Assembly (NCBI RefSeq): GCF_002113885.1
Contig: NW_018406035.1
Coordinates: 495,823-556,407 of the forward strand
Origin: Mizuhopecten yessoensis
Taxonomy: Eukaryota
DNA length: 60,585 nucleotides
Direction: 5' to 3'
In this document: positions 1 through 60,585 of the stretch, in pieces
Layout of the letters: each line of letters begins with the position of its first letter
Position numbering within the stretch: position 1 is the first letter of the stretch
Made by a program: the position numbers and the translations under genes
Notes under the pieces: generated by a model
What the model was told of the DNA's origin: nothing
The model's input: only the letters and a program-made list of their open reading frames with translations
Databases searched by the model: none

Positions 1-55
1 TACAGAACCTTCTCGACTCCGTACTGGTAATTTCTATCTCACTCATGCTTATCTC
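1..55 (-). CDS. Candidate further loop exon of paralogue B (EISMSEIEITSTESRRFC...)
   Basis: Good acceptor TTTTCCCCTATTTAG followed by a frame open to the window edge; phase link to exon 4 unresolved. Confidence 0.3.
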
Positions 56-356
56 CTAAATAGGGGAAAATACACTCACGTAACTCTCTTTTTACAGTGG
101 AGCATATTTGAACAAAATGTTCAGATTTTAGAAACATTCGTAATAAAATGTCACGGAAATGAAAACCATTTTTACTTCCGTAGGCATTATTCAACTTTAT
201 ACATAGTATAACATATATTGGTCTGGTTTATAAACTAAGATTCAATTAAACTTTAGGACTCCCTTTTACGGCATTTATATCTCTCTCTTTCCATTTCAAT
301 CCTTACCCAACATCTTAAACTAACTTCTCATATTTTACACTTTGCCTGCCGTTCAT

Positions 357-606
357 TTTATAAGATATGCTATGTTTTATATGATTTTAAATTTCATTCC
401 TCAAAAGGTTGTCCCATACTAAAATATATGTCTGGCCTAAAATGATCATAGTTGTCGTTGGGCCGTTAAACTCAAACAAATTTATAAGATATACGACGTT
501 GTATATGATTTTTAATTTGATTCCCCAAAGGTTCCCCCATATTAAAAGATTATTCTAGCATAAAAAGACAAAAGTTATCGCTGGGCTGTCAAACTCAAAC
601 ACATTT
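357..606. repeat. Diverged tandem duplication, ~124 bp x2, each ending in a SINE-tail-like GGGCCGTTAAACTCAAAC
   Basis: tttataagatat...aaactcaaaca seen twice in succession. Confidence 0.7.
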
Positions 607-1423
607 ATAGCACCAAGTAACTTACCTTATACTGTGTGTTGTCAGGCTGGAGTTAACATCGCATTTCACGTTATGAGAAATAAGTCAAAATTCATATCTC
701 GATGAGGAGCAATGAGTAGCGATCGTTGTTTGGTGTCAATTATTTAACATTTCATTCGTAGAAGTGAGGTAACTACTGACCTACCAGATGCCTTGGTGGT
801 TAACAGGGAGTACGTCATATTGCACTTTTCATTGTGGAGCAAGGAGTTACTTATATTTTATCTCGCTGTTTATTCCGCGAAACAGCCAAGGTCATATACA
901 AACTGTGTCCACTTTGACGTGTCAAATCACTAAAACGTCATATCCTCGATACGGAAGCATGATACTTCACCCAGTCATATTACGGTACCTAAGGTTTGCA
1001 TGCCAACAGATAATAAGAATCTATATATCAGTTTGTTTGTGATTTAAAGTCCTCGCGTTAGATAAGATCATATGAAGTACGTGTGCCTAAATAGACAACG
1101 CCGTAAAATAGAGTAAGAAAGACAGGAAAGAATCGTCTTAAAATGATAGGCTTACGAGAGAGTGTCAGTTAAAAGGGCTCATATGATAGTATGTTCCGCA
1201 TATTAACGTTCTACTGGTCCCCATATTTGTCGCCTTTTTAATGTCATGTAATTGGTTATAGCAGGTGGATTCTCTTCTACTTAAAACTTCGTAAATTTGA
1301 AACAAACAAAAATCAAAGAATCTGCACTTATGCAATCATATTGTATAAGTAATATTCTATGCAATCATCATTAAATTTTAATATATACAACTGCCGTACA
1401 CTTAGTATATACGTATTTATTAC

Positions 1424-1581
1424 CGTTTTCCTCTGGAAAAGTAGTCGTATCTTTGGTTTGTTTGGCATCTCGGAGCTGGACCAGCACTGCGTTGGCTATC
1501 GGTATCATCATGGCAGTAGTGGCAGTATTACTAATCCACATGGACAGGAACCACGTGGGCAGCATCATACCTAACATCAAC
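1424..1581 (-). CDS. SLC13A: SLC13 paralogue B exon 4
   Basis: [33 protein letters not shown]; AAG acceptor inside the last unit of the 47 bp array; 3' boundary (G|GTAATA) less certain. Confidence 0.88.
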
Positions 1582-4500
1582 CTTCAATGGAAGTCAACTT
1601 GTGTGTAACATCATACCCAACATCATCCTTCAATGGAAGTCAATATGAGTGTAACATCAACCTTACAATGAAAGTCAACATGTGTGTTATATCATACCTA
1701 ACATCAACCTTACAATGAAAGTCAACATGTGTGTTACATCATATCGAACATGAACCTTACAATGAAAGTCAACATGTGTGTAACATCATACCCAACATCA
1801 TCCTTCAATGGAAGTCAATATGAGTGTAACATCAACCTTACAATGAAAGTCAACTTGTGTGTTACATCATACCTAACATCAACTTTACAATGAAAGTCAA
1901 CATGTGTGTAACATCACACCCAACATCAACCTTACAATGAAAGTCAACATGAGTGTAACATCACACCTAACATCAACCTTAAAATGAAAGTCAACTTGTG
2001 TGTTATACCATACCTAACATCAACATTACAATGAAAGTCAACATGTGTGTTATACCATACCCAACATCATCCTTACAATGAAAGTCTACATGTGTGTAAC
2101 ATCATACCTAACATCAACTGTTACATCATATCCAACATCAACCTTACAATGAAAGTCAACATGAGTGTAACATCACACCTAACATCAACCTTACAACGAA
2201 AGTCAACATGTGTGTTACATCATATCGAACATGAACCTTACAATGAAAGTCAACATGTGTGTCACATCATACCTAACATAAACCTTACAATGAAAGTCAA
2301 CATGTGTGTAACATCATACCCAACATCATCCTTCAATGGAAGTCAATATGAGTATAACATCAACCTTACAATGAAAGTCAACATGTGTGTCACATCATAC
2401 CTAACATAAACCTTACAATGAAAGTCAACATGTGTGTCACATCATACCTAACATAAACCTTACAATGAAAGTCAACTTGTGTGTTACATCATACCTAACA
2501 TCAACTTTACAATGAAACTCAACTTGTGTGTAACATCATACCTAACATCAACATTACAATGAAAGTCAACTTGTGTGTAACATAATACCTAACATCAACC
2601 TTACAATGAAAGTCACCATGTGTGTTATATCATACCTAACATCAACCTTACAATGATAGTCAACTTGTGTGTAATATCATACCTAACATCATCCTTACAA
2701 TGAAAGTCAACATGTGTGTTACATCATATCGAACATGAACCTTACAATGAAAGTCAACATGTGTGTCACATCATACCTAACATAAACCTTACAATGAAAG
2801 TCAACTTGTGTGTTATACCATACCTAACATCAACATTACAATGAAAGTCAACATGTGTGTTATATAATACCCAAAATCAACCTTACAATGAAAGTCAACA
2901 TGTGTGTAACATAATTCCTAACATCAACCTTACAATGAAAGTCAACGTGTGTGTTATATAATACCCAACATCAACCTTACAGTGAAAGTCAACATGTGTG
3001 TTATACCATACCTAACCTCAACCTTACAATGAAAGTCAACATGTGTGTCACATCATATCCAACATCAACCTTACAATGAAAGTCAACATGAGTGTAACAT
3101 CACACCTAACATCAACCTTAAAATGAAAGTCAACTTGTGTGTTATACCATACCTAACATCAACATTACAATGAAAGTCAACTTGTGTGTAACATCATACC
3201 TAACATCAACATTACAATGAAAGTCAACTTGTGTGTAACATCATACCTAACATCAACATTACAATGAAAGTCAACATGCGTGTTAGACCATACCTCGCAT
3301 CAACCTTACAATGAAAGTCAACTTGTGTGTTACATCATACCTAACATCAACTTTACAATGAAACTCAACTTGTGTGTAACATCATACCTAACATCATCCT
3401 TACAATGAAAGTCAACATGTGTGTTATCCCATACCTAACATCAACCTTACAATGAAAGTCAACATGTGTGTTATATAATACCCAACATCAACCTTACAAT
3501 GAAAGTCAACATGTGTGTTATACCATACCCAACATCAACCTTACAATGAAAGTCTACATGTGTGTAACATCATACCTAACATCAACTTTACAATGAAAGT
3601 CAACATGTGTGTAACATAATACCTAACATCAACCTTACAATGAAAGTCAACATGTGTGTAACATAATACCTAACATCAACCTTACAATGAAAGTCAACAT
3701 GTGTGTTATATAATACCCAACATCAACCTTACAATGAAAGTCAACTTGTGTGTTACATCATACCTAACATCAACTTTACAATGAAACTCAACTTGTGTGT
3801 AACATCATACCTAACATCAACCTTACAATGAAAGTCAACATGTGTGTAACATCATACCCAACATCAACCTTACAATGATAGTCAACATGTGTGTAACATA
3901 ATACCCAACATCAACTTTACAATGAAAGTCAACTTGTGTGTTATACCATACCTAACATCAACATTACAATGAAAGTCAACATGTGTGTTATACCATACCT
4001 AGCATCAACCTTACAATGAAAGTCAACTTGTGTGTAACATCATACCTAACATCAACATTACAATGAAAGTCAACTTGTGTGTAACATCATACCCAACATC
4101 AACCTTACAATGAAAGTCAACTTGTGTGTTATACCATACATAACATCAACCTTACAATAAAAGTCAACTTGTGTGTAACATCAACCTTACAATGAAAGTC
4201 AACTTGTGTGTAACATCATACCTAACATCAACCTTACAATGAAAGTCAACTTGTGTGTAACATAATACCTAACATCAACATTACAATGAAAGTCAACTTG
4301 TATGTAACATCATACCCAACATCAACCTTACAATGAAAGTCAACTTGTGTGTTACATCATACCTAACATCAACCTTACAATGAAAGTCAACATATATATG
4401 TGTGTTACATCATACCCAACATCAACCTTACAATGAACGTCAAAATGACTGTTACATCATATGCTTCTGATAAGAACGGATTTCCTTATAACACTTATAT

Positions 4501-7500
4501 GATATAACGAAAAGCATTGTTATGTACAGAATAGAGTTAACCATCGACATGTAAATATGGGTAACATGTAAATATGGGTAACATGTAAATATGACCAGTC
4601 GATACATATCAGCAAGTTCGATGAGGAATCGTTTAGAATTTTGGTCTCTGTATCTACAAATGATTTTAACATAACCTTTTAAGTGTTAAAATAGTATCAA
4701 ATAGAGCTTAGCTAGTATGGGATTGGACTAATGTTTTTGACAAACATGATAGAAAAACAAAACATTAGAAACACCAAAGTGAATAGGATGATTGTGAACT
4801 ATATATAGCTATTCATATATCGTACCAGTGAGGTTCGGATCCAACTATCAGAATGATCCTTAGAGCTATTCGCTTGTGGATGTTCCAGTGTTCAATGGCA
4901 GCTGCTATAACTAGACCGCCAAGAAACAACATGGTTGTATCCTTGAGAGAGAAAAATATAACAATTAAAGGACACATTGAATAAAAGAAATATAGAGTGA
5001 ACTTGATTAACTTATTCCCTTTGGAATAGAAACACAGAACAGGTTAATAGTTTAAATGAAACGTTTTTCAAACCACTGCAAATTATATACAAATATACAC
5101 ACATATCTTTCTCCTAAATGCAGTTTGCATTTGGTTATTGGGCATTCGCGAAGAGAACGTTATGCAGACATTAGCTAAGGCTACATTTTGTACGATATTT
5201 TATGATTTTGTCCATAGAAAAAAATAACAAAAATAACAAAAATCACCATCAACACTCACGTTGACAAATTTTGAAGAAACATCCTTTGCAGACATCATTC
5301 CGACCATAGGAAATAATATTATTGGCAACAATGCCGTCACGGCAATAGGCAATGCTTCTGTCACCCAGTACACCGCCATGATGATGACCACATAGGCACA
5401 TTCTGATTCCTAGGAATGAAATACAAAACATCATTCACATTAAGGTGTTGCTTCTACTGGTTATATACACGGTTTGATACATATATTGGCCAGACTGACT
5501 ATTGTTGTACTTGTCGCATATGCATTACAGGGATAATCTTGAACAACTCTACTGTAACCTGCTACGTACATTCCTATGTCCACCTAGCACATTTCTTGTT
5601 ATATGTATATGTTATGCCTTTTCATTGAAGACCTAGGCTAATAAGGTAACACATGTATGTATTGCATCGATAAAACATAATGGTAACGAAAAGCTTCATG
5701 GTGTTCATCAAGAAACAAACATCTATACTATTTTTTTATTTTTTTAACTCGTTCGTCCAAAGGAAAGGGAGGACGGTTAGGAGTTCTGTTCTCTAATCGA
5801 GATATAAATCGAAGTCCTAAAAACTGGCGCTCAAAACTCTCTGCTTCACGGTCGCCTTTGAATGGATGGTGGTAGGACTGATTGGATTGCTGTCAGTTAA
5901 TTAAGTTACAAGGTTGTTATGTATCATTCAGATTGCACATAAAAGGGGATATAAAGTGGCCCAGTTATTAGGGACGCCATTTTCATACACCGTGTATGAC
6001 TTTCGGTATGAGGAGCACGTAAAATCCCATACATACAGGGATGTGTTAACAAAAGAAAACTGCACACTCTGCATGTTCACCCATTTGCCAACTCTTATGA
6101 ACATGCAAATTGCAGACAATTGATGTCTCAAAACACTGAGCGCTGTTTCCAAAGCTTCAACAGAGAAGCTAATTGATCATAAATGTGTTGTACGAAAATG
6201 CCCTACCCCCCCCCCCCCCCCCAAAAAAAGAAAAACATAAATCAATAACATAAAAATAAAAAAAACTAATGTTATTTCTGAGCCTCTGATAATGAAATGG
6301 GTAGAAAAATAGGTCTTGAAAGGGTCTTTTTGTTGAAGACAATTGCTACGAAACATAAACCCCACATTAATACGCGGTTTAAAAAATTGCAAATTGAATA
6401 ATGTTGCAATAGAAACCATATTTCAGTCTTGTGGCAGACCACTTACAAGAATAGTTTTTCTGCTCCCTTCAAAGTGTATCAATTATTTGTTTGTTATATA
6501 TGGATATATTGCAGTTTAACACAATTGTTGAGCTGCATGACCCAACTTGCATGAACATTGTATGACCCAACTAGCATGTACATTGTATGACCCAACATGC
6601 ATGTACATTGTATGACCCAACATGCATGTACAATGTATGACCGAACATACATGTAGATTGTATGACCCAACATGCATGTACAATGTATGACCCAACATGC
6701 ATATAGATTGTATAACCCAACATGCATGTACGGTGTATGACCCAACATACATGTACAGTGTATGACCCAACATACATGTACAGTGTATGAATCAGTGGAT
6801 AACAACAAGCTTGGATTTAACTATTCCTCATTCTTTCTGTAATGATTTAACAAAATGATTGAGGTAGTAGCTATATTAGCTCGGGTTGTACATTATTCTT
6901 GAATTTACGTTTTTACGTTTTAGTATTTACGAAAACCCACCGTTGACCTTTGTTTCTCCTTGGCTGCACTATGTTTGATGTTAGCTACTTTAACTTGACA
7001 CACCGCATAGTAATTCACAAAACAAGTGCTGATCCCTGTATTAACTGGAGGTGTACCTGTACTTGAAGACATTGTTGTCTAATGCGTGATTATTTTAAAA
7101 TCAAAATGAAGTGCAAACGGTTTTTTTATAAAGTAAAAATATAAAGAAATTCAGTTTCCTGGTTAAGAAATCAAAATGATCAATTCTGGGGAAACCAATT
7201 AAGCTTACATAGCTTTGAACAGACAGGTCTATGCAGGTAAACTGTCAGCCTGTGTTTATAGAGAATGATAACGTTTACTACGCATTTCGTATGAAGTGAT
7301 TATCAAATATTGACGTAAAATTAGAAATTGTACGGGATATGAATAAATATCATTATGCTAATTTTGCCACGTTTTATGACGGTCCAGATAACGACATTAG
7401 ATTAAGGGACAATCTCATCGGTGGACACCGTTGTCTTATTAGCATAGTTATTTCAATAATGTGGAACAACTTACTATAACAGCAAATCATGATTTTAAAT

Positions 7501-9266
7501 GGACATGGTTTAAATCCTAAACTATCTTTTTTTATTAACCGGAGAGCAGTCAGTTCGGAGATTAATTACAATAAATACACTTTAAACCCGATTAGAGACG
7601 GTTTGCTCTACAAACCTGGTATATCCAACCTTTGTTATACTTCGTCTGTTTTGCTTTGTTCGTTTCCTAGGGTACTGCTTGTTTGAATTCCGCTTTTTTT
7701 ATTGTTGGCTATGTAACAGTGTTTGTGTAAAAATCACCAGATTTGGATTGTCAATGAAATGCTAAACGTGACCAAAGTGTAGAAATGTGTTAGGAAATTT
7801 GTGAAATTTGTCCTTCAAAAACTGAGTAACAATAGCAAAGTTAGAAAGCTATTCTTTAATCCGGGTAACGAATAAGTAATAACTGTCCAACTTTACTTTG
7901 CGAATAAATATTCAATTGCCTCTTAAACGAACTACAAAAAAAAACATTTACCATTAACATACTAGGACGCTCTCTCGTTTGCTAAAAAAATCCGTTTGAG
8001 AAGAGAAATTGAACGGATAAAAAATGTTGCAATTAATATTTTAGTATTTTGATGACATTCTTGTTCTAAAGTAGAGAGCACCACGTGAAGCCCACAATTT
8101 GCAAGGGGGTTCCTACATTAATCGCCTCTCACGATCATGCAGTGTGTTACAGCTAGTAAATCATTTATCGATCTCTAATCTGTAGGGAACGCTTTTATCA
8201 AGAAGGACATGGATCAAAGTGTTTTTCAAGCACAAACATTCAAAACGAAATAGAACTTTTAGGTTTTTTGGTACTTGTGAAGTAAATAGAATGCTTACTT
8301 TCAATACTTTCGTAAATTCATTGTGTATGTCTCAATTATATAATTCAGCATATAATAAGATTGTCTCGTGTTACATGTTCGTTTAGGAAAAATGACTGCA
8401 CACATGTACTTGTTTCTTGTAACATTGCCGTAAATCAAACCAGATGATAACATTGTTTGACAATTAATTGTAAAAATACTGCCAGTCATTTTTGTCCTTT
8501 TTTCTCCTAAAATTCAAGACGGTGACCTGCGTGTTAATGCTACGAGAAGATGACTGAAAACACGATACAAATTTAAAATGTAACGAGTGTAACTATATCA
8601 CAATTAAGAAGGCTGTACACGTAGTAAACAACAAAACATTATAACGGTAGTAGGTGAGACGATAATATACCAAAGGTAACAGGTACGTTATACGTCCACA
8701 CTGTGACAGGGACGTTACCGTAGACATGGCTTGGTGAGTTCCCTTAGGCTATTCTACGTAAACGTGTGTGTAATGTAGACGTTTTCTGTCATCCATCAAA
8801 CATAAACTTATTTTCAGTGATGTGCGGGATTATATATGTTATTGTTATACACGTTTGTCACGTACATTGTTTGCGTAATAAGGTAAAGTTGAATATTTTC
8901 AAGTAAAATTGTGTAATGTATACGCAATATTTGATATTGAATATATATAGGGTAAATGATATTTATCTAAACGGCCACATTTTGATCTTTAAACTATTTC
9001 AGCAGTAGAAACAGAATGACGTAAATAATAAGTAAAAAGTGGTTAGTGAAATTTTATATCTAACACTCTATGGATGAAAACAGATATCGACATAAACAAA
9101 TATTCGTGTAATTATTAAACTTCATATAATATAATAAAAGTCATAAACCTACCTTTGATTGGATACTGATTGGAATAGGCAACAACACAATAGGTGTGAT
9201 AATTACAATGAGAACATTTCTTATCGCAAGAATGTCACGTAAAAACTCGCGGAACGTATATCCCAT
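1424..9266 (-). CDS. SLC13A: SLC13-family cotransporter, paralogue B; 5' part (exons 1-4), continues beyond window start
   Basis: Exons 9153-9266, 5260-5409, 4826-4941, 1424-1581 with the same phases and exon 2/3 lengths as paralogue A; motifs [39 protein letters not shown]. Confidence 0.9.
1563..4460. repeat. 47 bp minisatellite (~60 copies) derived from the intron3/exon4 junction of paralogue B
   Basis: Unit catcatacctaacatcaaccttacaatgaaagtcaacatgtgtgtaa; first 19 nt of the first unit are coding sequence of exon 4. Confidence 0.95.
4826..4941 (-). CDS. SLC13A: SLC13 paralogue B exon 3
   Basis: [39 protein letters not shown]; AAG acceptor after TCTCTCTC tract, GTACGA donor. Confidence 0.92.
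5260..5409 (-). CDS. SLC13A: SLC13 paralogue B exon 2
   Basis: [29 protein letters not shown]; TAG/GTGAGT. Confidence 0.93.
6535..6790. repeat. 25 bp minisatellite, ~10 copies
   Basis: Unit tgtatgacccaacatgcatgtaca(t/a). Confidence 0.9.
9153..9266 (-). CDS. SLC13A: SLC13 paralogue B coding exon 1 ([38 protein letters not shown])
   Basis: AAAATGG start context, TP..LLP motif, AAG|GTAGGT donor; too short for the ORF track. Confidence 0.85.
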
Positions 9267-10915
9267 TTTGCCGAGAAAATTATTGTCCTGTTTAGTGTGA
9301 AGATGACACTACATGCAGATATACTGATGTTAATTTAAATTTGAGTATTCAAACAGATCCTATCGACCACTGCCCGTCTGGTATCCTGGCACAGACAGAA
9401 GTGCCCCTTCGGTATTATCTGCCTCTCATATCCGTGTAAGGTAAAGTTTGGGCCAATAGAGACGACGGTAAACAATGTGCTGAGTAAGTGACATGTTGAT
9501 ATGCTTAGACATACACATGAGTACTACGCAACGTCCTAGTTTTGCATGGCCGATTGTCTCCTACTTTATTTACATAATATATTTAACCTGTGTTGATATT
9601 TCCATCGTTGTCTTAAGAGTATTTAACTTAAATTAACATAAATGTATCAAATAAAAATGAAAAGGACATACACACTTTAAATATCGACGCTTAGGTACTT
9701 TTATGAAACAAAACAGTAAATTTCTTCATTAAAGTTGATATAGGAATGAATCAGTCCCCTTGTTTGAATCGACAAACTACAGTGTAGTGCAAATACGCAA
9801 AGGTTGTTAAGTTATGTATCGCACTCTAATCTATGGTGTGTCAATTGCCAAATTACCGTTCAATCCTTATGTTAGAATTTTGAAAATTGAGCCTCACGTC
9901 ATTTATTGAAAGATTATTTACCAATGCATGTGACATCTAAACACATATATTGTGCAAATCGTCCTAATGTTTATGAGAAGTTCGGCCATACAAACCCACT
10001 TTCCATATTCAAACCACAATATTACAGGACAAAACCTTTAAACATGTATTTCTTATAAGACATCCTCCACATGCCTAAACTGTTTTGTTTTGGTGATACC
10101 ATACAACCTAAATGTTTCGATGGTATTTCCTTTTGTTAACGTAAGGAACGTTATTTTACTACACTGCCATTTAAACGCACTAGATGCCATTTTTGCGCTT
10201 ATAAAAATGTCGACCAGCTATTTCCATTCATAACCTGGCAGACTAGCGAGACTATGGTTACAACTACGTCTTGTTGGCGCTGGCATCCTTGCATTACTAA
10301 TACAAATCATTAGTGTATGAAAACCCGCTTCTGAAAAAAACACTTCAGAACAGTTCGTTAACCCAAGCAATAATTTCAGTTTTTAGTATGTTCCCTAGGT
10401 TTGTTTTGTAAGTTTGTCAAAAATGTGTTGTCCTATACAGGTAGTGCTCATAAATTATAAGAATACGCTAAAGTATCCTCTCATGGAAGCCTGACAATCC
10501 TCTTGATTCTGCAGCGGCTGCCATCACATTAGTCGCCTCTAATGGTATTACGGTTTAGATCCATGCATAGACTTTGCCATATCTGGAAATGAAAGGCTGT
10601 GATATTTGGAGGATTTGAATGAGATTAAAAACCCCGCTAAATATTTTGCATGTAAACAGGATGTGTCTGATGCACAACCATAAACTTCCTTAGAAAAAAA
10701 TGGTTTGAATGAGTTCAAATTTAAGTAAACTGAAATTCCCAAACCAACTCTATCATCAAAAAATCATAAATTTCGGTCATTTTCTCATTGTATAAATTTA
10801 TGTATAGTCTGTTGATGGAAATGTAAATTTGATGAATGTTTTTAACGTTATCGACATTCAAAGTAGTTATAATCAGTGTAAGTGGGTAGTGTAAGTGGGT
10901 GGTGACATATGTAAT

Positions 10916-11450
10916 CCCTGCAGGTAGGGCGTAAGAATTGTACCTGCTGCCCCCAATTGCATGATCGTAAGAGGCGACTAAATTTGGGACCTTATCTCTT
11001 CTCTCCTTTCTAAATAACTTTCTTCTTCCTAATGTCTCCCTTGACAATGCCTCACTTTTGGCCATTTGTTGAGCGTTCGCCCCTGTGAGGAAGGCTTTGG
11101 GTTCTGTCCCCTGGCCGAGACATACCAAAGTCTTTAAAAATGGTAGTTTCTACTCCTGCTTAACGCTCAGCAAATTAGGAGTGGGACGACTGGTTCGCCC
11201 GTTGTCAGTATAATGTGACCGGGTGGGGCGTCCTGCTGGGTGTCTTCGGCAGTATGTTTCAGTGAGGTAGCACTATAAAGTCGGCATCAGTTCCGCGCTA
11301 TCACAAGGAGACGAACACGAACATATCGCAGCCTCCCAAAATACACACACATACACTACACGCATGCATCTTGCACACAGGGGAGGCCGTCCTTAAATGA
11401 CCTTAGCTGTTAATAGGACGTTAAACAAAATCAAACAAACAAACAAACAA
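10916..11450 (+). mobile_element. Full-length composite SINE (structured head, degenerate tRNA-like segment, Nin/Deu-like core, (CAAA)n tail)
   Basis: 13 bp TSD tggtgacatatgt (10900-10912 / 11451-11463); tail gaccttagctgttaataggacgttaaac(aaac)n; near-identical copy at 12902. Domain naming is from recall of molluscan SINEs. Confidence 0.88.
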
Positions 11451-12357
11451 TGGTGACATATGTGTTTCTTTGTTTTGGGATACCATATATTTAACGGCTC
11501 CGATGACGTTTTCCTCGATCCGGAACAGAAGAATACTGTTTAAAGTGATAATATGCGTGTTTGATAAAAAAAAGATATAAAAAGTTGGTCTTTTATACTG
11601 CTTAAAATTGTTTTTTGCTTTGATTAGATCACTTTATATTGAAACCAAATATCACAGTTGTATCAACAGTAATGGGCAATAGAAATGAATTGAAGGAGAA
11701 TCATAGTGGACAATATAAGTGTTTGTATGCGACTTATTGATGTCTATCTATGTAACATACATATAACACGGTAACACAAATGCAGAGAAAAGTAATCGAT
11801 AACATAGTTTTTTGTTCACGGATGTTTGTTTGTGGTTAAGTTGAGAGTGTGCGTAAATACAGATATAGTATATACGTTAGTACAGATACAGCCATGCTAG
11901 AAACATGTCAACAGGTAATATACAACTATTACCGGTAGCATGACATTCATTTTAGGCGTGATATAATATTGATAATGCTCATTGAAACCGGTCAGAAAGA
12001 GAATGAAAATTAGTAAAACCAAATTCTGCCCATGATAAATACCTCACTGTTTCAGTTTCTGACTGTATAGTGATTTACGCATCTTAATTTTACTTCATCT
12101 GTTATTTCATTAAAAATCATTACACAAATTATTTGGATACATGATGGATACATTGCTATAACATCAGTGGTGACTGTTTCTCTACTCAGTCGTTAGTCGC
12201 TATACAGTTACTACAGGTGTTTCTGTTTGTGACATCATTTGCATATTTGTGAAAAGGTAATGTCAGATGGTTGCAGTAAACTTATTATAATTTGGCAGTG
12301 ATGTCGCTTTTATGCGCCAATATGAATATGTCAAGGCCGTTGTTTAGATACACCTGG

Positions 12358-12848
12358 TGTTGTTTGGTGTTGTATTGTTTAACGCCCTATCGGCCTCCCC
12401 CGTGTGCAAGATGTATGCGTGTGTGTTTTGGGAGGCTGCGATATGTTCGTGTTTATCTCCTTGTGATAGCGCGGGACTGATGCCGACTTTATAGTGCTAC
12501 CCAACTGAAACATACTGCCGAAGACACCCAGCAGGACACCCCACCCGGTCACATTATACTGACAACGGGCGAACTAGTCGCCCAACTCATAAATTGCAGA
12601 GCGTTAAGCAGGAGTAGAAACTACCATTTTTACAGACTTTGGTTTATCTCGGCCAGGGGACAATACCCAAAGCCTTCCTCACAGGGGCGAACTCTCGACT
12701 AAAGGGGAAAAGTGAGGCATTGTCAAGGGAGACATTAGGAAGAAAAAGTTGTTTAGAAATAAGATCAAAGATAAGATCCCAAATTTAGTCGCCTCTTACG
12801 ATCACGCTATGGGGGCAGTAGGTACAATTCTTACGCCCTATCTGCAGT
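12358..12848 (-). mobile_element. Diverged SINE copy of the same family, opposite orientation
   Basis: Reverse complement aligns along the 10916 copy; TSD tagatacacct (12345-12355 / 12852-12862). Confidence 0.88.
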
Positions 12849-12901
12849 GACTAGATACACCTAGTACCATGCAAGTACCACGTTTACCTAAGTATGACAG
12901 T

Positions 12902-13437
12902 CCCTGCAGGTAGGGCGTAAGAATTGTACATGCTGCCCCCAATTGCATGATCGTAAGAGGCGACTAAATTTGGGACCTTATCTCTTCTCTCCTTTCTAAA
13001 TAACTTTCTTCTTCCTAATGTCTCCCTTGACAATGCCTCACTTTTGGCCATTTGTTGAGCGTTCGCCCCTGTGAGGAAGGCTTTGGGTTCTGTCCCCTGG
13101 CCGAGACATACCAAAGTCTTTAAAAATGGTAGTTTCTACTCCTGCTTAACGCTCAGCAAATTAGGAGTGGGACGACTGGTTCGCCCGTTGTCAGTATAAT
13201 GTGACCGGGTGAGGCGTCCTGCTGGGTGTCTTCGGCAGTATGTTTCAGTGAGGTAGCACTATAAAGTCGGCATCAGTTCCGCGCTATCACAAGGAGATAA
13301 ACACGAACATATCGCAGCCTCCCAAAATACACACACATACACTACACGCAAGCATCTTGCACACAGGGGAGGCCGTCCTTAAATGACCTTAGCTGTTAAT
13401 AGGACGTTAAACAAAATCAAACAAACAAACAAACAAA
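12902..13437 (+). mobile_element. Full-length SINE copy, nearly identical to 10916-11450
   Basis: TSD taagtatgaca (12889-12899 / 13438-13448); only a few substitutions relative to the first copy. Confidence 0.9.
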
Positions 13438-14901
13438 TAAGTATGACATGCACAGCATGTGTCACATATCATTACGTAATGTAGGTAATATTCTGAAAAA
13501 TCAATACTTCCGTGTTCAGGAAATAAAATAACTTTTTTTAAAATCTCAGTAGAGCCATTATCGTGGAAAATTTATGGTCAGTGTGCACCCAAATAATGTT
13601 TAGTAACATTTATAAAAAGTAAAAGATTTTGCAGCCGTACCGGTTTTTCTATTTTTTAAGTTCATTGTCATGAGGTCGGTACCATTGGCACTGACATAAT
13701 TGCGACGCTTTAGTGTCACGTTTCTTTTTACGTTATATCAAATTACTGATAAGCTATGCACCAATTAAAGTGAGGTTAAATTTGCCCCAGTGCACACTGA
13801 AGAGGCGTTCTGTTGTACTGAATACAACTCAGTCAAAGTCCTACAGAACAAGCCGTGCATCTTTGCAAATGTAAAGTTTACCTTTGAATATCGAAATTCG
13901 AAAATGCAACATCGCAAAGGACGTTATGGCAATAATTGATTGCGAAATGCATTGTTTTGTCTACCTAGAATGAAAACAATCTTGATACATTTAGACATTT
14001 ATTCCCTATATCCAAAGCACTATTGCTTTCTATTTCTACATTGGTTACTGTGATACAGGGATATTAGAAAATATACATCAATATGCATGTTACCAATGCA
14101 CGTGTTTCGGATAATGGCCGAAGCAAAATGTTTAATAAGTACAAGAAATAATAAGTAGAAAACAAATTAACGAAGTGTAATTCTTCAGAGATCCATTCTA
14201 AAACGCAAAGAAAACCCATCTGAGACTAGCGATCATTTTATTATATAACTTTGAATCATATAACTTGGACTTCTCTGAGGAATAGAGAGAGAAATATATG
14301 GATGATTGTTTACGTAAACTCAATGCGCCGTGTCGCTCGAGTTGATTAACTTCATGTATGGTTTATTGCAGTTTATGGATGCATTTTTGCTAGAATATCC
14401 TATGTGTGTACTGTTTATTTGATACAACAATCTGCACATATATTAACATACATGATTGCGGGACACCCGTGATCTGGTTTGAACTAGATTGTCGCTCTGT
14501 AAATATCGTAACGTCATCGATTCGGATATTTGTTTCTTTGTTTTCTTCTAGTTTCTCATATAAACTAATGTCATTTGAAGTCAGGTACCTAAGGAAACAT
14601 TTTAAACAAGTATCATCGAAATATTATGTGAAGGACAATAAACGCCATATATTCGATTTTTCAAATGTTTATGCCGGTATAAAAATCATCAAGCGTAAAT
14701 CTGTATTAAGATTCTCAAAAACGGACCATGGATTTACAAGTTCTTACAGCACAATTTGATCGAATGATTCAAACCATGTAGCAAACATCCAGAAACTGAA
14801 ACACCAAGTGCTTCCTGTCCTGTCCTTTGTACTATGAATTATTGTTTAATTAGAAGAAGAAATCGTTTAACTATTTTAGCGTTGTATTCATCTTACTCAA
14901 G

Positions 14902-15033
14902 CTAAACTGATATTGTTGCATTTCTAAATTCGGTAGGGAACGTTTTCAGATCAAATATGCTATTTCCAAGAAACTCTGTCAAGAGTACAACTATAGGAAT
15001 CGGAACAATGTTCATCGGCAGTCCAGTTTTAAT
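14902..15033 (-). CDS. SLC13A: SLC13 paralogue A last coding exon (IKTGLPMNI...[18 protein letters not shown])
   Basis: K.G..MN and IF.L..FP motifs, C-terminal NAT sequon, TAG stop. Confidence 0.9.
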   Translation of the reverse strand: MKTGLPMNIVPIPIVVLLTEFLGNSIFDLKTFPTEFRNATISV

Positions 15034-18000
15034 CTGAAAAAGAAGCAAAAATATATTTTTTATAATACTTGTGCAATATATATATAAAGCTATACGGACA
15101 GTGTGGTATCGCAATATTGATTATCGTATAGAGTATTCCTTTATTGTGTAAATATGAATCTTATACTAGTAATCATTATACCAACCGGTGAACTATACCG
15201 GAGAGGTTATAAACATTGAAATTAATGTTTTGTACTAAATGTCTTCTCTTTTCGATAAATTAAACGCCCAGATAAAGTAAGGGTATGTATCCATCTTGAA
15301 TGGCATATTAATAATGTGAGAGAGCAATCCTTCGTACCATGTCTATAACTGTGATATACCCGTAGGAGAACACCACAGCATTTGGAGGTGTTGCCACTGG
15401 TAACATAAATGATATCGACGCTGCTATAGTAACGGGGAGCGTCACGTATAGTGGATTCACTTCTAGCTTTAACCCCTAAAGAAAAATGTAATGCAGTCTC
15501 AGTATACTATTAACAAATTACATTATTATCAACCTGAGCAAACTTAATTGCAGATTTAATAAAATAAATTAGATTCAATGATACAATGATCAAAATATAC
15601 CATGAACTTTGTTAAAACAAAGTGAAGTATATTTGATGAACAACATTTTTGCCATTATTTTATTCTGTTTGATGACGTTAGTACGACAGCTTTTATTGAT
15701 ACTAACCAGAAATTATATCCTTTACTAGGCAGTAACCATATAATGAAATCCTTCGGTACCTAGTTATTTACTGCTTGAAGTAAACAATAATAATGTACAA
15801 ATCAATATAATAATTCAATAAAGATTGATGTCCATAAGGCTTTGCTACATCGTGTTTTTTCTGTGTCGATACTTTGATATAGTGTAAAACTGTAGCAGTA
15901 TATCGGTAATATCTTCCAAATATACGTTGTTAATACAATGGAAAATTCTAGTCATAGGAAGGTTGTACATCAAAAGCGTGTGTGAATGGTTGCCGGAATA
16001 CTTACGAGCTGTATCACTATTGGCAGTATCAATGTGGCTGTTGCGCTGTTACTGGTAACCTCCGTAAAGGCTGCCACAATGTAACATAAAATTAAGTTCA
16101 ATACCCAGATTTCGAGGCCGCTGAATACCGAGAGTTGTTCACCAATCCAATCTGACAGTCCTGTTTCCTGTAATGTAATCAGTAAACGTACATATTATAC
16201 AAAACGTCCCCGTTAAGGAACATAATATGGCCCCCTGCAGGCCTAGATATAATAGAACGGGCCTGCTCTTTCCAACCGCAATGGCAGTTCATTGAGATGA
16301 TATCTAGGTAGCCCACGAGCGGCGAAACTTTCAACAGTGTCGTTATAACAAAACTTAAAAACAAAACATAAAAACTATAAAAAAAAACATAACCATAAAA
16401 AAAACTATATTTCTTAAGAGAGTTTTTCACGGAGGTGGGGTTGGGGTGTGGTAGTGAGGTCGCAACGACTAGAACAATTTGAAAATGATGTCTAAATATG
16501 TTCAATGCACTCACTGACCTCTTTAAAGTACCATCCCGGAGTAATGACACCACAAAATGGAAGGGTGACATCGGTCACATTTTCGGGTAACTGCCGAACA
16601 AATGTTGCCTCGAGAGACATACGTTTCTAATGTATTAAGATTAATCATTTAACGAAGAATCATACTTGACTTCCTTTGGCTAATGCAAAACCGCCACCGA
16701 ATAACCAGATAATGCCCCACGATATGTTCCTCTCGGCTGATTTCCAACTAAGAAGAGGCTGATATTTTAGGGTACCACCTGTAGAAGTAAACATCTGTAT
16801 TAAGCCCACGTGAAGTTATAGAATCTTTCGTTTCCTTCTTCTCTCATAAACAAATGGTCAAATCTTTAGTAAATATTCAGTGTTATTTTACTTATGTAGA
16901 TGATCAAGGTGCATGCCAGTTATATTTAATAAGGATCGGTACCGAGCCCATATATGATGCCAGACTGCGTTTAGTGTCATTTCCAGTACTTCAGCTATGT
17001 GTAATAGTACATTATCAGATCATGGACTGACAATGCCAAGGATAGATATGTAGTTTTGAAAACATGGCATGTCTCCACGTTGGGACAAAGTCATGTTTTA
17101 TAGTGGCTACTACAGTAGCCGAGCGTGTAACAAACAACACCAGCACACTAGCACACAAACACACCAGCAACTCCAACATACCAGCACATACAAACGTCAC
17201 ATATGTGGATTCAAATGTCAAATGTTTTCTGTAAAAATGGTTTTACTCATGTGAGCAGATACGACTGATATTCATGATAAAAGTGTGCTTTACGATAAGA
17301 TCTTTGATAGGATCAGATCAACAAGTAAAGAAAACAATCCCAAGTGGTGCAATAGAGGAAGATATCAAATTTTGCCTCTCAAATGTCATATTAGCAGAGG
17401 ACATGGAAGAACACCAGGATTTTAATGGGTTTTTGAAATTGGATCAGGGTTTAGCCTCCTCGCAACAACCACGGTCATGCGAAAACATATTCACATAAGT
17501 TGCCTCATAAGATCATGCAGAGGGGCAAAGCAGGTCAATGTTATCTACGAATCAGCACATTTATAATGAGGAAACATATTTAATATTTTTGGAAACCTTT
17601 ACACTACAAAATGCAATGCTAGAAGATAGCCAGCTGAATATTAGTTGAAGATAGAATACGCTAAAGGTGCAAAATGTATTCATTAAATAACCTTAACGCT
17701 TCTAAAACATTCGTTACTTCTAAAATAAGTACCCATTCCACAGCGCAATATTTCCGGTAGATTGGCAGGGAAGAAAAATAGGCTGCAGGAAACGAGAATG
17801 CAGGACGTGGAGTCTGAAACTGTTCTACAAAACAGAAATAAACATCAAATTGACTAGTTTACTGACTGCAAATTATCAGTTGAAAGCAATCATGTAACAA
17901 AATGTATTTTTTATGTTTTTGATATTCAGCATGAATTTAAGCCAGACGAATATTTCTCTTTATTGATTCATAATATATGTATATCTATTTCTTCTAATGC

Positions 18001-21000
18001 TGATTGAATAATTGTATTCTTACTTTTCAGGGAACAGGTCTTTCCATCCCCCTACACCACCGAGGTCGCGAGTGATCCACAGTGTAGACATTGTTATGAA
18101 ATGTCCTATCACTGCACCCTGGGCAAATCTGCAAGACACATAGTTGCGGTTTCAGCAGTTATTTATATTTATGCATATTGCTTTTGTTAAATCTGTAAAC
18201 CAGTAAGTTAGATTTATACATTTATGCATTTCTAAAAAAGCTAAATTCAGTTATGTAATTGATTCTTACACACGCAATCGTCAGAAGATAAAACAAAATC
18301 GAAAATGAAACAATTTAGCAAACCTGTAATTTAACAGTCTTACGTGTAGCTAAGTTTACTTAGTTTACTTCTGTCAAAATGGATCGTGGTCAATTTTATA
18401 TATAAAAAAAAACATCGGTTGCAAGGAAGCTCACAGTACAATGCAAAGCATCATTATGTTCTCCATTTCAGGGGTTGTTTGAAGATTTTAAATTATTTTC
18501 CTTTTTTTTGCTTGCATAGTAGGTATAGGTAATTTAACACTACTTACGTTATGGAGCCCAACTCTTCATATTCTCTTCGGAGAACTTTTCTTATCCTGTT
18601 AGATATTTCTCGTGGTTGTCGTCTGCAAATCGAACTGTTATAATAGAAATGATATTTGCATACTGACGAGGAGTAATTGATATTTGAAAATATTGGTGAA
18701 AGCCACAACGGGACTCACTACTTCGCTAGAGTGACACTTCGCTAGAGTGGCTAGAGTGACACTTCGCTAGAGTGATAATTATCTAACTAATACACCAAAA
18801 TTAACTGAACGAATAAACGTTAACATCTGGAAGTGCATATATACAAAAACAGCGAAATGAAAATTAGTAGCACTATTACATTTTTTTTTTAATTTGATGT
18901 CTCGTGATAAAGATCCATTGCAAAATCATATATAATAAATAGTAATAATTATATATAAATAAAATAAATAGAAATATATAAATCAAACTTCATATGCAAA
19001 TTAATAATACAAATCCGAGTGTTCACATTCTGACATTAAATTAGCGTTTTGAACTTTTCTAATCTTCACACGCGATTAGTATTTGAGTCACAGATTGCTA
19101 CTGGTTAAACTTCCTCACCAAGATCGATTGCCAACTTCATGACGTCTGTGAGCTTGCGCGTTTAGATGACTCTTAGAGCTACTCGTGATAGATAAAACCA
19201 CACCAAACTGATCGCAGAGGACGTACTAGACTACAAGTAATCTAACTAAATCTCTTAAACTAGGGATTTTCATATGTGCCATTATGATACATGGTTTTAT
19301 TCCCTGCCCGGGACATATTGAAGTCATTAAAAAGCAATCTGTTATTCCTGCTCGATGCTTGTTTACAATGTGTCAGTATATATACGAACAGCTGGGTACC
19401 TTCGGCGTGGTATTCAGAGAGGTAACACTCGAAAGGCGGCAACAGATCCGAGCTATCGCAAGGATGCAAATATTCCAACATACAGCCTGCATTACAATGC
19501 ACAGATCACGCAGAAGGAGGTTCGTAATAGAATGAGCATACTTGTAATATAACTGAAAATCCTATCAACCTAACTAAACCAACCGCTCAATTACATGTGA
19601 AATACAGCTCTACTTCGTCAGATTGAAGGTTAACATCGTGTGGTTTATTTGTAATGTTAGTAATCTGGTGTAGTAAACTTTGACAAATGATCTTTTGGTT
19701 TGATATTTGAAATGTTTTGTTTTTCATGCAGTCTGAAATGCATGCATTTGAAGAAGAATATCTAAAACAGTACCTCAATCCAAGGAAATATATAACCAGC
19801 CAGGTCCAAGCCATAAACAACAGAATAGTGGCGATCGGAACACCAAACTGCATCCATGTAGCAAACGTGATTGGATTATCCACATCATATTTCTGAAAAA
19901 TTCTAAATCGTAAATAACATTTACATCGTTTGACGGTATCTGTAAATAGTGAAAACTAAAGATTATCACTGTGTGTTTTCAGGTGACCTTTTCTCTTATC
20001 CACATGCCCGCGATAGGGAAACCCATGAAAACAGTGTGTTTTAGTAATCATATAAATACCACTATCTTATACATTTCTCAATTCATGGAAAGGCAACTAA
20101 ATACACTACCTTTCAAATAAATTCTTGGCTTCATGATCATCTATATACTCTGTCTAATACAAACGTTAACAAATAGCAGATTCGAGCATAGGAATACCAT
20201 GAAACTGGGGAGGGGGGTTGTAACTGATAAAATAAAACAATATACATTTGTATCTACGTGTAGAATCAAGCAAACATTACATAGGTTGAACAGTTCTTTG
20301 CGGCACATTAACACACAAAAAATAACAGACAACACGACCATGCAAATTATCGATTTCAAAAAAGACGAAATAAAATAAAATATAATGAAAGTAAATCAAC
20401 AACTTACAAATCACTCTGTCCTTTCATGATAACGTTGACCCCTGTTCCGGTTAGTGTGGCAATGCCGCCTATATTTGCAGCATAGCAAATTGACATCGAC
20501 AGAGCCTTGCATAAGTTGAGATGCTGTTCATCATCGTACATGTATGCTTCTTGATCAAGCCCATTATCACTATTTAAGAAAAACGTACTATTAATGATAT
20601 ATATGAATGAAAAGGGGGCACTTACCTACAGGTACAGGGGTCCTACATATGTACAATAGCCACCTCTTACGATACTCAAAGGGTTAAGCAGCTAAAATAG
20701 TTTCTGAATTAATTTCCAATACTTCCAGGAAACTACAACCAACAGGGTAGCATTCCTGTCTCGTTACTCAGTATCTAGGAAACTTGATAATTATCTAAAA
20801 GGTAAATTTATCATAATTGATCTTTTCCAAATAAATACATGCCTTTCATTACTAGCTTGTTCTGAAGCAATGACGACACTTTTACTATCAGGATCTGACT
20901 GGTCGACATCTTCTGTAATGTTAAGTAACACATTATTTGCATTTACATGATCTTGTTGCGTTGTTGTGAACATTTTGAAGGACGAAACTTATAAACATTT

Positions 21001-22590
21001 GACATTTTTTAAGAAACTAAGCACGGCAATAAGTGCCCAAAAACACAGTATTGGAACATTTGCATATTAAATTTGCCCTTTGGTAGTTGAGAGTCTGGCA
21101 CCAGTCACTTACCTTGGGTTTAACCGAAACATGATCAATAAGACCCGGTACGTGTAACTACTAGTTTGCTGAGTATTGTAACGGAAACACGTGTTAGATG
21201 TTAAGACGATCGTGAAGGACTATCAGGATAATTATTCATTTAAGAGTAGCAGTAGTTAAATTGCTAAGCGCAAACTGAGATTTTCTCATATAAATTCACG
21301 ATTGTCATATATGAATGCACTTAAGAAAGTTAACTTCCCCATTTTAAACTTATGATGAATTGTGATAAACTAACTTAATTGGGTAAGACAGTAACTGATT
21401 ATATTAATCTAGCCAGCAGTACCTTCGTGAGTGCCCTGATCGATGGAATGAATATTCTGCAGCTGTAAAAGAACAGCATTTGCTATCGGCAGCATCATGA
21501 CGGCAGTGGCAGTGTTACTCATCCACATTGAGAGAAACCACGTCGGAATCATCATCCCAAGCATTAGCCTGTACTAGGAAAATACATCTTCATTACTAAG
21601 GGCAACATATATTTCTCCTTTCCAGTCGGCTTTTTGCACGTGGAAATGTCAATATTCAAGGTCATACAAACGATATGTCAACAAATGAGTGGTTCCTTCA
21701 AGGGTCATTATAAAGTCCGGAAAGGTTTTTGACCAGGTCATGTTTTAAAGATTTTATTTTGAACCAACATAAATATGCAAATATAGCCCATCTATGAAAT
21801 GATAATTACACCATTGACATTAATATGTATCTAACTTGAGAAAGAATGTTTAAAAAATCTACAAATAACTGTTGTGCCCCTAATAGATCAAACTCTTTTC
21901 TGTTTCGCTCCAGATGCTGTTTTTCCAGTTGAGTCACACATGAACAGCATTTAACATATTATATAAAGGCTGAATCTGGACCACTTACATAGTCCTTTGT
22001 AAGGACTAGAATCCATATTTTGACTAAAATAACATTAATTTGTAATCTACTCAGTAATTGTAATTGTCATTACTCTAACTGTTAGTTAAACCTAGTGATT
22101 GACAAACATAAAATCAACCAAAAAGTGTTTTACAAAAAGGATCCATGAATCATACAAATAATACAAAATAATCAGCATTTGCTATTTGTACCGATATCAT
22201 TGATGCCTCAACACATTTTTGTTGTGTTTTTGTCACAAAAAAAAGTAAAGTCTTCCATTGATAAACTTCTAATATGTTCAGTATTATGCTAGGTCTTACC
22301 AGTGGGGTTCAGATCCAAACCAAAGCAGAACTCGCAGTGCAAATAACTTGTGGATGTTCCAGTGCTCAATAGCATGTGCGAGGATAAGTCCGCCTACGAA
22401 TAGCATGGACGTATCCTATTAAAAATCAAACACGATTTTCAGAAATAGCTTCCAATATATTGATCGAATTTTTCTTCATAACTGGTATGAATAACATGCT
22501 CAAATCGCGCCTAGATGTTCGGGGAGGAATATACCTGCTGTATCCTACTGGGTGTTATCGTAAAATGTAACATCACCCTCCCTGCAGATA

Positions 22591-22628
<38 letters not shown>

Positions 22629-23681
22629 GTACCTTTCTTTCCGATGTTAAGAAGACATTTAAGGAATCAAATTGATTTGCTGCACCTATTGCAACAACTT
22701 ATTATCCGAGGTCATAGTTATGAGAAAAATCTCATGATATCACGATGTGTTCTTTACTGTAGACTACTTACATTAACGTATGCTGTTGATATGTCTTTGG
22801 CGTTCATTATTCCAACCACAGGAAATAATACAACAGGTAGCAAAGCTGTCACGGCAATAGGTAAAGCCTCGGTGATCCAGAAGATGGCCATTACAAAAAT
22901 GATGTAGGCACATTTTGATTCCTGCGTAAAAATAAATAAATGTAACATTGTAACAGCTTTCATTTAGTTATGTTTATATGATTTAATAGGTAGAAATATT
23001 GTGTTTTAAATCCCCTGTGCACGTGCAAAGACTCACAAATCTAGCTGAGGTGTAACTTTCAACAGGATCATTTTCATGTTCTTTCTCAAAAAGTGCCGCT
23101 AATAAAGCCATGTATTATTTTGACTGTCAAGCCGATATCACAGTTCAGTTGCAGCAGATGTTATATTTTTTGGACTGCCAGCAGGTTGTCCTGTTCTACC
23201 TGGATATTTATTGAAATGATGAATAGATAAATGCATAAGTATACATTCTCAAGACAAAACTAATTTGTCCAAGACCAAGCATGCCTAACATGTGCACAAT
23301 TTGAAAATTAGAAAATTAGAAGACTTTTGGAAGAGCGTTGCATGTGCATGGTATATTGCGCAAAAAACACATCATTACGCGGACATTTTATCAAAGGATA
23401 CATGACTATTAACCAGTGAGAAGTGTCGCTACAAAGCTAACCTAGTAAAATATATCATAGTGGGTATCCTATTTGTCATAATTACTTTAACACATGTTGT
23501 TTACGTTAAATAACATTACTTAATTAACAACCGGGTTTAAAATAAATAGAATACACAAAGAACCTGCTGTACTCACCTTCCCCTCGACAGCAAATACAAT
23601 TGGAAGGAGAAAAAACGGCGCAAGAACAACGACAAGGAGTTGCCGAAGGACCCAAATGTTTTTCAGAGTTTGTTTCACCAT
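14902..23681 (-). CDS. SLC13A: SLC13-family sodium-dependent di/tricarboxylate (or sulfate) cotransporter, paralogue A; complete 14-exon model, 593 aa
   Basis: Hand-assembled exons with consistent phases: 23577-23681, 22772-22921, 22300-22415, 21423-21568, 20843-20987, 20408-20569, 19774-19902, 18548-18634, 18024-18128, 17733-17824, 16666-16778, 16006-16167, 15338-15475, 14902-15033 (sum 1782 nt). Family motifs: [81 protein letters not shown]. Exact vertebrate orthologue cannot be assigned. Confidence 0.93.
15338..15475 (-). CDS. SLC13A: SLC13 paralogue A exon 13 (VNPLYVTLP...[17 protein letters not shown])
   Basis: Sodium:sulfate symporter signature region; TAG/GTACGA. Confidence 0.94.
16006..16167 (-). 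CDS. SLC13A: SLC13 paralogue A exon 12 ([12 protein letters not shown]...[17 protein letters not shown])
   Basis: Second SN motif; CAG/GTAAGT. Confidence 0.93.
16666..16778 (-). CDS. SLC13A: SLC13 paralogue A exon 11 (PLLSWK...[18 protein letters not shown])
   Basis: LL.W / GGGFALA motif; CAG/GTATGA. Confidence 0.92.
17733..17824 (-). CDS. SLC13A: SLC13 paralogue A exon 10 ([22 protein letters not shown])
   Basis: V.D.T...LF..P motif; TAG/GTACTT. Confidence 0.88.
18024..18128 (-). CDS. SLC13A: SLC13 paralogue A exon 9 ([10 protein letters not shown]...[17 protein letters not shown])
   Basis: LW.TRD...GW..LF motif; CAG/GTAAGA. Confidence 0.9.
18548..18634 (-). CDS. SLC13A: SLC13 paralogue A exon 8 ([15 protein letters not shown])
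   Basis: EY..LG motif; CAG/GTAAGT splice sites. Confidence 0.88.
19774..19902 (-). CDS. SLC13A: SLC13 paralogue A exon 7 ([22 protein letters not shown]...YFLGL)
   Basis: F..W...G.P motif; TTTAG acceptor keeps frame (the nearer CAG at 19893-19895 does not). Confidence 0.88.
20408..20569 (-). CDS. SLC13A: SLC13 paralogue A exon 6 ([32 protein letters not shown])
   Basis: Conserved TM5 motif; TAG acceptor, GTAAGT donor. Confidence 0.92.
20843..20987 (-). CDS. SLC13A: SLC13 paralogue A exon 5, variable hydrophilic loop, GC donor
   Basis: Open frame [18 protein letters not shown]...ASNE bridging phase 1 to phase 2 only if AG|GCATGT is the donor; no homology support because the loop is not conserved. 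Confidence 0.65.
21423..21568 (-). CDS. SLC13A: SLC13 paralogue A exon 4 ([33 protein letters not shown])
   Basis: First SNT motif; CAG acceptor, G|GTACTG donor. Confidence 0.92.
22300..22415 (-). CDS. SLC13A: SLC13 paralogue A exon 3 ([10 protein letters not shown]...[12 protein letters not shown]...SEPHW)
   Basis: TAG acceptor, GTAAG donor, 116 nt, same as paralogue B exon 3. Confidence 0.93.
22520..22662 (+). mobile_element. Two degenerate SINE-head fragments with a 37 nt poly-G tract
   Basis: tacctgctg...atcgtaaa and ccctgcagataggg(G)n tgtacct match the SINE head; G run 22591-22627. Confidence 0.5.
22772..22921 (-). CDS. SLC13A: SLC13 paralogue A exon 2 (ESKCAY...[13 protein letters not shown]...AYVN)
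   Basis: CAG acceptor, GTAAGT donor, 150 nt, same length as paralogue B exon 2. Confidence 0.93.
23577..23681 (-). CDS. SLC13A: SLC13 paralogue A coding exon 1 ([35 protein letters not shown])
   Basis: ATG at 23681, hydrophobic N-terminal helix ending LLP as in SLC13, donor AAG|GTGAGT, phase 0. Confidence 0.85.
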
Positions 23682-25154
23682 TGTCCATGTACCTACATGT
23701 ACATACACCTGGACCTAGGAACGCTCAGGTGATACCTCTATTGCTGCATTTACCAGAGTACTGGTAGTCCTATATTTAGACCAGGTGGAGAACAACAGGA
23801 GAATGATCATGTAGTGACATTCTTTTATTACTACTCCCAACCTGCAGGGGATTTCCTTTCTGATTTGTACCTTATATTGTTCTAGATATATAAACATATG
23901 AAATATGTCAACAGTATGGAAATTAAAATTAAGGTATGAATGCTTATGCTGTTAAAATGTGTTTTTTTTGGGAAATAACATCTTTTACCCGATCTCTTTT
24001 AAGGTAATGAACCTTTACAATCGAGATTGAAATCCGCCGGGAGTTTATACAGCATCGTAAGAGCTTTCTGTAAGGCCAGCAATTATCAAATATGTCGTCC
24101 TAGGCGAGATGATCCGTCTATGTCGAATAACTTCAACAAGCCAAATCAAGAGGAAATAATAGCGGTTTAGATCGGCAGTGAACTTGACATTGGTATAGAC
24201 TCTCAGTGCGGTGAAATGTCTCAGTGTTCTGTGGAAAATTATCAACTTAGCCCTGTACATTCCCATCCGGAATATTGACCTAATAGAGGAAGGACAACGA
24301 TATAATCCAATGCAAAATAAAATTATGAAAATATAGCGAAAATACAGAGGCATTAATAATGGAATGTTAACTATAAAAACAAGTTTAATTAAAGAGAAGC
24401 TGACACCCTTCTCAAAGGACGTAGGAGGCGTTAACGGACAATTCGTCAAAGATAAATTATCCAAATATTTATATATGGAATTGCTAAATTCTCTATATTA
24501 CAGGTTAGGATCTGTCTTGTTCAAAGTGACATACCAAATGTACAGGACATACCATGGGTATCATTCCTGTGTCGTCATGTTTTCAAAAGTCATAATCTTA
24601 TATGTGAGAGCAGGGATCGACCCAAAAAACAAAGACAATCAGCACAAGTAATATGTAATAACGCGAATACAATTCCTGTGTAGTCATTAAGTATTGTGAT
24701 TATCAGGAATACTGGTGCAGGCACGGGTTGTCTTGGAACAGAAGACCATCGCCGTACGTAACGAACCCAATTAGATGAGTAAAGTGCGTGAATTGATGAA
24801 GGCGTGACATTAATTTTTGAGAAGGAAAGGAAAATTATTGCGAGTTAAGAAAAATGTAACATGTTCTTCCAAAATTTCAGTCAAAAAGCGACACTCTATT
24901 GCCTTATATTTTGCACATTTATGGATATGTTTTAAATGTAATTTGGTGATGAACAGTTCATCACGCCAATTGTAGAGTCTGAAATTTGTATTCAAATTTA
25001 TATTTAAAATAATGTTGTAGAGATATACCGTCAGTATTCATGAAAATTGCCGTTACTGTTTAGTGGCTTTGAAACTATTAAGTCACTACCAAAAGTCAAC
25101 TGTGTATGTTTATCGTTCGTCCACAATTACTGTTTTCTCATCGCTCTTATTCAA

Positions 25155-26407
25155 TACTGCCGTCACACCGGACTGGCGTCCTTACCGCGTCCTAAACTGT
25201 CATATTTTGGAGAACGCCGATGGTCGCATTGAGAACGCCAATGATTTTTCTAAAATAAATCCAGATTTCGAGTCAGCCGTCACACCGGAGTTCTGTGCTC
25301 TGCGATCTGTGTATGTACACGGCGTTCCCAACACGACCTTACCGCGTTCTTACTGCGTCCTTGGAGTTTCTATTGAGTTTACATGGCGTCAATGCGGCGT
25401 CCATACGGCGATCAGCGGCGACCCCACTGCGACCCCACTGCGTTCTTAGCGTTTCTACCACGACCTTACCGCGTGCATGGCGTTCCCACGGCGACTGCAG
25501 GGCGACCCAACGGCGTCCTCGCTGCGAGTATAAAACTCCACTGTTCTTTCGGAAAGCTTCATTCATTATTTTACTCTCATCCGTTGAGGTCACGCATTTT
25601 AACGTGTACGCATTTTAAACTTATACGCAACGTTATGCCGAAAACCAGGGGCCGTGGGCGTGGGCGAGGTATAGCAGCCAGGACAGCCTCAATATCTCCA
25701 GCACCAGCGTCGTCTCCTGAAAGGGACTCCAGCGTCGATGTAGCGGAATCATGATGGTGAGTACGAGAAATACACTGATAAAGATAGGATGGAATATTGG
25801 GTTTTATAGCTCTTCGAGGGCGAACAGTAGGAACGCGCTAGGAACGTAGTGCAAACTCCAGAGAAACGCAATAGTCGTAGTAGGCACACCGTAGAAACGC
25901 CATTAACGCCGAAGGGACGCATTGAGAACGTTGTAAGGTTGCGGACAATAGCTCATATCCCGAAATATCCGCCCTGACATCGCGGTAAGGACGCCATAGA
26001 CGTGATGGGGTCGTGGTAAGAACCCCATAGACGTGGTAAGGACGCAGTAAGGTCGCCATTGGTTCCCCCGATCCTTTTCTCCGCGTTTACATGGCGACTC
26101 TACTACGTCTGTACTACGTTCCTTTGGCGTTGTTCGGGTTCCTACTGCGATGCTACGGCGACCATGGCGACCTCAGGGCGATCCCACGGCGTCCTGAGCC
26201 AGGACGCGCTCAGGACGCCGAACCTCGGCGTTTACTTTGAACATGTCCAAAGTAAACGCCGTCGCTCTGCGACCTTCGGCGTCCTTGGGGTCCCCACGGC
26301 GTCTTGATGCGTTCTCACCACGACCCTACGGCGTCCATGGCGTCCCTTCCACGCCCTGGGTCGCCGTAGGGACGCCGTAGAGACGCCAGTCCGGTGTGAC
26401 GGCTGTA
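25155..26407. mobile_element. Non-autonomous GC-rich TIR DNA transposon (~1.25 kb), superfamily uncertain
   Basis: Terminal inverted repeats aatac(t/a)gccgtcacaccggactggcgtc at both ends, TA at each boundary; reiterated internal motifs acgaccttaccgcgt / cccacggcg in both orientations; no transposase ORF. Confidence 0.85.
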
Positions 26408-26799
26408 TTAGTCAGTATACAATCTAAGAATGGATAGAAACTGTATTACCTTAATATATACGAAGAAAGACAGAATCTATCGAAAATCTTGATCGTGGAT
26501 GCAGAAAGCCAAACCAAGTAAGCATCTTTAACACCATATAAGGAGTGGATTGTTTCGTGTAGGGATATAACAAACTTGCAACATTGTACCCAAAACCGGC
26601 ACTTTCTAGTTAAATATTGACGGATTTACACAATGTACAATAGCATCAATTCTAAAAAATGTTTGACATTTTTTCATGAAGAGATATCATCCACTTTTTT
26701 TTTCTATTACAAGCTGATATTTACGGCGCGTGGTTACATCAATGGAACGCAACATACTATTAGGGTCACGCATGTTTTCGAACAGGTAACACATCATAT

Positions 26800-26940
26800 C
26801 CGCGCTATCACAAGTAGACAAGTACTCCAACAAACCCAGTCTCCTGCATACACACACGCATACACAACACACATGGAAGCACGTCCTTAACCGACATTAG
26901 CTGTAAATAGGACGTTAAACAAAACTTAACCAAACCGAAC
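26800..26940 (+). mobile_element. 5'-truncated SINE (3' body and tail only)
   Basis: ccgcgctatcacaag...cgtccttaaccgacattagctgtaaataggacgttaaacaaaac matches the 3' end of the 10916 family. Confidence 0.8.
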
Positions 26941-29900
26941 AGGTAAAAATGTGCCCGGAAATGGACATTTTGTCATTTTGGCTAATATTGTGGGATAAAC
27001 GATCAATATAAGCATAAAATTACGCAGAGTTAGATATAATGGACTCAAAGGGGATTCTGATTGAAAATTCTTCACAAAACAAGCATTCGTTTGTAAAAAA
27101 AAAATGTTTCTGAAAATGATATCCAAAAATATAGTTTGAAATCGCAATTTAATTAAATTACGATTTCAAAATTATTTCTATCCTGGAACCGTCCATATCG
27201 CCATAACAAACAGCCAATGAAGCCAACATACAGTTTAATTTACATACAAGTATCATGATGAGAAAACTGATTACGAATTGAAATACATCTTTGAATTGCA
27301 TGTCTCTTTCCTGGTCTAATATCCCACAGGTGTCCCGTTTTGGATACTCAACAGTTTTGGGTACATCGACATTATTTATCAGTCTGAATAAAATTAGGAA
27401 TGTTTCTCAGTGTATTGCCTTGACAATGTTTCACATTTACATCCGTATATCCTACATGCTTCTCCGCTTCAAAGGATTCTGTAGGTTTACAAGTCCATCT
27501 TTGCATAATCGACATAATTTAAAATAGTCTTTTCCAATGTATTGTTAACCTAAGGTTCGATGAGATGGTGCGTCATGTGTTTATATGACCTTAGTTTATA
27601 CGAGCACAAAATAGTACACAAGGAATGTGATAATCAATGTCTTATTAAAACCATAGGCAGAGTGTGATTCGAATACTATATACCTCAATACCAAGGTAAT
27701 ATACCGCGCGCTGCTGCATAACAAGGCGTCACCCAACTATCCGAATACCTTGTGTATTATAGTAACGCAGATATGTTCTAAATGTAAAGTAGGTCAAACA
27801 TCAAAACGTGGGCACGACTGACCTAGATTTGGTGAATGACTGTTTATTTAGGACTAAGGTCATATGACGACAGTGTCTAAAGACCAGAGAACACGAAAGG
27901 GCATTTATAAAGTGCTATGGCACAATAGAATGTCATCCCTTACTTTTAACTTGTTATAAGTAGGAACTAACAAGAATTGATAAAATAAATATATTTTGAA
28001 AAACGAATAAACAGTTAGAACAAAACAAGAGATGCCCAAAAGTGCACACTAATAGTTAAACTGTTTTAAACCGTATGTTCTTGTTGATGACGGATTTTAT
28101 GTGGAACGGATGAGTTTCATATAGTTGATAATTTCGGCCTGAACATTTAATGCAGGGGAAGCAACCGCCACATATATACAATATGACCAACAATTTAAAA
28201 TCTGTATATACAAGTACATAGCGAATTGATAAAATATCAAAATAAAGTATTGTAAAATTATTTCTTATTATATGGTACATGTGGAACCACTCTTGATAAG
28301 CTCTTCAATAAATTCAGTATCACATTAAAAAAGGCCAGCCAGGAGATGATCACGATTATTATTTATGAAAATAGTAGCTATCAACTGAAACAATTGCCAC
28401 TTAACCCATCAAAGATATCGTCAACCAGAAACGTCATCTTTTTCATTTAATCATCAGTACACGACACAAAAAAATCCGACCTTAGAATAGCTTCGATCTT
28501 AAACATTCCAACGCAGTTTTCCTAAAACGAATTGGCAACACTTGTTTTGATTCATTGATTTACGTTCTTGCAAAACTTCAATTGGTTGACTTTGGAGACA
28601 ACGCCAAAAAGTGAGAAAAAAGGGAAAAAAGACAATGATAGGGATACCAAGTGTTGCAGCAACAGATGCAGCAGATCGATAATTTCTTCGATGTCCCCTG
28701 AGCAGACGACAGAAGCAGACCTCCTTTTCTGTAAAGACCTTCTTTCGTCGCCCTGTACGCTCAACTGTAATCGGATATACATGTTGCAGGTTTACACTCT
28801 CAATAAACCTATTTTGGAGTAGTGTAAAAAATAAATTAGAAGGTAGAGCTGATTGTGGAGAGCAATTTTATCCCTCCTGAGTGCGCATATTTCATACATT
28901 AAGTACACGCAAAGCACATGTTTATATTTCTCCATCTCTGATTTATCAGGCGAGTCATACCCCACATTGCGTAATTCGTCTACATATGAGTGCATGAATA
29001 CGTATGTGAGATGAAACCGTTGTACCGAAGGAACATTTCAGATAGTGCCACGTCACTTGAATGTTATATCTCCAGCACTGAAGTATTTCCCTCAAATAAT
29101 TTTCGTGCTACTGTAGTCAACTGAAATTGTGTGGTGAGAGAAAATGTTTTTTTACAAATGCTTCACTACGGTGGACGGCGTAGAACTCCGGAGTGTATAA
29201 CACTTGGACATATCTACCCGCAATATAAATGGTACAAATACTACTACTTCAGTATTTTATCGATTTGGTTTTGCAGGGGTTGCAAGAAATGAATGAAATC
29301 GGAATTAATACATAACAAATAAATCTGATCTGAAATTCAAATGAGTTTTTAGTATATATAGTATTTTATTTCGTTTTGGATATAACTGCAAAAGGGTTAA
29401 GTTGTTTACGTTGACTGGGTTGCTATTTCGGTAAGGGTGACGGTGTAATTATAACAATCTGAGGTCACTGTCTAGCCACGTTAAATGCACCGTTGTTTAT
29501 ACACTTTTGTTGATTTGGTATTATATTTTGTTTCATATTTTGCTTATCAGAAATATGATCTATCAAAGCAAAGCAATGATTAATGCACATGGTGATATAG
29601 ATGATAAAAGTATATACATGTCAGTGATATGATTACCTTGTTGGCATGCAAGTCATGTAACTATTATGTTTACGTTCAACTGATTCCAACTTAAAATGGA
29701 CGTTACAACAAATGGTTTACCCGGTTTGAAAATAAAGTGACTGGCCGGGGTGTTTTGCGTTGTTGTATCGTGATAAGACTGTCCGTGTATGAAGACACTT
29801 TAAGTAGACGTATGAAGTGCAACATCATTACAGAAATGTTCAATAAAATGTCTCAAAATATCAACGTGGTTTCAGCCATTCAAGCTTCTCAAAACGCCAA

Positions 29901-32250
29901 AGACATAAAAGGAAACATATTCCCCTTCCAGAGTCCACATGTGAATGATCCCTTACTTACTGTCTTTGACACAAATAATGAATAAATGACGATTGTAGCT
30001 TAAGAAAAGTTTTGTATTCGAAAACAGACACCATACCTTAAATAAATGGTATGCTAGATATCACCTGTAAAGACACGTGAGACGTACTTTTCGTGAGCCA
30101 TTACTGTGGTTGCTGACCAGGAATATTGTATGGTAGGTAGTATGGATTTAAATGTGTAACACTCATGATTCAGATATGAAAGGACATCTTTAAATTCCCT
30201 ATCAATCATGTACTTTTCAAGTCAGCAACGTACCATATTTTCCGACATGATTCACTTGAGATGGATTTACAAAAAAGTAGTATTTTATCAGAACCTGTAT
30301 TCAGTTTTAAAATCTATGGTTGACCCACCCAAAGTCGTTATAATACGAACTCACTGCCCTTTGCTTGACGTTCAGTAACATTATGTTTTTCCTTTCATGG
30401 GTTTTAAATTTTAAAGTAAGCAATGTGAAAAGCCCTTCGCACTTTTCTATTCATTTACAACAGTCGTCATGTACGCGCATCGACAAACTACTCATGGAGT
30501 GACGCGGTCAGAACGAAGCCGCCATTGTTGACGTTACCGCCAAAGAACTATTAATGTTCATCCATGGAGTAAGAAGTTTGTCAGCATTCTTTTGTGGTAT
30601 AATTAGACATAACGGATCCCGAATGATCCAAGCAGTGGTTGTCATTGTACAGTTATCTCGCTGAAGCGGGAATGGCGCCATTTTTGCCACAAGTATCAAT
30701 CCGCCGAGCTTTTTTTTCAATGCGTATACGCAGTCAGAGTTTACTAAGCTGAAGAAGGGAGACATGTAAATATACTATTTTGATGACAAGAATTGAATGT
30801 TGAAATGTGTTTCGTTGTTTGTAATTGTATTAAGACATTGTTACGATTAATGTCAAAATGATATTTTATTTGGCTTTATCGTTGGCGTTGAAGCAATGGC
30901 TTAAGTTATTTCTAGTTAAATCTTTTAATAACATCATCCATTGTGCTAGAATTCTTTTTTCCTATTTAACGTCTAGGCATAAGATAAGTTGAATGACCAT
31001 TGGTAGGAAGTGGTCTATTTATATATATAAGAGTTATCTATTGGATATATGAATAAACCGCTATTTATCTAACAGTTGGATATTGGAGCAATTTTCATTT
31101 CAACAAATTTTATTGACAGATGTTATAGTCAAATGGATTGAATGACAGGCAAGCCTATATAAATTCTTTCCATTAGTGGCTCAAAATTTGATCATATATA
31201 CAATGTAGTTACAACAATAATGATTAATTAATTTAAGGATACTTTGAAATGAAAAATTATAAAGAGTAATACTAATTAAAGGATAAGGGGAGATAATTCC
31301 AACATGACAAACACAAAGGGGATAAACTCATCATAGGACATCACAGTAACAATACACAAACAACTCACAATCATACATCCAACACACATACAATTATTTT
31401 CTTATTAAATAAAGCATAGTCACAGTCAGTATAGCATATGTACAGTAAGAGTAAACTTTGACCAAAAGTCCATGTGCATTTATGTACACAGGTCATTGCT
31501 ACTAAATACTGGTTATGAGTAAAAAGTACAAATTTGAATAATGTGACAAAAAGGCAATATAATATTATGTTTATTATATTGAACAGAAAATAAACAAGAT
31601 ATAACAAACCTACTCAACTGTCATCTCATTTATCATTATACCTATACTTTGTTATTCCTGTAACAATTCAGATAATACATCATGGCTTTCTACGTCATAT
31701 ACAAATTAAAACGCCTAGTTTTTCCAATAAAAATCTGAATATGACTTAGCATCTGTCTGTTTATAATCAGATCACATGTAGGACAACCTTGAAAAAATAT
31801 ATTTAAATCCATATGGTTATGATTACTAATATTATTCAAAGAAGTAAACAAAGTATTTCGTTGTTCGATATACAGTGGACAATTGAAGAAATAATGAAAG
31901 GCTGTTTCGTATTCAAAAGAACAAGCACAAGTTGGACTATCTATTAAATGGTCACGATATAAATCAGAATTTAAATTACTACAGGAATTTCTTAATTGGC
32001 AAAGAATACTATTTACCCTTCTTTCACCGTCGTTTTTAAAAATTGAAGTTACTTCTCTGTCATTAACTTTATCTTTATTTTGGAATTTTTTAAACAGAGC
32101 AAGAGATCGAGAGTTCAACATATCAGTATTCATAGTGTTGACATTGCGACACATAAAGGGGAAAAACTGTCAAAATAGTTATTAATTCTACACATAGATG
32201 GGTTAAAGAGTCTGGTTTGTCTAAGAGAGTAGGGATTGCTATTATGATTG

Positions 32251-33018
32251 TTAGTAAAAGGATTTGTGACATTTTGCAAGTATTGAGGGGAGAGTCTTAT
32301 ACATCATTATTTGTTTGTGTTTATACCTTCTTGCAGACAGTGTTTCCCAACCAAGTTCATTATAGAGTTTATTGTGTGATGTCCCTGAACGAAGACCAGT
32401 TATAATCCTAGCTGCTTCTAGTTGTACAGATTCAAGTAATTCAATAGATTGTAAGGTGCAGTTATCCCATAAAATGTCTACATACTCCAAAATTGGTCTA
32501 ATAAATGCAATATATATTTTAATTAATGATTTACGACCTACCTTAGATTTGATATAACGAAGAATATTTAATCTGTTGTATGCTTTTTCATATATAATCT
32601 GTTTGTGCGGTTTCCATGATGCATCGTCTGTAAAAGTTAGTCCTAAATGTTTATGTGTTATTGAATCAGTGATTTGATTGTTTTGAAATGATATTGGGGG
32701 TTGTACGTGGTTATGTTTTCTGGAAAATACAACTGACTTTGTTTTATTTGTGTTAAAATTTATATCACATATATATGCCCACTCACTAATGTTTACAAGG
32801 TCATTCGAGAGATCCTGGGCTGCCTGAACTGGATTTTTGTCTATGATCACAAACAGAGAAGTGTCATCTGCAAAAAGTTTAATATTAGTAGAAACATTGT
32901 CAGTAATACCATAAGTATAAAGAAGAAACAGGAGTGGTCCCAGAATAGATCCCTGAGGTACCCCTGCATTTATAGTCCTAAACTGAGAGTGATATCTTTC
33001 AGTGCTAACTCTTAGCAT
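32251..33018 (-). pseudogene. LINE reverse transcriptase fragment
   Basis: PQGSILGP and FADD motifs in the 255 aa ORF; flanking frames broken. Confidence 0.92.
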
Positions 33019-33635
33019 TCTGTCTGTTAAATAATTTTCAAACCAGATGCCCTAAATTTATGAATTAGACCTTTATGCCAAACCCTATCAAATGTTTTGC
33101 TTATATCACAGAAAATAAATCTAAGTTCCTTACCCTGGTCCATATTACTAACAATTTCATTATAATAAACAAGCGTTGATCAACTGTTGAATCACCAGGT
33201 GTAAATCCTGATTGGTGCTTCGTGATTATAGAATTCTCCAACAGGTAGTTATAAAGATATCTAAACACTTTTTTTCCGTTATTTTACTAAAGCATAAAGT
33301 TACTGAATAGGTCTGTAGTTGAAAACATCATTAGATGATCCATTACCCTTATAAACTGCATTTATATTTGCTTGTTTCCAGTTATTGGGAATCACTCCTG
33401 TTTCTAGTGTTTTATTAAATAAGATCATGAGGGGTAATTTAAGAGAGGAATTCAATCTTTTAATAATTTTGGGAACAATTCCATCAGGTCCAGGGAGCTT
33501 ATTTATATTAAGAATATTAATTTGGTCAGCAACATCTTGTTCACTAATATTAATATAAGATAGTGAATAAGGAATTGCTGGTTGTGCTGTCTGAGGTAGT
33601 TGGAGGTCAGGTGAGTATTGAGGACCTCAGCTTTA

Positions 33636-34580
33636 TCAATAGGATGGTTTATTGGTGAAGTTAGAGATAGATTTAGCAATTTTCCACCATTCATCTGGGG
33701 GAATCTTATTGTTATTTAAAGAGTTTTTTAGGGTTTTGATATATGTAGACTTAGCTTCACGGATCAGGTCAATGGCTTCATTCCTGAGAATACGAAATAT
33801 GTTCCAAAAGTGAGGACTGTTTGTTAATTTGGCCTTTCTGTGAATTCTATTGCGTTGTATCATCTTTGATCTTATGTTGTTGTTCATCCATGGTTTATCA
33901 TTAGGACCTACTGTTATTACTTTAACAGGAATGAAGTCATTTACCTGACCCATGATTAAATCAGTTATGGTACTGTTAAATGTATTAGAATCCTGGTTTG
34001 ATGATAGATTTACCCAGTCAACATCAAGAAGAGTGTTATTCATACTTTCAAAATCACCTTCTTCATATTTTAAAATATTTTTCTTATAACTTGCTTGTTT
34101 GAATACACTAAATAAAATGGATGCATGCACAGAAGAATGATCACTACAGAAGGGTGGCGATGTATAAATATTTCTTATTATGTTTCGGTTGTTTGTAAAG
34201 ATAACATCAATGGAAGTGGCACTCTCCTGAGTTATACGTGTAGGTTCATTAATAAGGCTATATAAATTATGCTTAGTAAGGAGTCTTGAAAGGTGATGAT
34301 TAAGTAGAAGGGTTAACATATCGATATTAACGCACCGGTGAGTACCACATCCATTGTAGTAACAGTAGCTCTGGTCAAAGTATCATCTAGTTTGTTCCAG
34401 TAATCAACATTACTATCAGGTCTGTATATGCATCCTAGTAAAAGTTTGTGATTATCAATTATTACTTCTAACCAGATCAATTCAATATCATCCCTTTCCA
34501 ATCAATTCGTCTATTAATCATGATAGTATTTTTATAAAAAACAATAATCCCCCCGCCTGGACCTGTAGTTCTATCTTTTC
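33636..34580 (-). pseudogene. LINE apurinic-like endonuclease C-terminal part and linker
   Basis: RKDRTTGPGGG, GCIYRP, EPTRITQESATSIDVIFTN, SDH, KPW motifs across frameshifts. Confidence 0.88.
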
Positions 34581-34620
34581 TGTGAGGAGAGGAAGTAAAA
34601 GGGGCACGACGATTTACCGC

Positions 34621-35745
34621 AAAACACCCAAAACTACCCCAAAACACCCAAAACTACCCCAAAACACCCAAAACTACCCCAAAACACCCAAAACTACCCC
34701 AAAACACCCACAACTACCCCAAAACACCCAAAACTACCCCAAAACACCCAAAACTACCCCAAAATACCCACAACTACCCCAAAATACCCACAACTACCCA
34801 AAAACACCCCCAAAACACCCAAAACTACCCCAAAACACCCAAAACTACCCCAAAACACCCACAACTACCCCAAAACACCCACAACTACCCCAAAACACCC
34901 ACAACTACCCCAAAACACCCACAACTACCCCAAAACACCCACAACTACCCCAAAACACCCACAACTACCCCAAAACACCCAAAACTACCCAAAAACACCC
35001 ACAACTACCCCAAAACACCCACAACTACCCCAAAACACCCACAACTACCCCAAAACACCCACAACTACCCCAAAACACCCACAACTACCCCAAAACACCC
35101 ACAACTACCCCAAAACACCCACAACTACCCCAAAACACCCACAACTACCCCAAAACACCCACAACTACCCCAAAACACCCACAACTACCCCAAAACACCC
35201 ACAACTACCCCAAAACACCCACAACTACCCCAAAACACCCACAACTACCCCAAAACACCCACAACTACCCCAAAACACCCACAACTACCCCAAAACACCC
35301 ACAACTACCCCAAAACACCCACAACTACCCCAAAACACCCACAACTACCCCAAAACACCCACAACTACCCCAAAACACCCACAACTACCCCAAAACACCC
35401 ACAACTACCCCAAAACACCCACAACTACCCCAAAACACCCACAACTACCCCAAAACACCCACAACTACCCCAAAACACCCACAACTACCCCAAAACACCC
35501 AAAACTACCCCAAAACACCCAAAACTACCCCAAAACACCCAAAACTACCCCAAAATACCCACAACTACCCAAAAACACCCACAACTACCCAAAAACACCC
35601 ACAACTACCCCAAAACACCCACAACTACCCCAAAACACCCAAAACTACCCCAAAACACCCAAAACTACCCCAAAACACCCAAAACTACCCCAAAACACCC
35701 CCAAAACACAACAAAACTAACCAAAAACACCCAAAACTACCCAAA
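34621..35745. repeat. 20 bp C-rich/G-rich minisatellite, ~55 copies, inside an insertion in the LINE
   Basis: Unit ccccaaaacacccacaacta, highly homogeneous centre. Confidence 0.96.
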
Positions 35746-36589
35746 TGCACCTTCAAATCTAATTTATTGAAAATAAAAACCTTAGACGAATGATTGAGTC
35801 TTTTCTTTAAAAAACCGGAGTTATGCTACCAGTTAAGGGAAAGTAAATCGTATATATTGGAATACCGTAAGAAATTGTCCCGACGCAATGTATTTCATTG
35901 ATTGGCTTTTATGAACACGCATGTCTAGATGCACTTGACTGGTTTAGGGATGTAGGGCTCCAATATTTGTCTTATGTAATTGTAAAAGTGTGCATGTGAA
36001 TGTCGGTGTTAGATATTAAAGGATTTAGATTGGATTCTGTTATACAAACAATATCAGAATTTTCTAGCTCTGCTTCAATAAGGGGTATTTTGTTTCTAAG
36101 AGACCTCACATTTTAATGAACTGGATTTATGTTTTGTAGTGGACCAGGATTTATTTCTATGTCACAACACCGTATCATAATTATAAGATGCGATATAACA
36201 ATGAAAGATAAGTTATCGAATCTAGAAAACAGAATAAAGTAATACAAATAAATATGACGAAAGCCATGAGGGATATCGAAATATAGTTTGATTGAATACA
36301 ATAAATATAGCCGGAGACCAACCTTTTCAAAGATAAGAATACAAACCAAATTAACCATTGTCGATGTGGAAACTATGAACAGGAAAGGATCGGTCAGTCA
36401 TCCGGCTATAAAGAAATTTCACCGTCGTGATATCTGAAATCCAGTTGAGCATGGATGAGATATTACAGTAACACAAACATAAAACAGCTATCATACACAC
36501 ACACACACACAATTTACATCAGAGAAACACATGTTGACAAGAAGAGAAATGAACAAGACTCATCAGGGTGATTGAAACGCTTCAAGCAT

Positions 36590-37250
36590 AGGCCCTCGGA
36601 TAATTTATATTATTATACCTCTACTTATTTAACAAGCTATTTCCCCTGTACCTGCATGCCAGGGAAATAGTTCGTCTGGAGGGGTGCGATAGTTTTGAAA
36701 CTATTTCCCTCGGAAAATGCGGGAAATAGAGTGACGTCGTGGGCGGGGCCTGACCGAATATTGATCAATCAGCGCAATCGAATTACGTCGGCAATGTCCG
36801 GCCAGCGGAGCTTGTACTTTCTGTACCGACCTTCACCTCGCAGTGTTGTTGACAGACGACAACAGAAATGGCGACCCCCATGTTTTCTGTGTTGGACGAG
36901 AGCGAGTTGTCGGACATATTGGAGGCAAAGGACAGTTGGAACACACACAAAAAACAGTACAGGCATCCGTTAGCGAATTTGTGCTATCCATTTTTCGTTT
37001 GCTTCTTCAGTTAACTTTTCTGTTTTATTTTGGTGCAACTCTTTGGTGCTTCCAAATTATTGTTGTCTAATAATATTTAGAATATTGTAAGGGAGTGTTT
37101 GTATTGGTATAATAAAACAGTTGAAGCATGGGTATTTCCCCCTCGTCCAGGACCATTTCCCTCGGCTTTGCCTCGGGAAATAGTCCTGGCCTCGGGGATC
37201 ATAAACTTGCTATATCCTCATACCCATACTTTAACTGTTCACTAATTAAT
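36590..37250 (+). mobile_element. Non-autonomous Crypton-like element with tyrosine-recombinase N-terminal remnant and 3' nested hairpin
   Basis: 36868: MATPMFSVLDESELSDILEAKDSWNTHK/TVQASVSEF resembles the N-terminus of DUF3504-type Crypton recombinases (from recall); hairpin aacagttgaagcatgggtat...atacccatactttaactgtt (37117-37240) enclosing ccaggaccatttccc..gggaaatagtcctgg. Confidence 0.6.
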
Positions 37251-37371
37251 ATCTATCTATACAACAACAACAAAAGAGACAAAAAAATCGTCAATATCTC
37301 ATCCTTCATGGGTAACATATATATGGCCATAAGTAAAGTATCTGTGCGTCTTTTTAGGGGGGATAGGATAG

Positions 37372-37556
37372 AAATATTGGCACGGTAAAAGTCAATACAT
37401 GTATCAATTATCCGAGTCATTGTGCTTAATAATAGATAGGTTCGCCTACATTTAATCGGACGACTCGTCCGATTAAATGTAGGCGAACCTATCTCTTGTT
37501 TAGCACAAGGACTCGGATATTTGATACATGTATTGACTTTTACCGTGCCAATATTT
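37372..37556. repeat. 185 bp near-perfect palindrome (foldback MITE-like)
   Basis: Arms aaatattggcacggtaaaagtcaatacatgtatca... / ...tgatacatgtattgacttttaccgtgccaatattt, centre at 37464 with essentially no spacer. Confidence 0.93.
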
Positions 37557-39188
37557 TTCTTGAATTATAAAACAAATTAGTCCACTCTAACTACATGTTG
37601 ATTATATCAGTATTAGTTAGTAATATCAAAGGATCCACCCATCATTATAGTATGTTCCTCTACGCATATCGATATTCATAAAAATTAAAAGGAAAGATGG
37701 GGCCTCCGAGCCATATAAGTATGAGTGGGTTGAGGAAGCTAGTTTTCATAAATGTAGTGTCGAGTGTAGTGATGATACATAAAGCATGTGGAAAGCAACA
37801 ATCGCGTATCAAATCATCAGAGTAAAATATCAGGTGTACGGTTTTTTGTGGATTTTATAATAAGGATTTATGTTTATGCTTTCATTAAAAGGTAAGCCAT
37901 ACAAGTCAAAATAGAGATACATTCTGGCGTATTGTAGCATGATGCGGGTCGATCCGCAAATAAAATGTAGACGAAGTTCCTGAGAAATGCATGTACATTC
38001 TCAGCGATAGTATGAGAAGCCATAATATACAGATACATATGCAAATAAAGTCACAAGGGTTATAAAAGGCAGAACTATGTAAACGTACAATAGATTGGAA
38101 CAATTCTAACAGTTCAACAGGCCTCAAACACATAAAGTATTGGATTGCATGTTAACACTAACATTGAATAGAAACGGAATCATTGAATGTACCGCTAAAT
38201 AAAACAGTTAATCAACTTCAATGTAAAAACAAACACAAGTTTACTTTTCCATTCGTTTATAACTTTTCAAATCTTAGTATTAATCAACCTCGTACTACCT
38301 CAGTCTAAGTCATCTCTCACAGATACCAATTGTAGTGTAAATCAGTATACAATAGTATCAGTCGTCATCCTTGGATATCAACAGACATGTGACAACAAAC
38401 ATAGCTTCTTTGTGAACGAGTAACTAAAATAATATGTTCATAATATCTCTCAGTTTCTATTACGTATCGGCTTCCGTATTAGTTTTCTTGTTTTGCTGGC
38501 ACTGATCATCTTTAAACCTATGCACTAGGAAGTTGGTGCAAAATGTCCATGCTGATTGTGGTCGGGAACGTTGGCGCGGCTAATATAGTCACAAACCGGC
38601 CAATTGGGTTTCTTTAAGCATGATGGCGTCAGTGTTATGTGTGCAGGGTTATGAATTACAACCAGGTCAAAATGTAGTGTGTTTGAGCCAGTTTTAACAA
38701 CAGGGACAAGTTCACAGTTCCAAACATTACAAATAGCGTCCTCCTTTAAGAAAACCGCTGATACCGCAGCAATGAACGTCGGAATAAATACTCATGTCGA
38801 TAGTTACAAAACTATTCGGACCTGTTGTGTTTAACAAGATAACGTTAGACCAAGTGTCGTGCGCATAACATTGGAAATTCTACGTCAGCTGGGAATCAAT
38901 GTTAAGCCGTTGTCGTCTTTTAGTTGCGTACTCTTAGCCAACTTTATCGCACACGTACAGTGTAAATACAACTATTGTGTACGTAACCATTGCTATCATA
39001 TACAGAACTTTCCCTTTATATTGTTTGTTTAACATTGCGATACTGCTAGCTCTTAATATGTTATATCCCGGCCCGATCCGTATCCGCCGGGCGCGCATCA
39101 TATCGTCCCAGCAGGCACTACATCCGTTTTGCATTCGGACACAAGTTGTGAAAAATAGAATTTTAGCTTGGAAACGTAGTAACAAATT

Positions 39189-42180
39189 ATATCGTTCACC
39201 TCTACTATATCGTACATCTCTACTTTATCGTTCTCCTCTACTTTATCGTACACCTCTACTTTATCGTACACCTCTACTTTATCGTACATCTCTACTTTAT
39301 TGTTCATGTTTACTTTATCGTACACCTCTACTTTATCGTTCACTTCTACTTTATAATTCACCTCTACTTTATCGTTCACCTCTACTTTATCGTTCACCTC
39401 TTCTTTATCGTTCCCTTCTACTTTATCGTTCATGTTTACTTTATCGTTCATGTTTACTTTATCGTTCACCTCTACTTTATCGTACATCTCTACTTTATCG
39501 TTCATGTTTACTTTATCGTACATCTCTACTTTATTGTTCATGTTTACTTTATCGTACACCTCTACTTTATCGTTCACTTCTACTTTATAATTCACCTCTA
39601 CTTTATCGTTATCGTTCACCTCTACTTTATCGTTCACCTCTACTTTATTGTTCACTTCTACTTTATTGTACATCTCAATTTTATCGTTCATGTTTACTTT
39701 ATCGTACACCTCTACTTTATCGTTCATGTTTACTTTATCGTTAACTTCTACTTTACCGTACATCTCTACTTTATCGTACATCTCTACTTTATCGTTCATG
39801 TTTACTTGATCGTACATCTCTACTTTATTGTTCATGTTTACTTTATCGTATACCTCTACTTTATCGTTCACTTCTACTTTATAATTCACCTCTACTTTAT
39901 CGTTATCGTTCACCTCTACTTTATCGTTCACTTCTACTTTATTGTACATCTCAACTTTAACGTTCATGTTTACTTTATCGTTAACTTCTACTTTATCGTG
40001 CATCTCTACTTTATCGTACATCTCTACTTTATCGTATATCTTTATTTTATCGTACATCTCTACTTTATCGTACATCTCTACTTTATCGCTCACGTTTACT
40101 TTATCGTGCACCTCTACTTTATTATACATCGCTACTTTATCGTTCATGTCTACTTTATCGTATACCTCCACTTTATCGTTCATCTCTACTTTATCGTACA
40201 CTTCTACTTTATCGCTAAAGTTTACTTTATCGTACATCTCTACTTTATCGTACATCTCTACTTTATCGTACATCTCTACTTTATCGTTCATATTTACTTT
40301 ATCGTACACCTCTACTTTATCGTATATCTCTACTTTATCATACATCTCTACTTTATCGTACATCTCTACTTTATCGTACATCTCTACTTTATCGTTCATG
40401 TTTACGTTATCGTATCTCTACTTTATCGTTCACGTTTACTTTATCGTGCACCTCTACTTAATTATACATCTCCACTTTATCGTTCATCTCTACTTTATCG
40501 TACACTTCTACTTTATCGCTCAAGTTTACTTTATCCTCACCTCTACTTTATCGTACATCTCTACTTTATCGTGCACCTCTACTTTATCGTATATCTCTAC
40601 TTTATCATACATCTCTACTTTATCGTACATCTCTACTTTATCGTTCATCTCTAATTTATTGTGCACCTCTACTTTATCGTACATCTCTACTTTATCGTTC
40701 ATCTCTATTCTTTATCGTACACTTCTACTTGGTCGCTCACGTTTACTTTATCGTACATCTCTACTTTATCGTACATCTCTACTTTATCGTACATTTCTAC
40801 TTTATCGTTCATGTTTACTTTATTGTACATCTCTACTTTATCGTTCATCTCTAATTTATTGTGCACTTCTACTTTATCGTATATCTCTACTTTATCGTTC
40901 ATCTCTACTTTATCGTACACTTCTACTTTATCGCTCACGTTTACCTTATCTTTCACCTCTACTTTATCGTACATCTCTACTTTATCGTGCACCTCTACTT
41001 TATCGTACATCTCTACTTGATCGTACACCTCTACTTTATCGTACATCTCTACTTTATCGTACACCTCTACTTTATCGTACATCTCTACTTTATCGTACAT
41101 CTCTACTCTATCGTGCACCTCTACTTTATCGTACATCGCTACTTGATCGTACACCTCTACTTTATCGTTAACTTCTACTTTATCGTGCATCTCTACTTTA
41201 TCGTACATCTCTGCTTTATCGTTCATGTTTACTTTATTGTACATCTCTACTTTATCGTTCATGTTTACTTTATCGTACACCTCTACTTTATCGTTCATGT
41301 TTATTTTATCGTACATCTCTACTTGATCGTACACCTCTACTTTATCGTTCATGTTTATTTTATCGTGCACCTCTACTTTATCGTACATCTCTACTTTATC
41401 GTACACCTCTACTCTATCGTTCACCTCTACTTTATCGTATATCTCTACTTTATCGTACATCTCTACTTTATCGTACATCTCTACTTTATCGTTCAATTTT
41501 ACTTTATCGTACACCTCTTTTTATCGTTAACTTCGACTTTATCGTGCACCTCTACTTTATCGTGTATCTCTACTTGATCGTACACCTCTACTTTATCGTA
41601 CATCTCTACTTTATCGTATATCTCTACTTTATCGTACATCTCTACTTTATCGTTCATGTTTACTTTATCGTACATCTCTACTTTATCGTTCATGTTTACT
41701 TTATCGTACATCTCTACTTGATCGTACACCTCTACTTTATCGTTCATGTTTACTTTATCGTACATCTCTACTTTATCGTACATCTCTACTTTATCGTACA
41801 TCTCTACTTTATCGTTAACTTCTACTTTATCGTACATCTCTACTTTATCGTACACCTCTACTTTATCGTTAATTTCTACTTTATCGTAAATCTCTACTTT
41901 ATCGTTCATCTCTACTTTATCGTGCATCTCTACTTTATCGTTCATCATTTTATCGTACACCTCTTTTTATCGTTAACTTAGACTTTATCGTTCACCACTA
42001 CTTTATTGTACAACTTTACTTTATCGTACACCTCTACTTTATCGTAAACGTTTACTTTATCGTTCATCTCTACTTTATCATACATCTCTACTTTATCGTT
42101 CACCTCTACTTTATGGTACATCTCTACTTTATCGTACATCTCTACTTTATCGTACATCTCTACTTTATCGTTCATGTTTA
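39189..42180. repeat. 18 bp satellite, ~165 copies, heterogeneous
   Basis: Unit ctctactttatcgtaca(t/c) with variants gtttactttatcgttcat. Confidence 0.96.
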
Positions 42181-43885
42181 CTTCACGTACACCTCTACTT
42201 CACGTACACCTCTACTTCACGTACACCTTTACTTCACGTACACCTTTACTTCACGTACACCTCTACTTCACGCACACCTCTACTTCACGTACACCTCTAC
42301 TTCACGCACACCTCTACTTCACGTACACCTTCACTTCACGTACACCTCTACTTCATGTACACCTCTACTTCACGTATACCTCTACTTCACGTACACCTTT
42401 ACTTCACGTACACCTTTACTTCACGTACACCTCTACTCCACGTACACCTCTACTTCACGTACACACTTTATCGTTCACCTCTACTTTATCGTTCATGTTT
42501 ACTTTATCGTACATCTCTACTTTATCGTACATTTCTACTATATCGTACACCTCTACTTTATTGTACAAATCTTCTTTATCGTTCACCTCTACTTTATCGT
42601 TCATGTTTACTTCACGTACACCTCTACTTCACGTACACCTCTACTTCACGTACACCTCTACTTCACGTGCACCTCTACTTCACGTACACCTTTACTTCAC
42701 GTACACCTTTACTTCACGTACACCTCTACTTCACGTACACCTCTACTTCACGTACACCTCTACTTCACGTACACCTCTACTTCACGTACACCTCTACTTC
42801 ACGTACACCTCTACTTCACGTACACCTCTACTTCACGTACACCTCTACTTCACGTACACCTCTACTTCACGTACACCTCTACTTCACGTACACCTCTACT
42901 TCACGTACACCTCTACTTCACGTACACCTCTACTTCACGTACACCTCTACTTCACGTACACCTCTACTTCACGTACACCTCTACTTCACGTACACCTCTA
43001 CTTCACGTACACCTCTACTTCACGTACACCTCTACTTCACGTACACCTCTACTTCACGTACACCTCTACTTCACGTACACCTCTACTTCACGTACACCTC
43101 TACTTCACGTACACCTCTACTTCACGTACACCTCTACTTCACGTACACCTCTACTTCACGTACACCTCTACTTCACGTACACCTCTACTTCACGTACACC
43201 TCTACTTCACGTACACCTCTACTTCACGTACACCTCTACTTCACGTACACCTCTACTTCACGTACACCTCTACTTCACGTACACCTCTACTTCACGTACA
43301 CCTCTACTTCACGTACACCTCTACTTCACGTACACCTCTACTTCACGTACACCTCTACTTCACGTACACCTCTACTTCACGTACACCTCTACTTCACGTA
43401 CACCTCTACTTCACGTACACCTCTACTTCACGTACACCTCTACTTCACGTACACCTCTACTTCACGTACACCTCTACTTCACGTACACCTCTACTTCACG
43501 TACACCTCTACTTCACGTACACCTCTACTTCACGTACACCTCTACTTCACGTACACCTCTACTTCACGTACACCTCTACTTCACGTACACCTCTACTTCA
43601 CGTACACCTCTACTTCACGTACACCTCTACTTCACGTACACCTCTACTTCACGTACACCTCTACTTCACGTACACCTCTACTTCACGTACACCTCTACTT
43701 CACGTACACCTCCACTTCACGTACACCTCTACTTCACGTACACCTCCACTTCACGTACACCTCTACTTCACGTACACCTTTACTTCACGTACACCTCTAC
43801 TTCACGTACACCTATACTTCATGTACACCTCTACTTCACGTACACCTCTACTGTAACGTACATCTCTACTTCACGTACACTTCTA
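42178..43885. repeat. 17 bp satellite, ~90 copies, highly homogeneous, with an 18-mer relic at 42465-42610
   Basis: Unit ctctacttcacgtacac. Confidence 0.96.
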
Positions 43886-44577
43886 CTTTATCAAACACAT
43901 CTACTTTTTCGTTTACCTTTACTTAATCGTATAACTCGTATTGATCGTACTCTGCTACCTTTTCGTTCACATGGTACATATATCAAATCACACCATACGT
44001 ATTACAAATCACACTATATTTGTCAAAACAACAACTTAAATGCTTTCTGATGTTACATCTGTCATGTTATAAAAGTTGTCAGCAATAACTTTCGAAAAGT
44101 TTTGCCGTATTTCGTTTAAGGTGTGATATTGGCTCTGACAACAATAAATCTGACTTACGGCGACAACTCGAAAATCAAACCGATTACACACATTGAACAT
44201 GGAAACCCAGTGAGAGAATCAGAAGGTAAGGTAACTTTTGATTAGTTTACTTTTCTGATATTTTATATGATTAGCGGATAATCATTTTGTCTACTAGAAT
44301 AACACAATGTATACCATCACTCTTCTTAGTACCAGTACATTCATGCGGGAAACCATTACATACCTGAATTATATTTACACTTAATTTCCGATAAATTGGG
44401 TAAATGGTTCAGTGACATTCATTAAAACAAAACGTAACAGTCCTTTTTACCCAGCATGCCACTGACATCATCACCTTCGATATCTTTGATATTCAGAGGA
44501 AACTGTTGAAGGAGTTTAGACCATTTAACCATTGTGACCCGCCGCACGAGCAATTGAGCTAAATCGATGATTTTTAC

Positions 44578-44800
44578 GTAACTCTACTTCACGTACACCT
44601 CTACTAATATAGCCTAGAGTAATATTAATATTAATATTAGTACGTGAAGTAAAGGTGTACGTGAAGTAGAGGTGTACGTAAAGTAAAGGTGTACGTGAAG
44701 TAAAGGTGTACGTAAAGTGGAGGTGTACGTGAAGTAGAGGTGTACGTAAAGTAGAGGTGTACGTGAAGTAGAGGTGTACGTAAAGTGGAGGTGTACGTAA
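44578..44800. repeat. Inverted block of the 17 bp satellite
   Basis: ~1.5 forward units, AT-rich spacer (aatatt)n, then ~9 units gtgtacgtgaagtagag. Confidence 0.9.
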
Positions 44801-45129
44801 CTGGAGATAACATATGTGATATTATCTGGTATCAATACCCGAGTGTCCTCAAACATTAAGAAGAAGATACTGTCTACTGTAGGATAAAGTACTGTTAGGA
44901 TGACGATATGTTGTACTGATCCAATAAATAAAGCGACGAAACGAAGCGATCCAAAACAGCAATAGTTCGAAATTGTCGGTGAACGTGACTGGCTTCAAAA
45001 CTTTTGTCGAACCAAGAATGCCTCTTATATGCATGATAAACTAATGCCCACACTGTACCATTTTTTTCCGGTCGTGGTCATATAACCGCAGACTTAAATT
45101 TCCCTTATTACATTCCTTGTCATTAATTA

Positions 45130-45440
45130 AACCTTAGCCATGGTGTTACCCCGACCGCTTATATTACTCTAGTCTATATTGTTTTCCTTGACTTTAATGT
45201 AACCTAGACATAGTGTTACCCCGACCGCTAATGTTACTCTAGTCATTATTGTTTTACCTGCCTTTAATGTAACCCTAGCTATATTTTTATCCCAACCGCT
45301 AATATTACTCTAGTCTATATTGTTTTCCTTGACTTTAATGTAACCCTAGACATAGTGTTACCCCGACCGCTAATGTTACTCTAGTCATTATTGTTTTACC
45401 TGCCTTTAATGTAACCCTAACCATAGTGTTACCCCGAACA
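45130..45440. repeat. ~71 bp tandem repeat, ~4.3 copies in ABAB pattern
   Basis: gtgttaccccgaccgc...tactctagtc...ctttaatgtaacc repeated. Confidence 0.88.
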
Positions 45441-46332
45441 TAAATAGTTAGGAAGGGTGCGCCGAGTGACTTTTACCGGAGGTGGTAGTTAATGCTGCCT
45501 CTCGTCAGGTCACGTGACCACACGATGCACAGAACGGTACCGTGTGTTAGTGGCATGTAAAACCTTGTGATACCACTCGGTACTGTGGTGTATTCAGTTA
45601 CAAAAAAATATAGGATGATTGATGTTAAGATAAATTTCATTTGACATAGAGTATTTTGGAATAAAGGAAATAATTCCTGGATCATGTGACCATTTTATCC
45701 ATTCAGGACTCAGTGGTACTGAGGCCAGAGTTAATAAATCCATGTTAAACACTGCCAGAACAATTCCCAGCTACATAATAACACCAAACCTTGGAAACTG
45801 GTATCCCACAAGCAGAATCACTTATCTTGAAAGCTGAACGCTAAGCACAGACCATTTAATACAATTATTTAGGACCCCTCTCAACGCACAACCTCTGACG
45901 GCTTTCACTTACACTCAAAGCCTAAAGGTATAGCTAATTCATAGTTACGAAACGCTTTTGATCGCTATGGTGGCCACAAGCAGAGGTCACAAAAGCAAAT
46001 CCATAATTATGCTGGTAAGTTTTAAAAGAAAGACCTGGCCATATGGTTCTGTAAAAAGTAAACTTTTCGTCTTTGTATATGGCTTTCTGCATATTCAAAT
46101 AGATGCTTTCTATCTTCGTATACTCTTGTCTTGTTATTGAATTCAAACTTATGTATATAAATATCAGAAAGTAGCAGCACGACTTGTTTTGCGTAAGCAT
46201 TTTAATATTTACATATATTTTGATATGACAAAAGTATTTTTAGCATCATATTAAAATCAAATTGTAACTGAAAAAACCTTAGTATGTTTGAGTTAAAACA
46301 CGATATGCTGATGTTTAATATGTGCAGTGTAA

Positions 46333-47812
46333 AGGTGTCTAATGTCCCTGAGGTAAACAGTATCTCTCAAGATGTGCCTAATGTCCCCGAGGTGAACAGT
46401 ATCTCTCAAGATGCGTCTAATGTCCTTGAGTTGAACAGTATCTCTCAAGATGTGCCTAATGTCCCTGAGGTGAACAGGATCTCTCAAGTTGTGTCTAATG
46501 TCCCTGAGGTGAACAGTATCTCTCCAGAGGTGTCTAATGTCCCTGTGACGAGTATCTCTCAAGATGCGTCTAATGTACTTGAGTTGAACAATATCTCTCA
46601 CGATGTATCTAATGTCCCTGAGGTGACCAATATCTCTCAAGATGTGTCTAATGTACCTGAGGTGAACAGTATCTCTCAAGATGCGTCTAATGTCATTGAG
46701 TTGAACAGTATCTCTCAAGATGTGCCTAATGTCCCTGAGGTGAACAATATCTCTCACGATGTGTCTAATGTCCCTGAGGTAAACAGTATCTCTCAAGTTG
46801 TGTCTAATGTCCCTGAGGTGAACAGTATCTCTCACGAAGTGTCTAATGTCCCTGGGGTGAACAGTATATCTCAAGATGTGTCTAATGTCCCCGAGGGGAA
46901 CAGTATCTCTCAAGAGGTGTCTAATATCCCCGAGGTGAACAATATCTCTCACGAAGGGTCTTATGTCCCTGGGGTGAACAGTATCTCACAAGATGTGCCT
47001 AATGTCCCTGGGGTGAACAGTATATCTCAAGATGTGTCTAATGTCCCCTAGGTGGACAGTATCTCTCAAGAGGTGTCTAATGTCCCTGTGACGAGTATCT
47101 CTCAAGATGCGTCTAATGTCCTTGAGGTGAACAGTATCTCTCAAGATGCGTCTAATGTCATTGAGTTGAACAGTATCTCTCAAGATGCGTCTAATGTCAG
47201 TGAGTTGAACAGTATCTCTCAAGATGTGTCTAATGTCCCCTAGGTGGACAGTATCTCTCAAGAGGTGTCTAATGTCCCTGAGGTGAACAATATCTCTCCA
47301 GAGGGGTCTAATGTCCCTGTGACGAACCGTATCTCTCAAGATGTGTCTAATGTCCCCGAGGTGAACAGTATCTCTCAAGAGGTGTCTAATGTCCCCGAGG
47401 TGAACAATATCTCTCACGAAGTGTCTTATGTCCCTGGGGTGAACAGTATCTCTCAAGATGTGCCTAATGTCCCTGGGGTGAACAGTATCTCTCAAGATGT
47501 GCCTAATGTCCATGGGGTGAACAGTATCTCTCAAGATGTGCCTAATGTCCCCGGGGTGAACAGTATCTCTCAAGATGTGTCTAATGTCCCCGAGGTGAAC
47601 AGTATCTCTCCAGAGGTGTCTAATGTCCCTGTGACGAACTGTATCTCTCAAGATGTGTCTAATGTCCCTGGGGTGAACAGTATCTCTCAAGATGCGTCTA
47701 ATGTCCTTGAGTTGAACAATATCTCTCAAGATGTGCCTAATGTCCCTGAGGTGAACAATATCTCTCAAGAGGTGTCTAATGTCCCTGTGACGAACCGTGT
47801 CTCTCTAGATGT
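46333..47812. repeat. 39 bp minisatellite, ~38 copies
   Basis: Unit gtgtctaatgtccctgaggtgaacagtatctctcaagat. Confidence 0.95.
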
Positions 47813-48820
47813 GGTATTGAGAATTTAATGATGTGTGATTTGTTCAGTTATGTATCGATTTTGTATAGTTGGCAAATTGTTTGGTCTATACAACACAAAA
47901 AGATAAATATAAACAAAGATTTTAAAAAAAATGATGTTATTGTACATATTAGGAAATGTGCATTAAAAGTGGATTATACGTAGGACAACTCCTGCCATAG
48001 TGTGTGTAGTAATTGTTTATCACTATATCAAAACATTGTCGCCTGCCAATAAAACTCCATGTAGCATTCATCTGTGCCTACACTCGTGAATTATATATCA
48101 CCTCTGTGTATTTAATGCTCAACGTCATTAATGTTGTGAACGCTGCAGTGTTTATTTTTTGTAAGCAGACATATTAATCCCACATGACCAAACTTAATCA
48201 AACCCTAAATAATAATTTATTGGATATATGGTATTGCTTTAATTTTGTCTCTGCTGTATAGAGATTAAATAGTACTTATGATTAGGAGGTGTTGGTGACT
48301 AGGGCTAAAGTTTTGTCTTTTACGACAGTAGAGGACTTACACGTTGAACTGTATAACCGATTTATGATTGACTGGTTAACGGATTAACTTCGTAAAACAC
48401 AAACATTTTTAATGGAGAGTGACACAAACGAATTTTGTGTAAGAGGTCCAACGATGTTGTACAACAGTTTATTTGGACAGTGAACCCGGATGTAGATTCG
48501 TTACACTGTAGATCTACAAAGTATAAATTATTTGGCAAACTTATCAAAACTACTGAAATATAACACATGTGTTTAAAGGACCCAGGTATGACTTCGTTAA
48601 TAGAACGGATCGTGTTTGCCATCGGTATGTATTTTGGCTAAGCAATTGGTATTGGTATATCAATCAATATTTGTATTAATTGTGTATGTTCATAGAACTA
48701 AATGTCATGGTATATACATATATATATATATTGTATTGCTCAGTATTTATACTTGTTTGAATTGGTAGGTATCTATCATTGTATGTATCACTAATGTTAT
48801 TGGTATTTATTACATACTCA

Positions 48821-49127
48821 CTAATAAAAACGGTTTTTTTGTATATGCGATACAACACAATTGCTCTAACCCGTATCAGTCCTCTCCGTATCACACCCCT
48901 TTTTCTTTTCTTTTTTCTTTTTTTAAATATTTCAAAAGAAAAACAGATCATACGATAATAGATATATCCGTATTGTATAAGTAAGTATGTAATAAACAGA
49001 ATAAATCATGCCTTTTTCCATATCACAACAAGTATCAACCCTTGACCAATATCAGCACTCGGGCTGAAATTGGAGTCTCGGGTTGATACTGGGTGTGATA
49101 TGGAAAAAGGCATGTATTATTCTCTAT
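48821..49127. mobile_element. Short non-autonomous hairpin-ended element (MITE/Crypton-like), copy 1
   Basis: Terminal palindrome catgcctttttccatatcaca...tgtgatatggaaaaaggcatg; second copy at 50511. Confidence 0.7.
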
Positions 49128-49879
49128 GTATCTATTTATTTTTATATCTCTACTTTAATTGGTATATATCTATCATTGTATATATCTCTACTTTTATTGG
49201 TACATGTATGTATCTATTTATTTTTATATCTCTACTTTAATTGGTATGACAGTCAGACATTCTTTATTCCCTCCTTGCGGAAGTTTGTAGTACATGTATA
49301 CACACATTCACAATATTTCAACATAATGTTATATACTAAGACGGACAATGACATGACATTAAACACGATTGTTCTAAAGCATATATACGTTAAACACTAT
49401 ATTTGCAACAGTTCATAACAGAATCTTTCATAAGAGCTCATTCATCTCAGCAGTCATGATTGGCATATTTGTCGCCATGTCTACCATGAGTGTTTCCCAT
49501 TCTGTATCTGTTCTATTAATTTTACTTCTATCTCCAAGTAGGAACTACATCATATATTTTCGGTTGCATTCGAAAATAAAATATAACTTTGCACTTCAAT
49601 AGAGCGTATACACCGTCTAGTAATATATCCCTACTTTTAAAGAGCTTTGGACAATAAAAAATGCAAGACTTTTTCATTACTCCGTTTACCACATAATTTA
49701 CATAGAACTTCTTTCAACTCAAAACGATATGCCAGTTTGATCAGCTCAGTAATTGTTAGAGTTGATTTTGGATGCTTTCTGCTTAGCTCCTATTAAGGGT
49801 TAGGGTGTCTGTGTGGATGTATAGATACATATTTACTGAGTGCATCCATGTTATTTAAATGATTTAAATATCTCTTTTT

Positions 49880-50500
49880 TAATTAGTATGTATCTACTGA
49901 TTTATATCTACTGATTTATATATCTTTACTTTTATTGGCATGTATCTATTGATTTATATATCTCTACTTTTATTGGTATATATCTATTGATTTATATATC
50001 TATACTTTTATTGGTATATACAAATGTATCAATTGATTAATATATTTCTACTTTTATCGTTATGCATCTACTGATTTATATATATCTACTTTTATTGTTA
50101 TGTATCTATTGATCTATATATCTCTGCTTTTATTGTTATGTATCTATTGATTTATATATCTCTACTTGTATTGGTATATATCTACTGATTTATATATCTC
50201 TACTTTTATTAGTATATACAAATGTATCTATTGATTAATATATTTCTACTTTCAATGGTATGAATATAGTGATTTATATATCTCCACTTTTATTGGTATA
50301 TATCTATTGATTTATATATCTCTACTTTTATTGGTATGTATCTATCGATTTATAAATCTCATTTCTAAATTAGTATGCATCTATCATTGTATATATCTCC
50401 ACTTTTTTGGTATTTATTGATTGATTTATATATCTATATATCTCATCTGTTATTGGTATACATCTATTATTGTATATATTTCTTCTTTTATTGGTATTTA
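49880..50500. repeat. 38 bp AT-rich satellite, diverged block
   Basis: Unit atatatctattgatttatatatctctacttttattggt; further remnants at 49125-49245. Confidence 0.9.
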
Positions 50501-50510
50501 TTACATACCT

Positions 50511-51540
50511 ACTAATAAATAAGTATTTTGTTTGTATATGCGATACGTCACAATTGCTTTAACCCATATCAGGCCTCGCCGTATCACACACCAAAACCCG
50601 TATCAGCCCTCGCCGTATCACACACCAAAACCAAAACCCGTATCAGCCCTCGCCGTATAACAGCAAAACCAAAACCCGTATCAGCCCTCGCCGTATCACA
50701 GCAAAACCAAAACCCGTATCAGCCCTCGCCGTATCACACCCTAAAACCCGTATCAGCCCTCGCCGTATCACCCCCCAAAACCCGTATCAGCCCTCGCCGT
50801 ATCACCCCCTAAAACCCGTATCAGCCCTCGCCGTATCACACCCTAAACCCCGTATCAGCCCTCGCCGTATCACACCCTAAACCCCGTACCAGCCCTCGCC
50901 GTATCACACCCTAAAACCCGTATCAGCCCTCGCCGTATCACCCCCCAAAACCCGTACCAGCCCTCGCCGTATCACACCCTAAAACCCGTATCAGCCCTCG
51001 CCGTATCACACCCCATAACCCGGATCAGCCCTCTCCGTATCACACCCCAAAACCCGAATCAGCCCTCGCAATATCACACCCCAAAACCCGTATCAGCCCT
51101 CCCGTATCACACCCCAAAACCCGTATCAGCCCTCGCAATATCACACCCCAAAACCCGTATCAGCCCTCGCCGTATCACACCCCAAAACCCTTATCAGCCC
51201 TCGCCGTGTCACACCCCAAAACCGTATCAGCCCTCGTCGTATCACACCCCAAACCCCGTATCAGCCCTCACCGTGTCACACCCCAAAACCCGTATCAGCC
51301 CTCTCCGTGTCAGCCGGCAAAACCCGTATCACACCCCTTTTGCAAATTTTTCGTTTTTCAAAATTGAAAAAGAAAAAAAGGTCATAAGATAAAAGACCCA
51401 GTCATTTTTTATTAGTAGGTAATAAACAGAATAAACATCCAGTATCAACCCTCGACTAATATCTAAGGCCCTCGGGCTGATATTGGAGTGTCGGGATGAT
51501 ACTGATTGTGACATGGAAAAAGGCATGTACTATTGCCTAT
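50511..51540. mobile_element. Same hairpin-ended element, copy 2, with an internal 34 bp array
   Basis: Shares left end (tttgtatatgcgatac..cacaattgct) and right end (gtatcaaccc..ctcgggctga..ggaaaaaggcatgta) with copy 1. Confidence 0.72.
50561..51338. repeat. 34 bp minisatellite, ~22 copies
   Basis: Unit aaaacccgtatcagccctcgccgtatcacaccc(t/c). Confidence 0.95.
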
Positions 51541-52752
51541 GTATCTATTATTGTATATGTTTCTACTTTTATTGTTATGTATCTACCGATTCATATATCT
51601 CTACTTTTATCGGTATATATCTATTGATTTATATATCTCTACTTGTATTGGTATATATCTATTGATTTATATATCTCAACTTTTATTGGTATATATCTAT
51701 TGACTTATATATCTCTACTTTTATTGGTATGTACCTACCGATTTATATATCTCTACTTTTATTGGTATTTATCTATTGATTTATATATCTCTACTTGTAT
51801 TGGTATGTACCTACCGATTTATATATCTCTGCTTTTATTGGTATGTATCTAACGATTTATATATCTCTACTTTTATTGGTATGTACCTTCCGATTTATAT
51901 ATCTCTACTTTTATTGGTATATATCTATTGATTTATATATCTCAACTTTTATTGGTATATATCTATTGACTTATATATCTCTACTTTTATTGGTATGTAT
52001 CTAAAGATTTATATTTCTCTACTTTTATTGGTATGTACCTACCGATTTATATATCTCTGCTTTTATTGGTATGTATCTAACGATTTATATATCTCTGCTT
52101 TTATTGGTATGTACCTTCCGATTTATATATCTCTACTTTTATTGGTATGTACCTTCCGATTTATATATCTCTACTTTTATTGGCATATATCTATTGATTT
52201 ATATATCTCAACTTTTATTGGTATATATCTATTGATTTATATATCTCTACTTTTATTGGTATATATCTATTGACTTATATATCTCTACTTTTATTGGTAT
52301 ATATCTATTGACTTATATATCTCTACTTTTATTGGTATATATCTATTGATTTATATATCTCTACTTTTATTGGTATATATCTATTGATTTATATATCTCT
52401 ACTTTTATTGGTATATATCTATTGACTTATATATCTCTACTTTTATTGGTATATATCTATTGACTTATATATCTCTACTTTTATTGGTATATATCTATTG
52501 ACTTATATATCTCTACTTTTATTGGTATATATCTATTGACTTATATATCTCTACTTTTATTGGTATATATCTATGACTTATATATCTCTACTTTTATTGG
52601 TATATATCTATTGACTTATATATCTCTACTTTTATTGGTATATATCTATTTATTTCTATATCTCTATTTTTATTGGTATATATCTATTGACTTATATATC
52701 TCTACTTTTATTGGTATATATCTATTGATTTATATACCTCTACTTTTATTTG
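51535..52752. repeat. 38 bp AT-rich satellite, main block (~32 copies)
   Basis: Same unit, more homogeneous. Confidence 0.95.
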
Positions 52753-55700
52753 TATGATCATCCCAACATCTGTTTACGTATACATATCGCTCTTTGCATT
52801 GGAATGCATACATTGTTGTTTGTGTTGGTATGATAACGTCATTGTTTCTTATAAAAGATTTTATGAATTTAGCAAATCAAAAATGTTTATAAAATTTTAA
52901 CGCTATCAGCTTTATCATGATTGGTTAAAATGTATTTAATTCGGTATCAAATTATTTGTGTAGGTGTCTGCTATTAGAACGTTATTGTTAACATCCGTTT
53001 TTCTCGATTTTGGGGTATTCTGGGATGTTTGCCATGTTTGTAAGTGATGCGCCGAGAACACTACATTGAACATGTTTAAGTTGGTGTAACATGTAGCAAG
53101 GATGCTTTTTCATTCCTGAAGTTATGCCTATTCGAATTCCTGCTAGTTAGAGTGATGATTGCGGCAACGCCGTAAACTGATTCCTCGAACGCCTCCACCA
53201 CGAGTGAAACCTTTTAAGGACTCCTCCCAAAACCAAATATAATCCTCTGACGTCGCATATATCGGCGGGGCGCTTCGGCCCGGTAAAGGCCGATTTGTAT
53301 GTGGACCCCGCTTCAATGCAGACCTCTATAATGCATTCTCTTATGCACGCAGTGTAATTGTAATCTGTTTCTGATTATATGTCCACATACAAGGCCTCCA
53401 TCCAACAATGTGTCTCCCTCTAGTCGCGCAAGGGGCGGCATCCGTATACGCCAGTCTGTTCGAAGAGGAAATTCTTTTGGTCTGCTGTTTCGTAGACGGT
53501 CGCACATCGGCGCTATTGCATTTAAATGATGATGCAGTTGACAGATTGCTGTTTTCAGGCTACAATAAGTCTTACAGCTTCACATTGCATTACTTCTACC
53601 TGAGCGGATCAATAGCCCATTTTCTCTCTAACCTATAGAGTCGCGGCATTGCTTTAACGGATAACGTTATAAATGTTTTAGTGAAATATCATTACTGAAT
53701 TTTTGAATTTCATTGTAGATTTGATGGCAGTATTAATGACGACTCTGGACTTCGCCTGTTGCTATACACCTAAGACTGATTCTGACAAAACGTACCCATT
53801 ACACAAAGGTATGCTGAATCTTTGTTGTAGATATCAATAATACAATGTAAGAAACATCGAGACCATATAATAGTTCTCCCAATAGAACTAGCATTTACTC
53901 AGCCAATCAGAGATAGCAGCGGCCATGTCTTATGTCCGGCTGAAAAAGAACAACACCTTAAAGAGCATCAATCATTTCCATTATTTTTCGACAAAATTGT
54001 AGTGGCCTGATATCAAAATAGACCAATGTTTTACTTAAGTGTATGGCGCTGTGAATGGTGTAGGCTGTTAGAGATTTTAATTCAAAACTGCGGGGAATAA
54101 ACCATTTACATTGTTAATAGGAGTTTAATAAACCGTGTACTCATTTCCTAGAACTTCTCCCGCTGGTTATTATATAAAGGCTAACTAAGATAATAAATCG
54201 CAGTCTTAATTAAGTAAGTAGGTACAATAGGTAGATAGGTCGGTAGGCAGGTATAAATGTAAATGAAATTAAATACTTCACTTCACTGAAAAAATAACTG
54301 AGATTAACCCCATATACACATGTGCATTGGTTCCCCTTGATGTAAGGAAGCACGTTGTGTTGTTTCTCCGATATTAATCATGTCTCGCGAGAGCAAATCG
54401 AGGAGAAACAAATTATAGTGTTTCCACATGGGCCATAAATATTTAGGTGTGACGGTATAAATGGCTAGTAACGATGATCCGGCCACTGCGCCATTACTGC
54501 CGTCTACTTCATGACTCGGAACTCTGTTGTCGTGTCTCTTGTTCATTTTTCTAGTTTGACTCCATATAAGGGAAATATTGAACGCGTGAAGGCAACTCGA
54601 TATGCCTCACACACCAATTCCCCTATGCGTAACATTCATAAAAAATCAACAGCAACCCGAGGGAAATTAATCAAAAACCACAATCAAAGTAATACAGAAT
54701 ATATCAGCAGGGCATTTTCGTTCGTTGTGTATCTAACAAATTTATAGTTTATGAAATGAGGAAATCAGTCAACGTAGATACATTGTGAAATAACACGACA
54801 TCTATGTTATCAGTATATATATATGTCTATCAGTACACCGCAAATAGGAGTATATGAATTGTTAATGTTAAACGGGTGTAAAGGTAATAAGTGATGCCCT
54901 ATAACGTTACGATTCACCAGTGAAATAGGAAGTTGTATATAGTAGATGTACTGTATAAAACATAGAAAATCACGCGTACTGGTCATAATTAAGGTGCTGG
55001 TATTAGGTTGATCATCATTTAGCTAAATGAAATCAATTTACACATTTTCAATATTATAAATATTGATGGGATATTTTAGGATGAGGGGATTAGTACAAAA
55101 AAAGGAAACTTTCGTACCTATGAAGTGACATTTACATTGATTTTTCTATTGTTACTCATATACTGTATGTTCATGTAAGATTTCGAATGATCGACCGAAA
55201 TCGGCCAATATATAATATAAATGTACAATATTATCACCTACTTTCTCCACGTAAACAGTTTTGATAAGCGATTTGTTTTTTAGTACTTGAACAAACCTAA
55301 AAAGAAATATTTTAATATTTTTAAAATAAGTATTGATTTTTTTCTGTTGCAAGCATGTTACTACGGTTGCGTTGGTAGTACTCACAAAACAGCTAAATGT
55401 ATTTATATTGTTGAAAACAACGGGCATTATTCTTGATACGCAAGAAGAAATACTAGCATTTTCTAATCAGTAAGATATTAATCATCGGCAATTACTTCTC
55501 CCCAGAAAAACAATTTCTTCTGACTGAAGAGTTAGCGAAGTCCTTTCTGAAGCCATTTCGTCGTGTCCGGAGAGGGAATGACCCGGTGGGCGAATGCAGA
55601 GAGAGGGACGGATGTAGATGGGAGGAACTCAAAGAGTACTATGGAAACTACCCCAATATAATTGTGAGTAACTTCGTTATATGTGACAGGCATTATCTTA

Positions 55701-56576
55701 TATTCTGTATATCATGGCCCTGTTTGTATTTTGATATTATGAAAGTTACGCCATCACATGTGCACAGCAAAATACTCTGAAAAAATAATATTTTCATTAG
55801 CAACCATTCTAAATATTCACAAACTGGAATTTCTCCAAGTCTTCATTATCGTGATGTATTTTAAATTTTCCTAGCGATGGAACGTGTTGTAACGTTCCGC
55901 CCCCTGCTGATAAGATGAATTTGTATCTTTTTCTGTATCATCGTTTTATTGAAATATCGTCATACTAAACTACACTGTTGAAGGCTTGTGTGCTGTTTGG
56001 TTCCTACTTGTTTTACTAGTGGTGTATTCAAAGAATGCAATGCTTGTCATTTAGTTGTAATACAGGACATATACTTATTTCTGTCTCGAATATGCAGCCC
56101 TGGTGGGGATGGGGCATCAATTGGTAACACAATCACAAAATTGACTAGAACTTGTATTTGTATTTTAGAAAGAATTCATGCACGAATTCAAATGCGGATC
56201 GTACTGCCAACATGATAGTTTTACCTATTGTGAAATCACCAGCACAAGCTATAGAAAAATAGATGATGTCAAGTATCAGTGTTCTCGTAAGTACCCTTGT
56301 AAGATTAACCTTTGGATTAGTAGTAAGTTTTCGTTTTCAAAGTTTGCTTTTATTCAATTATAGGAGAGAAAAAAGGTTGTATTCCAGTAGTAAACCCTTT
56401 TTGATTGGATAAGAGGAAAACCCATGTTATTTTTATTGTATGAATCAACCGAGGGGGGCAGTATTGACAGGGGATTCAACAACAGATTGTGTGCTCTTAA
56501 ACTTAATCTGCTAGAATTTTGTTATATCATTATAAGATTTTCGAGTTTATGCATTTTTAGTTTATATATACATGTA

Positions 56577-58060
56577 CTAGCGGAAAAAAGAAACTGTGCA
56601 TGCGGAGTATTGTTATAGAACATGTATTACCAACTGTATATTCATGAAAATTCACACACATGACCGAGTATGACACATACACACTATCCGTATGTCATTG
56701 AAAGTTTTTCCCGTGCAGTTTGCTTTCTATAGGCGTTGACCAGTTTGCACGTTTTTCTCGTCCAGCCATCCAATTCGACAATGACAGTTATTTTTCAACT
56801 GTTGGGTCACTCTGTTGAGACCAGTGAGCAGTAAAACCAGCATTATAACGTTTTAATTTGTGATTAATGCTATGTCGAGGGTCAATGGAAATGGCCGCCT
56901 CCGGGTTATTGGTATGCTTCAAGCTGGTATGGGCCAAGCCGTTGTCTCCACACGTTTTCATGTCCATCGAAACACAATCCGGGATTTGTGGAGACGACAT
57001 CAACAGTTTGGCCACGTCGGCGATCGACCTCGTGCGGGACGTCACGTCAACAGGACAACCATATTCGGCTTGTCCATTTGAGAAATCGCTTCCAAACGGC
57101 AAGTTTGACTGCACGGACAATCCCTGGGTTGCTACCAATAAGAACTGTACAGAACCGATTGCGTGAACGAGCTATCCGTTCACGACGTCCTGCAATCCGC
57201 CCAGTTCTTCTGCGACGTCATCGTGTAGCATGTCTGGACTGGTGCAGAAGGCATCTGCGATTTACTCGACGGGATTGGGCAGGCATTTTGTTAACGGACG
57301 AGTCGCGAGTCCACCTGGATAGTAATGACGGCCGTTCCAGAGTGTATCGTCGTGTTGGAGAACGTTTCCGTGACGCGTGTATGGTACAACGACGTTCTTT
57401 CGGTGGATGCAACGTTATGATTTGGGGCGGCATCACAGCCAACGGGAGAACGCCTCTGGTGGTTGTTAACGGGAATTTGAACGCCCTACGTTACCGTGAC
57501 GAGATCCTCCGGACCCACGTCGTTCCATTCGTGCAAGGGCAGCAACGTCACATTACGCTACAGCAGGACAACGCAAAGCCACACATAGCTCGTGTCGCTA
57601 TCGACTTTCTGGCCCAGCAGAACATTGACGTGTTGCCTTGGCCTGCTGTATCCCCCGATCTGTCGCCCATTGGACACGTCTGGGATGAAATGAAGCGCAG
57701 ATTACGGCCATTACCTAATCAACCGGTGACGTTGGCTGATTTGGCTGCAGCGTTCGTACAGATCTGGAATGTCATCCCACAAGCATTCTTAAACCGTCTG
57801 ATAGGCTCCATGTGTCGATGTTGCCAGGCTTGCATTCAGGCAAACAGTGGACATACGAGGTATTAACTTTGTGAACTCAGTATTGACCCTGCTTTGTTTA
57901 TATCACTCCTGAGCAGAACTTATTGATTCCATAACGTGGAAAATGGAATGCAACTGTTCATCAATAACAAATAAATTGTCCATGAAAACCTTGTTGTTCT
58001 ACGTCATACACATTTATTTTTATAACACATTTTAGGCATGCACAGTATTTTCCCGTATTA
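56577..58060 (+). mobile_element. Tc1-family DNA transposon, near full length, inactivated
   Basis: Imperfect TIRs ctagcggaaaaaagaaactgtgcatgc / gcatgcacagtattttcccgta, TA flanks, internal transposase. Confidence 0.9.
56872..57866 (+). pseudogene. Tc1 transposase (HTH + DDE) with frameshift near 57040 and catalytic E->G
   Basis: MSRV..IGMLQAG..RFHVHRNTI..DRPRAGR; then TDESR, VMIWGGI, QQDNAKPH, WPAVSPDLSPIGHVWDE, GHTRY*; exactly 34 residues between the second D and the G. Confidence 0.93.
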
Positions 58061-58086
58061 TATGTAACATTCAGCAGTCTTTTTGT

Positions 58087-60585
58087 GGGTACTGTCTCGG
58101 AAACTCATAAAGTAGAGGACTACCCTATGGGTACTGTCTCGGAATCTAATAAAGTAGAGGACTACCTTATGGGTACTGTCTCGGACACTAACTAAGTAGA
58201 GGACTACCTTATGGGTACTGTCTCAGATACTAATAAAGTAGAGGACTACCTTATGGGTACTGTCTCGGACACTAACTAAGTAGAGGACTACATTATGGGT
58301 ACTGTCTCGGACACTAATAAAGTAGAGGATTACCTTATGGGTACTGTCTCGGACACTAATAAAGTAGGGGACTACCTTATGGGAACTGTCGTGGACACTA
58401 ATAAAGTAGAGGACTACCTTATGGGTACTGTCTCGGACACTAATAAAGTAGAGGACTAGCATATGGGTACTGTCTCGGACCCTTATAAAGTAGGGGACTA
58501 CCTTATGGGTAATGTCTCGGACACTAATAAAGTAGAGTACTACCTTATGGATACTGTCTCGGACACTAATAAAGTAGAGGACTAGCATATGGGTACTGTC
58601 TCGGACACTTATAAAGTAGGGGACTACCTTATGGGTACTGTCTCGGACACTAATAAAGTAGAGGACTACCATATGGATACTGGCTCGGACACTAATAAAG
58701 TAGAGGACTACCTTATGGGGACTGTCTCGGACACTAATAAAGTAGGGGACTACCTTATGGATACTGTCTCGGACACTAATAAAGTAGAGAAATACCTTAT
58801 GGGTACTGTCTCGGACACTAATAAAGTAGAGGACTACCTTATGGGTACTGTCTCGGACACTAATAAAGTAGTGGATACTGTCTCGGACACTAATAAAGTA
58901 GAGGAATACCTTATGGGTACTGTCTCGGACACTAATCTGTCTCGGACACTAATAAAGTAGGGGACTAGCATATGGGTACTGTCTCGGACACTTATAAAGT
59001 AGGGGACTACCGTATGGGTACTGTCTCGGACACTAATAAAGTAGAAGACTACCTTATGGGTACTGTCTCGGACACTAATAAAGTAGTGGATACTGTCTCG
59101 GACACTAATAAAGTAGAGAAATACCTTATGGGTACTGTCTCGGACACTAATAAAGTAGTGGATACTGTCTCGGACACTAATAAAGTAGAGGACTACCTTA
59201 TGGGAGCTGTCTCGGACACTAATAAAGTAGAGGACTACCTAATGGGTACTGTCTCGGACAATAATAAAGTAGGGGACTACCATATGGATACTATCTCGGA
59301 CACTAATAAAGTAGGGGACTACCATATGGATACTGTCTCGGACACTGATAAAGTAGGGGACTACCTTATGAGTACTGTCTCGGACACTAATAAAGTAGAG
59401 GACTACCTTATGGGAACTGTCTCGGACACTAATAAAGTAGAAGACTACCTAATGGGTACTGTCTCGGAGACTAATAAAGAAGAGGACTACGTTATGTGTA
59501 CCGTCTAAGACACTAATAAAGTAGAGGACTACCTTATGGGAACTGTCTCGGACACTAAAAAAGTTGAAGACTACCTAATGGGTTCTCTGTCTCGGACACT
59601 GATAAAGTAGAGGACTACCTAATGGGTACCGTCTCGGACCCTAATAAAGTAGAAAACTACTTTATGGGTACTGTCTCGGACACTGATAAAGTAGAGGACT
59701 ACCTAATTGGTACCGTCTCGGACACTGAAAAAGTAGAGGACCACCTAATGGGTACTGTCTCGGACACTAATAAAGTAGGGGACTACCATATGGATACTGT
59801 CTCGGACACTAATAACGTAGAGGACTACATTATGGGTACTGTCTCGAACACTGATAAAGTAGAGGACTACCTAATTGGTACCGTCTCGGACACTAATAAA
59901 GTAGAGGACTAACCTATGGGTTCTTTGTCTCGGACACTAAAAAAGTAGAAGACTACCTAATGGGTTCTTTGTCTCGGACACTGATAAAGAAGAGGACTAC
60001 CTAATGGGTACTGTCTCGGACACTAATAAAGTAGGGGACTACCTTATGGGTACTGTCTCGGACACTGATAAAGTAGAGGACTACCTAATTGGTTCCGTCT
60101 CGGACACTGATAAAGTAGACGACTACCTAATGGGTACCGTCTCGGAGACTAATAAAGAAGAGGACTACCTTATGGGTACTGTCTCGGACACTAATAAAGT
60201 AGGGGACTACCATATGGATACTGTCTCCGACACTAATAAAGTAGAGGACTATCTTATGGGTACTGTCTCGAACACTGATAAAGTAGAGGACTACCTAATT
60301 GGTACCGTCTCGGACACTGATAAAGTAGAGAACTACCTTATGGGTACTGTCTCGGACAATAATAAAGTAGGGGACTACCATATGGATACTGTCTCGGACA
60401 CTGATAAAGTAGAGGACTGCCTTATGGGAACTGTCTCGGACACTAATAAAGTAGATGACTAACTTATGGGTACTGTCTCGGACACTAATAATTTAAAGGA
60501 CTACCTTATGTGTAATGTCCCGGACACTAATAAAGTAGAAGACTACCTTATGGGTACTGTCTCGGACACTAATAAAGTAGGGGAC
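58087..60585. repeat. 42 bp minisatellite, ~60 copies, runs off window end
   Basis: Unit gggtactgtctcggacactaataaagtagaggactaccttat with occasional 30 bp deletion variants. Confidence 0.96.

What the first reader, a model, noticed from the sequence alone, without database searches (positions are those of the whole stretch)
1563..4460. A satellite made of a splice junction: ~60 tandem copies of the intron3/exon4 acceptor of SLC13 paralogue B
Seen: on the transcribed (minus) strand the consensus 47 bp unit reads ...TGTTGACTTTCATTGTAAG|GTTGATGTTAGGTATGATG, i.e. 28 nt of intron end plus the first 19 nt of exon 4 (LMLGMM). Only the last unit (acceptor at 1582-1584) continues into the real exon; upstream copies hit TAA/TGA within a few codons. 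This inflates intron 3 to 3244 nt versus 731 nt in paralogue A. Inference: the spliceosome must skip dozens of near-identical decoy 3' splice sites, so array length could tune productive versus NMD-bound transcripts, or the gene could be partly silenced by it.
Basis: partly seen in the sequence, partly recalled or inferred. Interest (0 to 1): 0.8.

Follow-up and report, generated by a model that had tools for sequence, protein, structure and literature searches.

The report
Intron minisatellite copied from a splice acceptor
A 2.9 kb run of about 62 copies of a 47-base unit inside an intron of a mollusc SLC13 transporter gene really is a repeated copy of that intron's own 3' splice junction, but this resembles known human minisatellites that span splice sites and stay mostly silent, and no effect on expression could be tested here.

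Summary
Window 1563-4461 (minus strand) holds about 62 tandem units, mostly 47 nt. Each unit is the tail of intron 3 plus the first 19 nt of exon 4 (LMLGMM) of SLC13 paralogue B. Only the 3'-most unit runs on into the exon. Intron 3 is 3244 nt, against 731 nt in paralogue A. The unit occurs nowhere else in the 988 Mb genome, and none of 13 other SLC13 exon-4 copies or 8 mollusc orthologue loci has such an array.

- 46 units keep an AG|G pseudo-acceptor, and all of these give a stop after 6 or 10 codons.
- 43 of the 46 score well below the real acceptor on a small same-gene matrix, because of a 1-nt insertion that also creates a strong donor-like GTAAG.
- 15 of 52 full-length units have lost the AG.
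- Only three decoys (1627, 1802, 2330) match the real site in strength.

Human F7, IFI6, CBS, LMNB2 and PDGF carry the donor-side mirror image, and there the exon-proximal site is used almost exclusively. The most likely reading is a locus-specific minisatellite born by slippage and largely inert in splicing. No RNA data were available.

The parts
4826..4941 (-). Exon 3 of SLC13 paralogue B; ends ...CACTG, with donor GT at 4825-4824
   Evidence: Sequence; Pfam Na_sulph_symp 32 bits against a cutoff of 27, profile positions 84-120; 72% amino-acid identity to exon 3 of paralogue A
1582..4825 (-). Intron 3 of paralogue B, 3244 nt, phase 2 (it splits the Trp codon TG|G)
   Evidence: The same intron position is found in paralogue A, in 12 further paralogue copies and in 8 orthologue loci
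4462..4825 (-). Unique 5' part of intron 3, upstream of the array; contains a small 17-nt x 2.8 repeat at 4547-4593
1563..4461 (-). Junction-derived minisatellite of about 62 units (53 of 47 nt, 3 of 46, 4 of 35, 2 irregular). Each unit has a branch-like TTGAC, a short pyrimidine run, (GT)AAG|G and the exon start. The array begins and ends with ATGATG.
   Evidence: All 58 genome-wide matches to the 26-nt core lie here
1424..1581 (-). Exon 4 of paralogue B (158 nt), starting G TTG ATG TTA GGT ATG ATG, with the real acceptor AG at 1583-1582
   Evidence: Acceptor score 5.1 bits, within the leave-one-out range of 19 genuine sites (5.9 +/- 4.1)
1627..1643 (-). Nearest strong decoy acceptor ('ccattgaag|GAT'), 46 nt upstream of the real one. 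Using it would add 46 nt and give a stop after 10 codons. Sister copies have their cut sites at 1802 and 2330.
   Evidence: Score 6.7 bits, at least as high as the real site; frame outcome
21569..22299 (-). Intron 3 of paralogue A (731 nt), with no junction copies; the comparison locus
   Evidence: 0 junction-probe hits
21423..21568 (-). Exon 4 of paralogue A; same LMLGMM start in different codons (GCTAATGCTTGGGATGATG)

Best explanation
This is a locus-specific intronic minisatellite. It arose when a 47-bp segment spanning the intron 3/exon 4 acceptor of SLC13 paralogue B was duplicated in tandem, probably by replication slippage between ATGATG microhomologies. It then expanded to about 62 units by slippage or unequal exchange. 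The duplication left an intact junction at the 3' end, so the gene still works and all upstream copies became part of the intron. Most upstream copies are weakened pseudo-acceptors: a 1-nt insertion puts a G at -5 and creates an overlapping donor-like GTAAG, and about a quarter of all units have lost the AG. By analogy with junction-spanning minisatellites at human donor sites, splicing most likely goes almost entirely to the exon-proximal authentic acceptor. At most there would be minor use of the nearest strong decoy (1627), and those products carry a premature stop. What is shown: the structure, its junction origin, its uniqueness, the coding outcome of each decoy, and the relative site strengths. 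What is inferred: the slippage mechanism and the near-silence of the decoys.
For: The array and its junction content are established. The exon part encodes the conserved LMLGMM found in every paralogue and orthologue, and intron 3 sits at the same position in all of them. The junction is therefore ancestral and the satellite is derived from it. The unit is found only at this locus in 988 Mb. No array occurs in 13 other paralogue copies or in 8 orthologue loci. The array starts and ends with ATGATG. Paralogue B is intact over about 13 exons. The real acceptor scores 5.1 bits, the 46 decoys average -1.6, and three decoys score 6.7. The acceptor G is one of only 8 variable unit positions (G37/T9/A6). 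Tandem arrays are common in this region, with about ten distinct arrays in the 60 kb window, so expansion needs no special cause. Human F7, IFI6, CBS, LMNB2 and PDGF have junction-spanning minisatellites in which the authentic site, or that site plus its two nearest neighbours, is used (PMC1557585).
Against: There are no transcript data, so the silence of the decoys is an analogy taken from donor sites in mammals. The scoring matrices rest on only 19 acceptors and 20 donors read off by eye from two paralogues. Three decoys score at least as well as the real acceptor. Thirty-nine units also carry a donor-like att|GTAAGG (7.4 bits, against 7.0 +/- 2.2 for real donors), so 42-nt poison pseudo-exons are possible on paper. 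The real acceptor is pyrimidine-poor with A at -3, unlike most orthologues, which leaves room for competition.
Confidence: 0.68

Rival explanations
1. Expression rheostat. The decoy acceptors, or pseudo-exons bounded by a decoy acceptor and the GTAAG of the next unit, capture a copy-number-dependent share of transcripts. These transcripts carry premature stops and are degraded, so array length tunes the output of paralogue B.
For: There are 46 intact AG|G decoys, all followed by a stop within 10 codons. Three decoys are as strong as the real site, and one of them lies only 46 nt upstream. There are 39 strong donor-like sites. The authentic acceptor is weak.
Against: There are no RNA data. Forty-three of the 46 decoys score far lower than the real site. 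Donor-side analogues in human genes are silent or nearly so (PMC1557585). Nothing in the sequence points to selection for the array, and none of the 13 other paralogue copies or 8 orthologue loci has one.
Confidence: 0.15
2. Assembly artefact. The array, or at least its length, was produced by mis-assembly of a repeat.
For: There is no second copy or haplotig in the assembly to compare with. A related scallop paper notes that repeats were over-collapsed in scallop assemblies (PMC12121003), so the copy number may be inexact.
Against: There are 35 distinct sequences among the 52 full-length units, with ordered local block duplications. The window contains no N. The flanks are unique, and the array joins the real exon in the correct frame.
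Confidence: 0.05

Closest known systems
Human F7 intron 7 VNTR (37 bp, 5-9 copies) and similar minisatellites in IFI6 (6-16), CBS, LMNB2 and PDGF (PMC1557585)
   Same: It is a minisatellite whose terminal unit spans an exon-intron boundary, so the authentic splice-site sequence is repeated many times inside the intron. Use of most pseudo-sites would break the reading frame. The array is specific to one locus.
   Different: Those arrays repeat the donor (5') site and start at the exon's 3' end, whereas this one repeats the acceptor (3') site and ends at the exon's 5' end. This array has about 62 units, against 5-25 in the human cases. Here most pseudo-sites differ from the real one by a 1-nt indel, whereas the F7 pseudo-sites are identical to the authentic site. 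Splicing behaviour and length polymorphism are unknown here.
Internal tandem repeats at exon-intron boundaries in human segmental-duplication genes (PMC2812944)
   Same: In both cases a minisatellite expansion at an exon-intron boundary lengthens an intron in one recently diverged paralogue but not in the other, and may affect splicing.
   Different: The human cases average 30-bp units repeated about 4 times and come with transcript evidence. Here the paralogues are old (third-codon-position identity 0.45), the array is far longer, and there is no transcript evidence.
Intron gain by tandem duplication of an exonic AGGT (Rogers model; PMC3265369, PMC2891723)
   Same: A tandem duplication carries AG|GT, and the duplicated copy is removed as intron, leaving the protein unchanged.
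   Different: No new intron is created here. The duplication spans a pre-existing ancient boundary and only extends that intron.

Membership tests
Junction-spanning intronic minisatellite (F7 IVS7 type) | Head-to-tail array with a minisatellite-size unit inside an intron | tested here: met
   47-nt period, 60 copies by TRF; about 62 units by direct parsing
Junction-spanning intronic minisatellite (F7 IVS7 type) | The terminal unit spans the exon-intron boundary, so the authentic splice-site sequence is reiterated in the intron | tested here: met
   The last unit runs into exon 4 at 1581. The 19-nt exon start recurs 56 times. The boundary is on the acceptor side, not the donor side as in the described cases.
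Junction-spanning intronic minisatellite (F7 IVS7 type) | Pseudo-sites silent, or only the nearest ones used, in vivo | not testable with these tools
   No transcript data were reachable. Records of the same or very near genomes may be left out of the public look-ups (tool caveat).
Junction-spanning intronic minisatellite (F7 IVS7 type) | Copy-number polymorphism among individuals (VNTR) | not testable with these tools
   Only one assembly copy exists; the metagenome scan found nothing
SLC13 / divalent anion:Na+ symporter gene (Pfam Na_sulph_symp, CitMHS) | Match to the family profile on the exons flanking the array | tested here: met
   Exon 3: PF00939, 32 bits against a cutoff of 27, profile positions 84-120. 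Exon 4: profile positions 122-163, below the cutoff on its own. Named mollusc SLC13 homologues. Exons were searched separately, not joined.
Intron gain by AGGT tandem duplication (Rogers model) | Intron at a novel position absent from paralogues and orthologues | tested here: not met
   The intron 3 position (TG|G) is shared by all 14 exon-4 copies in this genome and by 8 orthologue loci
Recursive splice site (ratchet point) | A strong 5' splice site is regenerated after splicing to the internal acceptor | tested here: not met
   CTG|GTTGAT scores -1.7 bits against 7.0 +/- 2.2 for 20 genuine donors of the same genes. The matrix is small.
Dispersed satellite DNA family | The same unit is present at several genomic loci | tested here: not met
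   All 58 matches (up to 2 mismatches) in 988 Mb lie in this array. The BLAST-type search found only this locus.

The most novel reading that the evidence does not exclude
The array is an acceptor-side splice-site VNTR that acts as a copy-number-dependent rheostat. Its 46 stop-bearing pseudo-acceptors and about 39 strong donor-like GTAAG sites divert or stall a tunable share of SLC13-B pre-mRNA, through NMD-targeted mis-splicing or U1 loading on the intron. Array length differences among individuals would then set transporter expression.
Probability: 0.12. Interest if true: 0.65.

Novelty: new member of a known kind. Interest (0 to 1): 0.35.

Why it matters
Minisatellites that repeat an authentic splice site have served as natural test beds for how the spliceosome picks one site among many look-alikes, as with F7 intron 7 for 5' site choice. 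This locus offers the acceptor-side counterpart at an extreme copy number, in an invertebrate. It has graded decoy strengths: three full-strength decoys, 43 weakened ones and about 15 without the AG. It also has overlapping donor-like motifs. If RNA data showed strict use of the last site, that would be a strong natural case for exon-proximal 3' site choice. If decoys are used, array length could be a heritable expression variant of a citrate/dicarboxylate transporter. As it stands, it is a well-documented structural curiosity with no demonstrated function.

Tried and rejected
1. Dispersed satellite family: rejected, because the unit is strictly locus-specific.

2. Haplotig comparison for array length: no second copy of the flank exists in the assembly.

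3. Independent occurrence in public metagenome contigs: 0 matches.

4. Shared ancestry with the two extra junction copies in orthologue locus L021: the 46-nt inter-copy segment is not significantly similar to the unit (114 of 2000 shuffles score as well), and third codon positions are near saturation. I treat it as independent.

5. Regular higher-order repeat: mean unit identity is flat at about 0.90 across lags 1-24. Only local block duplications are seen near the exon, namely 35+46-nt unit pairs at 1678/1643, 1853/1818 and 2381/2346.

6. Recursive splicing: the regenerated donor is poor.

7. Pseudogenisation of paralogue B: not supported, since all exons are open and conserved.

8. Organism identity: named homologues are molluscan. 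The assembly size of 988 Mb in 82,659 contigs matches my recollection of the Yesso scallop assembly, but the one paper found only gives 724-988 Mb as the range for scallop genomes, so this is unverified.

9. The large representative-protein search was not run, because the protein family was not in doubt.

10. The joined (spliced) protein model was not built or searched. Exons were searched one by one by reference, so the annotated mRNA or protein of this gene could not be retrieved.

11. A literature search for an acceptor-side example found none. That search was narrow, and a second attempt failed on syntax.

Full report
**Observation**

On the minus strand, window 4461-1563 is a head-to-tail array. 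TRF reports a 47-nt period, 60.0 copies and 84% matches over 1652-4461. Parsing by a unit anchor gives 62 units: 53 of 47 nt, three of 46 nt, four of 35 nt and two irregular. A 36-nt junction probe matches 48 times against 0.00 expected. The 19-nt exon start matches 56 times against 0.03 expected. All matches lie inside the array.

Reading the sequence, exon 3 of the gene is 4941-4826 with donor GT at 4825-4824. The real acceptor AG is at 1583-1582 and exon 4 is 1581-1424, so intron 3 is 3244 nt.

The consensus unit reads TTGACTTTCATTGTAAG|GTTGATGTTAGGTATGATG followed by T(A/T)ACACACA(A/T)G. That is intron tail plus the first 19 nt of exon 4. The only slips are that the AG is at 1583-1582 and that not every unit is a live decoy.

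**The gene**

Translations of exons 3 and 4 hit Pfam Na_sulph_symp and CitMHS at adjacent profile positions, 84-120 and 122-163. Named homologues of exon 4 are mollusc SLC13 proteins.

A second paralogue (A) lies at about 14.9-22.9 kb on the same strand. Its intron 3 (22299-21569) is 731 nt. Its exon 4 opens with the same LMLGMM peptide in different codons.

I fetched 40 kb beyond the window's left end. This showed that paralogue B continues for about 13 exons, all open and with the family's conserved motifs, so it is not an obvious pseudogene.

The joined spliced model was not built or searched, so the annotated mRNA for this gene could not be retrieved.

**Direction of descent and uniqueness**

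Intron 3 splits a Trp codon (TG|G) at the same place in all 14 SLC13 exon-4 copies of this genome and in eight orthologue loci from other molluscs. Most of these copies start exon 4 with GTTGATG. The junction, including its AG|GT, is therefore ancestral, and the satellite was copied from it rather than the reverse.

The 26-nt unit core, allowing up to 2 mismatches, occurs 58 times in the 988 Mb genome. All 58 are in this array. A BLAST-type search agrees.

No other paralogue copy has junction-like duplicates within 1.5 kb upstream. None of the eight orthologue loci has an array, and their complete intron 3 lengths are about 590-890 nt, plus one of 3.65 kb without repeats.

The array begins and ends with ATGATG. 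That fits an initial slippage between two ATGATG microhomologies 47 nt apart, but this is inference.

Several orthologues read ATG TTA CCC AC at the point where units read ATG(ATG) TTA CAC AC. The exon-derived share of the unit may therefore be up to 27 nt, with the real exon later changing TTA to CTG. This too is inference.

**What the decoys would do**

Forty-six units keep a junction-type AG|G. Joined to the exon 3 frame, every one reaches a stop after 6 or 10 codons.

I built small scoring matrices from splice sites of the two paralogues, read off: 19 acceptors and 20 donors.
- The real acceptor scores 5.1 bits. Leave-one-out scores of the genuine sites are 5.9 +/- 4.1.
- The 46 decoys average -1.6 bits, and 43 of them score at most 1.9.
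- Three decoys reading 'ccattgaag|GAT', at 1627, 1802 and 2330, score 6.7.

The gap comes mainly from a 1-nt difference. Most units read 'cattgtaag', which puts a G at -5, while the real site and those three decoys read 'cattgaag'.

The same extra T creates att|GTAAGG in 39 units. This donor-like site scores 7.4 bits, against 7.0 +/- 2.2 for genuine donors, and it overlaps the decoy AG.

Fifteen of 52 full-length units have lost the AG altogether (GTAAT or GTAAA). That G is one of only eight variable positions in the unit.

The donor that would be regenerated by recursive splicing (CTG|GTTGAT) scores -1.7.

These matrices are small and the sites were chosen by eye, so only large differences should be trusted.

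**Comparison with what is known**

- F7 intron 7: 37 bp, 5-9 copies.
- IFI6 (6-16): 25 pseudo-sites.
- CBS: 15-20 repeats.
- LMNB2 and PDGF.

In F7, LMNB2 and PDGF only the authentic site is used. In IFI6 and CBS the two nearest pseudo-sites are also used. [quoted passage not shown]

PMC2812944 reports 27 intron modifications caused by tandem repeats at exon-intron boundaries in human paralogues.

PMC3265369 and PMC2891723 cover intron gain by AGGT tandem duplication. That does not apply here, because the intron is ancient and the duplicated segment spans an existing boundary.

The present array is the acceptor-side mirror image of the F7 class, with far more copies. One narrow literature search found no described acceptor-side case. 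That is not evidence that none exists.

**Verdict**

The finding is real and neatly described, and it belongs to a known kind. The most likely account (about 0.68) is a locus-specific minisatellite born by slippage at the junction and tolerated because the 3'-most copy stays intact. The upstream copies would be mostly weakened or dead pseudo-sites, so splicing would go almost entirely to 1581.

The rheostat idea stays open at about 0.15. The best candidates for real competition are the decoy at 1627 and pseudo-exons bounded by GTAAG. An assembly artefact is unlikely for the array's existence, given 35 distinct units among 52 and no N in the window. The exact copy number is uncertain, however.

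Deciding between these readings needs transcript and population data that these tools do not reach.

**Earlier scan note**

Note s1-507983 covers the same stretch. It pointed to AG|GT in the units and proposed intron gain with an 11-nt micro-exon. The motif is present. The intron-gain reading is not supported, because the intron position is ancient.

Noticed in passing
L021:1300-1835 (Logan SRR26215654 contig, B-like orthologue from another mollusc): Its 873-nt intron 3 holds two extra copies of its own acceptor junction, at -46 and -518 nt (19/24 and 18/24 matches; 0 hits in 200 shuffles). The 46-nt spacing is close to the 47-nt period here, but the inter-copy segment is not significantly similar to the unit (114 of 2000 shuffles). 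This may be independent, recurrent duplication of the same junction.
   Followed up: partly
window 39190-43950, 44640-44798, 49100-52760, 58086-60585: Several minisatellites with different periods (18, 17, 38/44 and 42 nt) share the core CTCTACTT or its complement. There are 247 occurrences against 1.9 expected. The 17-nt array is inverted relative to the 18-nt one. The junction-derived array does not contain this core.
   Followed up: partly
window, whole: About ten distinct tandem arrays cover roughly a quarter of the 60.6 kb window (for example 20 nt x 55 at 34615-35704, 39 nt x 38 at 46335-47813 and 34 nt x 22 at 50561-51331). Minisatellite expansion is therefore commonplace in this region.
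   Followed up: no
window 10902-11482, 12383-12850 and 12894-13468: There are three copies of a roughly 500-nt dispersed element, two direct at 94-100% identity and one inverted. They lie between or within the SLC13 paralogues. An earlier scan note (s1-508060) calls it a composite SINE.
   Followed up: no
L030 (G000:C5554:1063783-1063905): Another SLC13 paralogue in this genome has an exon-4 acceptor reading 'tggtaag|GTTGATGTTGGGG'. A GTAAG-type acceptor like that of the decoy units therefore appears to sit at a genuine exon boundary elsewhere.
   Followed up: no
G000 contigs C5565 and C5553: The SLC13 family is expanded in this genome, with 14 exon-4 copies. These include a cluster of four near-identical copies within about 40 kb on C5565, and two pairs that look like assembly duplicates (L032/L033 and L037/L038).
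   Followed up: no
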